In this document: positions 1 through 64,000 of the stretch, piece by piece | Layout of the letters: every line of letters begins with the position of its first letter | Position numbering within the stretch: the first letter of the stretch is position 1 | Source: a candidate division WOR-3 bacterium | GTDB lineage: Bacteria > Hydrothermota > Tepidihabitantia > SM23-42 > JAOAFX01 | Assembly (NCBI GenBank): GCA_039802265.1 | Contig: JBDRWI010000001.1 | Coordinates: 4,264-68,263 of the forward strand | Length of the DNA: 64,000 nucleotides | Reading direction: 5' to 3' | Translations under genes and position numbers: made by a program | Notes under the pieces: model-generated | The model's input: the letters and a program-made list of their open reading frames with translations, nothing else | Told to the model about the DNA's origin: nothing | Database searches by the model: none

Positions 1-46
1 AAGAAAAACTACGCAATGTCGGTGCAAGGATAAGAAGAGAGAAGGA

Positions 47-1102
47 ATGAGAAAAATCAAAAGGGAAATTAGAGTTGGTAATGTCAAAATTGGGGGTTCA
101 GCGCCGATTGCTGTGCAGTCAATGACCAAGACAAAAACCCTGGATGTCAAAAAGACAGTCAATCAGATAAAGCGGTTGCAGAAGGCAGGTTGTGAGTTAA
201 TCCGGCTTGCCGTGGTAAATAAAGAGGAGGCTGTGGCATTAAAAGAGATAAAGAAGAAAACCGACATTCCTTTGATTGCTGACATCCACTTCGATTATCG
301 ACTTGCGCTACTGGCGATTGATGCAGGGATTGACAAAATCAGAATCAACCCCGGAAATATCGGTGATGATTGGAAAATCCAGGAAATAATCAAAAAGGCA
401 AAGGACCACAATATTCCGATTAGAATCGGCATCAATGCCGGCTCTCTTCCCAAGGCAATTCTGCAAAAATATCACCATCCCAAACCCGAGGCAATAATTG
501 AAACATTAAGTAATACACTTGAAATATTTTACAAAAACAATTTTTTTGACATTGTCATTTCTGCAAAGTGTGCCAGTGTCATTGATACAATTAAAGTCTA
601 TGAATCTATCCATAATGTATATGACTTTCCTCTACATCTGGGCGTCACCGAAGCCGGGTTGGTCTGGCAGGGTTCCATCCGAAGTGCGGTGGGTATCGGA
701 ATCCTCCTTTATCAGGGCATCGGTGATACAATCAGGGTCTCTTTAACTGGTGATCCAGTAAAGGAGGTAATTGCCGGCTATGAAATTCTGAGTTCTTTAA
801 ATCTTCGCCAACTCGGACCTAAATTGATCACCTGCCCAACCTGCGGTCGTTGTGAAGTCAATCTTTCCCGAATTGCCCAACTGGTTGAGAGAAAAATCAA
901 AAGAATAAAAAAACCATTGACTATTGCTGTTATGGGTTGTGTAGTAAATGGGCCGGGTGAAGCCAGAGAAGCAGATTTTGGCATAGCCTGCGGCAAAAGA
1001 ATTGGCTCTATATTTGCCCGGGGTGTTGAAGTTAAACGGGCAAAGGAGTCAAGGCTGGTTGATGAACTGTGGGAGGTAATAAATGCGCACATTGATAATT
1101 GA
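47..1102 (+). CDS. ispG: 4-hydroxy-3-methylbut-2-enyl diphosphate synthase (IspG/GcpE, MEP pathway)
   Basis: 351-aa ORF. Motifs GGSAPIAVQSMT, IADIHFDYRLAL and INPGNIG, plus C-terminal Fe-S cysteines CPTCGRC...GCVVNGPGE, form the IspG signature. Confidence 0.9.
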   Translation: MRKIKREIRVGNVKIGGSAPIAVQSMTKTKTLDVKKTVNQIKRLQKAGCELIRLAVVNKEEAVALKEIKKKTDIPLIADIHFDYRLALLAIDAGIDKIRINPGNIGDDWKIQEIIKKAKDHNIPIRIGINAGSLPKAILQKYHHPKPEAIIETLSNTLEIFYKNNFFDIVISAKCASVIDTIKVYESIHNVYDFPLHLGVTEAGLVWQGSIRSAVGIGILLYQGIGDTIRVSLTGDPVKEVIAGYEILSSLNLRQLGPKLITCPTCGRCEVNLSRIAQLVERKIKRIKKPLTIAVMGCVVNGPGEAREADFGIACGKRIGSIFARGVEVKRAKESRLVDELWEVINAHIDN

Positions 1103-1688
1103 TTGCTATCTACCCAACTCACCCCAGATTGAAAATCTTTATAATGTATTAAAAGACATTACAGTGCACACGGTGGAAGTAAGAGACCATTCCACCTTAA
1201 GTGTTGAAGAGGATGTGCGCCTTTATGATGCGATTATTGTCTCCGGTTCTCAGCGGAAACTTGCTGAACCCGGTGTCTTTGAATTATACAACAATGTTGC
1301 CGAATTAATCAAAAATGCTCAAAAACCAATCCTGGGGATCTGTTTTGGGCATCAACTGATTGCCAAATCATTCTATGAGGACGTGGTTTCAATGGGACAG
1401 AAGATCGAAGGATACTATGTTGTCAAAAAAATCCAAAATGATGAAATTTTTGAAGGTCTGGGTGATAAGATTGTGGTGATGGAATCACACGAAGAGATGG
1501 TGGCAAATGTTCCCTATGAATTTGTCAAACTTGCAGAATCACCAAACTGTCCAATTGAGGCAATAAAACATCAAACTATGCCGATTTACGGTGTTCAGTT
1601 TCACCCTGAGCGATTTGATGATAAGCATCCCGCCGGTGCGGTAATTTTAGAAAATTTCTTTAAAATCGCCGCCTGGTATATGAAATGA
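1083..1688 (+). CDS. class I glutamine amidotransferase-like protein (GMP-synthase GATase-domain family)
   Basis: ILGICFGHQL nucleophile elbow plus GVQFHPE His/Glu motif. The ATG overlaps the ispG 3' end by 20 nt. Confidence 0.7.
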   Translation: MRTLIIDCYLPNSPQIENLYNVLKDITVHTVEVRDHSTLSVEEDVRLYDAIIVSGSQRKLAEPGVFELYNNVAELIKNAQKPILGICFGHQLIAKSFYEDVVSMGQKIEGYYVVKKIQNDEIFEGLGDKIVVMESHEEMVANVPYEFVKLAESPNCPIEAIKHQTMPIYGVQFHPERFDDKHPAGAVILENFFKIAAWYMK

Positions 1689-1701
1689 AAAGGAGGAAGA
1701 A

Positions 1702-2928
1702 TTGAAAAGAGACCTCAACCATTTAATGAAAGAAAAAGGAGTAAATGCAATCTTTGCCATTTTAGGCCGTCAGAATGACACCACAATGTATTATCTTTTA
1801 AATGGTATCCACCTCAGCGGTTATTACTTAAAAAAAGTAGATTCACCTGCCTACTTGATTCATTACCCAATGGAAAGAGAAGAGGCAAAAAAAACCGGGT
1901 TAAAACTTGTAAATATTAATCACTACAAATACTGGGATGTTTTTAACCGCAATCCAGATATGATAAAGGCACAGGCCGTTTTAATAGACAAGATTCTTAA
2001 TGATTTCGGTGTAAAAGGTAAAGTTGCATTTTATGGTAGTGCTTCTATCGGAACCAGCCATCATTTGTTAAAAAGGGTCAGGTCTTTGAATAAAAAAATT
2101 GAAATTCTTTATGAACCTCAAAAAACTTTAATTACTGAAGCCCGTATGACTAAGGATGAAGATGAGATTATAAAGATAAAAAGAGCCCGGGATGGTGTTA
2201 TAAATGCCTATTCCGAGACGCTTAAATCGGTACAAAGAATGCAAAAAAAAGGACAATTCATATATCAAAATAAGCATAAGAAACTTCTCATTGGTGACCT
2301 GAAGAAAATGCTCCATAGTAAATTGTTTGAGTATGGCCTTATAAATTCAGCCGGAATTATTGTTTCCCAGGGGCACGACGCTGGGGTACCGCATAATTCC
2401 GGTGAGGATGACCAGCCGGTTATGCTCGGCAAAACAATTGTCTTTGATATCTTTCCCCAAGAGATAAAAAGTGGCTATTTCTTTGATTTTACAAGAACGG
2501 TATGCTTCGGCTTTGCACCTCAGAATGTGCAAAAGGAATATGAAATTGTAAAAGAGGCACAGGACCTCGCTATCAGTAATTTAAAGGTGGGTAGAAGAAC
2601 CAGGGATATTGAACTTGAGGTTTGTAAATTTTTTGAAAAGAAAGGGCATCCAACTCTACTCAAAAATCCCAAGGTCCAGAATGGTTATTGCCACTCCCTG
2701 GGCCATGGATTGGGATTGAATGTCCATGAAAGTCCAGCATTTGGACTGCTGAAGACAAACTACGACCGATTAGAAAAAGGAATGGTCTTTACAGTTGAAC
2801 CGGGACTTTATTATCCAGAAAAGGGGTATGGCATAAGACTTGAAGATGTAGTATATATTGACACAAGGGGTAGAATAATAAACCTGACAAACTTTTCTAA
2901 AAATTTGATTGTCGAAATGGAATTTTAA
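1702..2928 (+). CDS. M24-family Xaa-Pro aminopeptidase-like metallopeptidase
   Basis: Pita-bread metal-ligand motifs FDFTRT, HSLGHGLGLNVHE, FTVEPGLY and IRLEDVV. TTG start with AGGAGG 5 nt upstream. Confidence 0.8.
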   Translation: MKRDLNHLMKEKGVNAIFAILGRQNDTTMYYLLNGIHLSGYYLKKVDSPAYLIHYPMEREEAKKTGLKLVNINHYKYWDVFNRNPDMIKAQAVLIDKILNDFGVKGKVAFYGSASIGTSHHLLKRVRSLNKKIEILYEPQKTLITEARMTKDEDEIIKIKRARDGVINAYSETLKSVQRMQKKGQFIYQNKHKKLLIGDLKKMLHSKLFEYGLINSAGIIVSQGHDAGVPHNSGEDDQPVMLGKTIVFDIFPQEIKSGYFFDFTRTVCFGFAPQNVQKEYEIVKEAQDLAISNLKVGRRTRDIELEVCKFFEKKGHPTLLKNPKVQNGYCHSLGHGLGLNVHESPAFGLLKTNYDRLEKGMVFTVEPGLYYPEKGYGIRLEDVVYIDTRGRIINLTNFSKNLIVEMEF

Positions 2929-2946
2929 AAAATGCTAAATTGATAA

Positions 2947-4434
2947 ATGGCAAAATTCCCCACGTCCTTCAGAAGAAATTTGGTAATCATCGTTATTGCA
3001 TTAGGAATCATCTTCCGGATCGGTCAATTCCTTTATAATCGCTCGCTGACCGAAGGAGAGGCAGCACTGGCATTGAATATCCTCCAGCGCTCATATCAAG
3101 ATTTGCTGAAACCATTAGCCTATCACCAGGCCGCACCTTATGGATTTTTGCTCATCCAGAAATTTTTTTCCAATTTGGTGGGAAATAACGACTATGCCTT
3201 ACGTATCTTTCCCCTTATTTGTGGAATCTCTTCTATCTTCTTGTTTTATGCGATTTCACAGCGGATATTGACCGAAGGTAGTGCACTATGGGGTATATTT
3301 CTCTTCTCTTTCTGTGACCATTTAATCTACTTCTCATCGGAGGTAAAGCAGTATTCAAGTGATGTTACAATCGGACTTATCTTGATTTTTATTGCCTTAA
3401 GCCTTCAGAATCACCCCAAAGTTAAACAAATCCTGCTATTAGGTTTAGCCGGTGCAATCAGTATCTGGTTTTCTCACCCATCCCTTTTTGTCTTCTTGGG
3501 TTGTATTATTGCATTGGGCATCCAGATAATCAAGAGTAAGAGAAAAGATTATTTTTTTCTGATTCTGAGCGCTGTTTTTATCTGGCTAATCAGTTTTTTG
3601 TTCAATTATACCCTAAACCTAAAATACGTAAGTCAAAACCAAACTCTGCTACAAACATGGGAGAAGAGTTTTATGCCGCTACCACCAAAATCCATTGCTG
3701 ACTTAAAGTGGTTTTGCTATGTCTTTTTGCGCCTTTTTAAGAATCCACTCGGCTTTTCAATCTATGAAATTACCTTTATTGCTTTTATATTCCTTGTCGG
3801 CTTATTCATCTACTGGCAAAGAGATAGAAATAAACTCTTAATGTTAATAATACCGATTATTCTCGCTTTACTTGCCTCAGGATTAAAGAAATATCCTTTT
3901 GAAGGAAGACTCCTTTTATTCATTATCCCCTTGATGTTTTGGGTAATTGCCGAAGGACTCGACTATATCAAAAAGATTGTCTCAAGCAGTTCACATTCTT
4001 TGAGTCTTATGCTAATTGCGGTTATCCTTCTGCCTACCGGAATTGCTGGCTTTTATCACCTGTTTTCTCCCCGGGCTCCGGAAGAGTTGAGACCGGTTAT
4101 CTCTTATGTAAGAACCCATAAACAAGAAGGTGATATTATTTATCTGTATTATGCATCTTATAACAGTTTTCTATATTATTCTCGCCAATTTGGATTTGAT
4201 GAAAATGATTATATAGTAGGTATTGAATCTCGTACTGATTGTAATCAATACTACACTGACCTAAGAAGACTGAAGGGAAATCCAAGGATTTGGTTTCTAT
4301 TTTCCCATGTTAGCAATATATATGGAGTTGATGAAGAGAAATTATTCATAACCATTTTAAATACCCTGGGTAAAAAACTTGACGCATTTAAGGCACCGGG
4401 AGCTGCTTGTTATCTCTATGATTTAAGCAAGTAA
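2947..4434 (+). CDS. polytopic membrane glycosyltransferase, GT-C fold (GT39 / ArnT-PMT-like)
   Basis: Many hydrophobic helices followed by a soluble C-terminal domain. The first loop RSLTEGEAALALN resembles the acidic loop of ArnT/PMT-type lipid-linked sugar transferases. Assigned by resemblance only. Confidence 0.45.
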   Translation: MAKFPTSFRRNLVIIVIALGIIFRIGQFLYNRSLTEGEAALALNILQRSYQDLLKPLAYHQAAPYGFLLIQKFFSNLVGNNDYALRIFPLICGISSIFLFYAISQRILTEGSALWGIFLFSFCDHLIYFSSEVKQYSSDVTIGLILIFIALSLQNHPKVKQILLLGLAGAISIWFSHPSLFVFLGCIIALGIQIIKSKRKDYFFLILSAVFIWLISFLFNYTLNLKYVSQNQTLLQTWEKSFMPLPPKSIADLKWFCYVFLRLFKNPLGFSIYEITFIAFIFLVGLFIYWQRDRNKLLMLIIPIILALLASGLKKYPFEGRLLLFIIPLMFWVIAEGLDYIKKIVSSSSHSLSLMLIAVILLPTGIAGFYHLFSPRAPEELRPVISYVRTHKQEGDIIYLYYASYNSFLYYSRQFGFDENDYIVGIESRTDCNQYYTDLRRLKGNPRIWFLFSHVSNIYGVDEEKLFITILNTLGKKLDAFKAPGAACYLYDLSK

Positions 4435-4511
4435 TTATATCAAGGCACTTTTTTAAACAACTCATAGTTCTGCGAGGCATCCGGCGGTGCCAGGTTGCCG
4501 CAATTATCTCC

Positions 4512-4539
4512 TTGACAATGATTAAATTCTTTTTATAAT
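4512..4539 (+). promoter_or_regulatory. sigma70-type promoter for the 4585 gene
   Basis: TTGACA (4512-4517), 16-nt spacer, TATAAT (4534-4539). It lies about 45 nt upstream of the ATG, which is preceded by GGAGG. Confidence 0.7.
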
Positions 4540-4584
4540 ATTAATGATTCTAATTTGATTTGGAAAATCTACCAGGAGGTGGGT

Positions 4585-5931
4585 ATGAAGGTTTATCTTC
4601 TTTTAATATTGTTTGTTGGATTATCTTTCTGCCTATCAAGTTGGGAAACCAGACATTATGAGTTAACTGACAACGGGTTTTTAGACGCCGCCTCACCCGA
4701 TTCAATGATTGGAATATTGTGCGGGGTAAGGGATAATGTCGGGGGAATAATATACAAAACGACGGATGGTGGTACAAACTGGCAGGAATTTCAGCCCTGG
4801 ACAATCAATGAATGTATGTTTGTCTTTGGAATGGATTTTGTGAATCAAGACATAGGTTATTTAACCGGAATGGGGTTAATCTTTAATATTTTACCGGCTG
4901 CTGTTTTATATAAAACAATTGATGGTGGTAATTCTTGGACAAATATCTATGGTCTATCACTTGAATTCGTCGGTAAAATGTGGGATGATGTATTTTTTGT
5001 TGATTTGAACAACGGCTGGCTTGCGGGTGCCAATAGTGATATAAGACGGACAACAAATGGTGGTTCTTCTTGGACAACCCAAAGTGCCCCGGTCTCAGGT
5101 TCACTGAAGAGTATCTATTTTATAAATTCAAATGAAGGTTGGATTGTTGGCGGCGATTACGATACCCTGACCGGACAGGGCATCAATGGTTTAATTCTAC
5201 ATACTACAAACGGCGGGACAAACTGGACTGTCCAGGTTTCAAATGTACCCTATGAATTCTGGGATGTTTATTTTACTGACAATCTCAACGGCTGGGTCTG
5301 TGGATATAAAGATACGGCATCACCAGGAATATTTTACCATACTACGAACGGTGGCAACAATTGGATTGAGGTTATGGCACCATCGGTCACAACTGGACAT
5401 TATGGGTTATATGCAATTAAATTTACCGATGCGCAGACCGGTTTTTCAGTCGGTGGTGGAAATCGACTTGGCTGGCAGGGAAGTTACTTTGGAATCTTTT
5501 TGAATACTACGGATGGTGGAAGTCAATGGACTGTGGATACCGTGATATTTGATAATGACCCCTGGGGTGTTTGTCCTTTAGGAATGGACATGTTCAATTC
5601 AAGATGGGGATATGCTGGTGGTGCAAGACTTTCAGCATTCAGATATACGCCAATGGGCGGACAGATGATTGCCGAAAACAGAATAGAAATAATATCGGCA
5701 GACGAGAATCAGACAATATTTTCATCTCAACAGGAAATAGTCCTCGATATTTCCCAAAAAGAGGGATACACGAAGATCGAAATATATAATATCCTGGGAA
5801 GGAGGATTTTAATAAAAGAAATAAATAAGGCAAAGAGTGTATCATTGCCCAACCTTTCCCCGGGTCATTATTTTATAAGACTATATAGAGAGCAGGGAGA
5901 GCCACTCGTTAAAAAGATTATCACCTTATAA
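4585..5931 (+). CDS. secreted BNR/Ycf48-like beta-propeller protein with T9SS C-terminal sorting domain
   Basis: Six repeats of the BNR-type motif (TTDGGTNW, TIDGGNSW, TTNGGSSW, TTNGGTNW, TTNGGNNW, TTDGGSQW). Signal-peptide-like MKVYLLLILFVGLSF from ATG 4585, with GGAGG 5 nt upstream. C-terminus IEIYNILGRR...GHYFIRL...KKIITL is a T9SS CTD. The track ORF start at 4555 was trimmed to the SD-supported ATG. Confidence 0.7.
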   Translation: MKVYLLLILFVGLSFCLSSWETRHYELTDNGFLDAASPDSMIGILCGVRDNVGGIIYKTTDGGTNWQEFQPWTINECMFVFGMDFVNQDIGYLTGMGLIFNILPAAVLYKTIDGGNSWTNIYGLSLEFVGKMWDDVFFVDLNNGWLAGANSDIRRTTNGGSSWTTQSAPVSGSLKSIYFINSNEGWIVGGDYDTLTGQGINGLILHTTNGGTNWTVQVSNVPYEFWDVYFTDNLNGWVCGYKDTASPGIFYHTTNGGNNWIEVMAPSVTTGHYGLYAIKFTDAQTGFSVGGGNRLGWQGSYFGIFLNTTDGGSQWTVDTVIFDNDPWGVCPLGMDMFNSRWGYAGGARLSAFRYTPMGGQMIAENRIEIISADENQTIFSSQQEIVLDISQKEGYTKIEIYNILGRRILIKEINKAKSVSLPNLSPGHYFIRLYREQGEPLVKKIITL

Positions 5932-5973
5932 ACTACTTCTGTGGTAGTACAAAATTTTTAACAAGGAGATTAT

Positions 5974-7896
5974 ATGAAGATATTTATAAAATGCTTCTTC
6001 TGTCTGTTTCTCGCCATCCCCCTTGTGGGTTATCAAACCGATAGCACCGGGGTGCCGATGCGGGACGGTGTAAGATTAGGGACCGACATCTACCTGCCAT
6101 TCTGGTTCATTCCCTATATTACCGACGGACCGGTATTATTACAGCGCACACCATATGACCGTAGTTGGGATGATATTTATCTCACACTTATCTGTGATAT
6201 AATGGGTTATGTCCTCGTCGTCCAGAATCTCCGTGGTTATGGTGACTCAGAAGGCGAACCGATGGTTTTCTGGACCGACGGCTGGGGAGACCTTCAGGAT
6301 GGCTATGATGCGATAGAATGGTGTGCCGGCCAGTGGTGGTGCAATGGAAAGGTTGCAATGATTGGCGCCTCGGCGCACGGAATGACTCAATACTATGCAG
6401 CCGGGGCGTTGCCACCTCACCTTGTATGTTGTGCCCCAATGGTTGCCGCACCAAATCTTTATCTTGACTGTGCCTTCACCGGCGGTGAGTTTAGAAAGGC
6501 ATTGGTGGAAACCTGGCTCCAGGGAGTGGGAACTCCCTGGCTCATTGACTCGGTGTGTCACTATCCGAATTATTGCAGCCGATGGTCAATCGTAGACCTT
6601 TCCCAGAAATACGATGTTGCAAACTACCCGATGTTTCATATTGATGGCTGGTATGATATGTATACTGACGGAGTCCTTGACGCATTCAGTGAACTCCAGA
6701 AACGATTTCATAATCAAAAATTGTTTATCGGACCCTGGGGACACGGCGATGCCTGGGGTTCAAGATATCAGGGCGATCTGGTCTACCCACCCAATGCCGA
6801 ATTGGATGAACTGAGCTTTATCGAAATGTTAATGGATTGGTACGATTACTGGCTAAATCAGGGTGGGGGACCAGTTCCTTCTCCAAAGGTAAAATTTTAT
6901 TTGATGGGCGATTGCGATACACCCGATACCACAAACTGGAACCACTGGGTGGAGGCGGACACCTGGCCATTGCCCCAAGCTGTTTATAAAAAATATTATC
7001 TAAAAGAAAACCATCTCCTTGATACAATTCCGCCCTCAATCTCGGCAATTGATACATTCATCTATGACCCGGCAAATCCCTGTACCACATATGGTGGTCG
7101 GGAATTTATCGGGCTTACCCATGGTTATGGACCGATTGACCAGCGCCCCATTGAAAATCGTTCAGATGTACTCATCTTCTCTACACCTCCATTATCAATG
7201 CCCCTCACCGTGATCGGAAAACTAAAATTCGTTCTGTATGCGGCTTCGAATTGCTATGACACTGACTGGACAGTACGAATAACCGATGTATATCCAGATG
7301 GTCGGTCAATTCTTGTCACTGATAATATTCTGATGGCACGCCACCGCCATGGATTTGACCGCGAGGATTCATTAATACCGGATGTCGTTGATACCTTCAA
7401 TATTGACCTTTGGAGCACGGCGCTGGTATTTAATGCCGGCCATCGACTGAGGGTAATTATTTCCTCTTCTAATTACCCAAGATTTGAGAAAAATCCAAAT
7501 ACTGGTGCCCCTTTTCAAAGAAATGACCCCAATTTTATACCGGCAATTCAAAAGATTTATCGCACCACAGATTATCCATCCCATCTATTACTTCCCATCA
7601 TCCCTGAATCCAGTCCCGCAATAAGAGAGATTAGAACAGAACAACTCGGGGAAGTCCATTTCTCTTTTCCAACTGTTTCTTCAAAACCGATAATCAACTT
7701 CACACTGAATACTCCCAATTATATTCAGGTTTTAATATACGATATATGTGGAAGAGTAGTATGGTCAAGCGACAAAAATTCTTACCCACCGGGTCGCTAT
7801 CAAATAGTTCCTCCTCGCTTAAATAACGGAATATATTTTCTCAGGATAAAGACCACAAAGGAAAAATATTTAAAGAAAATAATCGTCATTCACTGA
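5974..7896 (+). CDS. CocE/NonD-family (S15 X-Pro dipeptidyl-peptidase-like) hydrolase with T9SS C-terminal sorting domain
   Basis: QRTPYDR, NLRGYGDSEG, YDAIEW and the serine elbow GASAHG are typical of the CocE/NonD alpha/beta hydrolases. C-terminus IQVLIYDICGRVV...GIYFLRIKT...IIVIH is a T9SS CTD. AAGGAG upstream of the ATG. Confidence 0.75.
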   Translation: MKIFIKCFFCLFLAIPLVGYQTDSTGVPMRDGVRLGTDIYLPFWFIPYITDGPVLLQRTPYDRSWDDIYLTLICDIMGYVLVVQNLRGYGDSEGEPMVFWTDGWGDLQDGYDAIEWCAGQWWCNGKVAMIGASAHGMTQYYAAGALPPHLVCCAPMVAAPNLYLDCAFTGGEFRKALVETWLQGVGTPWLIDSVCHYPNYCSRWSIVDLSQKYDVANYPMFHIDGWYDMYTDGVLDAFSELQKRFHNQKLFIGPWGHGDAWGSRYQGDLVYPPNAELDELSFIEMLMDWYDYWLNQGGGPVPSPKVKFYLMGDCDTPDTTNWNHWVEADTWPLPQAVYKKYYLKENHLLDTIPPSISAIDTFIYDPANPCTTYGGREFIGLTHGYGPIDQRPIENRSDVLIFSTPPLSMPLTVIGKLKFVLYAASNCYDTDWTVRITDVYPDGRSILVTDNILMARHRHGFDREDSLIPDVVDTFNIDLWSTALVFNAGHRLRVIISSSNYPRFEKNPNTGAPFQRNDPNFIPAIQKIYRTTDYPSHLLLPIIPESSPAIREIRTEQLGEVHFSFPTVSSKPIINFTLNTPNYIQVLIYDICGRVVWSSDKNSYPPGRYQIVPPRLNNGIYFLRIKTTKEKYLKKIIVIH

Positions 7897-7935
7897 AAGG
7901 CTTCAGGACTGTTAACCCTTATAGCATCAGGGGCC

Positions 7936-7963
7936 TTGACGACCAGAAAAAAATCCATATAAT
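7936..7963 (+). promoter_or_regulatory. sigma70-type promoter of the cyclase operon (leaderless or near-leaderless)
   Basis: TTGACG (7936-7941), 16-nt spacer, TATAAT (7958-7963). Only 8 nt separate the -10 box from ATG 7972. Confidence 0.65.
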
Positions 7964-7971
7964 ATAAGGTT

Positions 7972-10900
7972 ATGAAATGTGTCATCTGTAATTCCGATAA
8001 AATCCCGCAAGCTGCCGAATTCTGTCCCAATTGTGGTACACAACTTAAAATTGAATCCACCAGAGATAAGGGCACCGAACGGCTAAAAATCCTTGGTGGT
8101 GAATCACGCTTCGTAACCCTGTTCTTTGTAGATTTTATTATTATGAACCCAGCGGAGGATAAAATAACCAAACAGAATATCATCTATCTGAGCGATTTGA
8201 TGGAAAAAGTCGCTGCGATTGTCAAAAAATACGATGGAACGGTAAATCGAATAATGCCCGATTACCGACTTCTCATAATATTCGGAGCACCCAAAGTCCA
8301 TACCGATGACCCGAATCGTGCCGTCCGGTGTGTATTAGAGATTAAGAAATATCTTTATGAAAGAAGACGATTAGAAGCGCCAATCACCAGGTTTAATATA
8401 AAAATTGGAATCAATTCCGGCTGGATTTTTTTTGGATATGTCCTTGAAAATCCGCCATTTTTGACTGTAATCGGTGATACGGTCAATATTGCAGCCCGTC
8501 TTGCTCAGATGAGTATGCCAGATCAAATCTTGATGAGCGAGAATACATATAATCTGCTGCCTGACTTGATTGTTGCTGAACACATCGGAATGACTTATGT
8601 AAGAGGTAGGTCCGGCTCTTTGGATGTCTATAATCTGATAGATATAAGATTTGAAACTCTGCAGATGCCCAAATGCCCATTCTGGGGACGGAAGGAGGAA
8701 ATGGCGCGATTGATTGCGCTTACCCAAAAAATCAAAGAGAATAGAATCAGCATTGGAATCATTACCGGACAGATGGGCATTGGTAAGACACGGTTGAAAG
8801 AGGAATTTGAAAATTTTCTGAGAGCGGATGGTTCGTTCCGCTTCATTGAAAGCCACTGTACAGTAGAAATGCAGACCCCCTATTATCCATTTAAATTGTT
8901 ATTTCGTGAGTATTTTAATTTGAAGGAAAGCGATAGCCGGGCAAATATCGCCGAGAAGATTGACCGCTTTGTCTCGGAAAACAACCTTGATCCACAGGAA
9001 ATAAAGGGAATAAAACATCTCTTTCTAACCGACCTGCAGCGGTTGTGGGGTGAAAATTTAATTTCAATCAATGAAGAGATATTTATCGCGGTTGGTAATC
9101 TGCTCAGATTTGAATGCAAAAAAAATCCCTTAGTAATTATCTTTGAAGAATTCAACCGCGCCGATTCAATGACGAAAAACCTTGTCGCATATTTAGCCGC
9201 GGAATTAGTTAATAACTCAATTATGTTTCTGCTGATCAATTACACCGGTGATTTATTCAAAAAAGACAACAATAATAATTTTGAAGAAATTAATCTCGGA
9301 CCGCTGAGTAAAGAGACAATAGCCAATCTGGTAAATTATTATCTCACCGATGCCGACCCCAATCTGATTGAATTTTTATATAAAACTACTGGCGGCAATC
9401 CACTATTCACCATTGAAACCATTAAAAATGTAAAACGAAGAAATATAATCAAAAAGGAAGCATCTGGAAGATGGTTATTGGACAGAGAGAAACACTTTAC
9501 CTTTCTTGACGACCTCTACAGTGTGGTAATGTCGGGACTTGATGCACTGGCTCCAGAATACCGCTTGATTATTGATTACGCCTCGGTCATCGGTTACAGC
9601 TTTAATTATCACATTCTTAAAGAAATATTAGAAGACGAAGAAAATCTATTAGAAAGATTGAACTATCTAAAAAATGAAGATTACATCATTCAATTCAAAG
9701 ATGATACAGACCCGATTTATATCTTTAGACACAACTTATTAAAAGATGCCGCATATACCACACTGCCACTGAAAAAGAGAAAAGAATTACACCGCCGGGT
9801 GGCTGTTCTATTGGAAAAATCTTATTCTGAGCAACTTTCCGAATATTACGAGACTATTGGATACCATTACCATGAAGCAGAAAATTATAAAAAAGCCGCT
9901 GAATACTTTAAAATGGCTGGTGACAAGGCAAAAAATCTCTATGCGATTGAACAGGCAATAAATTTTTATAACAATGTGCTAAAAATAGGCCGCGAATATA
10001 AAGAACAGATATCGCCAAATTTATTAAGACAGACTGAATTAAATCTGACCGACATCTATGAAATACTTGGTGATACCCAGAGAATGAAAGAAATTGCTGA
10101 AAGTGGACTCAGTGCAGCAGAAATAGAAAAAAACCAGAAAGAAATTCTTTTATTCAGCGAACGAAAGGCAATTTCACTTCTGATGTCCGGAGATTATAAG
10201 AGTGCTGAATCATTACTTCTTGAGTCGGTAGAAAACTGCCCAGCGGAATACGCCGATGTCCTGACCCAATTATATTCAGACCTCGGATTACTTTATGCCG
10301 AAAAATATGAATATGAAAAGAGCATCCTGAATTATAACCTGACCTGGAACACCGCCCGGACCTACGGTATTAAAGAAGGGGAAATAAGATGCCTTTTGAA
10401 TCTCTCCCAGTTACACACAAAGTTAGGTAATTATGAACTGGCATATGAATACTTGAATTACGGTCTGGACGAACTCATAACTGAAGAAAATCTACGCCCG
10501 AAGGCACAGTATAAATATAATTTGGGAATTCTGGATTATCAGGTCTGGAATCTAAACAAGGCGATAGAACAATTAACCGAGGCATTCAACATTGCCGAGC
10601 GGAGTAGCCATGAGATACAGATAAAGTCTGCCCTTGAACTTGCCCTTATTCATTCCCTGATGCAAAATTATGATGAGGCAGCAAGATTGGTTGAATATGT
10701 TGATAAAAAAATTACCCCCACAATCAGAGAGATTTTACTTTCCGAGATTAACCTCAAAAAGGCAATTTTTTACGAAAATAAAAAAGAGCGGGAACGGGTT
10801 GTCCCCTTTCTAACAAACGCCCTGAAATTAGCCCAGAAATATAATCAGCAAGAAACCATTGTTCACTGTCTACTACTGAAGGCAGACATAGATGAAATCA

Positions 10901-11142
10901 AAGCGATTGAAAATTTAAAGTCGGCTCTGGAAATCGCTGAAACCCTGAAGTTATCACCCCTGATCGGGCAGGTAATGTATAAACTTGCCTGTATGTATGT
11001 GAAAATGAATGAAAATGAGAAGGCACAATATTACGGCCGCAAGGCACTCCTAATTTATAATGATATTAAAACAAAGTTAAAGGACATAAATCAAAATTAT
11101 TATATCAACAGACCCGAATATGTAGCATTGCTTGAGATATAA
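7972..11142 (+). CDS. zinc-ribbon / class III nucleotidyl cyclase / STAND-type P-loop ATPase / TPR-repeat protein
   Basis: CxxC-x11-CxxC zinc ribbon (CVICN...CPNCG). Cyclase core motifs RFVTLFFVDF, LLIIFGAP, IGINSG and VIGDTVNIAARL. Walker A GQMGIGKTRL. The C-terminal ~500 aa are TPR-like helical repeats. Confidence 0.8.
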   Translation: MKCVICNSDKIPQAAEFCPNCGTQLKIESTRDKGTERLKILGGESRFVTLFFVDFIIMNPAEDKITKQNIIYLSDLMEKVAAIVKKYDGTVNRIMPDYRLLIIFGAPKVHTDDPNRAVRCVLEIKKYLYERRRLEAPITRFNIKIGINSGWIFFGYVLENPPFLTVIGDTVNIAARLAQMSMPDQILMSENTYNLLPDLIVAEHIGMTYVRGRSGSLDVYNLIDIRFETLQMPKCPFWGRKEEMARLIALTQKIKENRISIGIITGQMGIGKTRLKEEFENFLRADGSFRFIESHCTVEMQTPYYPFKLLFREYFNLKESDSRANIAEKIDRFVSENNLDPQEIKGIKHLFLTDLQRLWGENLISINEEIFIAVGNLLRFECKKNPLVIIFEEFNRADSMTKNLVAYLAAELVNNSIMFLLINYTGDLFKKDNNNNFEEINLGPLSKETIANLVNYYLTDADPNLIEFLYKTTGGNPLFTIETIKNVKRRNIIKKEASGRWLLDREKHFTFLDDLYSVVMSGLDALAPEYRLIIDYASVIGYSFNYHILKEILEDEENLLERLNYLKNEDYIIQFKDDTDPIYIFRHNLLKDAAYTTLPLKKRKELHRRVAVLLEKSYSEQLSEYYETIGYHYHEAENYKKAAEYFKMAGDKAKNLYAIEQAINFYNNVLKIGREYKEQISPNLLRQTELNLTDIYEILGDTQRMKEIAESGLSAAEIEKNQKEILLFSERKAISLLMSGDYKSAESLLLESVENCPAEYADVLTQLYSDLGLLYAEKYEYEKSILNYNLTWNTARTYGIKEGEIRCLLNLSQLHTKLGNYELAYEYLNYGLDELITEENLRPKAQYKYNLGILDYQVWNLNKAIEQLTEAFNIAERSSHEIQIKSALELALIHSLMQNYDEAARLVEYVDKKITPTIREILLSEINLKKAIFYENKKERERVVPFLTNALKLAQKYNQQETIVHCLLLKADIDEIKAIENLKSALEIAETLKLSPLIGQVMYKLACMYVKMNENEKAQYYGRKALLIYNDIKTKLKDINQNYYINRPEYVALLEI

Positions 11143-11147
11143 CGATT

Positions 11148-11786
11148 ATGAAGTGTGTTAATTGTAATCAGCCAATTTCCGAAATATTTAATTACTGCCC
11201 CTATTGTGGGGCATTACTTCAAGAACAAAAAGGTCTACCTCTGGAAGATATAAATCTGGCATTTATTCGCGCCGACCTCTCAGGCTTTACCGGTCTCAGC
11301 GAAAAAATGGAATCTGAGGATGTTATGAATCTGTTGAATGGCATATTCGGCGAATTTCAGAAGATAATTAACTCTTACCAGGGCATTATCTACCAGGTTA
11401 TCGGTGACGAAATCGTTGCCGTCTTCGGTTTAAAAAGGGGTGTGACTTTTTCCTTCCATATGGCAATTCTTGCTGCTGAGGATATATTCAAAAAATTGAA
11501 TGAGTTTAATAAAACCGGAAAGTTTGAAAGACCTATCGGATTAAAGGTCGGGGCAGAAGCAGACACTGCCTCAGTATATAAAACACATGGTGGACTTCAG
11601 ACAGCGCTAATCATAACCGATGGTTTTAAAAAGAGTCTGATTTTACAGAAGAATGCCGAAGACAACACCCTTTTAGTTGGTGAGAATCTATATCAGGCGA
11701 CGAAATCCTTTTTTGAATTCATTCCCTATGGCGAACTGGTTGAAGATTCTCTGTCCATAAAGGCATATAAGTTTCTCTTAAGATAA
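11148..11786 (+). CDS. zinc-ribbon + class III nucleotidyl cyclase domain protein (stand-alone, partly degenerate)
   Basis: CxxC-x10-CxxC (CVNCN...CPYCG). Metal-Asp motifs FIRADLSGFT and VIGDEIVAVFG are present. The position of the GDTVNxAARL motif reads ITDGFKKSLILQ, so the Asn and Arg are absent. It starts 5 nt after the upstream stop, with no SD. Confidence 0.7.
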   Translation: MKCVNCNQPISEIFNYCPYCGALLQEQKGLPLEDINLAFIRADLSGFTGLSEKMESEDVMNLLNGIFGEFQKIINSYQGIIYQVIGDEIVAVFGLKRGVTFSFHMAILAAEDIFKKLNEFNKTGKFERPIGLKVGAEADTASVYKTHGGLQTALIITDGFKKSLILQKNAEDNTLLVGENLYQATKSFFEFIPYGELVEDSLSIKAYKFLLR

Positions 11787-11791
11787 ATCCC

Positions 11792-13969
11792 ATGGAAACA
11801 TCAGCACACCCTGAATTTTATCACGAATTCATAAAGCAGATCGGACTGGGTATAAATATCTCAAGGATCTATCCGAAGGGGCATCCTTCCCTGGAACCAG
11901 TAGTCCAAAGACTCAAGATATTGCTAAAAGAACTACCCTTAGAAAAGGAATCTATTTCCATTGTTGTAATCGAAGATATTCTGATGATAGAAGACAATAG
12001 ATTTGAAGCCAAAAAATTGCCAATCGTGAAGAGTCTGGTTGATCGCTTTACACAACTGGGTATCAAGAGTATTACCTTTGATGTCGATGCCACCGATGAG
12101 GATATAAAGGGATTCTTCCTTGCCATGGCATCAACCCCCGCCGAGATTTCGGATTACGGTGATATTGTCTCATTGTTGAGAACAAAGGGAGTATTGAAGG
12201 TTAAACTGAATAAATACCGGGTGGGTGTATTCTCTTCGGAGGAAGAGGTAAAGGAAATCAACTGGACCAACTTTCTTGAGTCAATTGCCCTTTCTCAAGA
12301 AAGCCAGAGTGAAGAAGAACGAATAAAACAGTTGGGCAGTTTTCTCGCCGGCGTCGGTGTTATCGGAAGTGAACCGGTTGAAACACAGACGAGTAAAGTA
12401 ATCGGCGGGCTCGAAAAGATTGCCTTGATGATTGCCGACCAGTATGGTGAAGAAAGATGGAATGAATATTCAATCATCTTTTCAAGAATCCTGGCAGTGC
12501 TTTCGCCCACCATCAAAAAGAATATCTTGAAGTATAAAACTGAAAACAAAAAACTTGCCACTCTTTTCAAGAGCCTCATACCCACGATGTCGGATGAAGA
12601 TATTATTGATATAATCGCAACCAAGGCTAAGGAAAAGAAGGATACAAGCGAGGATGAAATCATTGATATTTTAAAGAATGTTGCTGGTACCAGACTTCCC
12701 AGTATCCTCTCAACGGTGAGGGCCAACTTCCCCGAATTAAATTTTGAAAAAATTGTTTCACAACTTATGGCCGAACTGAAGACCATCAAAGGGACTGAGG
12801 TTGCCGATAAGTTTATGAGTAAGAATCTGGAAGCCGAAATGAGAAGTTTCTTCCCCCAACTAAGAGAAGCAGCCCCCGAAGAAAGGGTTAAGGCAATTGA
12901 AGGACTTTTGGCTTTCAGTAAAAAGTTATTTGATGCCAAAGATTATGAACTACTCCGCCTCCTCATTGACCGCCTCGATTCAATGTCCGATACAGAGGAA
13001 AATATCACCGTCTTTAAAAAAATTATGGAGGCAATTAAATTATTATATCTCAAATCAGAAGAATTAGGATTTGCTGATATCATTCAGTTTATTTCCAAAA
13101 AATTCTCACGGCATTTAATTCGTAAGGAAAAAGTCTTTCTTGATAAAAAGAATGTTGTTATCAAGATAATCGGCGATATAAGGGACCAGAACTACCTTGC
13201 CGAATTAGTATCTTTACTTTGGGACCCGGGAACCTTTGTTGAAGCACGCGAGGCACTGATTGCAATGTCAGACTTCTCACTGCCCATTTTGATTGACACC
13301 TTAAAAGAGACCGAGGATAAGAGTGTAAGATTAAAGATAATTGATGTGATACTCCGAATTGGAGAAAAGGCAATACCCCAAACTCTTAAACTTCTCTCCA
13401 GCGATGATTGGTTTGTTAAAAGAAATGGTTTATTTATCCTCGGTGAACTCAAGGCAAAAGATGCGGTGGATGAGATTGGTAGGTTGTTAGACAGCAAAGA
13501 AGAACAGGTACAGATTGAAGTCCTTACCACCCTCAGCAAGATAGGCACGGAAAAAACCAAGGAATATATAAAAAAGGGACTGGATAGCCAATTTCCTCAG
13601 GTTGTAATTGCTGCAATGAAAAATTTAACTAAAGAAGATGTAAAACCAAAATTACCCCAAATAATTCAACTATTAAAGCGGCGAAAAGGAACTCCCGATG
13701 AAAAAGAAGAAGCACTTAGAATTGGTCTAATTAATTTACTCGGAGAATTGGGTGATGATTCGGTCGTTGATAGGCTGATTGAAATATTAGATGAAAAGAT
13801 ATTATTTAAGAACGAATTGCTTTTACCCACCAAGGAGGCAGTTTTACGTGCCCTTGCCCAGATCAAAACTGATAAGGCATTAAGTGCGTTGAAACAGGCA
13901 ACAAACCATCGGGATGCCTTTGTCGCTACAACTGCCCGGGAGATTCTCAAGAGAATCAAACCGGGATAA
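11792..13969 (+). CDS. HEAT-repeat protein with uncharacterised N-terminal region
   Basis: The C-terminal third carries repeated HEAT/PBS-lyase-type units (WFVKRNGLFILGELKAKDAV, VQIEVLTTLSKIGTEK, PQVVIAAMKNL, RIGLINLLGELGDDSVV, KEAVLRALAQIKTDKAL). The N-terminal ~450 aa have no motif I can name. It starts 5 nt after the upstream stop, with no SD. Confidence 0.6.
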   Translation: METSAHPEFYHEFIKQIGLGINISRIYPKGHPSLEPVVQRLKILLKELPLEKESISIVVIEDILMIEDNRFEAKKLPIVKSLVDRFTQLGIKSITFDVDATDEDIKGFFLAMASTPAEISDYGDIVSLLRTKGVLKVKLNKYRVGVFSSEEEVKEINWTNFLESIALSQESQSEEERIKQLGSFLAGVGVIGSEPVETQTSKVIGGLEKIALMIADQYGEERWNEYSIIFSRILAVLSPTIKKNILKYKTENKKLATLFKSLIPTMSDEDIIDIIATKAKEKKDTSEDEIIDILKNVAGTRLPSILSTVRANFPELNFEKIVSQLMAELKTIKGTEVADKFMSKNLEAEMRSFFPQLREAAPEERVKAIEGLLAFSKKLFDAKDYELLRLLIDRLDSMSDTEENITVFKKIMEAIKLLYLKSEELGFADIIQFISKKFSRHLIRKEKVFLDKKNVVIKIIGDIRDQNYLAELVSLLWDPGTFVEAREALIAMSDFSLPILIDTLKETEDKSVRLKIIDVILRIGEKAIPQTLKLLSSDDWFVKRNGLFILGELKAKDAVDEIGRLLDSKEEQVQIEVLTTLSKIGTEKTKEYIKKGLDSQFPQVVIAAMKNLTKEDVKPKLPQIIQLLKRRKGTPDEKEEALRIGLINLLGELGDDSVVDRLIEILDEKILFKNELLLPTKEAVLRALAQIKTDKALSALKQATNHRDAFVATTAREILKRIKPG

Positions 13970-14031
13970 GACATATAGTTTTTCCAAAAAAATTTGCCTT
14001 CACACCATGAAGTATTTCTCTCTCCCCTTTT

Positions 14032-14067
14032 AAAAAACCCGGCCGCGGCCCGAAGGCCACGACCGGG
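14032..14067 (-). terminator. rho-independent terminator (minus strand)
   Basis: 13-bp GC-rich stem CCCGGUCGUGGCC / GGCCGCGGCCGGG (two G-U pairs on the minus-strand RNA, C-A mismatches on the plus strand), UUCG tetraloop, then U6. The U-tract exists only on the minus strand. Confidence 0.8.
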
Positions 14068-14108
14068 AGGGGAAAGATGTCTAATAATTAGACAACAGAT
14101 AAGTTAAT
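14032..14108 (-). ncRNA. candidate ~77-nt small RNA (own promoter, AU-rich 5' hairpin, C-rich linker, intrinsic terminator)
   Basis: On the minus strand, TTGACA-N16-TATAAT (14142-14115) is followed ~7 nt later by AUUAACUUAUCUGUUGUCUAAUUAUUAGACAUCUUUCCCCUCCCGGUCGUGGCCUUCGGGCCGCGGCCGGGUUUUUU. There is no AUG in the transcript. The 5' end is inferred from promoter geometry only. Confidence 0.55.
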
Positions 14109-14114
14109 AAGTTT

Positions 14115-14142
14115 ATTATAATTAAAAATTGAATAATGTCAA
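14115..14142 (-). promoter_or_regulatory. consensus sigma70-type promoter of the candidate sRNA
   Basis: Minus strand: TTGACA (14142-14137), 16-nt spacer, TATAAT (14120-14115). Both hexamers are perfect. Confidence 0.65.
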
Positions 14143-14156
14143 CGTTATTAAAATAG

Positions 14157-14185
14157 TTGACATTTAACTTATTTTGATTTATAAT
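14157..14185 (+). promoter_or_regulatory. consensus sigma70-type promoter of the small membrane protein gene
   Basis: TTGACA (14157-14162), 17-nt spacer, TATAAT (14180-14185). AAGGAG lies at 14191-14196 and the ATG at 14204. Confidence 0.7.
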
Positions 14186-14203
14186 TTCACAAGGAGCCTG
14201 AAT

Positions 14204-14356
14204 ATGAAGATTATTCTGATAATTATAATCCTGGCGGTACTTGCTTGGATTATTACCTTAGTAATCCAGTCGGCAGAAAAAAAGAGAAGGGAAGAGTATA
14301 TAAAACAGAAAATGGAAGAAAAGAAAAAGGAAGAAGAAAGGAGTTTTAGACCTTAA
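14204..14356 (+). CDS. 50-aa single-pass membrane peptide with Lys/Glu-rich tail
   Basis: MKIILIIIILAVLAWIITLVIQSAEKKRREEYIKQKMEEKKKEEERSFRP. Supported by a perfect promoter and a well-spaced AAGGAG. The track ORF start at 14174 was trimmed to the SD-supported ATG. The 3' end overlaps the convergent 14346 gene by 11 nt. Confidence 0.6.
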   Translation: MKIILIIIILAVLAWIITLVIQSAEKKRREEYIKQKMEEKKKEEERSFRP

Positions 14357-15209
14357 GATAGGCAATCAATTTATTCATATCATCAGGAATGGGTACGGAA
14401 AACTCTATCCATTTTTTAGTTTCTGGATGCAGCAAACCTATTTCTGATGAATGAAGCATCTGTCTGGGAAAGAAGATTTGTCTTTCCAAACTTTTCCAGT
14501 ATTTCTTATCTCCAACAATCGGATATCCGAGTTGAGCCATTTGAATTCTTATTTGATGGGTTCTTCCAGTTATTGGGAAAAATTCTAACAGAGTAGCATC
14601 TTTGAATTTTTCAACTACCCGATACCTTGTCGCAGCATACTCTTTCTTTCCTAACTTTCCTCTTAAAATTTCTGATTTTTTTTCAATCACACCATTAACA
14701 ATACCTATGTATTTCTTTTTTATAACTTGCCTTTTAAATTGCTCAATTAGATATTTTTTACTAATTCCATCTTTTGCAAAGATAACCACCCCGCTTGTCT
14801 CACGGTCAAGACGGTGCACTGGATAGACAATTTTTCCATTTTCTGATAATCTTTCTTCAATGGACCTTCCCGATTCAGAAGATTCTTTATTCGTAAGGAT
14901 AAATGGGGGTTTATTAACTACAATGAGATTACGGTCTTCATAAACTATTTCAATATAGCTAAGTTGCTTTAAATATTCAGTTCGGTCAATTAAAATGATA
15001 GAATCTCGGGTGCGAACCCTCTTGGAAGGAAATGTTATCTGACTTCCGTTAAGCAGAACAAATCCCCATTCTATAAGACTTCGCGCCTCCTTCCTTGATA
15101 TCTCAGCAATTACCCCCAGGACATAATCAATTCGCCTTGAATTTAGTTTATCAGGGACATCGTATTTTTTATAAGAAAATAAAGAGTTAATAAAATGCCC
15201 GAAATTCAC
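14346..15209 (-). CDS. RluA-family 23S rRNA pseudouridine synthase (RluD-like, S4 domain N-terminus)
   Basis: HRLDRETSGVVIFAKD catalytic-Asp motif, GRTHQIR, and an S4-like N-terminal segment (RIDYVLG...SRKEARSLI). GTG start. Confidence 0.85.
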   Translation of the reverse strand: MNFGHFINSLFSYKKYDVPDKLNSRRIDYVLGVIAEISRKEARSLIEWGFVLLNGSQITFPSKRVRTRDSIILIDRTEYLKQLSYIEIVYEDRNLIVVNKPPFILTNKESSESGRSIEERLSENGKIVYPVHRLDRETSGVVIFAKDGISKKYLIEQFKRQVIKKKYIGIVNGVIEKKSEILRGKLGKKEYAATRYRVVEKFKDATLLEFFPITGRTHQIRIQMAQLGYPIVGDKKYWKSLERQIFFPRQMLHSSEIGLLHPETKKWIEFSVPIPDDMNKLIAYLKV

Positions 15210-15215
15210 TTCTTT

Positions 15216-15243
15216 ATTTTATGTAAATCGACTGATTAGTCAA
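15216..15243 (-). promoter_or_regulatory. sigma70-type promoter of the pseudouridine synthase gene (leaderless geometry)
   Basis: Minus strand: TTGACT (15243-15238), 16-nt spacer, TAAAAT (15221-15216). Only 6 nt separate the -10 box from the GTG at 15209. Confidence 0.55.
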
Positions 15244-15261
15244 TACCGATTTATTGGAATA

Positions 15262-15288
15262 TTGATTTTTTAAGCATTTTTTTATAAT
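15262..15288 (+). promoter_or_regulatory. sigma70-type promoter of spoIID-like gene (leaderless geometry)
   Basis: TTGATT (15262-15267), 15-nt spacer (short), TATAAT (15283-15288). 7 nt separate the -10 box from ATG 15296, with no SD. Confidence 0.5.
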
Positions 15289-15295
15289 ATTATAG

Positions 15296-16402
15296 ATGAA
15301 CCGATTTTACGAAACCCAGACCTTATTATTTTTACTCCTTTTAACAAATTGCCTTCCATACATCGCAAAGAGAGAAAGAATTAAACAAATACGCATTGCT
15401 ATCCTGAGTGGGATTGATTCGGTTGTAGTAACTGGAATTAACCAGAAAGAATTCCTCCAAGATTATAAAATTTCAGTCAGTGATTCACTTCCTTTGTTCT
15501 TAAAAACAAAGGAAGGAAGGGTGATGGTGAATGGTAAACCATACCGCGGGAATCTTGAAATTAAAAATATAAATAATAAAATCTGGGTAATCAATGTAGT
15601 AGATATTGAAGACTATCTTAAAGGTGTTGTTCCCTGTGAAATTGGCAGGATAACAAAAGACTTGATGGAAGCAGCGAAGGCCCAAGCAATTGCTGCAAGA
15701 ACCTATGCCTATAGTCATATAAACCAATATGCTCAATTGGGCTTTGACTTATATGCCACAACCCGGGACCAGCTCTATGGCGGAATAAATGCCGAGGATG
15801 AATTGATTAGTACGGCAATTAAAAAAACCAGCGGATTTATTTTAACCTATCATGGACAACCAATCCAGGCAAAATATCATTCTACCTGCGGTGGCAGGAC
15901 CGCTGACTTCAATGATGCCTGGAGGGGCATCGGACCTCCTTACTTAAAAAGCGTAGTATGTGAATTTTGTCAGATTAGCCCCCACTACTACTGGGAGAAG
16001 AGAATGCACAAAGATGATTTCTTGAAAAATTTAAAGATAAATCTGCAGAAAATTGGAATCAAAATATCAGAAAAAGAGATAATCAGGGGATTCCGTTTCA
16101 AAAGAAATCCCAAAAGTGGACGGGTTATAAGTACAATCGTCCTGACCGATTCAGGCGAATATAAGGTTGACCTTTATAATATCCGGACCCTCTTTGGTAC
16201 ACCCGATGACCCAAATGGACTGTTGAAATCTAATTATTTCAGTCTTGAGGTGCAGAATGATAGTATTATCATTAAAGGCAGAGGCTACGGACATGGTGTA
16301 GGCATGTGTCAGTTCGGAGCAATTGGTATGGCAAAAAGGGGAAAGAATTATAAAGAAATTCTAATGCATTATTATCCTAACACAAAACTGGAGAGACATT
16401 AG
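15296..16402 (+). CDS. SpoIID/LytB-domain protein (peptidoglycan lytic transglycosylase-like)
   Basis: Motifs AQAIAARTYA, YHSTCGGRT and GHGVGMCQFGA. N-terminal signal-like segment. Confidence 0.85.
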   Translation: MNRFYETQTLLFLLLLTNCLPYIAKRERIKQIRIAILSGIDSVVVTGINQKEFLQDYKISVSDSLPLFLKTKEGRVMVNGKPYRGNLEIKNINNKIWVINVVDIEDYLKGVVPCEIGRITKDLMEAAKAQAIAARTYAYSHINQYAQLGFDLYATTRDQLYGGINAEDELISTAIKKTSGFILTYHGQPIQAKYHSTCGGRTADFNDAWRGIGPPYLKSVVCEFCQISPHYYWEKRMHKDDFLKNLKINLQKIGIKISEKEIIRGFRFKRNPKSGRVISTIVLTDSGEYKVDLYNIRTLFGTPDDPNGLLKSNYFSLEVQNDSIIIKGRGYGHGVGMCQFGAIGMAKRGKNYKEILMHYYPNTKLERH

Positions 16403-16475
16403 AATCTTATATGTTCTAGATTGCCGCATCCTGACTTTTGCTCGGGTTCGCAATGACATTAATTTGCATCAGGTA

Positions 16476-16503
16476 TTGACAAACATAAATTTATGGATAT
16501 AAT
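16476..16503 (+). promoter_or_regulatory. sigma70-type promoter of the 16528 OMP gene
   Basis: TTGACA (16476-16481), 16-nt spacer, TATAAT (16498-16503). GAAGGAGG lies at 16516-16523. Confidence 0.7.
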
Positions 16504-16527
16504 TTGTTCTTAAAAGAAGGAGGAACT

Positions 16528-17574
16528 GTGAAAAATCACAAAATAGGGCCCATCTTACTGCTTGGCTGTATAATACCATTTATTTTACATGGAGCAAAGG
16601 TAGGTGTTTTGCATCTGAAGGCGGTCGGTGTCGCAACTGAAACAGCCGAGGCAGTTGCTGGTCTGCTTGTAAGTGACCTAACAAACTATGGTCATCAGGT
16701 ATTGAATCCGGAGGCAATTGATGCGACAGCTGGCGAAAGGGTAGAGTGTTACGAAAGTGGCTGTGCGGCTGAGGTTGGTTTTAAGGCAAAGGTAGAACGG
16801 ATGATATTCGGCTCGGTTTCAAGATTGGGTGAGAAGTATATTGTTCAAGTTTCTGTGGTCAATGTTTCTACAAGGGAAGTTGTATGGTCAGGCAGCCTTG
16901 CCGCGAAATCCGCAGAAGACCTTGATACGGTTGTTAAGAGAATTGCCAAGGCGATTGCTGAGGGTAAAAAAGTAGAAGAGGGTGCTGAAGTTGGCGCAAT
17001 AACAGAGCAGGAGGTAACTCAGGAGGTAAAGAGAAAGGAGACTTTCTATGCGACCGGTTTCAATTTTATTTATGGCTTACCTATAAGCGGTTATGCCGGT
17101 GCAAGCGGCCTTATGGGAGGAAGCCTGATAAATTGGTATGAAACCCCACATTTCGCAGTTGAAACGGGTTTATCTTATTTTTGGTCACTCAACGCCATGA
17201 CTACGAGTGGCGTTACAACAGAACCGAGTGTCATTGATCAAGGCTTTAACCTCTCTTTCTTCTATCTATTCTCTAAAGAAGATTTTTCACCCTATGTGGG
17301 CGGTGGTCTGGGTCCGCGCTTTATCGAAATGAAGGCCGGCACTATGGATTACGGGATGAATTTTGGTATGACATTCAATGCTGGTGGTGGTTTGGCTCTT
17401 TTACGGACCTATGATTTTCACATCCTGATAGACGGAAGAATTATATTAAATCTTGCGGAAATACCCCATTATGAGGGACCTCACAGTAGTTTCAATTTTA
17501 GCGCCGGCATTGTCTATAGACACCGTGGTAAAGGCGGCTGTGCTCGCGGTTGTGGAGGCGGTGGTTGTTTTTAG
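16528..17574 (+). CDS. outer-membrane protein: LpoB/CsgG-like periplasmic N-domain + C-terminal beta-barrel, Cys/Gly-rich tail
   Basis: GTG start 4 nt after GAAGGAGG, trimmed from the track TTG at 16504. Signal peptide ILLLGCIIPF. The N-domain pattern (LKAVGV...AEAVAGLLVSDL...CYESGCAAEVG...KYIVQVSVVNVSTREVVW) resembles LpoB/TolB-N-like modules. Alternating Gly/aromatic beta-strands follow, and the terminal residue is Phe. Confidence 0.55.
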   Translation: MKNHKIGPILLLGCIIPFILHGAKVGVLHLKAVGVATETAEAVAGLLVSDLTNYGHQVLNPEAIDATAGERVECYESGCAAEVGFKAKVERMIFGSVSRLGEKYIVQVSVVNVSTREVVWSGSLAAKSAEDLDTVVKRIAKAIAEGKKVEEGAEVGAITEQEVTQEVKRKETFYATGFNFIYGLPISGYAGASGLMGGSLINWYETPHFAVETGLSYFWSLNAMTTSGVTTEPSVIDQGFNLSFFYLFSKEDFSPYVGGGLGPRFIEMKAGTMDYGMNFGMTFNAGGGLALLRTYDFHILIDGRIILNLAEIPHYEGPHSSFNFSAGIVYRHRGKGGCARGCGGGGCF

Positions 17575-17589
17575 AGGTATTTGGAATCC

Positions 17590-17618
17590 CAAAAGGACAT
17601 ACCGCTTTGTATCCTTTT
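17590..17618 (+). terminator. possible intrinsic terminator after the OMP gene
   Basis: AAAAGGA(C)AUAC-CGCUUU-GUAUCCUUUUU: a 10-bp stem with one bulged C, followed by a U-run. A weak, AU-rich structure. Confidence 0.4.
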
Positions 17619-17667
17619 TCATTTATCTACTAATTTTTTTTAGATTCCTTAAAGAATCACTCAAATT

Positions 17668-18234
17668 CTAAATTAAACTCGTGTTATCTTCTTTTTTGCC
17701 AATCAACTTCTTTAATATGTATCCGGTCATTACTTTATTTAAATGGTCAAAACCGGCCGAGCCGGCGAGGTCGGTGGCTTTAATTTCGGTTATGTAGCAT
17801 TCATCGGTGTCAATATTCTTCTTCTCCACCTTTATCGGGTATTCAGCATCAAATGTAATCATAAACTCCTTTAAGGGCACATTGAATAGACCCTTTTCTG
17901 AATATTCAGAAATCAAACCCTCGATCTCTCGGCGATTGTGCGCGAGTCTTTCAATCTCTTTTTCAATCTCGGCACGGGCAGTGGTTATCTTGCCAAAAAG
18001 GAACTGCAATTCGACAGGACCTTTGATTTGTTTTAACCTCTCCGCTCCCTTCTTTAATGCCCCCTCAAGAATTGTAATCGCCTTCTGAATCCTTTCCTGT
18101 GCCTCAATCAAGCAGGCAAGGTATGCCTCAACCACCTGAAAAGAAGGCATCTTTTCTAAATTATCATAGAACAACTGTCCAAATGGCTTACAGAAGGGCC
18201 CCTTTTCAGTATCTTCTATATCTTCAAAGGGCAT
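17668..18234 (-). CDS. hypothetical protein (188 aa, helical N-half), co-oriented downstream of the DUF1015 gene
   Basis: Long ORF with GGAGG 4 nt upstream of the ATG. It begins 57 nt after the DUF1015 stop. No motif recognised. Confidence 0.6.
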   Translation of the reverse strand: MPFEDIEDTEKGPFCKPFGQLFYDNLEKMPSFQVVEAYLACLIEAQERIQKAITILEGALKKGAERLKQIKGPVELQFLFGKITTARAEIEKEIERLAHNRREIEGLISEYSEKGLFNVPLKEFMITFDAEYPIKVEKKNIDTDECYITEIKATDLAGSAGFDHLNKVMTGYILKKLIGKKEDNTSLI

Positions 18235-18291
18235 ATCGCCTCCTACATGTATCTCTTTTTAAACGACTTCTACAATATTCTCTTTCTACCT

Positions 18292-19566
18292 TTAAACTAA
18301 TCCCAGGTCATAGAATACAAGACCGGATATCAATTTGGGATAAAAGTCCGTTGACTTCTGGGGCATTCTTTCCTTTTGCATTGCGACATTTCGAACCTGC
18401 TCCGGTCTGGTTGGATTCATTAAAAAAGCAAACTGGAATTCTTTATTATCAACCCTCTTTATTGTTTCTTCTATTCCCCTTTGATATCTTATATATTCTT
18501 CAATCCTTTCTGGTTTTATACCAAGGGTATTCTCAATTAAGAGTGTATGGAGCACTGCAACATCTAAATTCTGATAATCTTTGCTTCTTTCCGGAAGTAG
18601 TTCCCCCATTATCTTTTCATCTTTCAACTTTAGCAGATAACTCCCCGAAATAGAATAAAATACAAAGGCCTGCGCCTTTTCTCTGGTAATCTCGGATTTT
18701 ATACTTTCTTTTTCAATCTTTCTTATATCAAAGTATTTGCTGGCTTTCTTCAGAAACGAATCAAGATTGAAATCCCTAAGGTTCATCACCAGTCTATGGG
18801 TTGGGAGTATAACCAATCCTGGATCCTGAATGTTTACAAGTGTCACCATTTTGTAATTTGCCGGGTGGTTTTTATCTATTGCACCAAGTTCATTACGATA
18901 ATTCAATGCGGTTTCATAACGGTGATGACCATCAGCAATTACCAGCACTGCCTCTTTTAAAACATTCTGGATATTCTTAATGGTATCTTTATCAGAGACC
19001 TGCCATAATTTGTGTGTAACATTACGGTCGTCCACCACATCAATAATTGGTTCTCTTTTGCATTTCTCTTCCAACATCTCCATAACTCGATTCCGGGGGT
19101 CGGTATATAGGAGAAAGACGGGTTCAAAATCCTTTTTGGTTATCCGGGTAAGATTCAACCGGTCTTCTTTAGGCTTTGACAGGGTCTTTTCATGTGGCAG
19201 AATATTCCCCTTGCCCAACTCTTCCAGCCGCAAACAACAGATGAATCCCTTTCTTATGTAATCCTTTCCTTCCAGAGAAAATTCCTGGAAATAAGGATAC
19301 AAAGAATCCTCTTTATCCTGAATAAATACCTTCTCTTTAAGCCAATCTTCCACAAATCTCTTGGCATCTTGGTATTCCTTATTGCGGTCGTGTCCATCCG
19401 CATAATGAGTCAAAACCAAATTGACATAATTATAGGGACTGCGTCTTTTGTATTCCTTCTCCATCTCATCGGTAATCTGGTCATAGGGCTGGGTAATAAC
19501 ATCCGCAAGATTTCTAATCTTCTTCAGATTATATCTAATCCCCTTAAATGGCTTGACCTCAGGCAT
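18292..19566 (-). CDS. DUF1015-family protein
   Basis: N-terminal KPFKGIRYN, QPYDQI and the ADGHHRYETAL motif are characteristic of DUF1015. AAGGAGG upstream. Confidence 0.75.
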   Translation of the reverse strand: MPEVKPFKGIRYNLKKIRNLADVITQPYDQITDEMEKEYKRRSPYNYVNLVLTHYADGHDRNKEYQDAKRFVEDWLKEKVFIQDKEDSLYPYFQEFSLEGKDYIRKGFICCLRLEELGKGNILPHEKTLSKPKEDRLNLTRITKKDFEPVFLLYTDPRNRVMEMLEEKCKREPIIDVVDDRNVTHKLWQVSDKDTIKNIQNVLKEAVLVIADGHHRYETALNYRNELGAIDKNHPANYKMVTLVNIQDPGLVILPTHRLVMNLRDFNLDSFLKKASKYFDIRKIEKESIKSEITREKAQAFVFYSISGSYLLKLKDEKIMGELLPERSKDYQNLDVAVLHTLLIENTLGIKPERIEEYIRYQRGIEETIKRVDNKEFQFAFLMNPTRPEQVRNVAMQKERMPQKSTDFYPKLISGLVFYDLGLV

Positions 19567-19642
19567 TTAACCTCCTTATATTAACAGAATCTAATCCTCG
19601 CTATTGCTCGGATAGATTTGGTTTGAAACAGGAGAATTCCTC

Positions 19643-19689
19643 AAAAACCCCAACCCCATCCCTTTGCGCCTTCTTACAAAGGGAGAGGA
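19643..19689 (-). terminator. intrinsic terminator downstream of serA (minus strand)
   Basis: Minus-strand RNA CCUCUCCCUUUG-UAAGAAGGCG-CAAAGGGAUGGGG followed by UUGGGGUUUUU. An 8-bp core stem that can be extended past one mismatch. Confidence 0.55.
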
Positions 19690-19730
19690 TAAGTTTGAGG
19701 ATTTATGCAAAATTCCATCGGCCCTTGTGT

Positions 19731-20630
19731 CTAATTTTGCAAGGCGTCTCTTACTAATTCTGCAATCTGAACTCCGGCACGCTGTTGTCCCTCTTCGGTC
19801 TGGGCACCGATATGGGGAGTAAGGATGACCTGTTCCAGACTGAAGAGCTTATGCTCCTTTGCCGGTTCCACCTCATAGACATCCAGACAGGCAACCTTTA
19901 CCTTTCCCGAGACAATTGCATCATAAAGGGCATCTTCATCAATTACTCCACCACGAGCACAATTCACAATCACAACACCCGTCTTCATCTTCTCAAAGGC
20001 CTGCTTATTTAAAATATGAGTGGTCTCTTTTGTCTTGGGAATATGTAATGAGATGAAATCTGATTCTTTTAGGAGTGTATCAAAGTCAACAAGTTTTGCA
20101 TAATCAGATGATTTAACCAGCGGGTCATAGGCAATTACCTCCATTCCCAGTGCCTTTGCCCTTTTAGCAAGTTCAGTTCCAATTCTACCAATGCCAATAA
20201 TTCCCAATGTCTTACCAAAAAGTTCAAAGCCATGGAATTTCTTCTTCTCCCATTTGCCCGCTTTGGTGGAAATGGTCGCCTGGGGTATCATTCTTGCCGC
20301 GGAAAGCATCATTCCCAGGGCAAGTTCAGCTACGGATATTGATGTTGCCGCTGGGGTATTGACAACCTTTATTCCCCGTGACTTTGCCGCCTCCGCATCA
20401 ACATTATCCAGACCAACCCCCGCCCTTCCAATCACCTTTAAATTCTTGCCTGCTTCAATTACCTCTTTTGTAACCTTTGTTGCACTACGGACAATAATGG
20501 CATCAAAATCAGGAATTGTTTTAATCAACTCATCCGGTGCCATCCCGGTCTTCTCTACCACCTCAAAACCGCTCTTTTTTAAGATTTCAATCCCCTCTCT
20601 GGCAATTGGGTCAGAAATTAAGACCTTCAT
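19731..20630 (-). CDS. serA: D-3-phosphoglycerate dehydrogenase / D-isomer 2-hydroxyacid dehydrogenase (short form, no ACT domain)
   Basis: NAD fold GIIGIGRIGTELAKRA plus catalytic-region motifs NCARGG and TPHIGAQT. AAAGGAGG upstream. Confidence 0.8.
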   Translation of the reverse strand: MKVLISDPIAREGIEILKKSGFEVVEKTGMAPDELIKTIPDFDAIIVRSATKVTKEVIEAGKNLKVIGRAGVGLDNVDAEAAKSRGIKVVNTPAATSISVAELALGMMLSAARMIPQATISTKAGKWEKKKFHGFELFGKTLGIIGIGRIGTELAKRAKALGMEVIAYDPLVKSSDYAKLVDFDTLLKESDFISLHIPKTKETTHILNKQAFEKMKTGVVIVNCARGGVIDEDALYDAIVSGKVKVACLDVYEVEPAKEHKLFSLEQVILTPHIGAQTEEGQQRAGVQIAELVRDALQN

Positions 20631-20692
20631 AGCTTGCCTCCTTTATCTCTGTTCTTCAATTCATCTGACTGCCGTCTATGACCTTTTCACAG

Positions 20693-20720
20693 ATTATAAT
20701 CAATCCTGCGGAAAAATCAA
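20693..20720 (-). promoter_or_regulatory. sigma70-type promoter of serA
   Basis: Minus strand: TTGATT (20720-20715), 16-nt spacer, TATAAT (20698-20693). A ~55-nt leader ends in AAAGGAGG. Confidence 0.65.
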
Positions 20721-20911
20721 GGGTGTTACAATATCCGTTCACAATCAAATCACCTTCTTGTCAATTTCAAAAATATCAAAAAGGGTGTCAAAAAATTTTA
20801 CTTTTGAAAGATGCGTAAATCTGCTTTAAGATTGCATTTTGATGGACTGTGTGAATAATTTTTAGATTAACTTCTCCAAAGACGCAATCTAAAAGTGCCT
20901 AATAGTCACAA

Positions 20912-23245
20912 TCAAGTAATTTTCTGCAACAATCTCCTTGCTTCCTCAGAATCTGGCATTATCTTTAAAACCCTTTGCAGTATCCTTTTTGCATCGTTTT
21001 TATCTCCATGCTCAAGGCAAATTTTTGCAAAATTTATTGCCTCGGATTCAAAATGGTTTAAAATCATAAATCGGTAGTTTAGTGACCACTCATCAAAATT
21101 CTTCCTGAAGGGTTGACCACGAAATAACCGAAACGCCCGCCAGAAGTGTTCACGGGCAATTTCCCACTTCTCGCCGTTTAAGAATACCTTTGCACCCGCA
21201 AGCAATTGTTTAAATTCATCAATATCAGTTGCAAAATGAATCCCCTGATTTATTATATAAGAATCGGCGCCAACGCGTGCCCAGTTAACCAAGTAGGTTG
21301 GGATTTTCAACGACTTCTTTATTCTGACTAAGAGATGTGATAGATTTTGTTTTGGTGTCTCACTTTTAGGCCAGAAATTTTGAAAAATGTCTACCAATGG
21401 CACCTTCTTGCCGGGACTATCGGCCTTTATTGCAAAATGAATCAAAAATGCTGTATCCTTGGGCGATAATTTCACCTTTAAATAATCATTTTTTCTATAA
21501 ACCACTAAATCCCCAAGTATCCTCAGATTGTAGACCAAAATATTACGATTAAATACGGGCAGAGTAAACATTGACCGGGGTATTTTAGGATTTCTCCCGA
21601 TTTCCATTTCACGGATGACCAAGTGAGAAAAAAAGGGCACGAGCAATAGAAAATCTGAGACCAAATATTTACGATGAGCGAGGGCAAGTGCTTTTTGATA
21701 ATTACTACTTCTCAGTAGAGCAGCGATCTTTATCAACGGCATGTAATTCCCCTTGATTATCTGATTCAATTTTTCTTTTGATTGTTTTGAAACAATTAAT
21801 GTAATAATCTTTCCCCAGTGTCTTGACTTCTTTGATAGATGGTAGATGCCTTTTAGCACACCCATACCCTCCTGTATCATGCCCAGTGAACTATAGGCAC
21901 TTGCCATCACTAAATAAGCAGCTGATGCGATGTTAATCAATTCTTCTTTCTTTGCTGCTTTGAGGGATTCCAATGACAACGATATCGCCGCCTCCGGTTT
22001 GCCATTTATTAAAGAATAGACACCTTCAAAGAAAAGACGCATTGCCTCAGCACCCCAAACCTGAAATTCCGTTCTTTTGAAGATTGACATATCTTTAAGA
22101 TAATCCCCTTTATGCCAACGAATAATAGTCAAAAAATTCATATATTTTGCCTTATTCTCTTCCGATGCCTGACTCAATGCCTGACAAAACAATCTTTCTG
22201 CGTGACGGTAATCCTGAACCCAGGTATAAAGTGTAGCAAGCATCGCAGGAAACTCACTCGGCAGAAGCCTTCGGTATCTTATAATTCGCCCGCACTCTCT
22301 AATAATTTTCCATGCACCATTGTAATCCAGGGCGATCACCCGGGCAATACCCTCTCCAATTAGAATTACATATTTAAAAAGAGAAAGTATATTGGAAAAA
22401 TAATTACCGCACGGCTTAAGAACTTTTTTGATTTTTTTGATTTTATCGTTGAACTCTTTCCATTTACCCGCATATGATAATGCCCCACCCAGCATAATTC
22501 CAGCTTTTAATGATGAAAAGTATAAATTATCTTCTATACATTCGCTGTAGAGAGATTCCATTTTATCGAGAAATTCAGACAGGGGAATCTTCTGGAATAA
22601 CTGGAGATACTTCTCAATGCGTCTTTTTAGGTTCAGGTATTCATCGGGAATTTTGATTAACAGTTCATTAGCCGGAAGCGCGGGGATGGAATTTAATAAA
22701 TCGGCTGCCGCCGTTATATTGCCGGAATCAAAAAGCCTGATTGCCTGATGATACTTCATTTTCGCCTCTTTATTCCAAGTTGTACACTGGGTAAGATTGG
22801 GATCGAGTGAATTCTTATCAAACCCGGCATAACCATATCTCTTCCAGATATTCCAGATTCCTTTTAGAGAAATCTTTATTCCTGAGCTTCTTAAAATTTT
22901 TTGTGCCCGTCTTACGGTTAACGAAGGATTGTTTTCTTTCAAAAATGCAATCTTCTCTTCTGTTGCGCGCTCAATCCTATTCCAAGGTCTATTGTAGTTA
23001 CTCAGAAGACCAAACTCTCCATGGATTCGGTATATCTTAAGCCACTTATAAACCGTGCGCGGATGAACATTCCATTTCACGGCGGTCTTGGCAATAGACA
23101 TTCCATTGTTTAAATGATCCTGAACTGCTGAAAGACGGAAAGAAAATGGTCGGTCGCCCATTTGTGGAAACATTGTATATAAAAATTTATCTGTGTCAAG
23201 TAACCTTCCTGGTGAAATCGCATTTAACGAAAAATAATATACCAT
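20912..23245 (-). CDS. multidomain regulator: transposase-type HTH N-terminus, TPR-like middle, C-terminal SARP module (winged helix + BTAD)
   Basis: N-terminus GMSIAKTAVKWNVHPRTVYKWLKIYRIHGEFGLL...PSLTVRRAQKILRSSGIKISLKGIWNIWKRYG resembles the IS481/IS630-type transposase DNA-binding region, with no DDE core. C-terminus LRILGDLVVY...LIHFAI...LVDIFQNFWP...LSHLLVRIKKSL (OmpR/SARP winged helix), then FWRAFRLFRGQPF...DEWSL...ARRLLQKI (BTAD). The start codon is uncertain: ATGs at 23245, 23173 and 23161, none with a clear SD. Confidence 0.6.
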   Translation of the reverse strand: MVYYFSLNAISPGRLLDTDKFLYTMFPQMGDRPFSFRLSAVQDHLNNGMSIAKTAVKWNVHPRTVYKWLKIYRIHGEFGLLSNYNRPWNRIERATEEKIAFLKENNPSLTVRRAQKILRSSGIKISLKGIWNIWKRYGYAGFDKNSLDPNLTQCTTWNKEAKMKYHQAIRLFDSGNITAAADLLNSIPALPANELLIKIPDEYLNLKRRIEKYLQLFQKIPLSEFLDKMESLYSECIEDNLYFSSLKAGIMLGGALSYAGKWKEFNDKIKKIKKVLKPCGNYFSNILSLFKYVILIGEGIARVIALDYNGAWKIIRECGRIIRYRRLLPSEFPAMLATLYTWVQDYRHAERLFCQALSQASEENKAKYMNFLTIIRWHKGDYLKDMSIFKRTEFQVWGAEAMRLFFEGVYSLINGKPEAAISLSLESLKAAKKEELINIASAAYLVMASAYSSLGMIQEGMGVLKGIYHLSKKSRHWGKIITLIVSKQSKEKLNQIIKGNYMPLIKIAALLRSSNYQKALALAHRKYLVSDFLLLVPFFSHLVIREMEIGRNPKIPRSMFTLPVFNRNILVYNLRILGDLVVYRKNDYLKVKLSPKDTAFLIHFAIKADSPGKKVPLVDIFQNFWPKSETPKQNLSHLLVRIKKSLKIPTYLVNWARVGADSYIINQGIHFATDIDEFKQLLAGAKVFLNGEKWEIAREHFWRAFRLFRGQPFRKNFDEWSLNYRFMILNHFESEAINFAKICLEHGDKNDAKRILQRVLKIMPDSEEARRLLQKIT

Positions 23246-23295
23246 AATTTATCCGGCAGCAAAAATGTGACATCAGGCTAAATATTTTTCTATAA

Positions 23296-24834
23296 ATGAA
23301 CCACCGAATTCCCATAATGCCAATAATCGTCCTATTCTTAGATACCTTGGGGTTTTCGCCACCAATCTGGCCAAACTGGAAGTATGATCGACAATTGACT
23401 GGAAGATGCCCATACATCGGACCGGAGCAGCCGGAAATTGATTGGGTCTTTGATACCCAGGATACATTTCGGTTCACTTCGGCCTCGGTAGTAATCAGTG
23501 GGGATAGTACAATATACTTCTGCAGTCCTGATAGTTTCCTCTTTGCGGTCAAACCCAATGGTGTCTTGAAGTGGCGATTCAAAACCCGTGGGCGCCCTTA
23601 TTTTCCAGCAATTGATGAGTCAGGTAGAATTTACTGCAGTGTTGCCGGCGATAGTATCTATCTCTTGACACTGGATGATTCCATTACTTACGCGAAGTTT
23701 GTCTGGTCCTGGAGCATGCCTAATAATAATAATCTTGTCGCCCTTCCCCCAATTAATATTGGTGTAGATAAAACCACCTATATGTCCGCGGATTCTATGC
23801 GTGCCATTGATAGTGCCGGAAATATAAAATGGACATGTCACCGTGGGATGACCTCGGCTTATCCACCCGCCCTATCTCATGATGGTTCAAAATTATTTTA
23901 TGAATGGTGTTATGACCAGTGGACAAACACGCTTGCCAGTCGTGATACGAGCGGCGCTTTAAACTGGTATCGGGTTATCGGCCCAGCTCCGATGTCCTTA
24001 GCCTGGGGGAGTCCGGCAATTGGTAGAGATAGTGCTATCTATTTTTCAACTGCTGATGGTAGATTACTTGGATTGTGGCCAAACAATACTGATAAATGGG
24101 CACCCCAAAATAACCTGGGTGCCTTGAACTTTATGACGGTTTCTCTTGGAAGTAATGATACCCTGTGGCTTATGAACTATGGGAAAAGGCCAACTTATCG
24201 TAAATTCTCTCCGGACAACGGTATAATTACCTTTATTGACTCAGTCACCACCCTGCCCAGTGTGTACAACTTTTTTAACTCTTATATAATTGATAGTCTG
24301 GGACAGGCATATATTGTTCTAAGGGATTCGCAAACCACTTCAAGTATCTTATACGCATTCAACGCTGATGGCACTGTCAAGTGGTCCATACCTCTTACTG
24401 GTTCATCATTTACACCAAGGAGTTTTCCGGCAATCGGACCAAACCACAAAATATATGTGTGTGCAGGCACTAAATTATTTGCCATCAGAGATGGAAGCAA
24501 TATTGCTGAGTCTAAAAAGGAAAGAAAAAAACCCTTCTTTTTTGATGTCTATCCCAATCCCTTCACAAGGCATTGCGTGATCGAATTCCAAATCCCGAGC
24601 CGTCACTCAGATTGGCGGGTCAAGTCCCGGTCCGAAGTTTCTTTAATAATTTATGATATCTCTGGTAGGGTTGTGAAATCGTTTAATTCAACAATAAGCA
24701 CCAAGAATCAAATATCAAAAATCCATTGGTTTGGTAATGACGATTCAGGTCGCAAACTCCCACCCGGTGCATATTTCTTGGTTATTAAGACATTTGAATT
24801 TGTTGTAGAAAAAAAGGTCGTTAAGGCAAATTAG
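23296..24834 (+). CDS. secreted PQQ/BamB-like beta-propeller repeat protein with T9SS C-terminal sorting domain
   Basis: Repeating ...G(x)I(Y/K)W... blades (GVLKWRF, GNIKWTC, GALNWYR, GTVKWSI). C-terminus FFDVYPNPF...VSLIIYDISGRVV...GAYFLVIKT is a T9SS CTD. The start is ambiguous (ATG 23296 or 23317). Confidence 0.6.
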   Translation: MNHRIPIMPIIVLFLDTLGFSPPIWPNWKYDRQLTGRCPYIGPEQPEIDWVFDTQDTFRFTSASVVISGDSTIYFCSPDSFLFAVKPNGVLKWRFKTRGRPYFPAIDESGRIYCSVAGDSIYLLTLDDSITYAKFVWSWSMPNNNNLVALPPINIGVDKTTYMSADSMRAIDSAGNIKWTCHRGMTSAYPPALSHDGSKLFYEWCYDQWTNTLASRDTSGALNWYRVIGPAPMSLAWGSPAIGRDSAIYFSTADGRLLGLWPNNTDKWAPQNNLGALNFMTVSLGSNDTLWLMNYGKRPTYRKFSPDNGIITFIDSVTTLPSVYNFFNSYIIDSLGQAYIVLRDSQTTSSILYAFNADGTVKWSIPLTGSSFTPRSFPAIGPNHKIYVCAGTKLFAIRDGSNIAESKKERKKPFFFDVYPNPFTRHCVIEFQIPSRHSDWRVKSRSEVSLIIYDISGRVVKSFNSTISTKNQISKIHWFGNDDSGRKLPPGAYFLVIKTFEFVVEKKVVKAN

Positions 24835-24908
24835 TATTTACTTATTTTCAAGTTTTCTTCATTTTTGCCGGAATATATTATTGGATCTTAATTACCGCTT
24901 GACAAATA

Positions 24909-25562
24909 CTACAGTTCAAACTTGGAATTTTTATTCATTAGTGAAAATGGAACATTACCCTTTATATATCTCTTGAACTTTCTCAGTGCCTTTGCCCGGT
25001 GGCTGATACGATTCTTTATTTTAAAGCCGAGCTCGGCAAAGGTTTTATTAAAACCTTTAGGAATGAATATCGGGTCGTAACCAAATCCATCCTTTCCTTT
25101 TGGTTCATATGCAATTCTTCCAATACACTCACCGGTAAAGACCTCATACCTTCCTGGCGCATAATAATATACGAAAACTACCTTGAATCTTGCCTGTCTG
25201 TTCTTTTTATTACCCAACTCGTTCAGAATTCTTTCAATCCGTTCCTGGTCGGTCTTACCATACCTTGAAGAATAAATTCCCGGTGCTCCATTTAGTTTAT
25301 CAATGAATAATCCAGAATCTTCAGCCAGACAGGGTTTCTTGATAATCTTATAAAAGAATTGTGCCTTTAAAAGACTATTTTCCAAAAGTGTCCTTCCAGT
25401 TTCGGCAATTCTGAGCTTAAAGGAATCGCTCAGTGTGAGACATTTAAAATCCTTACCCAGAATAGCTTTTATCTCTTCAATTTTGTGTTTGTTTCGGGTG
25501 GCAAGGAGAACAGTAAAGGGGGGCTTGCGCTGACAAGCTCCCCCTTTATTTTTTGGTTGCAT
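24909..25562 (-). CDS. rdgB: RdgB/HAM1 non-canonical purine NTP pyrophosphatase
   Basis: ATRNKHKIEE, EDSGLFIDKLNGAPGIYSSRY, GFGYDPIF and SHRAKAL. Trimmed to ATG 25562 because the track ORF (to 25667) overlaps the upstream SPOR gene by ~100 nt. Confidence 0.85.
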   Translation of the reverse strand: MQPKNKGGACQRKPPFTVLLATRNKHKIEEIKAILGKDFKCLTLSDSFKLRIAETGRTLLENSLLKAQFFYKIIKKPCLAEDSGLFIDKLNGAPGIYSSRYGKTDQERIERILNELGNKKNRQARFKVVFVYYYAPGRYEVFTGECIGRIAYEPKGKDGFGYDPIFIPKGFNKTFAELGFKIKNRISHRAKALRKFKRYIKGNVPFSLMNKNSKFEL

Positions 25563-25570
25563 AATAGAAT

Positions 25571-26212
25571 TTATGGACTTATCATCGTCTCTACCACAAA
25601 TGCCCCACGATAACCCAGACTCAATGCCCGATTCTTCAAGGTTTCTGCCTCTTCTTTGGTTAAACAATCACCAACCCGAACTTTATAATATGGAGGAACA
25701 TACTCTATATATACCTTACCCCCAAAAGCGGAACGGGCATCATCGGCAACCCTGGAGGCATTCTTCTGGGTTGAAGATGCAAATATCTGAACCCGAAAAC
25801 CATAGATGTTACCCGGGGGAGCACTGGGAGCTACAGTTGGAGCTGGAGGTGGGGTCGGTGCTGACGGCACAGTTGGTGCTGGTGGAATTGGTGGTGGGGC
25901 AACAGAAACCTCTTCAATAGGTGGTAGCACCGGTGCCTCTTCAACAACCGGCGGCGGAGGAATCACCGGCGCCTCTTCGGTTACCGGCGGGAGCACTGGT
26001 ATCTCTTCCGCTGGTGGTGGGGTAGTGGGTGTTACCTCAGCAGGTGGTGTGGTCGGTGCTGGAAAGACCGGCTCTTCGGAAACATTCTTTTCTTCTTCGC
26101 CAAATACAATTACCTCTTCAAGCCCTTCAGTCTTTACCACGGTCTTCTTGGGTGCACAGAATAGAAAGAAAAGTATGCACCCCATTACTATTATCTTGCT
26201 GAAATTAGACAT
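25571..26212 (-). CDS. SPOR-domain (peptidoglycan-binding) protein with long Pro-rich linker
   Basis: Signal/TM segment, then a Pro/Ala/Val/Thr low-complexity linker, then the C-terminal SPOR fold pattern YGFRVQIFASS...YYKVRVGDCLTKEEAETLKNRALSLGYRGAFVV. AAAGGAGG upstream. Confidence 0.8.
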   Translation of the reverse strand: MSNFSKIIVMGCILFFLFCAPKKTVVKTEGLEEVIVFGEEEKNVSEEPVFPAPTTPPAEVTPTTPPPAEEIPVLPPVTEEAPVIPPPPVVEEAPVLPPIEEVSVAPPPIPPAPTVPSAPTPPPAPTVAPSAPPGNIYGFRVQIFASSTQKNASRVADDARSAFGGKVYIEYVPPYYKVRVGDCLTKEEAETLKNRALSLGYRGAFVVETMISP

Positions 26213-26293
26213 AAAACCTCCTTTCCCCTGTCTCTTCTAAAATTTCTTAGAAGAAACCTAAGGCTTTTGCATAATATGCCACAAATCTCCCCT

Positions 26294-27313
26294 TTAACCC
26301 TTTATTCTTAACAAATTCTTCAGGTCCGACGCCCGCTCCTTTTTACAGACCAGGACCCCTTTGGGGCAGGCAACAACCACCAGTTTTTTTATTCCATAAA
26401 CCTTCACCGGTATATTATAAGAATACACAATTGAATCCCTGCTGTCAAGACCCAATGCATCACCGATAAAGATATTTTTAAAACAGTCGCCCTTAAAATA
26501 TCGTTCCAGTGCCAACCAGGAACCCACATCATCCCAGCTAAAATCTGCCTTTATAACGCAGAATCTCGCTGCCTTCTCCATTACTCCGTAGTCAATGGAG
26601 ATCTCCCTGATTTCTTCAAAATGTCTTCTTTCGCCGGTTAGTAGATAGCTCTTTACCCTTTTAGAGACGTCAGGAATGTGATATTCCATCTCCCTGATTA
26701 TATCAGTTATCTTAAATGTAAATATCCCGCTATTCCAGAGAAAGGTCTTCTTTCTTAAATATACCTTTGCCCGACGCCGGTCAGGTTTTTCGGTAAACCC
26801 CTTCCCCTCACAGGCAACTATCCCGGATTTATGTTTCTTTAATACTTCACCAATTTTTATGTAACCATACCCGGTCTCTGGTCGGGTCGGATTTATCCCG
26901 TAGGTGACGAGATAACCATTCTGAGCAAGATACTCACCGAATTTTAGATGGGTAAGGAATCTTCTTTTATCCCGAATAAGATGGTCAGCAGGCATAATGT
27001 GCATAATTCCATCGCCATATTCTTCTTTCAACTTCATTGCCACCAGACAGATCGCCGGTGCCGTATTCCTGCGCACCGGTTCAATCACAATTTGCCCTTT
27101 TCTTACGAAATTTTTTGTTATACAGCTAAGTTCTTCAGGAATTATCAAGATTGTCTCTTCTTCTTTGAAAAAATCTGCAATACGGTCAATGGTTTGCACA
27201 ATCAATGGTTTTTTATTAAAGATAGAAAGAAACTGCTTGGGAAAATCGGGTTGACTCAGGGGCCAGAAGCGTTCGCCCTGACCCCCAGCGAGGATTACGG
27301 CAAAGTGTTTAAT
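26294..27313 (-). CDS. manC: mannose-1-phosphate guanylyltransferase (GDP-mannose pyrophosphorylase), probable AUU start
   Basis: The track ORF starts at TTG 27205. The same frame stays open to 27316 and encodes (I)KHFAVILAGGQGERFWPLSQPDFPKQFL, the conserved nucleotide-binding N-terminus. No ATG, GTG or TTG is available upstream, and ATT at 27313 overlaps the upstream TAA. Confidence 0.75.
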   Translation of the reverse strand: MKHFAVILAGGQGERFWPLSQPDFPKQFLSIFNKKPLIVQTIDRIADFFKEEETILIIPEELSCITKNFVRKGQIVIEPVRRNTAPAICLVAMKLKEEYGDGIMHIMPADHLIRDKRRFLTHLKFGEYLAQNGYLVTYGINPTRPETGYGYIKIGEVLKKHKSGIVACEGKGFTEKPDRRRAKVYLRKKTFLWNSGIFTFKITDIIREMEYHIPDVSKRVKSYLLTGERRHFEEIREISIDYGVMEKAARFCVIKADFSWDDVGSWLALERYFKGDCFKNIFIGDALGLDSRDSIVYSYNIPVKVYGIKKLVVVACPKGVLVCKKERASDLKNLLRIKG

Positions 27314-28013
27314 AACTTACCCCCACAATCTTAAAGATTACAGTCCCGAACTTAAGATGTGTCTTGATCTGAAGGGGCAGCCGGTTTGAATCGGTACTAT
27401 ACCAGATTTCCATTGAACCACTTGAACCCAAAACTCCTTTTGCCTTTGTCCTTAGTTTCAGCTTCGTTGCCAAAAAATTGCCCAACTTCGTCTTGAGGTT
27501 TATCTTTCTGTCAATTATGCATTGCACATCATTATTATCCTCCCCCTCGTAGATTATTACATTGGAAGTATCACCTTCAATTAAAGGAATTGTCCTTAAA
27601 TAATACCAGTAACTCAAAAGGTCCCTTGCCGGATAAAGCAGTGTGTCTTTTAATGAACCACCCTCATAGACCAATAGATTACGGTGGTCAAATTCAAGGC
27701 GGGTCAAGTTGGTGTATTTTCCCTCGTGGACACCCTTTTTATAGACGACCGGTAAAAAACTATCAATCGTTGTCCAGACCTCAATTGTATCATTGAGCGA
27801 AAATATAAATCCAAGTTCAGGATTGGAATTAAGGCGTGAAGAAAGCACATAGCATTTCTTACCAGCATAGTTTATTGTATCCAAAACCTCAAGTACCATA
27901 CTGCCCAGTTCTAAGAAGCCATACTGTGCCTTGTATTCAATGCGCTCCCCCACTCTCATACCAAAAACAATGGAAGTCAAAATGAAGACACCGCCAAGGA
28001 TTCTTCGGGACAT
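27309..28013 (-). CDS. DUF3108-like secreted/periplasmic protein
   Basis: Signal-like N-terminus, then a GERIEYKAQYGFLELGSMVLEV beta-rich pattern resembling DUF3108. Assigned by resemblance only. Confidence 0.4.
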   Translation of the reverse strand: MSRRILGGVFILTSIVFGMRVGERIEYKAQYGFLELGSMVLEVLDTINYAGKKCYVLSSRLNSNPELGFIFSLNDTIEVWTTIDSFLPVVYKKGVHEGKYTNLTRLEFDHRNLLVYEGGSLKDTLLYPARDLLSYWYYLRTIPLIEGDTSNVIIYEGEDNNDVQCIIDRKINLKTKLGNFLATKLKLRTKAKGVLGSSGSMEIWYSTDSNRLPLQIKTHLKFGTVIFKIVGVSY

Positions 28014-28018
28014 CGTAT

Positions 28019-28927
28019 TTATTGAACTACTAATTTATTGAGCCGCTCGATCCGTTTATCAAGAGGTGGATGGGTCGCAAAGAGACCGGAGATATTAAAC
28101 CGATCCTTGCCAAAAGGACTGGCAATGAAGAGATGGGCATTGGACTGAGATGCCCGCGCCATCGGTTGGTAGGCATCTTTAAGTTTTTTCAAAGCCTGCG
28201 CCAGGCCTTGAGGATACCGCGTAATAAAGGCACCTGAGGCATCGGCAAGATATTCGCGCTGACGGGATATTGCTGCCCTGATTAAGGCAACAAATAAAGG
28301 TGCGATAATGGCAAGGACGAGACCAACAAGCAGAAGGATCAGACCGGCTCGACCACCGCGGCGGCCGTCTCTCCTCCCCCGTCCCCAGAACATACCCCTT
28401 AAAAAGAAATCCCTCAGGAGAATAATCAGACCACCAATTGCCGCCACCACCGTCATTAAGAGGATATCATAATTTCTGATGTGCGCCATTTCATGGGCTA
28501 TCACACCCTGTAGTTCTTCGCGGTTCATAATTTCAAGCAATCCGGTCGTCACCGCAATTGATGCATTCTGCGGATTTCTTCCAGTAGCAAAGGCATTGGG
28601 TGCCGGGGTGGGGGTGATATAAACTTTGGGTTTTGGCACACCCGCCGCAATCGCTACTTCCTCAACCACATTGTGGAGTTGTTTGAACTCTTCCGGGTCT
28701 GCCGGAACCGAGCCGGTGGCTGCAATAGCAATCTTGTCCGAATTGTAGTAGAGAACAAAATTGTATATAATGATAAAAAGTGCAAAGAAGACATAACCGG
28801 CTGTCCCCCAGTCCAATAACTCCACAACGATATATCCCAGAATCCCTAAGAATATACTGGTGATCAGAATAAACAAAAAGGTCTTCCGCTTATTTGCCGC
28901 AATCAGGTCGTAGAGTGTCTCTTTCAT
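28019..28927 (-). CDS. htpX: M48-family zinc metalloprotease HtpX
   Basis: HEMAHIRNYD (HExxH), TM segments on both sides, and THPPLDKRIERL at the C-terminus. Confidence 0.9.
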   Translation of the reverse strand: MKETLYDLIAANKRKTFLFILITSIFLGILGYIVVELLDWGTAGYVFFALFIIIYNFVLYYNSDKIAIAATGSVPADPEEFKQLHNVVEEVAIAAGVPKPKVYITPTPAPNAFATGRNPQNASIAVTTGLLEIMNREELQGVIAHEMAHIRNYDILLMTVVAAIGGLIILLRDFFLRGMFWGRGRRDGRRGGRAGLILLLVGLVLAIIAPLFVALIRAAISRQREYLADASGAFITRYPQGLAQALKKLKDAYQPMARASQSNAHLFIASPFGKDRFNISGLFATHPPLDKRIERLNKLVVQ

Positions 28928-28939
28928 TTTGTGAAGATA

Positions 28940-29488
28940 TTAGAACTTTACCCGAACCGCCTCTCGCTCTTCAGCGGGTGCCTCAAAGAATTCCCTTGGT
29001 TTAAAATTGAACATTGAGGCAATTATCGTCTGCGGGAATTTCTGAATTGTTGCATTATAGTCCATAACTACATCGTTATAGAACTGACGGGCAAATGCAA
29101 TCTTATTCTCGGTTGCCGAAAGTTCCTCCTGTAATCGCATAAAGTTTTCATTCGCCTTTAACTGCGGATAGTTTTCTGCCACGGCAAATAGTGTCTTTAG
29201 TGTGGCAGTCAACATATTATTTGCCTCGGCTGCCTCTTTGGGGCTGGCCGCTCCCATTGCCCGGGAACGTAGTTCAGCCACCTTCTCTAAAACTTCTCTT
29301 TCGTGTGCTGCATAACCCTTTACCGTTTCAACCAGATTAGGAATCAGGTCATAACGGCGTTTCAACTGAACATCAATCTGTGCCCAGCCATTATCTACTC
29401 TGGTTCTCTTCACAACCAAACCATTGTAGATTGCAATAATCCAGAAAACCAAGAGAATAATTATTATAAGTAAAATAATGCCGCCCAT
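28940..29488 (-). CDS. lemA: LemA-family protein
   Basis: N-terminal TM helix, then YNGLV...[34 protein letters not shown]...FYNDVV, typical of LemA. The LemA-HtpX pairing is common. GGAGG upstream. Confidence 0.85.
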
Positions 29489-29507
29489 TTGTCCTCCAAT
29501 TTTTCCT

Positions 29508-29535
29508 ATTTTATACGAAAAAGAGAGAATGTCAA
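29508..29535 (-). promoter_or_regulatory. sigma70-type promoter of the lemA-htpX-DUF3108-manC operon
   Basis: Minus strand: TTGACA (29535-29530), 16-nt spacer, TAAAAT (29513-29508). Confidence 0.6.
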
Positions 29536-29546
29536 TATCAATTACT

Positions 29547-30911
29547 CTATCTTATCGGCAGAAGTTTACCGGTCCTTCTTCCTGCCCAGGCACCCGCATA
29601 ATTCAGATTTGAATAAAAGGCTATGGAACTCGCTATCGGATCCCGTGTGCGTAGATAAGTTACTATTGCCTTATGTAATATCTCATCCCAGGAGTAAACC
29701 TGACGATGGATATCTTGCATAATAGAAGTCAAATCCTTACTACTTATCTTCCTTGGTTTATAGGTCAGCTCTGCCACATCAAAATGGTCCCAGTCTCTGG
29801 GGTAATCAGTGTAAAGTAAACGGCCTTCTTTATAAAGACGTTCAAACAGACGCGTTCCGGGCAGAGGTGTAAGATAGGTTATCTGCATTACATCTATATC
29901 ACTTTCAAGCAGATAACGGGCACGCCGGTAAATTATATCCTCTGTATCGCTATCAAAACCAAATATGAAACTACCGACAATGGCAATCCCTGCACGGTGA
30001 ATACGGTCAAATGCCTTTTTATAAAAATCTATCCCCCTTTTTAGATTCAATCTCTTATTTGCCTCAATGAGTGCCTCTGTTTCCCTGGCTTCCAAACCCA
30101 TAATCACCATCTTACACCCGGATCTTGAAGCCCAATAAAGAACCTCTTCATCATCGGCAAAATTCAAAGATGCCTGACAGATCCACCACTTATTCAATTT
30201 ACGATTTACCATTTCTTTAAAGATTGCGATTGCCTCATCTCGGGAATCCGAACCGTATCCAATGATATTGTCATCAATAAAAAAAATAAATCTCTTTTTT
30301 ATGTTTATAAGCTCGTCGATAACTTTATCCAAGGGACGACGGCGATATTTTTTACCATAGTAAGCAGGAACGGAACAGAAGTCACAATCCATCGGACATC
30401 CCCTTGAAGTCTGTACTGAACCGAAGAGATAATCTTTATGAAAGAGGTCATGTCGGGGATGAGGAATATCCCTTCCATCAATCAACTCACCATGATAAAT
30501 CCCTTTAACCCCACCGCCTTTAAAATCGTAAATGATTTTATTCCAAATTGATTCAACCTCGCCTATTACCACTGCATCAACATATCTCAATGCCTCTTCA
30601 GGACAGATTGTAGCATGCATACCACCCATCACTACCGGCACGCTCCGTTGCCGATAGATTGCGGAAATTTCATAGGCGCGATTGGCTGAGGCGGTATAGG
30701 CAGTAATTCCAACCAAATCTGCATCTTCAAAGAAAAAAGGATTGAAATTTTCATCAATCAATTTTATCTCCCAATCGTCAGGAGTTAATGCCGCAATTAT
30801 ACCCAGTGCCAGCGGCGGAAATCGTGAGGTAAGATTGGCAGTAAAACCACGCCGCTTAGGATTTACCGGATTAATCAAAACCAATCTGTGTCTTTTGGGG
30901 AGCATCTTCAA
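29547..30911 (-). CDS. B12-binding-domain radical SAM protein
   Basis: Cobalamin-binding-like N-domain, then the CxxxCxxC motif [15 protein letters not shown]. The start is either TTG 30911 or ATG 30905. Confidence 0.8.
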
Positions 30912-30920
30912 AACCCGTCA

Positions 30921-30948
30921 ATTATAATATTAATCTTATTAATGTCAA
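30921..30948 (-). promoter_or_regulatory. consensus promoter of the radical SAM gene
   Basis: Minus strand: TTGACA (30948-30943), 16-nt spacer, TATAAT (30926-30921). 9 nt to TTG 30911 and 15 nt to ATG 30905, with no SD. Confidence 0.6.
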
Positions 30949-30954
30949 TAAGCC

Positions 30955-30982
30955 TTGATTCCTTTTAAAAATAGAGTATAAT
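30955..30982 (+). promoter_or_regulatory. promoter of the CDF transporter gene (leaderless geometry)
   Basis: TTGATT (30955-30960), 16-nt spacer, TATAAT (30977-30982). 7 nt separate the -10 box from ATG 30990, with no SD. Confidence 0.6.
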
Positions 30983-30989
30983 CTACCGA

Positions 30990-31907
30990 ATGAAAGAAAA
31001 GAACCAAAATGCATACCAAAAAATCAGCTCCCGCCGGATTATGTTCGTAATTATCTTAAACTTTCTCATTACGGCAACTGAGATTGCAGGTGGTTTAATT
31101 GCCCACAGTTTATCTTTACTATCGGATGCCCTCCATAACCTCACTGATGGATTTGCAATTTTAACGAGTTTTTTTGCCCTGCGTCTTGGTCAGCGTAGAA
31201 GTACAACCCAAATGACCTTCGGTTTTAAACGGGCAGAAATCCTTGCTGCCCTGTTCAATTCTTCAATTTTGATTATCATAATCTTCTTTCTTTTGAAAGA
31301 AGCAGCATCACGCCTATTTTCACCCCATATTATCAATAGCAATCTGATGCTTACTGTCGCAATAGTTGGTCTGCTCGCCAATCTGGTGGGAGTCACCCTG
31401 TTAAAGAAGGACGCCGACCATAACCTGAATATCAAATCTGCCTATCTCCACCTTTTTGCTGATTCATTATCTTCCATCGGGATTGTTATTGGAGGCCTTC
31501 TCATTAAATTCTTTAATATCTATATCATTGACCCGATTTTGACAGTGGTTATAAGTATTTATATACTCCGCGAGAGTTATTTTATTTTCCGTAATACTAT
31601 AAATATCCTTATGCAATCAACACCTGATGGAATTGATATAAGAGAAATAAAGAGCGCGATTGAAAGTATTCCTGAGGTTCACAATCTCCACCATGTCCAT
31701 GTCTGGCAGATGACGGATAGAGATATACACTTTGAGGGTCATATTGATATCTGCAATGATCTACGTACCAGCGAAGTCGCCGATATTATAAAAAAAATTG
31801 AAGAAATCCTTCTCAGTAAGTTTAATATCACCCATACAACAATCCAGGTAGAATTCGGTACCTGTTCTGATAAAGAGGTCATAAGGAAATGTGATTTAAA
31901 AGTATAA
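30990..31907 (+). CDS. cation diffusion facilitator (CzcD/ZitB-type) divalent metal efflux transporter
   Basis: TM2 motif HSLSLLSDALHNLTDG, TM5 motif HLFADSLSS, and a C-terminal cytoplasmic domain with HHVHVW. Confidence 0.85.
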   Translation: MKEKNQNAYQKISSRRIMFVIILNFLITATEIAGGLIAHSLSLLSDALHNLTDGFAILTSFFALRLGQRRSTTQMTFGFKRAEILAALFNSSILIIIIFFLLKEAASRLFSPHIINSNLMLTVAIVGLLANLVGVTLLKKDADHNLNIKSAYLHLFADSLSSIGIVIGGLLIKFFNIYIIDPILTVVISIYILRESYFIFRNTINILMQSTPDGIDIREIKSAIESIPEVHNLHHVHVWQMTDRDIHFEGHIDICNDLRTSEVADIIKKIEEILLSKFNITHTTIQVEFGTCSDKEVIRKCDLKV

Positions 31908-31917
31908 GAATCCATCC

Positions 31918-31945
31918 TTGACTTTAGCAAATTTTGGAGTATAGT
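31918..31945 (+). promoter_or_regulatory. sigma70-type promoter of the crotonase/HBD/thiolase cluster
   Basis: TTGACT (31918-31923), 16-nt spacer, TATAGT (31940-31945). A ~118-nt leader ends in GGAGG. Confidence 0.55.
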
Positions 31946-32069
31946 TAAAGGTGATGGGTTTTGAAAAACACATTAGGATTCTTCACCCTGAGATCGATAA
32001 CAAACATTAATATTGGGGTGAGGAAATTTGGTCTTGGGAATATTTCCTGAGGAATCCTTTGGAGGTAAT

Positions 32070-32924
32070 ATGAATTATAAAAATATCAACATAGAAATTG
32101 ATGGTAAGATTGCGGTCTTGAAGGTTGTTAGACCCGCAGTCTTGAATGCCGTGGATATAGAAACAATACTGGAGATTGAAACGGCAATGCAGGAAATGAA
32201 CAGGAATAGAGACATTCGGGTAATCATCATAACCGGTGAGGGAAAATCGTTTGTCTCGGGCTCGGATATTTCACGCCTGGCACAGATGGATTCACTGATG
32301 GCAAGGGAATACAGTCAAATCGGACAGCGGGTTTTGAATTTTATTGAAAACATGGAAAAACCGGTAATTGCGGCAATAAATGGATTTGCCCTCGGTTCAG
32401 GTTGTGAAATTGCAATGGCTTGTGATATTAGAATTGCCTCGGAAAGAGCAAAATTGGGTCAACCCGAGGTAAAATTGGGGCTTATCCCCGGACATGCCGG
32501 AACCCAGCGACTGGCAAGGCTTGTAGGAATTGGTAGGGCAAAAGAATTAATCTTTACCGGCGAGATGATCGATGCCCAGGAGGCTTACCGAATTGGGTTG
32601 GTAAATAAAGTCGTTCCTGCGGTATCATATGAGGAATTTGTTAAAGATGGTATTGATGAGAAAGAGGCCAAAAAAAGGGCTGATGCTGAATCAAACGCCC
32701 GACTTTTGGCTGAAGCAAAAAACCTGGCAAGAAAGATTATTGAAAATGCTGGCCTAAATGCAGTAAAGATTGCAAAAACCGTAATCAATCGTGGAATTGA
32801 TGCCAATCTCCAGACCGCAAACTCCTATGAAACAGAGGCATTCAGCATTCTCTTTTCCACTGAAGAGGCAAAGGAAGGTATGCGGGCATTTTTGGAAAAG
32901 AGAAAACCCAGATGGGAAGAATGA
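32070..32924 (+). CDS. enoyl-CoA hydratase (crotonase family)
   Basis: Oxyanion-hole and catalytic motifs ITGEGKSFVSGSDI and GFALGSGCEIAMACDIRIAS...GLIPGHAGTQRL. ATG 32070 has GGAGG upstream, so it is trimmed from the track start at 32028. Confidence 0.85.
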   Translation: MNYKNINIEIDGKIAVLKVVRPAVLNAVDIETILEIETAMQEMNRNRDIRVIIITGEGKSFVSGSDISRLAQMDSLMAREYSQIGQRVLNFIENMEKPVIAAINGFALGSGCEIAMACDIRIASERAKLGQPEVKLGLIPGHAGTQRLARLVGIGRAKELIFTGEMIDAQEAYRIGLVNKVVPAVSYEEFVKDGIDEKEAKKRADAESNARLLAEAKNLARKIIENAGLNAVKIAKTVINRGIDANLQTANSYETEAFSILFSTEEAKEGMRAFLEKRKPRWEE

Positions 32925-32937
32925 TTAGGAGGTTTTA

Positions 32938-34272
32938 ATGAATCTGGATGAACGACTTCGGAATGTATCGGTAATCGGTGCTGCAGGAAAGATGGGAAGT
33001 GGAATTGCAGCATTGATTGCCCAGGAAATGTTGAGATTGAAATTTGAAAATCCCGATAAGATATACCGGTTAAATCTAATTGATGTAAGTGAAAAAGGTC
33101 TTGATGGGCTGCGCGATTATTTAAAATCACAATTCATAAGAACTGCAGAAAAGACGATTGTCTCGCTCCGTGATAAATATAAAAACCGACCGGACCTTGT
33201 GGAGAATGCAGAAATTGTTGATGCCTATGTGAACGATGGGATGAAACTTTTGAACTTCGGCACCGAACTAACGCTGGCAAAAAATAGTCATTTAATATTT
33301 GAAGCAATAATTGAGGACGAAAAAATCAAGATAAAAACTTATAAATCATTAAAGAAATTGGTTTCAAAGGATACCTTATTTTTGACCAATACTTCAAGCA
33401 TACCGATAGGTTATCTTGATGAAAAATCAGGTCTTGATGGAAGATTGATCGGTTATCATTTTTATAATCCGCCGGTCGTCCAGAAACTCGTGGAAGTGAT
33501 ATCATCAAAATACACAAAAAATGAATTAAAAGACATTGCCAGTGAACTTGGTAAGCGTCTTCGTAAAACACTCGTTCCGGCAAATGATATTTCTGGTTTT
33601 ATCGGCAATGGACATTTTATGCGTGATGGTCTATTTGCCCTTGATGAAGTCTTAAGATTGAAAGGGAAATATAAGTTAACTGGTGCAATTTATATAATGA
33701 ATCGGGTGAGTCAGGATTTCCTTTTGAGACCTATGGGCATATTCCAATTGATAGACTATGTGGGGATTGATGTATTCCAGTGTATTCTTAAAGTTATGCG
33801 CACCCATCTCGGTGCTGATGAATTGAAACACAAGTTGATCGATAAGATGATGAAGAAGGGCATAAAGGGTGGGCAGTATCCTGATGGTTCGCAGAAAGAT
33901 GGATTTTTAAAATACGACAAAAATCGTCCGGTGGGCATTTATGATTTGAAAAAGGGTGAGTATTTTGTTATCACCGATGACTGGAAAAAGAAGGTTGATA
34001 AGCAACTGGGACCTTTGCCCGAAGGTTTTGCTCCCTGGAAGGCATTGCTCGGAGATAAAAATAAAGAAGAAAAATTAAAGGCTCATTTTTCTGCACTGAA
34101 AACTATGAATACACTTGGTGCCGAACTTGCCTTAAGTTACCTAAAGAGAACAAAGGAGATTGCCGAGAATCTTGTAAAACAGGGTGTTGCAAATTCAGCT
34201 GATGATGTCAATGCAGTTTTAACCAATGGATTTTACTGGTTATACGGACCGATAAATGAATATGCTAAATAA
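32938..34272 (+). CDS. 3-hydroxyacyl-CoA dehydrogenase family protein (long form)
   Basis: Rossmann motif VSVIGAAGKMGSGIA, central EAIIEDEKIK, NTSSIPI and GYHFYNPP motifs, plus an extended C-terminal domain. Confidence 0.75.
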   Translation: MNLDERLRNVSVIGAAGKMGSGIAALIAQEMLRLKFENPDKIYRLNLIDVSEKGLDGLRDYLKSQFIRTAEKTIVSLRDKYKNRPDLVENAEIVDAYVNDGMKLLNFGTELTLAKNSHLIFEAIIEDEKIKIKTYKSLKKLVSKDTLFLTNTSSIPIGYLDEKSGLDGRLIGYHFYNPPVVQKLVEVISSKYTKNELKDIASELGKRLRKTLVPANDISGFIGNGHFMRDGLFALDEVLRLKGKYKLTGAIYIMNRVSQDFLLRPMGIFQLIDYVGIDVFQCILKVMRTHLGADELKHKLIDKMMKKGIKGGQYPDGSQKDGFLKYDKNRPVGIYDLKKGEYFVITDDWKKKVDKQLGPLPEGFAPWKALLGDKNKEEKLKAHFSALKTMNTLGAELALSYLKRTKEIAENLVKQGVANSADDVNAVLTNGFYWLYGPINEYAK

Positions 34273-34353
34273 AACACCTAAAAGTCAAAAATGCCTAAAT
34301 ACCTAAATTTTAATTATTTAAGTACTTAGTTTGCTATCTATACGGGAGGTTTT

Positions 34354-35601
34354 ATGCCTTTTTTAAGAAAAAAAATCTATGCCTGTGCCGGCTATAATAC
34401 AATTGCCCTAGGCTCAGGTAGAAAAGAATTCCATCCCAAAAAACCAAGACCAGGAATTGAACACTATATCAAAGAAGCAGGACTTGGTGCAATAGAACAG
34501 ATAAAAAATCCTGAACATATTGATGAAGGTGTGATTGGAAATTTTGTTGCGGATAGATTTTGCCGTCAGGGTAACCTCGGTGGTTTCTTTCCCTATGTCC
34601 ATCCAACATTCCAATATAAACCCTGCATTCATGTTGAGGGTGCCTGTGATTCAGGTGGGCTGGCATTGGTTACTTCAGTTAAAAATATCCTTTCTGACCT
34701 CGCTGATGTTGTTTTATGTATCGGTGTTGAAGTCCAGAATACCGTGAAGGCACTGTATTGTGCTGATTATCTTGCGGCGGCCGGCTGGTATGCTGGCGAG
34801 AGAAAAAATGGTCATGCCTATTTCTTTCCCGACAAATTTTCTGAACGCGCTGGTGCCTATATGAAGAAGTTTGGTGAACAGAAGACAAGAGAGGCAATGG
34901 CACAGTGGTATGTGAATGCGATTGAGAATGCAAGGAAAAATCCCAAGGCACAGGAGTATCACAATACAAACCCGGATTTGTTTAATACAGCAATGACAAA
35001 GCCAGACCCAAAGTCTTTTTGCGAATTTTTAAATTTCTATGACTGCTCAAAGGTATCGGATGGGGCAAGTGCCTTGATATTTGCCTCCGAAGAGGGATTA
35101 AAAAAGATCGGTGTTGATAAAAAGGATGCGGTGGAAGTTATTGCCTTTGCCCAGGTCCAGGATAATATCACCACCCCGCCACCGGATTTGACAAAACTGA
35201 CGACCTGTGAAATAGCGGCGAAAAGGGCCTATGAAAGGGCAGGAATCAAACCGAATGATTTGAGTGTCCTTGAGGTCCACGATTGTTTTACCATTGCCGG
35301 TATAATGGCTATTGAGGCAGCCGGGTTTGCCAACTATGGTGAAGGTGCAGATTTTGTGAAAGCAGGTAAGACAAAACCAGGTGGAATTATTCCGACAAAT
35401 ACTACGGGTGGTTTGATCGGCTATGGTCACCCAACCGGTGCCACTGGTGTCAGGCAGGCAGTTGATGTGGTCCATCAACTACTTGGTAAGGCGGGTGATT
35501 GTCAGGTGAAGATTGATTCCAGTAGACCCTATGGTATGCTTTCCAGTATGGGCGGCAATGACAAGACCGTAGTTACAATGGTCTTTCGGAAAATAGAATA
35601 A
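34354..35601 (+). CDS. thiolase-domain protein (SCP-x / archaeal-type acetyl-CoA C-acyltransferase)
   Basis: Nucleophile region VEGACDSGGLA, HDCFTIAG, and C-terminal NTTGGLIGYGHPTGATG. GGGAGG upstream. Confidence 0.75.
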   Translation: MPFLRKKIYACAGYNTIALGSGRKEFHPKKPRPGIEHYIKEAGLGAIEQIKNPEHIDEGVIGNFVADRFCRQGNLGGFFPYVHPTFQYKPCIHVEGACDSGGLALVTSVKNILSDLADVVLCIGVEVQNTVKALYCADYLAAAGWYAGERKNGHAYFFPDKFSERAGAYMKKFGEQKTREAMAQWYVNAIENARKNPKAQEYHNTNPDLFNTAMTKPDPKSFCEFLNFYDCSKVSDGASALIFASEEGLKKIGVDKKDAVEVIAFAQVQDNITTPPPDLTKLTTCEIAAKRAYERAGIKPNDLSVLEVHDCFTIAGIMAIEAAGFANYGEGADFVKAGKTKPGGIIPTNTTGGLIGYGHPTGATGVRQAVDVVHQLLGKAGDCQVKIDSSRPYGMLSSMGGNDKTVVTMVFRKIE

Positions 35602-35630
35602 ACTACAAATGTCATTGGTAGTTTTCTTAT

Positions 35631-35660
35631 TTAACCAATTACCATTTAACCATCTAACCA
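35631..35660 (+). repeat. four tandem TTAACCA-type octamers immediately upstream of birA
   Basis: TTAACCAA TTACCAT TTAACCAT CTAACCAG, ending 4 nt before the GTG at 35665. Confidence 0.6.
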
Positions 35661-35664
35661 GACT

Positions 35665-36384
35665 GTGATCATCGGTTCCAAACTTTATTATCTTGAAGAG
35701 GTTGATTCAACAAATGATTATGCAAAGAGGATTGCACCCACGGCACCTGATGGAGCAGTGGTCCTTGCCGAGATGCAGACAGACGGTAAAGGAAGACAGA
35801 ACCGCAAGTGGTATTCGCCAAAGGGTGGACTTTATCTCTCGGTGATAACCAACCCTGAAAACGCTTCACTCATGCCGATTCTGGCCGGTGTTGCAATATG
35901 CGAGACATTCAATAATTATCATATTCTTTTGGGTCTCAAATGGCCCAATGATGTGATGTTGAATGAAAAAAAGGTTGCTGGTGTCCTAATAGAGTTCATT
36001 GACACCAGGTTAATCCTGGGTATTGGAATAAATCTTAACATAACAAGTTTTCCAGAAGAAATAAGGGATAGGGCAACTTCAATATTTCTTGAAACCAAAA
36101 AGAAATTTGATAAGATGTCTATTTACCGAACCCTGTGTCTGGAACTTAACCAGTACTATACTATGCTCAATGATAAAAAGGATTCAACAATACTACAAAA
36201 GTGGAGGAATTATTCAGTTATCTTCGGAAGGAATGTCCTTGTGGAATTGCCCGATAGAAAGATTACGGGGCGTGCCATTGATATTGCCAATGATGGTTCT
36301 TTGATTCTAATGCTCCCCGAGGGTAAGGTTGAAAGAATTTTCGCGGGTGAGTGCCAGGTCATAAAGACACAACCTCAGTGGTAG
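35665..36384 (+). CDS. birA: biotin-[acetyl-CoA-carboxylase] ligase (group I, no HTH domain)
   Basis: Biotin-binding loop QTDGKGRQNRKWYSPKGGLYLS, KWPNDV and KVAGVLIE. GTG start with no SD. Confidence 0.85.
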   Translation: MIIGSKLYYLEEVDSTNDYAKRIAPTAPDGAVVLAEMQTDGKGRQNRKWYSPKGGLYLSVITNPENASLMPILAGVAICETFNNYHILLGLKWPNDVMLNEKKVAGVLIEFIDTRLILGIGINLNITSFPEEIRDRATSIFLETKKKFDKMSIYRTLCLELNQYYTMLNDKKDSTILQKWRNYSVIFGRNVLVELPDRKITGRAIDIANDGSLILMLPEGKVERIFAGECQVIKTQPQW

Positions 36385-36435
36385 TGCGGTTTGGATTAAA
36401 CCCATCGCTAAAAATACCGTAGCCGAGGAGTTGTT

Positions 36436-36855
36436 ATGTTTTATAAAAAATATCAAAATTATTATGTTCTGAGATTGCAAAGGGATGAAGAGATTATACA
36501 GTGTCTTACAGATTTTGCTAAAAAGACAAAGTTAGAAGGTGCATTCCTTTATGGACTGGGTGTTGGTAAAAGGCTTACCTTGGGCTATTTTGATGCACAT
36601 AAAAAATCTTACATTAAAAAGCAATTCAAGGGTGAATATGAATTCACGAGTTTCCTCGGCAATATCTCTTATTTTGAAGAAGAGCCGGTCATCCATATCC
36701 ATGTTACGATAACTGACAAAAGATTCAATGCCTATGGTGGGCACCTATTTTTCGGCTATGTCCCGGCGACGCTGGAGATAGTTATATTCCCATTTGACAA
36801 AAAATTGTTGCGTGAAAAGGATACTGATACGGGTCTGAATCTCCTAAAGATATAA
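36436..36855 (+). CDS. PPC (DUF296) domain protein
   Basis: YVLRLQRDEEI...GAFLYGLGV...FTSFLGNISYFEEEPVIHIHVTI...YGGHLFFGYV...LEIVI matches the DUF296/PPC pattern. Confidence 0.7.
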   Translation: MFYKKYQNYYVLRLQRDEEIIQCLTDFAKKTKLEGAFLYGLGVGKRLTLGYFDAHKKSYIKKQFKGEYEFTSFLGNISYFEEEPVIHIHVTITDKRFNAYGGHLFFGYVPATLEIVIFPFDKKLLREKDTDTGLNLLKI

Positions 36856-36904
36856 ACTGGATTTTTTATCTGATGATCGCAACTTTTATTAAAATGGTGC
36901 CCGT

Positions 36905-37414
36905 ATGATTCAGATATACACTGGAAACGGAAAAGGAAAGACGACCGCTGCGCTTGGTCTTGCCCTGCGCGCCATCGGACATAACAAAAAGGTAATAATG
37001 ATTCAGTTTATGAAGGGCAAGATCAACTATGGTGAATTGAAATCCGCCAGACTCTTAAAGAATTTTAAGATTGAGCAATACGGCCGGCCGGACTTTGTTG
37101 ACAAAGACCATCCTGCCAGGATCGATATTGAACTTGCAAGAAAGGGATTTGAACGGGCAAAAGAGGTAATTAAGGGCAAGAAATACGATATCGTGATCCT
37201 GGATGAGTTGAATGTGGCGGTTGATTACGGATTGATTCCTGTCACAGAAGTTATTGAACTGTTCAAGAAGACACCCAAGAAGATTGAACTTATCATTACC
37301 GGTCGTTATATGCCTGAAGAATTTAAAAATTATGCAGATTTGATAAGTGAGGTGATGGAGGTCAAACACTACTTTCAAAAAGGAACAAAGGCGAGGAAGG
37401 GAATTGAATATTGA
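36905..37414 (+). CDS. cobO: cob(I)yrinic acid a,c-diamide adenosyltransferase (CobO/BtuR type)
   Basis: IQIYTGNGKGKTTAALGLALRAIGH P-loop, VILDELN, and the C-terminal KGIEY. Confidence 0.85.
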   Translation: MIQIYTGNGKGKTTAALGLALRAIGHNKKVIMIQFMKGKINYGELKSARLLKNFKIEQYGRPDFVDKDHPARIDIELARKGFERAKEVIKGKKYDIVILDELNVAVDYGLIPVTEVIELFKKTPKKIELIITGRYMPEEFKNYADLISEVMEVKHYFQKGTKARKGIEY

Positions 37415-37438
37415 CATTAAAGAGAATTTTATTATAAT
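37411..37438 (+). promoter_or_regulatory. sigma70-type promoter upstream of rpoZ-coaBC
   Basis: TTGACA (37411-37416, overlapping the cobO stop), 16-nt spacer, TATAAT (37433-37438). A ~160-nt leader precedes the rpoZ ATG. Confidence 0.6.
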
Positions 37439-37605
37439 ATAATTCGGTAAGTTTTTACCAGAAATTGTAGGGTGGCTGCATAAAAATTAATGGCAAGGTT
37501 AAAAATTGCCAAGAAATCAAAGAGGAACCAATTGGAACAGTTTTGGGAAAATCTAAATGATTCCGATTTTTAGTTATTTAGGTATTTGAGAGAGCAAGGA
37601 GGTAT

Positions 37606-37791
37606 ATGTTCTTTCCGATTGAGAAGATTTGGGAACATTATAAAAATAAATATAAAGCAATAAATATTGGTGCATTGTATTCGCGAAAGTTAAAAGATGA
37701 ACAGTCGCAGGGACTTGGAGATAAAGACATCAATCCGATAAAAGAGTCTTTAATAAAACTTTCGCTGGGGAAGATAAAGGCAAAAGAATGA
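37606..37791 (+). CDS. rpoZ: DNA-directed RNA polymerase subunit omega (probable)
   Basis: 61 aa. NKYKAINIGALYSRKL aligns with the (S/N)(K/R)Y..v..aa.RAr core of omega, and NPIKESLIKLSLGKIK with the kp...Al.Ei..Gki segment. It sits directly upstream of coaBC, a common rpoZ position. AAGGAGG upstream. Confidence 0.6.
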   Translation: MFFPIEKIWEHYKNKYKAINIGALYSRKLKDEQSQGLGDKDINPIKESLIKLSLGKIKAKE

Positions 37792-38951
37792 AGGTTGTCT
37801 TGGGTATAACCGGTTCAATTGCTGCCTACAAGTCTTTGGAATTAATAAGGATTATAAAAAAGAACAAGGGCGAGGTTAAGGTTATTCTGACCCAATCCGC
37901 AACAAATTTCGTCACGCCGCTTTCCTGTCAGACCCTCGCTGAAGAGGAAGTCTATATTGACCAGTTTGTTTTAACAAAGGGAATGAAACATCTGAGTCTT
38001 TCAGAATGGGGTGATATCCTCGTTGTGGCGCCAGCGACGGCTAATATAATCGGCAAAACTGCCTCAGGAATTGGCGACGACCTCCTTTCAACAACTATCA
38101 TCTCCTTCCCGAAACCGGTGCTCTTTGTTCCGGCAATGGATGAAGGGATGTGGGATAATAAGATTGTTACAAAAAATGTCCGGCATTTAAAAGAGTTAGG
38201 CTATCACTTCCTGGAACCGGTTTCTGGATTACTTGCCTCAGGTAAAATTGGTCGTGGTCGATTTCCGCCAATTGAGAGAATATACAAAAAGATCCAGACG
38301 ATATTGGCAAATTATAGCACACTCTCCGGTAGGAAGATTCTCATCACCGGAGGCAGAACCGAAGAAGATATTGACCCGGTGCGGGTTATTACCAATCGAT
38401 CCAGCGGCCTCATGGCAAAGGAACTATATGAAGCAGCAGTCTGCCGTGATGCCCAAACAAGGCTGATTATGGGTGAGGCAGATATTCAATTATCAGACGA
38501 GACCGATTTACTAAGGGTACGCACCTCTGAAGAGATGCTTGAGGCAATGAAACAGAATATTCCCTGGTGTGATTATTTGATTATGGCGGCAGCGGTCGGT
38601 GACTACATCCCGAAGACCAAACTTACAAGCAAGGTTCATACCGCAGCCCTGAAGATTGAACTCAGAAGAAATATCGATTTACTCCAGGCGGTTAAAAAAG
38701 ACAAAAGGGATAAAATTTATGTGGGATTCTCCCTTGAGGATAGAAATCCTTTAAAAAGGGCAAAGGAAAAGTTGGTCAAAAAGGAATTAGATTTTGTAGT
38801 GCTCAATCCCATAAATGCAATTGGCAGTGACAGAATCTCACCTATTATCCTGAAAAGAGATGGCCGGATTTTTAATCTCGGGGTGATGAGCAAATGGGAA
38901 CTGGCAAATAAAATCCTTGATGAATGTCTGTCTTTAAAAAATTCAACTTAG
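37788..38951 (+). CDS. coaBC: bifunctional phosphopantothenoylcysteine decarboxylase / phosphopantothenate-cysteine ligase
   Basis: N-terminal flavoprotein motifs ITGSIAAYK and PATANIIGK. C-terminal CoaB motifs ITGGRTEEDIDPVRVITNRSSG and AAAVGDY. Confidence 0.9.
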   Translation: MKVVLGITGSIAAYKSLELIRIIKKNKGEVKVILTQSATNFVTPLSCQTLAEEEVYIDQFVLTKGMKHLSLSEWGDILVVAPATANIIGKTASGIGDDLLSTTIISFPKPVLFVPAMDEGMWDNKIVTKNVRHLKELGYHFLEPVSGLLASGKIGRGRFPPIERIYKKIQTILANYSTLSGRKILITGGRTEEDIDPVRVITNRSSGLMAKELYEAAVCRDAQTRLIMGEADIQLSDETDLLRVRTSEEMLEAMKQNIPWCDYLIMAAAVGDYIPKTKLTSKVHTAALKIELRRNIDLLQAVKKDKRDKIYVGFSLEDRNPLKRAKEKLVKKELDFVVLNPINAIGSDRISPIILKRDGRIFNLGVMSKWELANKILDECLSLKNST

Positions 38952-38963
38952 CCGGAACCCCTT

Positions 38964-40331
38964 ATGGAAGAGAGAAAAATCCCACCCCACTCCTTAGAGG
39001 CAGAAGAGGCGGTGCTTGGTGCTGCCCTGCTTGATGAGGTTGCAGTAAATAAAATCCTTGAAATTTTACAGGAAAGTCATTTCTATTCACCGGCAAATCA
39101 AAAAATCTTTCGCGCAATTGTTGAGCTCTTCAACCGTAATATTACACCCGACCTTATTACTGTGACCGACTGGCTTAAACAGAACAAGATGCTTGATGAG
39201 ATAGGTGGTCCTGAATATGTCTCAAATATTGTAGCAAATGTGATTACCACGGCGAATGTTGAACACCATGCCCGTGTCGTCCTTGATAAGGCAATAAAGA
39301 GAAGTCTGATTCGTTCTTCTATGGAGGTTTTAAAGAATGCATTTGAAGATACCCAGCCGGCGAGTGAACTCGTGGATGAGGCACAGAATATGATATTTCA
39401 GATAAGAGAAAAGGGATTGAGAAAAGAACCAGTCCATATCAGGGAATATATTACCAAAATCCTTGAGACTGCAGAAAAGATGCGCGGTGAAAGACTGATA
39501 ACCGGTGTTGAAACCGGGTACTACATCCTTGATGAGGTCACTTCCGGATTTCAAAAGGGCGATTTTATAGTAATTGCGGGTAGGCCAAGTATGGGCAAGA
39601 CTGCGTTTGCCCTCAATATTGCTGCATTTGCGGCACTGAAGAACAATGTGCCAGTGGCAATCTTTTCGCTGGAAATGTCAGCTGAGGCACTGGTTAAAAG
39701 AATGTTGTGCACCGAGGCTGAAGTAAATATTAAAGATTTGAGTCGTGGGAAATTGACGACCCAGGAGTGGGTTAATCTTTCAACCGCTGCCGGTAACCTC
39801 GACCGTGCGCCAATATTCATTGATGACTCAGCGAGTCTTACTGTCTTGGAATTAAAGACCAAGGCAAGGAGATTAAAGGCAGATAATGATATCCAGTTGA
39901 TGATTATTGACTATCTCCAGCTCCTTGCCGGATCTTTTTCAAAACCCGGGATCTCAAGACAACAAGAAATATCAGAGATTTCACGCTCCTTAAAGGCACT
40001 GGCAAAGGAACTGGACCTGCCCCTTGTCGTGGTCTCGCAGTTATCAAGGATGCCCGAACAGAGGCATGAGGACCACCGACCCAGACTCGCTGATTTAAGG
40101 GAGAGTGGAGCAATTGAGCAGGATGCCGATGTTGTGATTTTTATCTATCGTGATGAAATCTATAATCCTGATACAGAAAAGAAGGGTATTGCAGAAATCA
40201 ATGTTGCAAAACAGCGTAATGGACCAACAAAAATATTTGAACTTGGTTTCATCGGTGAATATACCCGCTTCAGCAATCTGGCATTGAGGGAAGAGGCATT
40301 GCTGGAATTAGAGGAAAGTGAACCTTTTTAG
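38964..40331 (+). CDS. dnaB: replicative DNA helicase DnaB
   Basis: PPHSLEAEEAVLGA N-domain, Walker A GRPSMGKTAF, IIDYLQL, SQLSR and RESGAIEQDAD. No intein. Confidence 0.95.
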   Translation: MEERKIPPHSLEAEEAVLGAALLDEVAVNKILEILQESHFYSPANQKIFRAIVELFNRNITPDLITVTDWLKQNKMLDEIGGPEYVSNIVANVITTANVEHHARVVLDKAIKRSLIRSSMEVLKNAFEDTQPASELVDEAQNMIFQIREKGLRKEPVHIREYITKILETAEKMRGERLITGVETGYYILDEVTSGFQKGDFIVIAGRPSMGKTAFALNIAAFAALKNNVPVAIFSLEMSAEALVKRMLCTEAEVNIKDLSRGKLTTQEWVNLSTAAGNLDRAPIFIDDSASLTVLELKTKARRLKADNDIQLMIIDYLQLLAGSFSKPGISRQQEISEISRSLKALAKELDLPLVVVSQLSRMPEQRHEDHRPRLADLRESGAIEQDADVVIFIYRDEIYNPDTEKKGIAEINVAKQRNGPTKIFELGFIGEYTRFSNLALREEALLELEESEPF

Positions 40332-41055
40332 ACACATCTACGATTTTACCGCATTCTTCGTTCGCAGTCTATTCTTTGTCTGGCAGTTAGGCAAATCAAA
40401 GGGCCGCATTGCGGAACAGATCTACAATGTCGGATTTGGTTCGCTACCCATTATCTTTTTGGTCTCAGCATTTTTGGGAATGGTAACAACCGTCCAGTTA
40501 TCCTATCAATTGCTGGCATATCTCCCCAGATATTATCTTGGGGCTGCAATTGGCCGAATGGTCTTGATTGAATTAGGACCGGTTTTAACCGGCCTGGTGG
40601 TCTGCGGTCGCTGTGCCTCAGCAATGGCCGCCGAGGTTGGAACAATGAGGGTAACCGAACAGATTGATGCCCTTGAGGTGATGGCGATTGACCCTTATCG
40701 CTTCTTAAACTTTCCGCGAATACTCGGAACCTTAATCTCCCTACCCCTCCTTACGGTCTTTAGCGAATTTGTTGCAATCCTTACTGGTGCAGTCTATGGA
40801 CACCTTTTCCTGAATATCCCTTTCAGTGTCTTCAATTATGGCCTGGTAAGAAACTTCTTTCACCGGGATCTATTCGGCGGCTTACTAAAGGCTGTCCTCT
40901 TCTCTCTGGTTATATCAAACAGTGGTTGCTACTTTGGCTACAATGTAAAGGGCGGTGCCCGGGAGGTTGGAATCGCCACAACCTATGCCGTGGTTACCGC
41001 CTCAATTCTAATATTACTTCTGGATTTTATTGTAGCACTGGTTGTCTTTGGATAA
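40318..41055 (+). CDS. mlaE: MlaE-family ABC transporter permease
   Basis: Polytopic membrane protein with ELGPVLTGLVVCGR...GTMRVTEQIDALEVMAIDP, the MlaE/YrbE signature. Confidence 0.85.
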   Translation: MNLFRHIYDFTAFFVRSLFFVWQLGKSKGRIAEQIYNVGFGSLPIIFLVSAFLGMVTTVQLSYQLLAYLPRYYLGAAIGRMVLIELGPVLTGLVVCGRCASAMAAEVGTMRVTEQIDALEVMAIDPYRFLNFPRILGTLISLPLLTVFSEFVAILTGAVYGHLFLNIPFSVFNYGLVRNFFHRDLFGGLLKAVLFSLVISNSGCYFGYNVKGGAREVGIATTYAVVTASILILLLDFIVALVVFG

Positions 41056-41056
41056 A

Positions 41057-41743
41057 ATGATTGAGATAAAGGAACTTTCCAAAAAATTTGATGGCAATGT
41101 TGTCCTTGATCGCGTGAGCCTGACCATAAAGGATGGCTCGCTCGTCGTAATCTTGGGTCCCTCAGGAACCGGTAAGACGGTTCTTTTGAAATCAATATTG
41201 GGATTACTACCGGTTGATGGTGGGAGGGTAGAGTATGATGGAAAGTCAATATTTGAACTCAAGCCCGCTGAGTTATACCAGCTTCGGAAACAGGTCGGCT
41301 TCGTATTTCAATCCGCCGCCCTCTTTGATTCAATGACTGTCTATGAAAATATTGCCCTGCCCATAAGTGAGCATACTACACTTTCGCCAAAAAAGATAAA
41401 GGAAAAGGTAAAAAATATTCTTGAGATTGTTGGACTCCCCAATAAAGAAAGGCTCTATCCCCGCTCGCTTTCCGGTGGTATGAAGAGACTGGTTGCAATC
41501 GGCCGGGCAATCGCCCTTGACCCGAAATATCTATTTTATGATGAACCAACAACCGGTTTGGACCCGGTGATGAAGGATAGGATTGTTCAATTGATAATAA
41601 ATCTAAAACAGAATTACAAAAAGACTGGAATCGTCGTTACCCATGACCTCCAGACAGCGGAGGCAGTGGGTGACGAAATCTATATGTTAAAAAATGGTAA
41701 GATAAACAGATTAGAAGAGATAAAAAAGGAATTATATGGATAA
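41057..41743 (+). CDS. mlaF: MlaF-type ABC transporter ATP-binding protein
   Basis: Walker A GPSGTGKT, signature LSGGMKR, Walker B LFYDEP. ATG 41057 lies just after the mlaE stop (the track start TTG 41042 overlaps it). Confidence 0.85.
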   Translation: MIEIKELSKKFDGNVVLDRVSLTIKDGSLVVILGPSGTGKTVLLKSILGLLPVDGGRVEYDGKSIFELKPAELYQLRKQVGFVFQSAALFDSMTVYENIALPISEHTTLSPKKIKEKVKNILEIVGLPNKERLYPRSLSGGMKRLVAIGRAIALDPKYLFYDEPTTGLDPVMKDRIVQLIINLKQNYKKTGIVVTHDLQTAEAVGDEIYMLKNGKINRLEEIKKELYG

Positions 41744-42476
41744 AGATATTAAAAAGACCATGGCTGGTGTCTATATAGTGGGAGGAATAGTTCTCTTTAT
41801 CCTCTTTTATATCTGGCTTTCAGGAAAGATCGGACTGCGAGCAACCTATGATATAAAGGTTTACTTCTCGGATATTACCTGGCTAAGGCGCGGTGACCCC
41901 GTGATTATCTATGGAATTGAAAAGGGAAAGGTAAAGTCCTACCACATTGAAGGAGACAGGGTCCTCGTTACCCTGGCAATTGATAAGGATGTCCGACTGC
42001 CTGAAGATTCCAAGATTGCCATTCGCCTTGTCAATTATTTAGGTTCTGACCGTTATATAAAGATTATCCCGGGTAAGGGAGATAAGATTCCTGAGGTCTA
42101 TTATGGTACTGACGAGACCCTGCTCTTTGAGGCAATTGCGGCAAAATTGGATTCCATTACTGCGGTCTTTGACAACCTTTCATTACCCGATTTTAACAAA
42201 TTGAGTTTTGATATCGTTCACCTTCTTGATGAGAATCTCCGCAGACTTTCTGAATCATTAAAAGAACCGAGTGAAAAGGTTAATGAACTCATCACGCGCA
42301 TGGATATTTTGTTTGACTCCCTTACCGCCTTAACCGAGAAAGAAGGAACGGTCAATAAACTGATAAAGTCCGATGAATTGTATCAAGAAATCCTGGCAAC
42401 GAATAAGGCATTGCGGGAACTTCTGGAGGATATAAAGGCAAATCCCGAGCGTTATATAAAGATAAAGGTGTTTTGA
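41736..42476 (+). CDS. mlaD: MlaD/MCE-domain protein
   Basis: N-terminal TM helix, then an MCE-domain pattern (YFSDITWLRRGDPVIIYGIEKGKV...V.L). It completes the mlaEFD order. Confidence 0.75.
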   Translation: MDKDIKKTMAGVYIVGGIVLFILFYIWLSGKIGLRATYDIKVYFSDITWLRRGDPVIIYGIEKGKVKSYHIEGDRVLVTLAIDKDVRLPEDSKIAIRLVNYLGSDRYIKIIPGKGDKIPEVYYGTDETLLFEAIAAKLDSITAVFDNLSLPDFNKLSFDIVHLLDENLRRLSESLKEPSEKVNELITRMDILFDSLTALTEKEGTVNKLIKSDELYQEILATNKALRELLEDIKANPERYIKIKVF

Positions 42477-43808
42477 ATGAAAAAGACAAAATTTGTCTGT
42501 CAGAATTGTGGTGCATACTCTTCCAAGTGGCTCGGTAGATGTCCGAACTGCAGTGAATTCAACACAATGGTAGAAGAGATTATAGAGGAGAAGAAAAGAG
42601 AGCCGGTAAAAGATATCAAACCCATCTTATTAGCCGAAGTCCCTTACCAGGAACAGACCAGACGCTCGGTGGGTATTACAGAACTTGACCGTGTTCTGGG
42701 AGGTGGTCTGGTTAAGGGGTCATTGATTTTACTCGGCGGTGATCCGGGGATTGGTAAATCAACCCTTATGCTACAAATTTCTGATTATCTCGCTCGCAAC
42801 AACGGTGCCGTCTTTTATGTCAGCGGCGAAGAGTCACCAGTTCAAATACGACTGCGCGCCGAGAGAATAAATGTCTCCGGAAAGGGAATCAAATTTCTTG
42901 CCGAAACCGAACTCGAGACAATTCTCAAAATCGCTGAAGAGGTAAAACCCGATTTGATGGTCATCGACTCAATCCAGACGATTTACAAATCAGAGATTTC
43001 TTCTGCACCCGGGAGTGTTGCCCAGGTGAGGGAGTGCGGCGGTGATTTGATGAGATTCGCCAAGGAGAGAGGAATTACCACAGTCATCATCGGACATGTT
43101 ACAAAATTTGGCGTCATCGCCGGTCCAAAAACCTTAGAGCACATCGTTGATACAGTTTTATATTTTGAAGGAGAAAAAGAAGGGCAGTATCGCATCTTAA
43201 GGGCAATAAAAAACCGGTTTGGCTCAACCAATGAAATTGGTGTATTTGAGATGACAGCAAACGGCTTAAAAGAGGTGAACAACCCTTCTTCAATATTTAT
43301 CTCCGGCTGCGGTGCCCCGGGCTCGGCAATCGTATCAGTAATTGAAGGTTCAAGGCCAATTCTGGTTGAAGTTCAGGCACTAACCAGTCCGACTTTTTTT
43401 AATTACCCCCAGCGGATTACAACCGGGATAGATTATAAAAGACTTTCCATGCTCCTTGCCGTCTTAGAAAGGAGAGCCGGGATAAATCCCTATGGACTTG
43501 ATTGCTTTGTCAATGTAGTGGGCGGAATAAAATTGTTTGAACCATCAAGCGATTTAGGCATTCTGCTGGCAATTGCCTCTTCAATAAAAAATAGACCGTT
43601 GAATAAAAATATGCTGGTGATTGGTGAAGTAGGACTCGGCGGTGAGGTACGCCCGGTGCATAGTATTGACCTGAGAATAAAAGAGGCGGAAAAACTGGGT
43701 ATGAAAGTTGCACTGGTACCTACAAAGAATACCATTCCCAAAGATACCGGGATAGATATTGCCAGGGTTGGTGATGTAAAAGAGGCAATCGAAGTAGGTA
43801 TTGGATAA
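42477..43808 (+). CDS. radA: DNA repair protein RadA/Sms
   Basis: Zinc finger CQNCG...CPNC, Walker A GGDPGIGKST, KNRFG, and a Lon-protease-like C-terminus (GEVGLGGEVRPV). Confidence 0.95.
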   Translation: MKKTKFVCQNCGAYSSKWLGRCPNCSEFNTMVEEIIEEKKREPVKDIKPILLAEVPYQEQTRRSVGITELDRVLGGGLVKGSLILLGGDPGIGKSTLMLQISDYLARNNGAVFYVSGEESPVQIRLRAERINVSGKGIKFLAETELETILKIAEEVKPDLMVIDSIQTIYKSEISSAPGSVAQVRECGGDLMRFAKERGITTVIIGHVTKFGVIAGPKTLEHIVDTVLYFEGEKEGQYRILRAIKNRFGSTNEIGVFEMTANGLKEVNNPSSIFISGCGAPGSAIVSVIEGSRPILVEVQALTSPTFFNYPQRITTGIDYKRLSMLLAVLERRAGINPYGLDCFVNVVGGIKLFEPSSDLGILLAIASSIKNRPLNKNMLVIGEVGLGGEVRPVHSIDLRIKEAEKLGMKVALVPTKNTIPKDTGIDIARVGDVKEAIEVGIG

Positions 43809-43820
43809 GAGGGAGGTCTT

Positions 43821-44444
43821 ATGTTATTTTTCAGACGCGAGGAGAGGTATGTTCTTGATTCAGCAAGTATCATTGACGGTCGGGTTGTGAATCTGTTTGA
43901 AAAGAAATTTTTGGAAGGGAAGATAATCATTCCCTATTTAGTCCGAATAATTGCCCGCAAACAGATAGGCAATGATGCCGAGCGGGTTTTAAACCAACTC
44001 AGAAAAATTACCCTCCTGGAGTTTGTTGAAAAGAATGTGGATGGTGTCTCTGAAGAAATCAGTGTCCTTAAACTTGCATCAAGGAGAAAGGCAAAGGTAA
44101 TAACAACCTCGGATGAGTATAATCGTCATTTAAAATCCTTTCCCGATGTTCGGATTATAAACATCAAAGAACTACATTCACTATTAACCCCAATATTCAA
44201 TCCCAACCGGATTATCAGTGTGTATATTAAGAAAAGAGGAATAAACTCCAATGAGGGAGTCGGGTATATTGAGGGTGTAAAGATTGTTGTAATGAATGGT
44301 GCAAAGTTCCTCAACCAGCGAATATGGGCAAGGGTTATCTCAATGCTCCAATCGGATAGTGGTAATCTGGTATTTGCCGAGGCAGTTGCCGATCTAAAAG
44401 AAAAATCCATTAACACCGACAATCGCAAAAATGAATATAACTGA
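43821..44444 (+). CDS. PIN/TRAM-domain protein (YacL-like)
   Basis: VLDSASIIDGRV (PIN acidic motif), VITTSDEYN, and the TRAM-like C-terminus GVGYIEGVKIVVMNGAKFLNQRIWARVISMLQSDSGNLVFAE. A position after radA is typical. Confidence 0.6.
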   Translation: MLFFRREERYVLDSASIIDGRVVNLFEKKFLEGKIIIPYLVRIIARKQIGNDAERVLNQLRKITLLEFVEKNVDGVSEEISVLKLASRRKAKVITTSDEYNRHLKSFPDVRIINIKELHSLLTPIFNPNRIISVYIKKRGINSNEGVGYIEGVKIVVMNGAKFLNQRIWARVISMLQSDSGNLVFAEAVADLKEKSINTDNRKNEYN

Positions 44445-45453
44445 ACTTGACAGTCTCCTTGAACGCCTGACCAAAAGCTATGGAATTGGTTATTCAGGGG
44501 GTGTAAAATATGTAGTCCTTGATGAATTGAAAAGGAAAAAAATTTCCGGAGAAATAAGTAAAGATGGAAGTGTCTACGGATTTTTAAAGGGTATAAAGAA
44601 AACCGAAATAATGCTTTCTGCCCATCTTGACGAAATCGGCTTTATTGTGAGTTTAATTGAAGATAATGGATTCATTAGATTCCGTGATATGGACGGAGGT
44701 GATGTGCGGATTCTCCCCGGACAGGAGGTAATTATTCTGGGCAGTAGAGAAATTAAGGGATATATCGGCATTAAACCACCCCACCTGATGTCTAAGGAAG
44801 AAAAAGAAAAGGTCCTACCAATTGATAAACTCTTTATTGACACCGGACTCAAACCCAAAGTTGTGAAAAAACTTGTTCATATCGGTGATGTTGTAGCATT
44901 CTTGGGAAAATACTGCAAACTTCAGAACGACCTGCGCAGTGCGAAATCTCTTGATAATCGGGCAAGTGTTGCCTGCTCTCTGGCAATAATTGATGAATTA
45001 ATAAAACTCGGACCACCCTGTAATATTCATTTTGTCGCAACAAGTCAGGAGGAATTTACCGGACTCGGGGCAAGAATCTTTTCCTATAAATTGCCCCTTA
45101 ATTATGCAGTGGTAATAGATGTAACCCACGGTGAACACCCTGAATTAAGGGAAGAGGAATGCTTCCCATTAAATAAAGGACCGGTAATTGTCCGCGGACC
45201 GACCATTCCCCAGAGGCTATTTCGCCTCCTCATAGAAACCGCAAAGGAACTGGAGATTCCCTATCAGGTAGAACCTGCACCAACCTGGACCGGAACTGAT
45301 GCCGAGGCAATCGCCTTCAATAAGGAAGGGATCCCTACCTGTGTCCTTGGAATTCCGTTAAGATATATGCATACACCGGTGGAGGTGGTCTCTTTAAAGG
45401 ATATTGAGCGAACTGCAAGGCTGGTAGTAAATTTTATTAAAAAAATCGCATAG
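44431..45453 (+). CDS. M42-family aminopeptidase (FrvX/YpdE-like)
   Basis: SAHLDEIGF, KSLDNRAS, TSQEEFTGLGA and LRYMHTP motifs. Confidence 0.85.
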   Translation: MNITELDSLLERLTKSYGIGYSGGVKYVVLDELKRKKISGEISKDGSVYGFLKGIKKTEIMLSAHLDEIGFIVSLIEDNGFIRFRDMDGGDVRILPGQEVIILGSREIKGYIGIKPPHLMSKEEKEKVLPIDKLFIDTGLKPKVVKKLVHIGDVVAFLGKYCKLQNDLRSAKSLDNRASVACSLAIIDELIKLGPPCNIHFVATSQEEFTGLGARIFSYKLPLNYAVVIDVTHGEHPELREEECFPLNKGPVIVRGPTIPQRLFRLLIETAKELEIPYQVEPAPTWTGTDAEAIAFNKEGIPTCVLGIPLRYMHTPVEVVSLKDIERTARLVVNFIKKIA

Positions 45454-45456
45454 GTA

Positions 45457-45484
45457 TTGACCGGGCGAAGTTTTTGAGTATAAT
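45457..45484 (+). promoter_or_regulatory. sigma70-type promoter of the giant T9SS protein gene
   Basis: TTGACC (45457-45462), 16-nt spacer, TATAAT (45479-45484). A ~100-nt leader ends in AAAGGAGG. Confidence 0.65.
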
Positions 45485-45592
45485 TACATAAAGCAAAACC
45501 TGAATATTTTTTGAAAAATGTGCCGCAGGGTGCCTTTAAACCCTTAAATAAAGCAGATAATTTGGGCTTATCGGTAAAGAAAGGAGGCAATT

Positions 45593-48500
45593 ATGCATTC
45601 ATATAAAAAGCCCCTGTTATTAACAGTAGTCATGCTGAGCATCGTCTGGGCAGGTCCTTCAACTAAAAAGCAAGTAAGTGAGCCTGAAATAACATTACTC
45701 AGGCCAATGGAACTTGAATTAAGAACCCCTGCCCCGGTCTGGGATACAAATCGGGTCTGGCCCGGTGCCACTGCAAACCTCACAAGAAAAGTTGCGATTG
45801 GGAAGTATTTCAAGGGCGCATTGGATGACACCATCCGTCTGGTAACGGTCCAATCCGGTGGTACAAGGAATTTAGTCATTGCTACTGATACAATGAGCTC
45901 AAGTTTTGTAAAAAATGGCTTCCGAATTGAGACACCCTATGCCTTTGCCAGTGGTAGCACCCCCCATGCAGTTGCGGTTGGTGATGTGGATGGTGATGAG
46001 TATATTGATATACTGGCAGCCCAGTCTGCCACACCATACCGGCTATTCTGGTTTGAATGGGACACTGGTGCACTTAACTGGGTTGTGCGCGATTCATTGA
46101 CTGTAAATAATGCAATCAATGACATTACATTCGGTGATGGCGACAACAATGCAACAACCAGGGACTTCTACATCAATATCGCCCAGACCTCACCAAGTGC
46201 GGCAATTATGAGAATTTTCTGGACCGGCACTGCCTGGGATACCTTAAGGATTCTGCTCAGCGGCGGTGTCTCTTCACGGGGTGTTGCGGTTGGTGATATC
46301 CGACCAGAACTTGCCGGAAACGAAGTCTATGCAGTTGGTAGTTCAAGGATCTGGCAGGTCTATTTCAATGGTGTATCCTGGGATACCGCCACAATCACCA
46401 GTGGGGTAAGCGGTTCTTATGATGTGGTTGTGGGTGATGTAAATCCGGTAAATTCGGGAAATGAACTCTGCGTCGTCCATGGCTCAACATCCTATCAGGT
46501 ATCAATCTGGAACTGGACCGGTGCAAACTGGTCAGGAATCCTCTGGGCATTCACATCAACCTGGGGAACATCGGATAATACACTTGAAATTGGTGATGTC
46601 CTGAAGGAAAATCCTGGTAATGAACTGGTCTTGATGAGTGGTGCCAGTACAACTGCACAGCCCAGGGTCTTCTGGTATGCACCGAGTGGCAATGCCTGGG
46701 TGAGCACCTTACCCAAGTCAGTTGGTTCACAGAGTGACTATGGGGTGGCAATCGGTGATATAAATAGATTCCGCACATTCAATTCAGAATTTGTCCTTTC
46801 CGGTGGTGGCTCACTCGTTGAAGTAGAAGAGCACGACTTCGTTGATGACATTGGTACCTACTGGATTAGAATGAAAAATCCAACCGCAATCATAAACCTC
46901 CCTGACACAATCACTGCGGTAATCTTCAATGCTGGTTCAAATCCCAAATCAAACTTTAATGTTGGCTATCGCTTCAAGAACAGTCCATTAACTGGCTCTT
47001 TCATCTATACTGGCACGCTCAATCCCGGTGCAATAGATAGTATAAAATTTCCTGTCACGCTTGATTTTCTGGGAATGGATTCGCTATATGTATTTACCAG
47101 TCTTGCTGGGGATGCCTGGATATTGAATGATACAACAAGACTCCACCTTGAGGTATATGACGAAACCACAAAAGTTGCATCAACCTTCAATAATACTGCA
47201 TTTCCACCTGCCAATGCCACAATCTCACCAATGATAAATACACCCGATACCTGGTGGCGGACAATCCTGTCCGGTTCATACAACTGGGCAAGATATACCT
47301 CCGGTACCAATCCCACCTGCTCACCATATGAAGGCTATGGGATGGCTGGTTATCCATCTTATAATGCATCTTCTGGCTCCCAGGCAAGGTTACGCACCCA
47401 TCGGTTTAATATTGGTCCAACTCCTAAAAAGGTGATGCTCAGATTCTATATGTATCACGACCCGGGTTATTCCACAAATTCCGACTCCGTAATTATTGAA
47501 TTTTCTTATAACGATACAACATACAATCGGGTTGCTGGATTCCATCGCTATAATGCGACTGCTGGCTGGTATTTGCATGATGTGGAAATTGGCGACTTTC
47601 CAGCAAATAAGGACCTCTATATTGGATTCAAGGCAAACAGTGGCTATGGCAATAATATGTTCATTGACTCAGCAAGGGTATTTATTACCACACCAACCGC
47701 ACCAGTGGTTGATGCGGGAATCCAGAACATTACACCATTTGCCCCACCGATATTTGTTGGTGAGACACTCACCGTTCAGGTTCTGGTCCGTAATTATGGT
47801 CTGCAGACCCTTACTTCAACCCCGGTCTTTTATACCCTTGGTGGTGCGGATACGGTCTGGGAGAACTGGACCGGCTCACTGGAGATAAATGAAACTGCCC
47901 TTTACACATTCACCACGAATTTTATTCCAACAACTGCCGGTGAAGAAACCCTCTATGCCGGAACGAAATTGACCGGTGACCAAAATCCCGCAAATGATGT
48001 AGCAAGTTTGGTTTTTCTCGTCTGTCCTGAATACCATACCTTACCTTATACCAAGAACTTTGATGAGGCGTGGACAAATTCAACAAACCCACCCTTCTGT
48101 GGCTGGACAATTGTTGATGGTGGTACCCAATCACCACCGGTGATAGACAATAATGACTGGCATCGTTATGTAAGCAGTTCTCCCGCAAGAACAGTTGCCC
48201 GAGTCTACTACTCACCTGTTGAATGGACCGATGACTGGCTCATCTCACCGAGGTTTGATTGTTCTCAATTGGGATATTATACACTCTCATACTGGCACTG
48301 GTATGATGACTACACAACAAATTCCCCTGATTCGGGAAGAGTTCTTCTGAGCACCGACGGTGGCGCAAACTGGCAGACCGTTGCAATCTATTCCAATGCC
48401 GATGACTCCGGTTATAAGTCAATTGATGTCAGTTCCCTGGCAATGGGTCATAATAATGTAAAGATTGCCTTCCATTATGTGGCATATAATGAATGGCGCT

Positions 48501-50287
48501 GGTATATTGATGACTTTTTATTTGACTTTGCGCCGGATACAATTCCACCGACAATCACCTTTGTTCAAGAGCCCCAGAATACCTATCAGACCGGTCCCTA
48601 TATTGTCCGGGCAAGAATCAACGACATCACTGGAATTGGGGCGGATTCACTCTATTATATTGTAAATGATGTAATTACTGCCATTCCCCATACTGCCATC
48701 TCAGGCGATACATTCACATTTGAAATCCCCGGACAGACACCAGGAACAGAAGTTGAATACTTCGTCATTGCCCGTGATAATCTCGCAAACAGGGCATATA
48801 CCAGCACACATAGATTCTGGGTTCTATCACCACTGGCTCCCACTGACCTCGTTGTTACTGGTCAAGCTGATTCCACAGTCCGGCTTGACTGGTTACCACC
48901 GGCTGAGGAAATTTCTTATTATAGTGGCGTCAACTACTACTGGTATGGTTGGCTTGCTGGTGACGCAATTGCTACTCAATATACGCCCCAGTATTACCCA
49001 TGCAAATTAGAAGCAGCTGCCTTATTGTTCTACCAGTATTCGGATACAATAGAGTTCCATATCTGGGCAGATGATGGAAATGGTAATCCGGGAACAAGCC
49101 TCTTTGTTGATACAATCATAATCTCCCAGCTCTATCCCAATTTTGAGGTCATTGACCTATCCCAGGCGAATATTACAATAAATTCAGGCAGTTTCCATGT
49201 TGGCTTTATATGGCTCGGTGATGATACTCCTTATCCAATGTCTGATAATGGTTCAAATACTACACGCAGCAAATATTATGATGGTACAGACTGGTATCCA
49301 GCAGGTTATGACTGGGTGATGTCAGCTTATGTTTCATATCTCCCCGGGGCAAAAAGAACGGTCGGTCAACCAAAACTCTTGGCTTCTGGTACTAAAGTAT
49401 CTTTAAGAAAGTTGCACAGGAAACCGATAAGCGATAAAGAAAATTTCTCAAGTAACCTTTCGGCAGAAATACTCGGTATCTCCAACTTCTCAATTGAACG
49501 CGGCACGACTCAAGGTGGACCTTATACCCAGATTGGAACAACCACCAGCAGTTTCTTTATTGATACAACAGTTGTGAATGAAAACCGATACTACTATGTT
49601 GTTAAGGCAATCTATACCCAGCCCGATACTGTTTCTTATTACTCAAATGAAGTGAATATTGGCGTTGATTTTGCTGGTCCACTCTATAATAATACAACCT
49701 TTGACTCAATGGCAGCTGGACCCTGGGTTGTCTCAACCGAAATCACCGACTGGATTGGTCTTGCCTATGACTCCCTTGCCTACCGCACCGATGGTGGTTC
49801 ATTCTCTTATATTACAAGTGACAGTATTGCCGGCGATATCTACTACTACACCATCCCTGACTTCCCAGCGGGAACACTCATTGAATTCTACCTCTTTAGC
49901 CAGGACACATCATGGTGGCAGAATATAGGTAGAGACCCGGCAAGCGGTTATTATGCATTTACCTCCCATACCGGTATTGCGGATTCCAAGACCGCTAAAC
50001 CAATCCCCAGGTTTGTATTCTTAAATCAGTGCCAGCCCAATCCATTTGATAGAACAACCCGGATAAACTACGGAATTCCGAAGCAGATGCATGTAAATAT
50101 CTCTATCTACAATGCGATTGGACAGTTGACAAAGACCTTGATTGATGGCGAGTTGGAACCCGGTTATTACTCAATCCTCTGGGATGGCAGAGACCAGAAG
50201 GGCAGACAACTGGCAAATGGTATTTACTTTGTGCGCTTGTCTACTCCAGATAAGAAATTCATAAAGAAGGCGGTCTTACTCCACTGA
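45593..50287 (+). CDS. 1564-aa secreted multidomain surface protein (FG-GAP/VCBS-like propeller, CARDB-like, choice-of-anchor-J/MAM-like, FN3-like) with T9SS CTD
   Basis: N-terminal blades with GD(V/I)...GNE(L/V) spacing (GDVDGDEYIDIL, GDIRPELAGNEVY, GDVNPVNSGNELC, GDVLKENPGNELV, GDINRFRTFNSEF). DDWLISPRF...LLSTDGGANW (choice-of-anchor-J-like). PLAPTDLVVTG...VRLDWLPP (FN3-like). C-terminus QCQPNPF...VNISIYNAIGQL...GIYFVRLST is a T9SS CTD. Confidence 0.7.
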   Translation: MHSYKKPLLLTVVMLSIVWAGPSTKKQVSEPEITLLRPMELELRTPAPVWDTNRVWPGATANLTRKVAIGKYFKGALDDTIRLVTVQSGGTRNLVIATDTMSSSFVKNGFRIETPYAFASGSTPHAVAVGDVDGDEYIDILAAQSATPYRLFWFEWDTGALNWVVRDSLTVNNAINDITFGDGDNNATTRDFYINIAQTSPSAAIMRIFWTGTAWDTLRILLSGGVSSRGVAVGDIRPELAGNEVYAVGSSRIWQVYFNGVSWDTATITSGVSGSYDVVVGDVNPVNSGNELCVVHGSTSYQVSIWNWTGANWSGILWAFTSTWGTSDNTLEIGDVLKENPGNELVLMSGASTTAQPRVFWYAPSGNAWVSTLPKSVGSQSDYGVAIGDINRFRTFNSEFVLSGGGSLVEVEEHDFVDDIGTYWIRMKNPTAIINLPDTITAVIFNAGSNPKSNFNVGYRFKNSPLTGSFIYTGTLNPGAIDSIKFPVTLDFLGMDSLYVFTSLAGDAWILNDTTRLHLEVYDETTKVASTFNNTAFPPANATISPMINTPDTWWRTILSGSYNWARYTSGTNPTCSPYEGYGMAGYPSYNASSGSQARLRTHRFNIGPTPKKVMLRFYMYHDPGYSTNSDSVIIEFSYNDTTYNRVAGFHRYNATAGWYLHDVEIGDFPANKDLYIGFKANSGYGNNMFIDSARVFITTPTAPVVDAGIQNITPFAPPIFVGETLTVQVLVRNYGLQTLTSTPVFYTLGGADTVWENWTGSLEINETALYTFTTNFIPTTAGEETLYAGTKLTGDQNPANDVASLVFLVCPEYHTLPYTKNFDEAWTNSTNPPFCGWTIVDGGTQSPPVIDNNDWHRYVSSSPARTVARVYYSPVEWTDDWLISPRFDCSQLGYYTLSYWHWYDDYTTNSPDSGRVLLSTDGGANWQTVAIYSNADDSGYKSIDVSSLAMGHNNVKIAFHYVAYNEWRWYIDDFLFDFAPDTIPPTITFVQEPQNTYQTGPYIVRARINDITGIGADSLYYIVNDVITAIPHTAISGDTFTFEIPGQTPGTEVEYFVIARDNLANRAYTSTHRFWVLSPLAPTDLVVTGQADSTVRLDWLPPAEEISYYSGVNYYWYGWLAGDAIATQYTPQYYPCKLEAAALLFYQYSDTIEFHIWADDGNGNPGTSLFVDTIIISQLYPNFEVIDLSQANITINSGSFHVGFIWLGDDTPYPMSDNGSNTTRSKYYDGTDWYPAGYDWVMSAYVSYLPGAKRTVGQPKLLASGTKVSLRKLHRKPISDKENFSSNLSAEILGISNFSIERGTTQGGPYTQIGTTTSSFFIDTTVVNENRYYYVVKAIYTQPDTVSYYSNEVNIGVDFAGPLYNNTTFDSMAAGPWVVSTEITDWIGLAYDSLAYRTDGGSFSYITSDSIAGDIYYYTIPDFPAGTLIEFYLFSQDTSWWQNIGRDPASGYYAFTSHTGIADSKTAKPIPRFVFLNQCQPNPFDRTTRINYGIPKQMHVNISIYNAIGQLTKTLIDGELEPGYYSILWDGRDQKGRQLANGIYFVRLSTPDKKFIKKAVLLH

Positions 50288-50305
50288 ACTCAGTCTGGTA
50301 GAAAA

Positions 50306-50340
50306 GGGAGGGGGGAATATATTCCCCCCTCCCTTTTATT
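50306..50340 (+). terminator. strong rho-independent terminator after the giant gene
   Basis: Perfect palindrome GGGAGGGGGGAA-UAUA-UUCCCCCCUCCC (12 bp), flanked by A4 upstream and UUUUAUU downstream. Confidence 0.85.
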
Positions 50341-50354
50341 ATTATCCAACCGCA

Positions 50355-50382
50355 TTGAAAATACTATAAATTTAAATATAAT
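50355..50382 (+). promoter_or_regulatory. promoter of the 50389 gene (leaderless geometry)
   Basis: TTGAAA (50355-50360), 16-nt spacer, TATAAT (50377-50382). Only 6 nt separate the -10 box from ATG 50389, with no SD. Confidence 0.65.
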
Positions 50383-50388
50383 CAAGTA

Positions 50389-51339
50389 ATGAAATTACCC
50401 CGGCCACTAAAGATTACCTCCAGGACACCGATAGAAGAATTACCCGGTATATTGGAAAAGACAAAACTTTTTATTAAGCGGGATGACCTGAATGGCCTTT
50501 TGATTTCAGGCAATAAGGCAAGGAAACTTGAATATCTTATTGCTGATGCAAAAAATAAAAGTTGTGATACGATTATTACCTGCGGACCAGTGCAGTCCAA
50601 TCACTGCCGGACAACCGCTGCATTTGCAAGGATATTTGGTCTTGAATGCCACTTACTTCTGCGCAAGAAAGGGCAAGCAGAATATACCGGTAATCTGTTG
50701 CTTGATACTCTGTTAGGGGCAAAGATAAAGTTTATTACACCAAAGGAGTATCAAAACCGAATGGCGGTGATGACTGATTATGCACGAAGATTAAGGGACA
50801 AAAAGACATATATAATTCCCGAGGGCGGTTCAAATGAAATCGGTGCCCTGGGTTATGTAGATTGTATGAAAGAGATGGCAAAATTTATCAAAAAAGAAAG
50901 AATAGATGCGGTGTATTGTGCGGTTGGTTCAGGTGGCACCTATGCGGGTTTATTACTGGGAAAGAAATTACTTAAATTGAATATTGATTTGAATGGCGTG
51001 ATTATCTGTGATACGGTGGAGTATTTTACGAATAAAATTTCGGAAATCTGTAATAATGCAATAAAGAGATTCAAACTAAAAACGGAAATTAAAAATTCTG
51101 AAATCACACTGATTGATGGTTTTGTAGGAAAAGGTTATGGCATCCCCTATCCTGAGGAGATTGAGACGATAAAATATCTTGCCCGAAAGGGGATTATCCT
51201 TGAGCCGGTCTATACCGGTAAGGCATTCTATGGAATGATTGAGGATTTAAAAGAAAGAAAATATAAAAAAGTTATCTTTCTTCATACCGGTGGGATCTTC
51301 AGCATCTTTGCCTACTGGCGTAATTTTTTGGAATTTTAA
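50389..51339 (+). CDS. D-cysteine desulfhydrase / ACC deaminase-family PLP enzyme
   Basis: KRDDLNGLLISGNKARKLEYL (PLP-lysine motif), GPVQSNHCR and GGSN..GALGY. Confidence 0.8.
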   Translation: MKLPRPLKITSRTPIEELPGILEKTKLFIKRDDLNGLLISGNKARKLEYLIADAKNKSCDTIITCGPVQSNHCRTTAAFARIFGLECHLLLRKKGQAEYTGNLLLDTLLGAKIKFITPKEYQNRMAVMTDYARRLRDKKTYIIPEGGSNEIGALGYVDCMKEMAKFIKKERIDAVYCAVGSGGTYAGLLLGKKLLKLNIDLNGVIICDTVEYFTNKISEICNNAIKRFKLKTEIKNSEITLIDGFVGKGYGIPYPEEIETIKYLARKGIILEPVYTGKAFYGMIEDLKERKYKKVIFLHTGGIFSIFAYWRNFLEF

Positions 51340-51501
51340 TTTCCTTTTGCACAGAAATGAACCTATTTGTAAATTTTTCAGGGTGCGGCTTTATATACCG
51401 AGAAAAGTGTGGGCGGCGTGGATTCTTGGCGTAAACAGAATCTCAAACTACCATAAGGCATCAAAGATTCTTCCCTTCGCTAATGCTCTATTTTGAAAAG
51501 A

Positions 51502-52434
51502 TTACCTTTTCATTCTCACCAGGGCGGTCTTGAGCATTTCAAATATTAACTCATCATAACTCAAGCCTATTGCCCTTGCCTCAAGGGGAAGGTTTGATTC
51601 AGTCAATAACCCGGGAATGGTATTCACCTCAAGGACATAAGGGTTATGTTCAAGGTCAAAGACAAAGTCAACCCGGGAAAATCCATAGGCACCGATAGCC
51701 TGGTGTGCGGCAAGTGCCAGATTCTGGGTCTTTTTATACTGTTCTTCAGGAAGTCTGGCAGGAATGATATATTCGGTCATTCCCTTGGTATATTTTGATT
51801 TATAATCATAAAATTTCCTCTTTTTCGGTGCGATTTCCAGAACCGGTAGCGGAACCTCATTGAGAATACCACAGGTTGCCATAATTCCCGGTATATATTT
51901 TTCAAAAAATAGGTCAGGATATCGCCTTTTTATAGAATTGATGCCCTTTATTAAGTCTGCCTTTGTCTCAACAATTATGACACCGACACTTGAACCCTCA
52001 GCCCTTGGTTTGATTACCAATGGTAGACCGAGTTTTTCTATAACTTTATCAATGTCAATCTCTTTTTCGTAATAGTATTCTGGGGTCGGAATTCCCTTAC
52101 CAATGAAGATAGACTTTGATACAATCTTATCCATTCCAATTGCCGAGCCGATAATCCCGGAACCGGTATAAGGAATTCCATAGAATTCCAGGATTGCCTG
52201 GACTGTGCCATCCTCACCGAATTTCCCGTGGAGGGCAATAAAGGCGATATCAATATTCTTTAACTTTTTTATAAAATTCCTATCAACATCAATCTCTTTT
52301 ACTGAAAATCCCTGTTTTTTTAATGATTCAGCCACACATCTTCCAGAGTTGATAGAAATTGCCCGCTCACTTGACCAGCCACCGTAAAGGACACCGATTC
52401 TCTTCTTTAACAGCAGATTCCGTTCTTTATCCAT
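51502..52434 (-). CDS. ddl: D-alanine--D-alanine ligase
   Basis: IGVLYGGWSSEREIS-like N-terminus, ALHGKFGEDGTVQ, an ATP-grasp core, and the C-terminal EVNTIPG motif. Confidence 0.9.
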   Translation of the reverse strand: MDKERNLLLKKRIGVLYGGWSSERAISINSGRCVAESLKKQGFSVKEIDVDRNFIKKLKNIDIAFIALHGKFGEDGTVQAILEFYGIPYTGSGIIGSAIGMDKIVSKSIFIGKGIPTPEYYYEKEIDIDKVIEKLGLPLVIKPRAEGSSVGVIIVETKADLIKGINSIKRRYPDLFFEKYIPGIMATCGILNEVPLPVLEIAPKKRKFYDYKSKYTKGMTEYIIPARLPEEQYKKTQNLALAAHQAIGAYGFSRVDFVFDLEHNPYVLEVNTIPGLLTESNLPLEARAIGLSYDELIFEMLKTALVRMKR

Positions 52435-52442
52435 ACCATTTA

Positions 52443-52470
52443 ATGATAATTAAAATAATTCCCTTGTCAA
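52443..52470 (-). promoter_or_regulatory. promoter of ddl (leaderless geometry)
   Basis: Minus strand: TTGACA (52470-52465), 16-nt spacer, TATCAT (52448-52443). 8 nt separate the -10 box from ATG 52434, with no SD. Confidence 0.55.
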
Positions 52471-52481
52471 CCTTTTATACT

Positions 52482-53591
52482 TTAGTCTATCTGCCTCCTT
52501 AAGAAAGTCGGGACTTCCAGGTCATTGACATTGTATGGCTTCTCTTTTGTTTCCTTCTTTATTTCCCGGCGCTTGAATGTCGGAAATTCAAGATTTTCAT
52601 TGCGGTTAAGGATATCCGACTTTACATCCTGATAGACTTCGGTAATCCCGGTTGCCACCAGCATCACCTTTACCTTATTCTCAAGGGTCTCATCAATAAC
52701 CAGTCCAACCTTTGTATTCACATCTTCATTGTCGATCTCTTTTAGAATCAATGAGGCGGCCTCCTGAACCTCCTTCATCTTCAGGTCAAAACCGCTGATA
52801 TTGATGAGAACGCCCTTTGCCCCCTTGATCGACATATCATCAAGCAGGGGTGAGTTCATCGCGGTCTGTGCCGCCTGGATTGCCCGATTTTCGCCTTCGC
52901 TTATCCCCATACCCATAATTGCCTTTCCCTTTTCAGTCATTACCGCCCGAATATCGGCAAAGTCAAGGTTGATAAGCCCGGGTTTGGTTACCAGTTCAGC
53001 AATTCCCTTTATGGCATGAAAGAGGACTGTATTCCCCACCTTTAAGGAATCAAGCACCCCGGATTCCTGGGGAAGTGCACTGAGGAGTTTTTCGTTGGGT
53101 ATGCAGATCAGGGTATCAACGATATTACTCAACTCATCAATTCCTCTCTGGGCAATCATCATCTTCTTCGGTCCCTCGTGTAACCAGGGTTTTGTTACCA
53201 CTGCTACCACCAGTGCCCCGGCATTTTTCGCCTCCTCGGCAACCACGGGTGAGGCACCGGTTCCGGTGCCGCCTCCCTCGCCACAGGCGATAAAGACCAT
53301 ATCTGCATCCTTTACTACATTCTTTATTTCTTCCCTTGACTCTTCGGCTGCCTTGCGTCCGATCTCCGGATCGCCACCAGCACCAAGACCACCAGTTAGA
53401 TTGGCACCAATTTGAATCCTCTCACTGGCAATACAATACTGCAGATGCTGGAGGTCTGTATTTATTGCAATCGTCTCAACCCCTTCAATTCCGTAGGACT
53501 GAGCAAAGTTCACTGTATTACAACCTGCGCCCCCAACTCCAACAAGTTTGATGCGGGCGCAGAATCTCGGTTCCTGAACCAATCCCAACAT
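52482..53591 (-). CDS. ftsZ: cell division GTPase FtsZ
   Basis: GVGGAGCN and the tubulin signature GGGTGTGASP. The C-terminal DLEVPTFLRRQ peptide is the FtsA/ZipA-binding tail. AAGGAGG upstream. Confidence 0.95.
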   Translation of the reverse strand: MLGLVQEPRFCARIKLVGVGGAGCNTVNFAQSYGIEGVETIAINTDLQHLQYCIASERIQIGANLTGGLGAGGDPEIGRKAAEESREEIKNVVKDADMVFIACGEGGGTGTGASPVVAEEAKNAGALVVAVVTKPWLHEGPKKMMIAQRGIDELSNIVDTLICIPNEKLLSALPQESGVLDSLKVGNTVLFHAIKGIAELVTKPGLINLDFADIRAVMTEKGKAIMGMGISEGENRAIQAAQTAMNSPLLDDMSIKGAKGVLINISGFDLKMKEVQEAASLILKEIDNEDVNTKVGLVIDETLENKVKVMLVATGITEVYQDVKSDILNRNENLEFPTFKRREIKKETKEKPYNVNDLEVPTFLRRQID

Positions 53592-53626
53592 AAATTCCTC
53601 CTTTTTTTAGTTTAATCTTTCTCATC

Positions 53627-54859
53627 TCAAAAGTATTTATTTAACAAATCTTCAAATCTCTTTTTTATTGCCTCAAAGATGCTTACACCTTTTGTCTTTG
53701 GTATCAAAGATACATTCTTCTTTTCGTATCCATAAAGCACCAACCCCACACCGGTTGCATAAACCGGGTCAAGGATTATATCGGTGAGACCACCGAGTTT
53801 TTTGGGAATTCCGATCTTTACCGGAAGATTGAAGATTTCTTCAGCAAAGCGGTCAAGGCCATTAAACCTGGCGGTGCCGCCGGTAATGACAACCCCAGCA
53901 CCGAGGACATCGCTGAAGCCGCTCTTTTTTATCTCCTGGTTGGCAATCATCAGAATCTCTTCTACCCGGGGGCTTATGATGTTATAGAGTGTCTCTCTAG
54001 TTATCATACGGTCCTCACGACCACCAATCCCTGGGACCTTTATCTCTTCCTTTTTTTCCTCTGGAGTCATTATTAAACTGGCAAGTTTCTTTTTTATATT
54101 CTCAGCCTGGGCGTGTGGAGTTCTTATTCCAATCGCAATATCGTTGGTAATATACTCACCGCCTAATGGAATAACATGGGAATAACGAATTGCGCCATCA
54201 TAGAATATCGCCAGGTCTGTGGTTCCACCACCGATATCAAGCAGGCAGACACCTAAGTCCATCTCATCCGGTTGAAGCACCGCATAACTGGAGGCAAGTG
54301 GTTGCAGGACAAGGTCTTTTACCTTTAGACCAGCCCGATGCAGGGCGGTATAGATATTCTGGGCTGAGGCGATTGCCGCGGTTACGATATGCACCTCAGC
54401 CTCCAATTTAACACCGCTCATTCCAATCGGGTCCTTAATTCCCCTCTCATTGTCCACAATATATTCTATCGGTATTGCATGAATAATCTCCCTATCCAAG
54501 GGTAAGGCAATTGCCCTTGCCTGTTCAATCACCCGCTCTATATCTCTTCTGGTAATGACACCGCCGGTCCTGGATGTCGCAATCATCGCCCGGGCATTTA
54601 TGCTCTCAATATGTGAACCCGAAATTCCCGCAAAACAGGAATCCACCTTTATTCCCGCCATTCTTGATGCCTCATCCACTGCCTTCTTTATTGAATTTAT
54701 TGCCTTCTCCAGGTTGACAATTACACCGCGTTTTAGACCATAAGATGGAGTTGAACCCACACCCACAATCTTCAATTCATCATCCTCAACCTCACCTATA
54801 ACCACCGCCACCTTTGTCGTTCCTAAATCTACGCCCACAATCCTTTCTTTCTTCGCCAT
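53627..54859 (-). CDS. ftsA: cell division protein FtsA
   Basis: Actin-fold motifs VGVDLGTTKV, DIGGGTTD and GGTA. GAGGAGG upstream. Confidence 0.95.
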   Translation of the reverse strand: MAKKERIVGVDLGTTKVAVVIGEVEDDELKIVGVGSTPSYGLKRGVIVNLEKAINSIKKAVDEASRMAGIKVDSCFAGISGSHIESINARAMIATSRTGGVITRRDIERVIEQARAIALPLDREIIHAIPIEYIVDNERGIKDPIGMSGVKLEAEVHIVTAAIASAQNIYTALHRAGLKVKDLVLQPLASSYAVLQPDEMDLGVCLLDIGGGTTDLAIFYDGAIRYSHVIPLGGEYITNDIAIGIRTPHAQAENIKKKLASLIMTPEEKKEEIKVPGIGGREDRMITRETLYNIISPRVEEILMIANQEIKKSGFSDVLGAGVVITGGTARFNGLDRFAEEIFNLPVKIGIPKKLGGLTDIILDPVYATGVGLVLYGYEKKNVSLIPKTKGVSIFEAIKKRFEDLLNKYF

Positions 54860-54869
54860 ATACGCCTCC

Positions 54870-55181
54870 TCATCTTTTTCTTATAATGACCTGACGCCGG
54901 TAGCGCAGGTCAATCTCTACTGGACCCGGTATATTGACCAGGTCCAACTTATAAATTAAATCCTTCTTTTTCTTAAAATCACCGGGTCCAATAATGTAGA
55001 TATTACCCCGGTATTCAAGGATACATTCGGTTTGCGAAATAATATTCGCCTCCGGAATGACCTCGTTTAATAAGATATAATCCTCACGCTGCCTGGAGAT
55101 ATTGCAATGTAAAATCCCCGATAGTAGCAGGGATATTGGAATAAGCTGGGCAATCCGAATCTTGAAGTCTGAATCTAACAT
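54870..55181 (-). CDS. truncated FtsQ/DivIB-like protein (103 aa)
   Basis: It occupies the ftsQ slot between murB and ftsA. One N-terminal hydrophobic helix (IAQLIPISLLLSGIL). The tail VEIDLRYRRQVIIRK resembles the conserved '(v)DlRy.n.v.v' strand at the end of the FtsQ beta domain. The ATG overlaps the murB stop. Confidence 0.5.
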   Translation of the reverse strand: MLDSDFKIRIAQLIPISLLLSGILHCNISRQREDYILLNEVIPEANIISQTECILEYRGNIYIIGPGDFKKKKDLIYKLDLVNIPGPVEIDLRYRRQVIIRKR

Positions 55182-56059
55182 ACTATCCTCACTTCGGGTT
55201 GCAACTCCACTCCTTTTTTCTTCTTAACCGTCTTCTTAATGAAATTAACAAGTCTTATGACATCCGCAGCCTTTGCCCTTCCCAGATTCAATATAAAATT
55301 GGCATGTTTTTCGCTCACCACTGCATCGCCCATCCTTGTTCCCTTTAAGCCACATTCATCAATCAAGGCACCCGCGCTCATTGGCAGGGGATTTTTGAAA
55401 AATGAACCCGCAGAATATCCATCGGGTTGTTTTTCCCAGCGCATTTTCAGATATGCCTCCATCCTTGATTTTATCTTGTCCTTTTTCTTCTTTGAAAATT
55501 TCAATTCAGCCGAAAGGATTACCGTTTTATCATCAATCCGGGAATGACGATAACCGAAGTCTAACTCTTCTTTGGAAAGATACCTGACCTTTAGATTCCT
55601 ATCAAGAATAAAAACTCCCTTAACAATCTCTGAAATGGAACCACCAAACGCCCCGGCGTTACCCTTTATCGCTCCCCCCAGTGTCCCGGGGATTCCGGCA
55701 AGGAATTCGGCACCGCCATAACCCAGTTCCGCTGCCTTCTTTAATAAGTCCTTGAGCAATACCCCGGCCCCCACTGAAAATATTTCGCCTTTATTCTCAA
55801 TTATCTTAAAATCCCCTTTCAATCTAATTACTACACCATTAAAACCAGAATCACTAAAGAGGACATTTGTTCCAGCGCCGAGGATAAAATATTTCAGGCG
55901 CCTTTTTTTAATCACAGCTAACAGAGCTAACAATCCCTGCTGTTTATAGACATCAATAAAATATCTTGCCCTGCCACCGATTCGGAATGAAGTATGTTTC
56001 TTAAGTGGCTCATTGGTCAAAGCCCTGATTCCCTTTATTCCTTTAAATATATTCTTCAT
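55175..56059 (-). CDS. murB: UDP-N-acetylenolpyruvoylglucosamine reductase
   Basis: FAD-binding N-domain (LKKHTSFRIGG, ILGAGTNVL) and the C-terminal GSFFKNP / HANFILN motifs. Confidence 0.9.
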   Translation of the reverse strand: MKNIFKGIKGIRALTNEPLKKHTSFRIGGRARYFIDVYKQQGLLALLAVIKKRRLKYFILGAGTNVLFSDSGFNGVVIRLKGDFKIIENKGEIFSVGAGVLLKDLLKKAAELGYGGAEFLAGIPGTLGGAIKGNAGAFGGSISEIVKGVFILDRNLKVRYLSKEELDFGYRHSRIDDKTVILSAELKFSKKKKDKIKSRMEAYLKMRWEKQPDGYSAGSFFKNPLPMSAGALIDECGLKGTRMGDAVVSEKHANFILNLGRAKAADVIRLVNFIKKTVKKKKGVELQPEVRIVC

Positions 56060-57429
56060 CTCAAAACCTTCATCAATCTGGGGATAATCCTGTTTATATC
56101 CCCTGCCCCCTGAACCACAATCAGGTCACCACCTTTTGCAATCTTCTTTATAAATCTAATAATCTCATTAAAATCGGAGATAAAATAGACCGGTTCCTGC
56201 TCCTTTTCTATCCTCCTGGCGAGGGCGGCACCGGTTATCCCCGGAATGGGAATCTCATGGGCGGGATATATCTCGGTGACCACCACTACATTGGCATACA
56301 TAAATGCCGAGGCAAAATAGTCAAATAGATAATAGGTTCGGGTATAGCGGTGAGGCTGAAAGACCGAAATAATTCTGCGTCCGGGGAAATAATCCCTTAA
56401 TGTCTGCAAGGTTACCGCAATTTCAGTAGGATGGTGCCCATAATCATCATAGATCATTATATCGCGCACTGCCCCGCAAAATTCCAGCCGGCGATGGACG
56501 CCCCGGAATTCTCTTAATGCCTTTTTGATTTTTTTAATTGATATACCCAGTTCCAGTCCGACACCGATTGCGGCAAGGCTATTAATAATATTGTGTTTAC
56601 CCAAAATCCCAAGTTCAAATTGGCCAATCGGCTCTTGTTTATAAAGTACATTAAACCGCGAACCATTCGGGGTATAATTCAAATCCACTGCCCGTAACTG
56701 AGCATAATCATTCAATCCATATAAGATTACCTTTCTTTTGAGATTGTTTCTGATTTCCAGATTTGCCATAGAATCCGCTCCCAGAAATACACAGCCCCAG
56801 AAGGGAACATGATTGGCAAACCAGATAAACTTCTCTTTTATTTCTTCTATGTCTTTGTAGTATTCAAGATGTTCGGGTTCAATGTTTGTTATCACAGCAT
56901 AACTTGGTAACAATCTCAAAAATGACTTATCCGACTCGTCAGCCTCACAGACGAGGTATTCTCCCTTACCCAGGTGCGCCTGACTCTTCCCTTTTACAAT
57001 ACCGCCGATTATTGCCGTCGGAGAAAAGCCAGCCTTCTGGAGAACTTCACCAATTAGGGAGGTTGTCGTGGTCTTACCGTGGGTACCCGAGATACAGATT
57101 GAATTAGTTATCTTGGTCAATTCGGCAAGGAGTTCGCTCCGGTGGATAACCGGAATCCCCAGCCTCTTTGCCTCGGTTATCTCCGGATTGTCCTCTTTTA
57201 TTGCCGTAGAATAGACGACCACATCCGCATTTGAAACATTTTCAACCTTGTGTCCATACCTGACCTTAATTCCTGATTTTTTAAGTTTTGTAGTAATTGC
57301 TGAACGATTGATATCGGAACCACTGACCGTAAATCCGAGGTTATGGAAGATTACTGCCAGACCACTCATCCCGATCCCGCCTATTCCCACAAAATGAATC
57401 CGTTTAGTTCTACCCAAGAGCTTTTTCAT
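56056..57429 (-). CDS. murC: UDP-N-acetylmuramate--L-alanine ligase
   Basis: HFVGIGGIGMSGLA, GTHGKTTTTS and DDYGHHP. Confidence 0.95.
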   Translation of the reverse strand: MKKLLGRTKRIHFVGIGGIGMSGLAVIFHNLGFTVSGSDINRSAITTKLKKSGIKVRYGHKVENVSNADVVVYSTAIKEDNPEITEAKRLGIPVIHRSELLAELTKITNSICISGTHGKTTTTSLIGEVLQKAGFSPTAIIGGIVKGKSQAHLGKGEYLVCEADESDKSFLRLLPSYAVITNIEPEHLEYYKDIEEIKEKFIWFANHVPFWGCVFLGADSMANLEIRNNLKRKVILYGLNDYAQLRAVDLNYTPNGSRFNVLYKQEPIGQFELGILGKHNIINSLAAIGVGLELGISIKKIKKALREFRGVHRRLEFCGAVRDIMIYDDYGHHPTEIAVTLQTLRDYFPGRRIISVFQPHRYTRTYYLFDYFASAFMYANVVVVTEIYPAHEIPIPGITGAALARRIEKEQEPVYFISDFNEIIRFIKKIAKGGDLIVVQGAGDINRIIPRLMKVLR

Positions 57430-58460
57430 CTTACCTCATCTTTGATAATATCACAAATCCTCTTTTCCGCATCAATAATGATATCGCTTTTTTTATTATC
57501 AGCTGGATGCTTCAGCATCTCGATAATTTTCTGTGCAAGAATTTCCTCAGTTATTCTGTCTTCGGTTAAAACTATTGCCTGTCCAGCCTTTACAAAATAC
57601 TGGGCATTGTAGTATTGGTGGTTGTCCGTAGCATAAGGAAAAGGTATAAAGATAATCTTCTTCTTCAGTGCCAAAAGTTCATATCCGGCCAATGCCCCGG
57701 ACCGGGAAACAACAACATTAGCCTCTTTAATTTCATTCCAGGGGGTACTGGTGAATGGAATCACCACTGTCCTTTTATCCTTATTTGCCTCAACCCATTG
57801 ATAATCCCGCTGACCGCTGATTATTATAATCCGATACTCCTCAGGCAGGATTTTGGTTAATGATATTGCCCATTTATTCAAACTCCTTGCACCCTGGCTA
57901 CCACCAATAAAGAGGATTGTATGCTTTTCCTTTTTAACTTCATCACAAATCTTGAATTCATCACGGAGTGGAATTCCAGTAAGCGTTAATCTGCCGGCTA
58001 TTTTGACTCTAATTGGCATACCCAGAAATACCCTTCGGGCATAGGGTGCAACGATTCGCGTCGACCGCCCCGGAATGCAATTCGGCTCAAAGAGATAAAA
58101 TGGCCGCCGTTTTATCAAGCAGGCGACTGCAAGTGGTAAAGACCCAAAACCGCCAAAGGAAAAGCCAATTTTGTCCTTTACAATCGGTAACAGACGAAGC
58201 AGACTCTTAAAAAATGCCACCAGCGCCAGAAACTGGAATAGAATTGACTTACCGCTAAAGGGCCGGGGATTTATAAAGAAGGTTTCAAGACCATAAAGCC
58301 TTGCAATCTCTTCTTCAACAAATCCTTTTCTTACAAGAAAAATTACCCCAAAATTGCGACGTTGTAATTCTTTTGCCACAACCACCGCCGGAAAGTAATG
58401 ACCACCGGTCCCGATGCCACTGATTACTATTTTTTGTTTTTTATAATCTTTATCTCGCAT
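57426..58460 (-). CDS. murG: undecaprenyldiphospho-muramoylpentapeptide beta-N-acetylglucosaminyltransferase
   Basis: ISGIGTGGHYFPAV N-terminal motif and FIGGSQGA. Trimmed to ATG 58460, which shares one base with the ftsW TGA (TGATG). Confidence 0.9.
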   Translation of the reverse strand: MRDKDYKKQKIVISGIGTGGHYFPAVVVAKELQRRNFGVIFLVRKGFVEEEIARLYGLETFFINPRPFSGKSILFQFLALVAFFKSLLRLLPIVKDKIGFSFGGFGSLPLAVACLIKRRPFYLFEPNCIPGRSTRIVAPYARRVFLGMPIRVKIAGRLTLTGIPLRDEFKICDEVKKEKHTILFIGGSQGARSLNKWAISLTKILPEEYRIIIISGQRDYQWVEANKDKRTVVIPFTSTPWNEIKEANVVVSRSGALAGYELLALKKKIIFIPFPYATDNHQYYNAQYFVKAGQAIVLTEDRITEEILAQKIIEMLKHPADNKKSDIIIDAEKRICDIIKDEVR

Positions 58461-59518
58461 CAACCCTTCTTTGAAATCTGCAGAATCATACCCACCGAGA
58501 ATAGATTGGAACATAATGCCCAACCACCGTACGAGACAAAGGGCAAGGGAATACCGGTTGCCGGAAGAAGTCCAAGGCTCACCCCCACATGGATTAAAAA
58601 TATTAAAAATATCACCGCATTTAGCCCCAGAACAATCATCCGTGGATATTCGTCAACCACTCCATTCGCAATAGCAATACCCCTTAAATAAACCTCCCAG
58701 TAAAGGATAAAAAATATTGCACTGCCAATAAAACCAGTCTCCTCAGCAATGTGGGCAAAAATGAAATCATTATGAATTCGGGGCAGAAATAAGAACTTCT
58801 GTAATCCTGCCCCTAAGCCCCGTCCGAACAGACCGCCGGAACCGATCGCAACCAGCGACTGCTGAACCTGATAACCCGGCTGGCTTATGAAACCGAGAAA
58901 TCTTTCACGAATATGGGGAAGAAATAAGAACGCCAAAAGGAAAAGGAGTAAGCCAGTAATGATTACCGGCGTCAAAAATTTAATCTTTATCTCTCCGTAG
59001 ATCAACATTATAACCAGTGCCAAAAAGGAAATTATCGCCACTGAAATTGATGGCTGGATTGCCACCAGGATAACCAAAGAAAGGGGAAAGACAATTGCCA
59101 GAAGAAGACCTTTTGGTCTGTTTAATACATCTGGGTGGGTAGCAAAGAGATTGGCAAGAAAAAGGACAATCCACACCCGGACAAATTCCGAAATCTGAAG
59201 ACCAAATGTGGCAATGGGAATACTTCGCCGGGCACCATAGACAAATCTGCCGAAGACAAGGGTAAGGATGAGCAAGACCACCATAAGTATGTATGCAGGA
59301 AAAAGAAATCTTCTAATTCTTTCGTAAGGCAGGAAGAAACCCAAAAAGAAGAAACCCAGACCAATCGCAACCCGCTTGAGATGGCCGAAAAGGTAATATG
59401 TGGTATCTTCTCCACTCCTCAGTGCCTGATAATAACTTGAGGAAAAGACAAAGACCGTGCCGAGAATAAGAAGAATCAAGGTAACAAAGGCATACGTGCG
59501 ATCAACGCTGGACTGCAT
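58460..59518 (-). CDS. ftsW: SEDS-family peptidoglycan glycosyltransferase FtsW
   Basis: About 10 TM helices, with PSEFVRV-like (QISEFVRVW), HNDFIFA and LPATGIPLPFVSYGG motifs. ATG 59518 is preferred (GGGAGG 9 nt upstream) over the track start at 59572. Confidence 0.85.
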   Translation of the reverse strand: MQSSVDRTYAFVTLILLILGTVFVFSSSYYQALRSGEDTTYYLFGHLKRVAIGLGFFFLGFFLPYERIRRFLFPAYILMVVLLILTLVFGRFVYGARRSIPIATFGLQISEFVRVWIVLFLANLFATHPDVLNRPKGLLLAIVFPLSLVILVAIQPSISVAIISFLALVIMLIYGEIKIKFLTPVIITGLLLFLLAFLFLPHIRERFLGFISQPGYQVQQSLVAIGSGGLFGRGLGAGLQKFLFLPRIHNDFIFAHIAEETGFIGSAIFFILYWEVYLRGIAIANGVVDEYPRMIVLGLNAVIFLIFLIHVGVSLGLLPATGIPLPFVSYGGWALCSNLFSVGMILQISKKG

Positions 59519-60806
59519 CCTTAAATGCCTCCCCCCTCTCCTGAAAATCACGGAAAAGGCCAAATGAAGCAAAACCTGGATTTAAGAGTATCACGTCACC
59601 CGGCTGGGCAAACTCTCTTGCCAATGAAACCGCTTCTGGCATATCCCGGGCAATCCGGTATCGGTTATAATTCCTTTCATCAAAATAGCGGGCAATCTCC
59701 GGAGCATTCTCACCCAAAAGCACACATGCCTTTGCCTCATCCAGCAAAAGATTGAGATAATCCTTCCCCTCATCGCCCTTCTTTTTGCCCCCTAAGATCA
59801 CTATCTTATTTCCCTTTACTGCATTGAATGAGGCAATGGCCGATGCCTCATTCGTACACATTGAATTATTAATATATAATATCCCATTTTTCTTGCCTAC
59901 TTCTTCAAGACGATGGGGAAGTCCCCGAAAGGAATTTATTCCCTTCTCTATGCTCCTGTTATCAATGCCCAAAATCTTAGCAACACATATTGCGGCCATG
60001 ATATTTGACTCATTGTGTTTTCCAATGAGTTGAAGCCCTTCTTTTTTAAGCACCATCTCCTTCTGAAAATGGAAACTATCATTTAACCAACTGCCATCCC
60101 GGGCATTTGGACCAAAATAGATAACCCTTGATGGAATATCTTTCCTTATCTCAGCGGTAAACGAATCAGCGATATTGAGTACCCCATAATCTACCGATGA
60201 CTGATTCATAAATATCTTTTTCTTTGCGTTGATGTATTCCGATAGATCATTATGCCAGTTAAGATGGTCACGGCTTATGTTGGTCAGAACCGCAATATGG
60301 GGGCAGAAATTTACAATCCGGGTAAGTTGGAATGAAGAGACCTCAAGGACATAATATTCCTTTCTCTCTTCAAAGAGGGCATGGGAAAATGGCCTTCCGG
60401 GGGCAATGTTTCCACCGAGAAAATATTTTAATCCCGCAGTGTTGAGAATATTACCTACCAGGGCCGCGGTTGTGCTCTTACCGTTGGTCCCGGTAATGGC
60501 AATAATCTTTTCTTTGGGCAGATTGAGATTCTGAAATGTCCATTCAATTTCATCGATAACCGGGACATTCTCAATTTTTAACCTTTCTATTATCCACTTA
60601 TTCGGCGGGAAACCGGGTGAGGCGACTGCCAGATCATAGGTAATATCTATAAAGTCTTTTATCTTCCCGCTTTTTATAATCTCCTGCGCCTTCGGCGAAA
60701 GCAATTCCCTGTTCTCCTCATAGAGATAGACCTCTTCCTTCTGGTTGATAAGATATTCCGCAACCTTCAGGTTTGCCCTTCCCAAACCGAGGAGTAACAC
60801 CTTCAT
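59502..60806 (-). CDS. murD: UDP-N-acetylmuramoylalanine--D-glutamate ligase
   Basis: GLGRAN Rossmann-like N-terminus, GTNGKSTT P-loop and SFQL. Confidence 0.9.
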   Translation of the reverse strand: MKVLLLGLGRANLKVAEYLINQKEEVYLYEENRELLSPKAQEIIKSGKIKDFIDITYDLAVASPGFPPNKWIIERLKIENVPVIDEIEWTFQNLNLPKEKIIAITGTNGKSTTAALVGNILNTAGLKYFLGGNIAPGRPFSHALFEERKEYYVLEVSSFQLTRIVNFCPHIAVLTNISRDHLNWHNDLSEYINAKKKIFMNQSSVDYGVLNIADSFTAEIRKDIPSRVIYFGPNARDGSWLNDSFHFQKEMVLKKEGLQLIGKHNESNIMAAICVAKILGIDNRSIEKGINSFRGLPHRLEEVGKKNGILYINNSMCTNEASAIASFNAVKGNKIVILGGKKKGDEGKDYLNLLLDEAKACVLLGENAPEIARYFDERNYNRYRIARDMPEAVSLAREFAQPGDVILLNPGFASFGLFRDFQERGEAFKDAVQR

Positions 60807-61888
60807 CTTATCTTCAAGGTTGACAGGGCAATCATCAGGAAGATAATCCCCAGAATCCAGAAGCGAACAACAATCTTGGGCTCGGCAATACCCTTGAGTT
60901 CAAAATGGTGGTGGAGCGGTGCCATAAGAAAAAATCTCTTGCCACCGGTACGCCGGAAGTAGACCACCTGAATTATTACCGAAACAACCTCAATGACAAA
61001 CACCATACCGATAAGTAGAAGAAGGAATTCATGTTTAATTAAAATGGCAACGGCACCAATTATTGCCCCCAGACTCAAGGAGCCGGTATCACCCATAAAT
61101 ACCTGGGCTGGATAGGAATTGAACCATAAAAAGCCCAGACTTGCACCAACGAGCGCTGCGCAGAAGACAGTTATCTCCCCAGCATCTCTTAGGAAGATGA
61201 TGTCAAGATAATCACTGAGCACGATATGCCCGGAAACATAGGAAAGTGCCGTATAGGCCGCAGCACTGATTCCAATGAGACCAATTGCCAATCCATCAAG
61301 ACCATCAGATAGATTCACACCGTTTGAGGTGCCGATGACCACCAGGACCACAAACAATGGATAGAGAAATCCGAAGTCTATGATAAAATTTTTTATAAAT
61401 AAAAGGTTGGTCTTGGTCTGGTAGCCCTCCGGACCAAAGAAATAGAGATAGAGTCCCAGTCCCAGACCGAAGAGGGTCTGAAAGAATAACTTCGTTTTAA
61501 TTGATAATCCCCTTGGTCTATTCTTGAAGATCTTAATATAGTCATCGTAGATTCCCAGTGTCCCGAACCAGATTGTAGTAATGATTAAGATAATAATATT
61601 GGGATTGGTCAGGTCGCCAAAGAGTAATATAGCAAATAGGAGGGCAATGAGGATTAAAAGACCGCCCATCGTGGGGGTATTCTCTTTAACGCGGTGTCTC
61701 TGGGGAACTTCAGCCCGAATCTTCTGAGTGATTGCCTTCTTCTTCAAAAAATTTATAAAACGATTCCCCAAAAAGAGGACAATCAAGATTGCCAGGACGA
61801 CCGCATACGCACTCCGGAATGTAATATAGCCAAAAAGACGAAAAGGACCGAAGATATCCCTTAATGGATAAAACAAGAGATAAAGCAT
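60803..61888 (-). CDS. mraY: phospho-N-acetylmuramoyl-pentapeptide transferase
   Basis: TPTMGG, DDYIKI, NGVNLSDGLDGLA, MGDTGSL and HHHFE motifs. Confidence 0.95.
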   Translation of the reverse strand: MLYLLFYPLRDIFGPFRLFGYITFRSAYAVVLAILIVLFLGNRFINFLKKKAITQKIRAEVPQRHRVKENTPTMGGLLILIALLFAILLFGDLTNPNIIILIITTIWFGTLGIYDDYIKIFKNRPRGLSIKTKLFFQTLFGLGLGLYLYFFGPEGYQTKTNLLFIKNFIIDFGFLYPLFVVLVVIGTSNGVNLSDGLDGLAIGLIGISAAAYTALSYVSGHIVLSDYLDIIFLRDAGEITVFCAALVGASLGFLWFNSYPAQVFMGDTGSLSLGAIIGAVAILIKHEFLLLLIGMVFVIEVVSVIIQVVYFRRTGGKRFFLMAPLHHHFELKGIAEPKIVVRFWILGIIFLMIALSTLKIR

Positions 61889-61902
61889 AATACCCCCTTC
61901 CC

Positions 61903-63192
61903 TTAGAGAAATTTCAAAAACAAATTGACCAACTTTTCAAATTCAAGTGCCCTGGAAGCCTTGAATAAGACCACCTCTCTTCCCTGCAGACTTTCCAGTA
62001 AAAATCTGATTAGCCTTACGCCTTCTTTGAAGTGTCTCCCCTGATAAAGTATTGATTCTTCACCCAGACTCAAAAGCAAATCGCATCTCGGCCGTGCATA
62101 TTCACCGATCTCTTTATGATAACTTTCTGAATTACTGCCCAGTTCGCGCATATCACCCAGGACCAGAATCCTTCTTCGGGGAAGTTGGGCAACAAAATCA
62201 ATTGCCGATTTCATTGATAAGGGATTGGCATTATAACTATCATTGATAATTAAAATCCCATCTTTTCTGATCGGCTCCATCCTGCCGGATTCAGGTCTAA
62301 TCATTGAAATTGCCCTTTTTTGGGAATTAATATCTATGCCAATTTTTGTAGCAAGGGAAATTGCAAAAAGGCAGTTATAGACATTACCCATTCCTAAAAG
62401 CGGAGTAAAGAAATTCTCTTTTTTATAAGTAAAATATGAACCATCTTCTTTCAATTTTACTTCTTCAATATCCCGATAGGAAACTTGAAGAATCTCAATC
62501 TTATCATTTTTTATATCATTCAAATTTAACCCTTCACCAATCATTGCGAAGCTACCCTGCGGTAATGAATCAAAGAGGGATAATTTTTCCTGCTTTATTC
62601 CCGCTATGGAACCGAGTTTTTCAATGTGCCCCGGACCGACCGCCGTGATAATACCGATAGCGGGTCGGGCAATTTCACAAAGCCGCTTTATCTCACCCGG
62701 GCTACTCGTCCCCATCTCCAGGACGGCGAATTCCTCAGTACCTGACATTTTCAAGATACTCAAAGGAAGCCCGATCAGCGAGTTATAATTTCTCTCACTG
62801 CAATGGACCGAAAATTTCTCTCTTATCACCGCGCCGATAAGATTTTTGACTGTTGTCTTGCCATTGGTCCCGGTGATTCCAATGACCCGAACTGGAATTC
62901 TCTGCCGATAATTGCGGGCAAGTTCTCCGAGGGCATATAGTGTATCACTAACCAGAATCTGCTGTTTTAGATTCTGACTTTTTTGAACAACCACCCCGAC
63001 CGCCCCCCTTTTAAGTGCCTCATTTACAAAGAGATGGCCATCGGTCTTCTCTCCTTTCAGGGCGAAGAATAAATCTCCGGGTTTTACCTGGCGGGAATCA
63101 ACACAGACTCGCCTCACTAATTCTAAATTGTCTATCTCTTCCTTACCTTTAATAATTTTGGCAATCTCGGCAAGTGTAAATTCTTTATACAT
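61903..63192 (-). CDS. murF: UDP-N-acetylmuramoyl-tripeptide--D-alanyl-D-alanine ligase
   Basis: GITGTNGKTT and DSYNANP. Trimmed to ATG 63192, 4 nt after the murE stop; the track start at 63291 lies inside murE. Confidence 0.9.
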   Translation of the reverse strand: MYKEFTLAEIAKIIKGKEEIDNLELVRRVCVDSRQVKPGDLFFALKGEKTDGHLFVNEALKRGAVGVVVQKSQNLKQQILVSDTLYALGELARNYRQRIPVRVIGITGTNGKTTVKNLIGAVIREKFSVHCSERNYNSLIGLPLSILKMSGTEEFAVLEMGTSSPGEIKRLCEIARPAIGIITAVGPGHIEKLGSIAGIKQEKLSLFDSLPQGSFAMIGEGLNLNDIKNDKIEILQVSYRDIEEVKLKEDGSYFTYKKENFFTPLLGMGNVYNCLFAISLATKIGIDINSQKRAISMIRPESGRMEPIRKDGILIINDSYNANPLSMKSAIDFVAQLPRRRILVLGDMRELGSNSESYHKEIGEYARPRCDLLLSLGEESILYQGRHFKEGVRLIRFLLESLQGREVVLFKASRALEFEKLVNLFLKFL

Positions 63193-64000
63193 ATCCTGCC
63201 CTCTTGACACAATCCCGCACAATCTGTGCATCATCAAAGGGAATCTTCCGGTCCTTAAGTATCTGGTACTCCTCATGCCCTTTTCCGGCAATTAAAAGGA
63301 TATCACCGTCTTCTTTAAATCCAATTCCATATTCAATTGCTGCTTTGCGGTCCAGGATTACTTTGTAGTTTCGGTTGGTAATCCCCCTCTTTATATCCTC
63401 AATGATCCTTTCCGGCTCCTCCCCACGGGGATTGTCTGAGGTAAGTATAACAAAATCTGCAAGGTCACTGGCTATCTTACCCATCTTTGGTCTCTTATCC
63501 CAATCCCTTTCTCCCCCACAACCAAATACCACAATCAGCCGTTTATGGGGGTATCTTCTCAATGACAGAAGCACATTCTGTAAGGCATCCGGTGTATGGG
63601 CATAGTCAACAAATATTCCATTTTCCACCTGTTCCATACGTCCCTTCACACCAACAAGAGATTCAATACCCTTGATGACAGCAGTGGTGGACAACCCCAG
63701 TGCCACACCAGTCGCAAAGCTGGCGAGGATATTATAGGCATTAAAACGCCCAATTAATTTAGAACTTACAATAAAACTATTTCCCTGATAATCTATCTTC
63801 AATTTCATCCCATCTATTGAGTCCTCAAGGACCTCACCGCTGACTGTGGCACCTTTGTTCATACCATAGGTTATAATCTTTCTCATGTTCATCCGGGCGA
63901 TTTCATTATATATCGGGTCATCGCAATTAACCAATGCAATTCCATCCTTGCTCAAAAGCGAAAATATTTTTAACTTCGAATTTTTATATTCATCCATCGT
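63185..64000 (-). CDS. murE: UDP-N-acetylmuramoyl-L-alanyl-D-glutamate--2,6-diaminopimelate ligase (C-terminal part; the gene runs off the window)
   Basis: VDYAHTPDAL, and GCGGERD...KRP followed by the meso-DAP-type DNPR motif (TSDNPRGE). The ORF is open to the window edge. Confidence 0.9.
   Translation of the reverse strand, partial: TMDEYKNSKLKIFSLLSKDGIALVNCDDPIYNEIARMNMRKIITYGMNKGATVSGEVLEDSIDGMKLKIDYQGNSFIVSSKLIGRFNAYNILASFATGVALGLSTTAVIKGIESLVGVKGRMEQVENGIFVDYAHTPDALQNVLLSLRRYPHKRLIVVFGCGGERDWDKRPKMGKIASDLADFVILTSDNPRGEEPERIIEDIKRGITNRNYKVILDRKAAIEYGIGFKEDGDILLIAGKGHEEYQILKDRKIPFDDAQIVRDCVKRAGYV

What the first reader, a model, noticed from the sequence alone, without database searches (positions are those of the whole stretch)
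7936..13969. SD-less three-gene operon: cyclase-STAND-TPR protein, second mini-cyclase and HEAT-repeat protein (NLR-like second-messenger module?)
Seen: three ORFs (7972-11142, 11148-11786, 11792-13969) are separated by only 5 nt each. They sit behind one promoter whose TATAAT lies 8 nt before the first ATG. None has a Shine-Dalgarno, although neighbouring genes (4585, 5974, 16528, 45593) have AGGAGG-type sites. ORF1 reads zinc ribbon, class III nucleotidyl cyclase core (FFVDF, IGDTVNIAARL), Walker A GQMGIGKTRL, then a long TPR array. Established: output domain, STAND NTPase and helical-repeat sensor is the layout of NLR-like proteins, including the antiviral Avs and bNACHT families. Class III-fold cyclases are also the signal generators of Pycsar systems. 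Inference: this may be a sensor in which ligand recognition by the TPR array switches on cyclic-nucleotide synthesis. The small cyclase and the HEAT protein would be partner and effector. No cNMP-binding, TIR, nuclease or TM effector is visible, and the flanks are ordinary genes. Housekeeping signalling is therefore as likely as a conflict system.
Basis: partly seen in the sequence, partly recalled or inferred. Interest (0 to 1): 0.7.

Follow-up and report, generated by a model that had tools for sequence, protein, structure and literature searches.

The report
Two-gene cyclase with STAND switch
A three-gene operon kept intact in every relative examined from the uncultured bacterial phylum WOR-3 appears to encode a nucleotide cyclase split into two complementary halves, as in animal adenylyl cyclases, one half fused to an ATP-driven switch, plus a helical-repeat partner; it looks like the lineage's own signalling device, not an antiviral system.

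Summary
ORFs 7972-11142, 11148-11786 and 11792-13969 form one tightly coupled operon behind a promoter whose -10 box ends 8 nt before the first ATG. ORF1 is zinc ribbon, class III cyclase, AAA_16 STAND NTPase, then TPR. ORF2 is zinc ribbon plus cyclase. ORF3 is a new N-terminal domain plus a HEAT solenoid.

The triad is strictly syntenic in all 37 WOR-3 species loci recovered and in two deeper lineages. Its flanks are housekeeping genes that differ between species. It is absent from viral contigs and has no defence-type effector. That favours vertically inherited signalling over defence.

The main new finding is that the two cyclase domains are complementary. ORF2 keeps both metal-binding Asp residues but lacks the transition-state Asn and Arg. 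ORF1 keeps Asn, Arg and Thr but has lost the first Asp in most orthologues. Profiles match C2-type halves (ORF1) and C1-type halves (ORF2) of animal enzymes. I infer an obligate heterodimer with one active site under STAND control.

ORF3's N-terminal domain (signature YPxxHP, not in Pfam) recurs in histidine kinases, GGDEF, HD and MshE-type proteins. ORF3's role and the nucleotide product remain unknown. The lack of SD sites is explained by a leaderless start plus coupling.

The parts
7936..7963 (+). Sigma-70-type promoter: TTGACG (7936-7941), 16-nt spacer, TATAAT (7958-7963). The -10 box ends 8 nt before the ORF1 ATG, so the transcript is probably leaderless or nearly so.
   Evidence: The same TTGACA, 17-nt spacer, TATAAT (or near-consensus) box ends 8 nt before the ATG in L012, L014, L015, L018, L019, L030, L034, L046 and L047.
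7972..11142 (+). ORF1, 1056 aa: zinc ribbon, C2-like class III cyclase half, AAA_16 STAND NTPase, winged-helix/helical region, TPR array.
   Evidence: Orthologues of 1052-1061 aa occur in all loci where the contig allows.
7978..8043 (+). ORF1 zinc ribbon (CxxC...CxxCG, residues 3-24).
   Evidence: Pfam Zn_Ribbon_1/DZR weak hits. The Cys positions are invariant across orthologues.
8107..8634 (+). ORF1 cyclase domain (residues 46-221), C2-like. T165, N172 and R176 are invariant. Position 93 is Arg or Lys. The first metal Asp (position 54) is Asn or Ser in most orthologues, although this window has Asp.
8680..9207 (+). ORF1 NTPase domain (AAA_16, residues 237-412): Walker A GQMGIGKTRL (266-275) and Walker B IIFEEFNRAD (389-398).
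   Evidence: Pfam AAA_16 at 56.7 bits. Both motifs are conserved.
9262..9891 (+). ORF1 helical and winged-helix region (residues 431-640). This is the best-conserved part of ORF1 and includes the FRHNLLKDAAY motif.
   Evidence: Conservation map and alignment A3.
9892..11139 (+). ORF1 TPR sensor array (residues 641-1056).
   Evidence: TPR_12 at 58.2 bits plus a weak TPR_MalT hit. PDB hits are to LGN and bacterial kinesin-light-chain TPRs.
11148..11786 (+). ORF2, 212 aa: zinc ribbon plus C1-like class III cyclase half. D43 (in SGFT) and D87 (in GDE) are invariant. The Asn/Arg motif is replaced by the conserved T-x-G-F-x-K-S-[QL]-I-L-Q-K-N-A. ORF2 is a paralogue of ORF1 residues 1-146.
11792..13969 (+). 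ORF3, 725 aa: N-terminal alpha/beta domain with the YPxxHP signature, a disordered linker, then a HEAT-type solenoid.
   Evidence: AF2 model with pLDDT 83. Foldseek finds only HEAT/ARM scaffolds.
11810..12211 (+). ORF3 N-terminal domain (residues 7-140). It has no Pfam, PDB-sequence or Foldseek match. Y27-P28-x-x-H31-P32 is conserved family-wide.
12311..13957 (+). ORF3 all-helical solenoid (residues 174-722). Pfam HEAT_2 repeats are detectable from about residue 500.
14038..14067 (.). GC-rich hairpin (13 bp, 11 of them GC) 69 nt after the ORF3 stop. The T-run lies on the minus strand, so on the plus strand it is at best a T-less terminator for the operon.

Best explanation
The operon encodes a lineage-specific, chromosomally inherited second-messenger signalling module of WOR-3 bacteria.

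Shown: three co-translated proteins of fixed size and order are conserved across the whole set of relatives recovered. ORF1 and ORF2 carry paralogous zinc-ribbon-plus-cyclase units whose catalytic residues are complementary.

Inferred: ORF1's cyclase domain supplies the substrate-specifying Arg/Lys and Thr and the transition-state Asn and Arg, and so is C2-like. It pairs head-to-tail with ORF2, which supplies the two metal-binding Asp residues and so is C1-like. The pair forms one competent active site and one degenerate pocket, as in animal membrane and soluble adenylyl cyclases and soluble guanylyl cyclase.

Inferred from the STAND paradigm (MalT, AfsR, NLRs): a signal perceived by ORF1's TPR array drives nucleotide exchange and oligomerisation of the AAA_16 module. 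That controls whether, or how, the ORF1 half-cyclase engages ORF2, and so switches synthesis of a cyclic nucleotide. The product is most likely cAMP, because the Lys/Arg plus Thr pair and the best PDB matches are class IIIb adenylyl cyclases.

ORF3 is made in step with the other two through termination-reinitiation coupling. It is a YPxxHP input domain fused to a HEAT scaffold. It is most likely the module's protein partner, either the downstream target or receptor or a co-sensor docking on the TPR array.

The absence of SD sites reflects a leaderless first gene and coupled downstream genes. It is not an unusual mode of expression.
For: Synteny: all 37 GTDB species loci, plus L006-L011, carry ORF1-ORF2-ORF3 in the same order. 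Identities are 41-49%, 46-57% and 48-72% for the three proteins. Gaps are -4 to +3 nt everywhere. Two deeper triads, with ORF3 at 28-33% identity, keep the same order.

Flanks: they differ in every species and are housekeeping genes such as rlmN, citrate synthase, lon, cysS, purH and guaA.

Co-divergence: pairwise identities of ORF1 and ORF2 correlate at r = 0.95.

Complementarity: at ORF1 position 54 the counts are N19, S8, D2, Q2, while D97, T165, N172 and R176 are invariant. In ORF2, D43 and D87 are invariant in 38 of 38 sequences, there is no Asn or Arg, and a different conserved motif takes their place. In L051 the ORF1-like protein lacks both Asp residues while its partner keeps both.

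PDB matching: ORF1 hits only C2 halves of mammalian ACs and ORF2 only C1 halves. With family profiles, ORF1 matches sAC 278-419 and the tmAC C2 halves, and scores sGC beta above alpha. ORF2 matches sAC 41-197, tmAC C1 halves only and sGC alpha only.

The rule that C1 gives the Asp residues and C2 gives the substrate and transition-state residues, and the homodimer rule for bacteria, come from PMC4174876 and PMC9552081.

NTPase motifs are conserved. ORF2 is a paralogue of the ORF1 N-terminus (E = 4e-6). The ORF3 N-terminal domain is fused elsewhere to HisKA/HATPase, GGDEF, HD_5, MshEN-T2SSE and Ser/Thr kinase.
Against: There is no biochemical evidence, and no complex prediction could be run.

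In this window ORF1 still has both Asp residues (D54, D97), so here a homodimer might retain some activity.

ORF1's Asp2 sits in P-D rather than G-D, and the purine-contacting Lys is Arg in about half of the orthologues (Gln or Glu in a few). Activity and product are therefore uncertain.

In L049 both cyclase domains fall below Pfam detection, so catalysis may not be maintained in every lineage.

STAND membership rests on Pfam AAA_16 and on motifs only. No solved STAND structure is detectable by sequence.

Nothing shows which protein binds the product. No cNMP-binding domain was found in the operon or among the window genes that were scanned.

Whether the triad is universal or patchy within WOR-3 was not measured.
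Confidence: 0.6

Rival explanations
1. It is an antiviral conflict system of the Avs, bNACHT or Pycsar type. The TPR array recognises a phage component, the cyclase makes an alarm nucleotide, and the HEAT protein or an unlinked effector halts infection.
For: The layout output domain, STAND NTPase, repeat sensor is that of NLR-like defence proteins. Both cyclases give weak PycC hits in PADLOC (E = 1.7e-7 and 6.2e-8). The flanks differ between species, which is also a property of mobile islands.
Against: The PADLOC hits are generic cyclase-domain similarity. No TM, TIR, nuclease or cNMP-binding effector is adjacent. The triad is not found in viral contigs. Neighbours are housekeeping genes in all loci examined, with no integrases or other defence genes. 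One locus was found per species in 37 WOR-3 species, the family is restricted to this lineage, and the three proteins co-diverge. GC content is not anomalous. ORF3 is the most conserved of the three proteins, unlike the fast-evolving sensors of conflict systems.
Confidence: 0.07
2. ORF1 is a self-sufficient homodimeric (or STAND-oligomerised) cyclase. ORF2 is a regulatory decoy that caps or inhibits ORF1's cyclase domain and is not a catalytic partner.
For: In this window ORF1 retains D54, D97, R93, T165, N172 and R176, which is a complete residue set. Bacterial class III cyclases are normally homodimers. STAND oligomerisation alone would bring the cyclase domains together.
Against: 27 of 32 ORF1 orthologues that cover position 54 have Asn or Ser there, 2 have Gln and only 3 (this window and two others) have Asp. 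L051 lacks both Asp residues, so the homodimer cannot bind the two metals in most species. A pure decoy would have no reason to keep both metal-binding Asp residues invariant in canonical DxSGFT and GDE contexts in 38 of 38 sequences.
Confidence: 0.13
3. Both cyclase domains are pseudoenzymes. They serve as nucleotide-binding or dimerisation modules within a STAND-HEAT scaffold complex, and no cyclic nucleotide is made.
For: Contexts are non-canonical: P-D instead of G-D, Arg, Gln or Glu at the Lys position, and loss of the GFT motif in ORF1. The cyclase domains in L049 are below Pfam detection and have Arg to Lys at the transition-state position. No recognisable cNMP receptor was found nearby.
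Against: Across the two proteins, one full set of the six canonical catalytic positions is preserved over divergence down to about 25% identity. That pattern is expected for a working composite site and not for decayed domains.
Confidence: 0.12

Closest known systems
Mycobacterial cyclase-ATPase-LuxR proteins Rv0386, Rv1358 and Rv2488c (Mclx1-3), and the wider class III cyclase plus AAA_16 plus TPR architecture
   Same: An N-terminal class III cyclase homology domain is followed by an AAA/NB-ARC-type NTPase and helical repeats (PMC4452763). ORF1 has the same order.
   Different: ORF1 has no C-terminal LuxR HTH domain. It has an N-terminal zinc ribbon. Its cyclase domain has lost the first metal Asp in most orthologues. 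It is always followed by a complementary mini-cyclase and an N-terminal-domain-plus-HEAT protein. As far as I recall, the mycobacterial enzymes are treated as self-sufficient: the isolated Rv0386 catalytic domain is active (Castro et al. 2005, cited).
TIGR03903, TOMM system kinase/cyclase fusion protein
   Same: It is the best NCBIfam hit. ORF1 residues 43-670 align to profile positions 283-918, the cyclase plus ATPase part (E = 2.4e-54).
   Different: The score of 184.7 bits is far below the 705.75-bit cutoff. ORF1 has no kinase domain and no TOMM genes nearby. This is homology of the cyclase-STAND core only.
Eukaryotic pseudo-heterodimeric class III cyclases: membrane AC C1/C2, soluble AC C1/C2 and soluble guanylyl cyclase alpha/beta
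   Same: [quoted passage not shown] The result is one active site plus one degenerate pocket (PMC4174876). ORF2 matches the C1/alpha halves and ORF1 the C2/beta halves.
   Different: Here the halves are separate bacterial polypeptides encoded by adjacent genes, each with its own zinc ribbon, and one is fused to a STAND NTPase. The split looks like an independent duplication and subfunctionalisation, because ORF1 and ORF2 are each other's paralogues. There are no membrane anchors, G-protein sites or haem domains.
MalT/AfsR/LAL-type STAND transcription regulators
   Same: Both have an AAA_16 P-loop NTPase, a conserved winged-helix region and a TPR-type sensor array. There is a weak TPR_MalT hit (E = 0.013), and relatives also give faint TPR_MalT hits.
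   Different: The output is an enzyme half-domain at the N-terminus, not a DNA-binding domain. No solved STAND structure is detectable by sequence.
Pycsar (PycC cyclase plus TM or TIR effector) and the Avs/bNACHT antiviral STANDs
   Same: A class III-fold cyclase acts as signal generator (Pycsar). The logic of STAND plus repeat sensor is shared with Avs and bNACHT.
   Different: There is no effector gene, no defence-island context, no viral occurrence, and the pattern looks vertically inherited and lineage-wide.

Membership tests
Class III nucleotidyl cyclase (Pfam PF00211) | The sequence matches the Guanylate_cyc model above the gathering score. | tested here: met
   ORF1 scores 45.6 bits and ORF2 34.7 bits against a cutoff of 21.9. 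The best PDB relatives are CyaB, Cya2 and CyaC.
Class III nucleotidyl cyclase (canonical bacterial homodimeric type) | One chain carries all six catalytic positions: two metal Asp residues, the Lys and Asp/Thr specificity pair, and the transition-state Asn and Arg. | tested here: not met
   ORF2 lacks Asn and Arg in 38 of 38 sequences. ORF1 lacks Asp1 in most orthologues (N19, S8, Q2 against D2 plus this window). L051 ORF1 lacks both Asp residues.
C1/C2-type heterodimeric class III cyclase (works-like test) | The catalytic residues are distributed in a complementary way between two different cyclase domains, and that distribution is conserved. | tested here: met
   Physical heterodimerisation and activity cannot be tested with these tools.
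STAND NTPase (AAA_16 group: MalT, AfsR, LAL, PknK) | P-loop NTPase domain with conserved Walker A and Walker B motifs, matching AAA_16 above the gathering score. | tested here: met
   AAA_16 scores 56.7 bits against a cutoff of 32.6. GxxGxGK[ST] and hhhFE[ED]F..AD are conserved.
STAND NTPase (AAA_16 group) | A winged-helix/helical arm follows the NTPase, then a repeat sensor. | tested here: inconclusive
   A conserved helical region (431-640) and a TPR array are present. No structure of ORF1 was predicted, and no solved STAND is detectable by sequence. The MalT-like FRHxL motif is my recollection, not a test.
STAND NTPase | Ligand-triggered, nucleotide-dependent oligomerisation. | not testable with these tools
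   Requires biochemistry or cryo-EM.
TIGR03903 TOMM kinase/cyclase fusion | Score above the NCBIfam cutoff, with a protein kinase domain at the N-terminus. | tested here: not met
   184.7 bits against a cutoff of 705.75, and only profile positions 283-918 are matched. Pfam finds no kinase domain.
Pycsar | A PycC cyclase is adjacent to an effector with a cNMP-binding domain fused to a TM or TIR domain. | tested here: not met
   Only weak PycC-model hits. The neighbours are a peptidase, a pseudouridine synthase and SpoIID, and no effector is present.
Avs / bNACHT antiviral STAND | Match to the Avs or NACHT defence models, a cell-killing effector domain, and a defence-island or mobile context. 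| tested here: not met
   No Avs or NACHT model is hit in PADLOC at E <= 0.1. The context is housekeeping. Nothing was found in viral contigs.
HEAT-repeat protein (PF13646) | HEAT_2 match above the gathering score and a solenoid fold. | tested here: met
   76 bits against a cutoff of 27.7. The AF2 model is an all-helical solenoid over residues 175-725, and its Foldseek hits are the PP2A A subunit, SF3B1 and beta-catenin.

The most novel reading that the evidence does not exclude
Bacteria independently evolved an obligate C1/C2-type heterodimeric class III cyclase from two separately encoded paralogous halves, and coupled it to a STAND switch. The un-named YPxxHP domain at the head of the HEAT protein, which is also found on histidine kinases, GGDEF, HD-type and MshE-type proteins, is a new sensor or receptor domain that reads the product or delivers the signal. 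This would be a previously undescribed second-messenger circuit specific to WOR-3 and its relatives.
Probability: 0.25. Interest if true: 0.75.

Novelty: new variant of a known kind. Interest (0 to 1): 0.55.

Why it matters
Bacterial class III cyclases are textbook homodimers with two equivalent sites. The asymmetric C1/C2 arrangement is treated as a eukaryotic innovation that arose by gene duplication and fusion (PMC9552081). A conserved bacterial system in which the two halves are separate genes with cleanly partitioned catalytic residues would be a natural model for how such asymmetry evolves. It would also show what the degenerate second pocket is used for.

The system offers a tractable case of a STAND NTPase controlling an enzyme whose activity depends on dimer geometry.

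It also attaches a first functional context to two unknowns. One is a widespread signalling domain that Pfam does not model (YPxxHP). The other is cyclic-nucleotide signalling in the uncultured phylum WOR-3.

None of this has been shown biochemically. If the proteins prove inactive or ORF1 works alone, the finding reduces to one more lineage-specific cyclase-STAND operon.

Tried and rejected
1. Defence reading. The PADLOC scan, the viral-contig scan and neighbourhood inspection gave nothing beyond generic cyclase similarity, so I rejected it as the main explanation.
2. TOMM kinase/cyclase membership. The score is far below the cutoff, so I rejected it.
3. Closest solved STAND. Neither phmmer nor a family profile of ORF1 residues 226-660 found any STAND structure. 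Only TPR proteins and noise-level ClpC hits appeared.
4. Fold of the ORF3 N-terminal domain. A high-confidence model (pLDDT 89.5) has no significant Foldseek match (best E = 0.57, TM about 0.2). The scattered GAF-domain hits have probabilities of 0.09 or less, and I do not count them as evidence for cNMP binding. Pfam and PDB sequence searches, including lenient ones, found nothing.
5. Conservation of the window's flanking genes next to the triad in other species: none found.
6. The apparent truncation of ORF1 in L044 is a masked run of N, not a pseudogene.
7. Literature. Searches for a bacterial two-gene heterodimeric class III cyclase, and for WOR-3 cyclases, found no precedent. The 2004 actinobacterial cyclase survey could not be read in full, so a precedent may exist there.
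No complex prediction was possible.
9. The third large protein search (on ORF1) was not spent. Its top 120 hits would have been the same WOR-3 orthologues.

Full report
OBSERVATION. They are separated by 5 nt each. A TTGACG, 16-nt spacer, TATAAT promoter (11 of 12 matches) lies at 7936-7963, and its -10 box ends 8 nt before the ATG. Promoter-like hexamer pairs as a class are no commoner here than in shuffled sequence (30 against 27.2). This one, however, recurs at exactly the same distance from the ATG in the nine closest species, so it is a real, conserved promoter, and the mRNA is probably leaderless.

None of the three starts has an SD core, while 4585, 5974, 16528 and 45593 have AGGAGG-type sites. 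Two things make this less remarkable. First, 7 of 50 genes in the window have a -10-like hexamer ending 6-9 nt before the start, so promoter-adjacent starts are a habit of this genome. Second, 36 of 37 relatives do have a GGAG 7-10 nt before ORF2, inside the conserved CTGGAG that encodes ORF1's C-terminal Leu-Glu. The window carries CTTGAG there. In all relatives the gaps are -4 to +3 nt. Leaderless initiation of ORF1 plus termination-reinitiation coupling of ORF2 and ORF3 therefore explains the pattern.

DOMAINS. Pfam gives the following:
- ORF1: zinc ribbon, Guanylate_cyc (48-221), AAA_16 (237-412) and TPR_12, with a weak TPR_MalT hit.
- ORF2: zinc ribbon plus Guanylate_cyc, but only the N-terminal half of the model (40-135).
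- ORF3: HEAT_2 repeats in the last third.

Walker A (GxxGxGKTRL) and an acidic Walker B (hhhFEEF..AD) are conserved. The best-conserved stretch of ORF1 is the helical/winged-helix region 431-640. The best NCBIfam hit is the cyclase-ATPase core of TIGR03903, at 184.7 bits against a cutoff of 705.75, so this is homology and not membership. PADLOC returns only weak PycC hits.

SOURCE AND DISTRIBUTION. The window comes from a candidate division WOR-3 MAG (GCA_965649065.1; the phylum is now Caldifarciminota in NCBI taxonomy). ORF3 has more than 115 full-length relatives at 49-72% identity, all about 725 aa. ORF2 has 114 at 43-57% identity, all about 212-220 aa. Nearly every one that carries a taxon name is WOR-3; the exceptions are one TA06-labelled ORF3 relative and a few labelled only 'bacterium' or metagenome.

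Every locus long enough carries ORF1-ORF2-ORF3 in the same order. None of the window's flanking genes sits beside the triad in any other species. The flanks elsewhere are other housekeeping genes: rlmN, citrate synthase, aconitase, lon, cysS, asnA and polX. Pairwise identities of ORF1 and ORF2 co-vary tightly (r = 0.95; ORF1-ORF3 0.84; ORF2-ORF3 0.78).

The triad is not in IMG/VR viral contigs. Its GC content matches its surroundings. The rest of the window is ordinary chromosome: the dcw cluster with ddl, ftsZ and ftsA, then coaBC, btuR, thiolase, Ham1 and T9SS-tailed surface proteins.

An exhaustive HMMER search found two deeper triads. L051 encodes proteins of 1055, 216 and 922 aa, with the ORF3 relative at 28% identity. 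L049/L050, from a hydrothermal vent, encodes 977, 191 and 704 aa at 33%. The triad is therefore an old, vertically maintained unit whose integrity is selected while everything around it is reshuffled. I could not measure whether it is universal within WOR-3.

THE TWO CYCLASES ARE COMPLEMENTARY. In class III cyclases the active site lies at the interface of a head-to-tail dimer. [quoted passage not shown] Bacterial enzymes carry all residues in one chain and form homodimers with two sites (PMC4174876 and PMC9552081).

Residue-level alignment to CyaB and Cya2 fixes the positions. Across 36 ORF1 and 38 ORF2 sequences:
- In ORF1 the first metal Asp (position 54) is Asn in 19, Ser in 8, Gln in 2 and Asp in only 2 orthologues plus this window.
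- In ORF1, Asp97, Thr165, Asn172 and Arg176 are invariant, and the purine-contacting position 93 is Arg in 17, Lys in 9, Gln in 3 and Glu in 1.
- In ORF2, Asp43 (in DLSGFT) and Asp87 (in GDE) are invariant.
- In ORF2 the Asn/Arg motif is replaced by a different but strongly conserved T-x-G-F-x-K-S-[QL]-I-L-Q-K-N-A.

The deep triads show the same split. L051 ORF1 has Lys and Asn at the two Asp positions but keeps GDAVNLASR, while its partner keeps both Asp residues.

Independent support comes from matching against solved structures. With single sequences, ORF1 hits only C2 halves of mammalian ACs and ORF2 only C1 halves. With family profiles, ORF1 matches soluble AC residues 278-419 (C2) and the C2 halves of AC5, AC8 and AC9, and it scores sGC beta above alpha. 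ORF2 matches soluble AC 41-197 (C1), C1 halves only and sGC alpha only.

ORF2 is also a detectable paralogue of ORF1's first 146 residues, zinc ribbon included (E = 4e-6). The simplest history is a duplication of the zinc-ribbon-plus-cyclase unit followed by subfunctionalisation. I infer an obligate ORF1:ORF2 heterodimer with a single catalytic site. In this window ORF1 still has both Asp residues, so residual homodimer activity cannot be excluded here.

ORF3. AlphaFold2 (117 sequences, pLDDT 83) gives an alpha/beta domain (residues 7-140), a disordered linker (143-172) and an uninterrupted helical solenoid (175-725). Foldseek finds only scaffold proteins: the PP2A A subunit, SF3B1, beta-catenin and alphaRep.

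The N-terminal domain was modelled alone (pLDDT 89.5, pTM 0.84). It has no significant structural neighbour (best E = 0.57) and no Pfam or PDB sequence match. It does have about 100 distant relatives in the 1.8-billion-protein library. Nearly all carry it at the N-terminus, followed by HEAT repeats. In others it is fused to PAS-HisKA-HATPase, HD/HD_5, GGDEF, MshEN-T2SSE ATPases or a Ser/Thr kinase. Its family-wide signature is Y-P-x-x-H-P (Tyr 59, Pro 55, His 61 and Pro 59 of 63 sequences) plus an S-I-T-F strand. It therefore behaves like a generic input domain of signal-transduction proteins.

More distant proteins with this domain plus HEAT occur without cyclases. One heads a che operon (L053). 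Others follow rpe (L052, L054). One sits alone between purH and guaA (L055), the very slot that holds the full triad in L049. The HEAT protein is thus the older, self-sufficient component, and the cyclase pair looks like an added input. That makes ORF3 a plausible target or receptor of the signal, but this is inference only.

MECHANISM (best estimate). The steps are:
1. A signal is perceived by the TPR array.
2. Nucleotide exchange and oligomerisation of the AAA_16 module follow.
3. ORF1's C2-like half engages, or is re-oriented relative to, the C1-like ORF2.
4. A cyclic nucleotide is synthesised. It is probably cAMP, given the Lys/Arg plus Thr pair and the closest structures (CyaB, CyaC, soluble AC).
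5. The signal is read out through, or modulated by, the YPxxHP-HEAT protein.

Shown: the architecture, the conservation, the complementarity and the coupling. Inferred: heterodimerisation, activity, the product, STAND control and ORF3's role.

RIVALS. A defence system is unlikely, at about 0.07. A self-sufficient ORF1 with ORF2 as a decoy (about 0.13) is contradicted by the loss of Asp54 in most orthologues and by the invariance of ORF2's Asp pair. A pair of pseudoenzymes (about 0.12) is contradicted by the preservation of exactly one full catalytic set across the two chains.

NOVELTY. Cyclase-STAND-TPR fusions are known, for example Rv0386, Rv1358 and Rv2488c (PMC4452763) and TIGR03903. Three things appear to be new:
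- the partition of the catalytic site between two separately encoded bacterial proteins;
- its invariable linkage to a YPxxHP-HEAT protein;
- the un-modelled YPxxHP domain itself.

Literature searches found no precedent, but the library is incomplete. I rate this a new variant of a known kind, with interest 0.55.

Noticed in passing
window 14026-14142, minus strand: A perfect consensus promoter (TTGACA, 16-nt spacer, TATAAT, 12 of 12 matches, 14142 to 14115) is followed by a strong intrinsic terminator (13-bp stem with 11 GC pairs at 14067 to 14038, then TTTTTT). This predicts a transcript of about 80 nt, convergent with the operon's 3' end. It folds into two hairpins (-35.7 kcal/mol, z = -6.3) that flank a single-stranded CCCCUCCC, which resembles an anti-SD sequence. 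There is no Rfam match. It is a candidate small RNA.
   Followed up: partly
window 14157-14356, plus strand: A second perfect promoter (12 of 12 matches), divergent from the sRNA candidate, drives a 50-aa protein (14204-14356, SD AAGGAG). The protein has a hydrophobic N-terminal helix and a Lys/Glu-rich tail. The gene is called in the source assemblies but has no Pfam hit.
   Followed up: no
window-wide: starts at 7972, 15209(-), 15296, 30911(-), 30990, 36905, 50389: 7 of 50 genes have a TAnAAT hexamer ending 6-9 nt before the start codon and no SD site. Many other genes have full AGGAGG sites. This WOR-3 genome seems to mix leaderless and SD-led initiation.
   Followed up: partly
ORF3 residues 7-140 (window 11810-12211); P0281, P0312, P0313, P0316, P0318, P0331: This is an alpha/beta domain of about 140 residues with the signature Y-P-x-x-H-P. 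Pfam does not model it and it has no structural neighbour in the PDB. It recurs at the N-terminus of HEAT proteins, histidine kinases, HD-type phosphohydrolases, a GGDEF protein, MshEN-T2SSE ATPases and a Ser/Thr kinase.
   Followed up: partly
L049 3935-9547; L051 4193-10769; L055 7001-9292: The deep-branching triads sit directly after purH. In L049 the triad lies between purH and guaA. In L055 the same purH...guaA slot holds only the HEAT protein, with no cyclase genes. This suggests that the cyclase pair was gained or lost at a fixed locus next to purine-nucleotide genes.
   Followed up: partly
L053 696-6665: In another MAG (accession from the same series as the window's, so probably WOR-3), a paralogous 897-aa protein with the ORF3-type N-terminal domain plus HEAT heads a chemotaxis operon (cheW, response regulator, cheA, cheC/cheX). 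This hints that the protein family acts as an adaptor in several signalling pathways.
   Followed up: no
window 8131-8133 (ORF1 codon 54): This window's ORF1 is one of only three sequences that retain Asp at the first metal-binding position. The other 29 that cover the position have Asn, Ser or Gln. It may be an ancestral state or a reversion, and it makes this orthologue the least suitable for testing obligate heterodimerisation.
   Followed up: no
window 45593-50287 and 4585-7896, 23296-24834: A 1564-aa ORF has only a C-terminal FlgD_ig/T9SS-type tail detectable by Pfam. Several neighbouring secreted proteins (BNR/sortilin, S15 peptidase, beta-propeller) carry Por_Secre_tail sorting domains. 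The organism evidently relies on type IX secretion.
   Followed up: no
L044 3234-3334: ORF1 looks truncated in this closed-genome locus only because the collection masks 100 bases as N. It is not a pseudogene.
   Followed up: yes

Follow-up and report, generated by a model that had tools for sequence, protein, structure and literature searches.

The window analysed here, a stretch of DNA of 64,000 nucleotides, is assigned to candidate division WOR-3 by the proteins encoded around the locus. A gene for a HEAT-repeat protein ends on one side of the spacer of interest, and on the other side a gene for a 50-aa membrane protein is read away from it, towards an RluA-family pseudouridine synthase gene (Table 1). 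The 50-aa protein has a transmembrane helix at its N-terminus and a tail of the form KRRREE...EEKKK, and its gene is called by gene finders. On the minus strand of the spacer we identified a compact candidate transcription unit, in which a consensus promoter is followed by a weak AU-rich hairpin, a pyrimidine linker and a terminator hairpin with a UUCG loop. The end of the terminator is separated from the HEAT gene stop codon by 69 nt, while 280 nt lie between the hairpin and the RluA stop codon, a distance that contains the opposing small gene with its own perfect promoter. No minus-strand gene was found downstream of the unit, and the plus strand contains no terminator-like site within 12500-15500.

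Table 1. Positions, in window coordinates, of the candidate small RNA (sRNA) unit, its neighbouring genes and the promoters of the window that match the consensus at 12 of 12 positions.
Feature	Position	Strand	Remarks
HEAT-repeat-protein gene	11792..13969	plus	end of cyclase operon; Pfam-supported
Weak hairpin CUUCA-UGGUG-UGAAG, then GCAAA and U7	14012..13986	minus	possible back-up stop for read-through (inferred)
AGGGGAGAGA segment	14028..14019	minus	10/10 complement of linker; right after U-tract
U6 tract	14037..14032	minus	predicted 3' end of ~77-nt RNA
Intrinsic terminator hairpin	14067..14038	minus	13 bp (11 G-C, 2 G-U), C(UUCG)G loop, -28.9 kcal/mol
Linker AUCUUUCCCCU	14078..14068	minus	unpaired probability about 1.0 (fold of 77-nt RNA)
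5' AU-rich hairpin GUCUAA-UUA-UUAGAC	14093..14079	minus	weak, about -3 kcal/mol
Predicted transcription start	A14108	minus	7th base after -10 box; inferred
-10 hexamer TATAAT, candidate sRNA promoter	14120..14115	minus	16-nt spacer from -35
-35 hexamer TTGACA, candidate sRNA promoter	14142..14137	minus	half of 12/12 consensus match
Divergent perfect promoter TTGACA-N17-TATAAT (12/12)	14157..14185	plus	before small ORF; back-to-back with sRNA promoter
50-aa membrane protein gene (small ORF)	14204..14356	plus	AAGGAG Shine-Dalgarno sequence; convergent with RluA, overlapping RluA 3' end
RluA-family pseudouridine synthase gene	14346..15209	minus	
12/12 promoter	4512		before gene at 4555
12/12 promoter	16476		before gene 16504
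12/12 promoter	30948		before gene 29547..30911
12/12 promoter	37411		before gene 37606

The candidate sRNA promoter has the form of a sigma-70-type promoter (TTGACA and TATAAT, 16-18 nt apart), with all 12 positions matching and the 16-nt spacer that is also present in most of the strong promoter matches (11/12 or 12/12) of the window. The promoter is predicted to fire. The predicted start is A14108, and its distance from the -10 box agrees with that in the apparently leaderless genes of the window, where TATAAT is followed after 6-9 nt by ATG. The terminator starts 41 nt downstream of this position and consists of a GC-rich hairpin with a U-tract immediately behind it on the transcribed strand, as is typical of intrinsic terminators. 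For the whole RNA (77-78 nt) the minimum free energy is -35.1 kcal/mol, with z = -5.7 relative to dinucleotide shuffles. The predicted 77-nt RNA contains no AUG, and the sole ORF near it is a 34-codon GUG frame that lacks a Shine-Dalgarno (SD) sequence and begins within the terminator stem. The original prediction had described TTGACA-N16-TATAAT, A14108 as start, the AU hairpin, the UUCG stem and U6, an RNA free of AUG and a U-tract confined to the minus strand; every one of these elements lies where it had been placed, and the absence of AUG and the strandedness of the U-tract are borne out, the GUG frame not amounting to a credible ORF.

The hairpin is accompanied by a U-tract on the minus strand only. 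Its plus-strand version contains two A-C mismatches and reaches -20.0 kcal/mol, compared with -28.9 kcal/mol on the minus strand; these mismatches replace both G-U pairs of the stem, and a further one replaces the third G-U pair, which lies in the stem extension described below. Since the G-U pairs turn into A-C on the plus strand, the structure is tuned for the minus-strand RNA. The second, weak hairpin and its U7 tract both lie upstream of the stop codon of the HEAT gene at 13969 in the minus-strand reading.

To judge the unit against chance, we considered its two ends within the whole window. Six promoters match the consensus at 12 of 12 positions, whereas a first-order Markov model predicts 0.04, a 150-fold enrichment, and the other five are each located directly upstream of a gene in the correct orientation. 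According to a census of hairpins and T-runs over the 64-kb window, this genome has few canonical terminators; the hairpin described here is the strongest hairpin-plus-T-run of the 64 kb, the next intergenic one reaching -20.3 kcal/mol. By our own simple geometric estimate, the chance that this one terminator comes to lie no more than 100 nt downstream of any of the six promoters, in matching orientation, is about 0.005. Given the excess of perfect promoters, the genes behind the other five and the strength of the terminator, the unit probably gives rise to a discrete, independently transcribed non-coding RNA of ~77 nt.

We then turned to the distribution of the unit. Other copies of the locus were found in three assemblies, in which the spacer is identical and 4-7 SNPs occur per 6-8 kb elsewhere (differences of 0.1% or less); as near-identical strains, they are uninformative on conservation. 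In the nearest relative (L001, RluA 66% identical), the unit is absent from the syntenic site. Here, the similarity covers the small ORF and its promoter, breaks off right at the -35 box of the small-ORF promoter and gives way to unrelated DNA and a different gene. The small-protein gene is kept in L001 and in three further WOR-3 genomes (L023, L024 and L026), where it always converges with RluA, overlaps the RluA 3' end and has a near-consensus promoter. Because these four relatives keep the convergence of RluA and small ORF without such a hairpin, the hairpin is not the ancestral RluA terminator, and the small-protein gene is a neighbour of the RNA, not its partner. On the other side, the homologues of the HEAT protein in four other WOR-3 genomes (55-62% identical) are followed by unrelated DNA, which in one case (L010) contains a tRNA-Pro gene behind a consensus promoter. 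GGTCGTGG, within the terminator stem, resembles the T-arm region of this tRNA; we dismissed the likeness, which extends over just an 8-mer in the opposite orientation.

Wider searches gave a similar picture. A database of 5.8 billion proteins contained no relatives between 66% and 100% RluA identity and no candidates for the 50-aa protein, and a metagenome scan with the RluA alignment recovered only relatives of about 30% identity. Scanning GTDB genomes for a pattern of linker, UUCG hairpin and GGGTTTTT produced one chance match, located in a gammaproteobacterial coding region. No paralogue emerged when the unit was compared by BLAST with the window and with all loci, no second copy or homologue from a covariance model run over 121 kb of WOR-3 DNA, and no match to the unit from plasmid and phage collections. 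The Rfam search that the original prediction had proposed was performed with cmscan and Rfam 15; the whole window yielded no match at gathering thresholds, and in a permissive search of 13800..14500 all matches were far below threshold, the best being RUF1 with 28 bits against a threshold of 70. As the unit was seen in near-identical strains alone and the searches of relatives and databases were negative, it is species-specific as far as can be told. The original interpretation is supported in part. Its first element, an independent non-coding RNA gene, is well supported by the logic of the sequence: it is favoured by the specificity of the promoter, the strongest terminator, the lack of an ORF and of a downstream minus-strand gene and the relatives without the hairpin, but all other copies come from near-identical strains and the nearest relative lacks the unit.

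The region between the two hairpins was examined as the possible site of interaction with other RNAs. Positions 32-41 of the RNA are unpaired with a probability of about 1.0, and only these 10 nt are exposed. The originally described unpaired C-rich stretch, 'CCCCUCCC', therefore has to be shortened: UCUUUCCCCU alone is exposed, and the last CCC forms the base of the terminator stem. Together with C14079 and the CCC of the stem, the linker forms CAUCUUUCCCCUCCC, which, read from the sequence, complements GGGAGG-GGAAAG-AUG exactly. The latter is, for this genome, a model translation-initiation region (TIR) composed of an SD sequence, 6 nt and AUG. The genes of the window commonly use AGGAGG or GGGAGG as SD sequence, 4-6 nt before ATG, and the complement of the linker has a like form. 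The RNA thus presents an unpaired complement of SD and start codon between two stem-loops, the arrangement of the csRNA-like anti-TIR class. Repression through an anti-SD sequence is plausible, and this reading is slightly strengthened by the adjacent CAU, which completes the complement of SD, 6 nt and AUG.

Pairing was assessed with the 54 start regions of the window. The 5' part of the RNA pairs with these regions no better than shuffled sRNAs do. For the linker alone there is a weak trend towards start regions, 28% of which form duplexes of -10 kcal/mol or lower, compared with 13% of intragenic windows (p = 0.058, 54 start regions). The linker energies correlate with generic 16S anti-SD pairing (r = 0.75), which suggests that the linker recognises SD sequences generically. 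The best linker match, -15.6 kcal/mol for the start region of mraY at 61888, does not stand out among 54 trials. Of the proposed C-rich anti-SD seed, the exact complementarity to SD, 6 nt and AUG stands, but pairing with start regions in the window does not reach significance and is equalled by shuffles, the terminator stem takes up half of the motif, and the inverted repeat described below offers an alternative. A further occurrence of GGGAGGGG, pointed out at 50306, is indeed situated in a terminator; this is an ordinary terminator that follows gene 45593..50287 and has no relation to the unit, and the sequence simply forms its stem.

Beyond the U-tract, the sequence contains a second arm that matches the linker. 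UCUUUCCCCU pairs at 10 of 10 positions, including one G-U pair, with AGGGGAGAGA, which is placed after U6A4. In a read-through RNA, the terminator stem would be lengthened by this helix to 23 bp with a 9-nt bulge, at -54.7 kcal/mol and z = -7.1; with flanks that were shuffled or drawn at random, a helix of such length between them arises in about 2% of cases. The modelled fold suggests that AGGGGAGAGA would mask the linker in any read-through RNA. The C-richness of the linker may therefore reflect one arm of a longer inverted repeat and not a seed. Three readings of this repeat are possible, namely a self-masked second isoform, a relic leader that sequestered an SD sequence (a purine run, 9 nt and then AUG-GUG-UGA), and chance; under either of the first two, the C-richness has a rival reason. 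The complementarity between the linker and AGGGGAGAGA had been missed in the original prediction.

Taking these features together, our best single guess, which we put forward tentatively, is a species-specific sRNA gene acting in trans as an anti-TIR repressor. The consensus sigma-70-type promoter would drive transcription from about A14108, and the UUCG-capped terminator would release an RNA of ~77 nt at the U6 tract. This RNA would comprise the weak 5' hairpin, a single-stranded pyrimidine linker of 10-11 nt and the terminator. Base-pairing through the linker, CAUCUUUCCCCU(CCC), as the complement of SD, spacer and AUG, would be its most likely mode of action, and through such pairing the translation of SD-led mRNAs could be repressed by occlusion of their initiation regions. 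Both the trans-acting anti-TIR mechanism and any particular target are speculative. As a long shot, if the RNA is regulatory, it might represent the first sRNA of WOR-3, an abundant and constitutive anti-TIR RNA that mimics ribosomal anti-SD and anti-AUG recognition and globally tunes the translation of SD-led versus leaderless mRNAs, with the read-through isoform masked by AGGGGAGAGA as its off-switch.

Two alternatives assign the unit a role towards the HEAT operon. The terminator may act as an insulator that shields the HEAT-ending operon from antisense minus-strand transcription, arising in the divergent promoter region or from RluA read-through, with the RNA as a functionless by-product. 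The position of the unit between convergent and divergent genes of a compact genome, the short distance from the terminator to the HEAT stop codon and the fail-safe-like weak second hairpin with U7 would all be consistent with this, as would searches that showed no conservation and found no target. However, a 12/12 promoter is expected only 0.04 times per window and the other five drive genes; a perfect promoter without purpose would more simply be lost than insulated, and the terminator is missing from relatives that share the RluA/small-ORF layout. We consider the insulator a rather unlikely explanation. Cis-antisense action or transcriptional interference is likewise unlikely. Here, read-through from the HEAT operon would be complementary to the 77-nt RNA, and RNase III processing or head-on collision would set the 3' end of the operon and shield the small-ORF promoter. 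The geometry guarantees a complementary partner, and the plus strand offers neither a terminator-like site in the surrounding 3 kb nor, at the hairpin, a matched stem or a U-tract. Yet the missing terminator after the HEAT gene is not special, since canonical terminators are rare throughout the genome, and Rho-type termination may act there; the read-through is itself a supposition, and relatives of the HEAT protein have quite different downstream layouts without such a unit.

The remaining alternatives are less probable still. It is distinctly unlikely that the promoter match is silent and that the hairpin, although minus-strand transcription past RluA meets no earlier terminator, only terminates transcripts of that gene, a scenario that the original prediction had itself named as a refutation: the hairpin lies far beyond the RluA stop codon with an opposing, perfectly promoted gene in between, the RluA orthologues in L001, L023, L024 and L026 lack such a hairpin, and in the window so good a match to the promoter consensus is highly specific. 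A relic or conditional 5' leader (attenuator), in which the linker sequesters the SD-like GGGGAGAGAG in the read-through RNA and the gene has been lost or reduced to the two-codon AUG-GUG-UGA, would explain the 10/10 helix between the linker and AGGGGAGAGA, which stacks on the terminator with a chance of about 0.02, and the AUG located 9 nt past the purine run. The G-U pairs, one in the extension and two in the terminator stem, favour the minus-strand RNA and also point in this direction, and in relatives synteny is lost on either side, which fits a rearrangement. Such a leader is nevertheless improbable: an antiterminator alternative is impossible with a 5' part that is almost free of G, there is no Rfam match, and no ORF follows, the 102-codon minus-strand frame being antisense to the Pfam-supported HEAT gene and devoid of an SD sequence. 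Finally, the small hydrophobic ORF divergent from a small RNA, with strong promoters back-to-back, is reminiscent of a type I toxin-antitoxin pair, with the 50-aa protein as toxin and the RNA as antitoxin. This reading is essentially refuted, because the small protein occurs in L001, L023, L024 and L026 without the divergent RNA unit; in addition, the two transcripts do not overlap, and the duplex between the RNA and the small-ORF mRNA (-19.4 kcal/mol) is matched by 24% of shuffles.

Compared with these alternatives, we favour the sRNA gene, and regard the unit as a credible but ordinary candidate, an unconserved, species-specific intergenic sRNA of a very common kind. Its interest is modest and derives from its source, an uncultivated phylum, and from an unusually clean architecture. 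We found nothing relevant in the literature on small RNAs in WOR-3, and a verified example would provide a first handle on post-transcriptional regulation in this division, with a clean minimal design of perfect promoter, 77 nt and ideal terminator. Moreover, the locus shows that textbook sigma-70 consensus promoters are used with high specificity in this lineage, which also appears to have many leaderless mRNAs; both points help the annotation of its metagenome-assembled genomes.

Several known systems resemble the candidate in part. The streptococcal csRNAs, which have been verified experimentally, carry two stem-loops around an unpaired anti-SD/anti-AUG stretch, are expressed from very strong promoters and act by blocking the initiation of translation (PMC3091779). 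The candidate RNA shares the two stem-loops flanking an unpaired anti-SD/anti-AUG stretch, and its promoter is likewise predicted to be very strong. However, the csRNAs form a multi-copy streptococcal family with promoters that depend on the response regulator CiaR, whereas the candidate belongs to WOR-3, is present in a single copy (covariance model, 121 kb) and has a plain TTGACA/TATAAT promoter. The CiaR box takes the form of a TTTAAG repeat, and none was seen in 14115..14200; with its canonical -35 box and no Rfam match, the candidate falls outside the csRNA family. In the RsaE/RoxS and LhrC-type sRNAs of Firmicutes, unpaired CCCC or UCCC motifs pair with G-rich SD regions and the RNA ends in a Rho-independent terminator; these RNAs are conserved across genera and contain at least two C-rich motifs, mostly placed in loops. 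The candidate resembles them in its unpaired C-rich motif and Rho-independent terminator, but has one linker motif, half of which lies inside the terminator stem, and showed neither conservation nor an Rfam match. IstR-1/tisB, OrzO/zorO and OhsC/shoB are divergent type I toxin-antitoxin loci that pair a small RNA with a gene for a small hydrophobic protein. The candidate locus is similarly divergent, but shows no significant RNA-mRNA complementarity, and its small protein is kept without the RNA in relatives. Canonical intrinsic terminators with a C(UUCG)G loop have a like 13-bp GC-rich stem, UUCG loop and U6 tract; what sets the candidate apart from these is that its terminator is preceded, 41 nt upstream, not by a coding gene but by its own predicted start and a perfect promoter.

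Around the candidate RNA, a predicted sRNA of about 77 nt on the minus strand, several repeated and mirrored sequences were identified. A 10-bp inverted repeat (14019..14028 / 14068..14077), with a chance estimate of about 0.02, lengthens the terminator stem across a U6A3 bulge. In a read-through RNA, this repeat would mask the proposed seed, the linker preceding the terminator. Beyond it lies a weak hairpin followed by T7 (14012..13986). We also observed a perfect 9-nt inverted repeat, TTAACTTAT, at 14099..14107 and 14164..14172. The candidate RNA carries the first copy at its positions +2 to +10; the second lies within the spacer of the promoter of the divergent small ORF. The two copies may form a pair of operator sites or, the DNA being AT-rich, may match by chance. 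Read on the plus strand, 14065..14092, where the linker's complement lies, gives GGGAGG-GGAAAG-ATG TCT AAT AAT TAG. This amounts to an ideal ribosome-binding site followed by a mini-ORF of four codons, situated in the 3′ part of the HEAT-protein operon. The arrangement probably does no more than mirror the anti-TIR sequence, the one complementary to a translation-initiation region.

Another strong hairpin in the window, GC-rich and followed by T6 (25515..25554, plus strand; −21.6 kcal/mol), is located between the minus-strand genes for a SPOR-domain-like protein (25571..26212) and a HAM1/RdgB-like protein (24909..~25500). Its T6 is on the plus strand and both flanking genes are on the minus strand, and it therefore provides a clean U-tract antisense to both.

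The divergent small ORF encodes a membrane protein of 48–50 aa that is conserved in WOR-3, comprising a transmembrane helix followed by a KRRREE...EEKKK tail. In the window and in all four WOR-3 loci listed in the table, its gene has a near-perfect consensus promoter and is convergent with the RluA-family gene, their 3′ ends overlapping by 4–11 nt. Pfam contained no family for this protein, and a word-index protein search with it returned no matches.

Coordinates of small membrane protein genes, consensus promoters and gene starts
Feature	Location	Strand
Small membrane protein gene	window 14204..14356	+
Small membrane protein gene	L001 2657..2806	-
Small membrane protein gene	L023 3337..3483	-
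Small membrane protein gene	L024 3355..3501	-
Small membrane protein gene	L026 3340..3486	-
12/12 promoters	window 4512, 14157, 16476, 37411	+
12/12 promoters	window 14142, 30948	-
Gene starts, TATAAT/TATCAT + 6-9 nt + ATG	window 7972, 15296, 30990, 50389	+
Gene start, TATAAT/TATCAT + 6-9 nt + ATG	window 52434	-

At several window genes, TATAAT or TATCAT is separated from the ATG by only 6–9 nt, without a Shine-Dalgarno sequence, and the mRNAs of the genes tabulated are apparently leaderless; strong AGGAGG sites precede other genes. The 611-nt segment 58524..59134 contains no ORF of at least 70 aa in the crude gene map. By its sequence it looks like minus-strand DNA coding for a membrane protein, and the lack of an ORF may therefore stem from a frameshift or from a gap in ORF calling.

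Promoters matching TTGACA-N16/17-TATAAT at 12/12 positions occur six times in the 64 kb, against 0.04 expected, and a 16-nt spacer predominates among those matching at 11 or 12 positions. The promoters of this WOR-3 genome adhere unusually closely to the textbook sigma-70 consensus. At 37411..37791 (plus strand), a leader of ~160 nt separates a perfect promoter from an ORF of 61 aa (37606..37791). This ORF had no Pfam match, and its stop codon shares the sequence ATGA with the start codon ATG of a coaBC-like gene. In L010, a locus of a WOR-3 relative with a homologue of the HEAT-repeat protein, positions 5186..5298, just past the HEAT-protein gene, contain a tRNA-Pro(TGG) gene immediately 3′ of a consensus promoter; consensus promoters therefore drive stable-RNA genes in this phylum.
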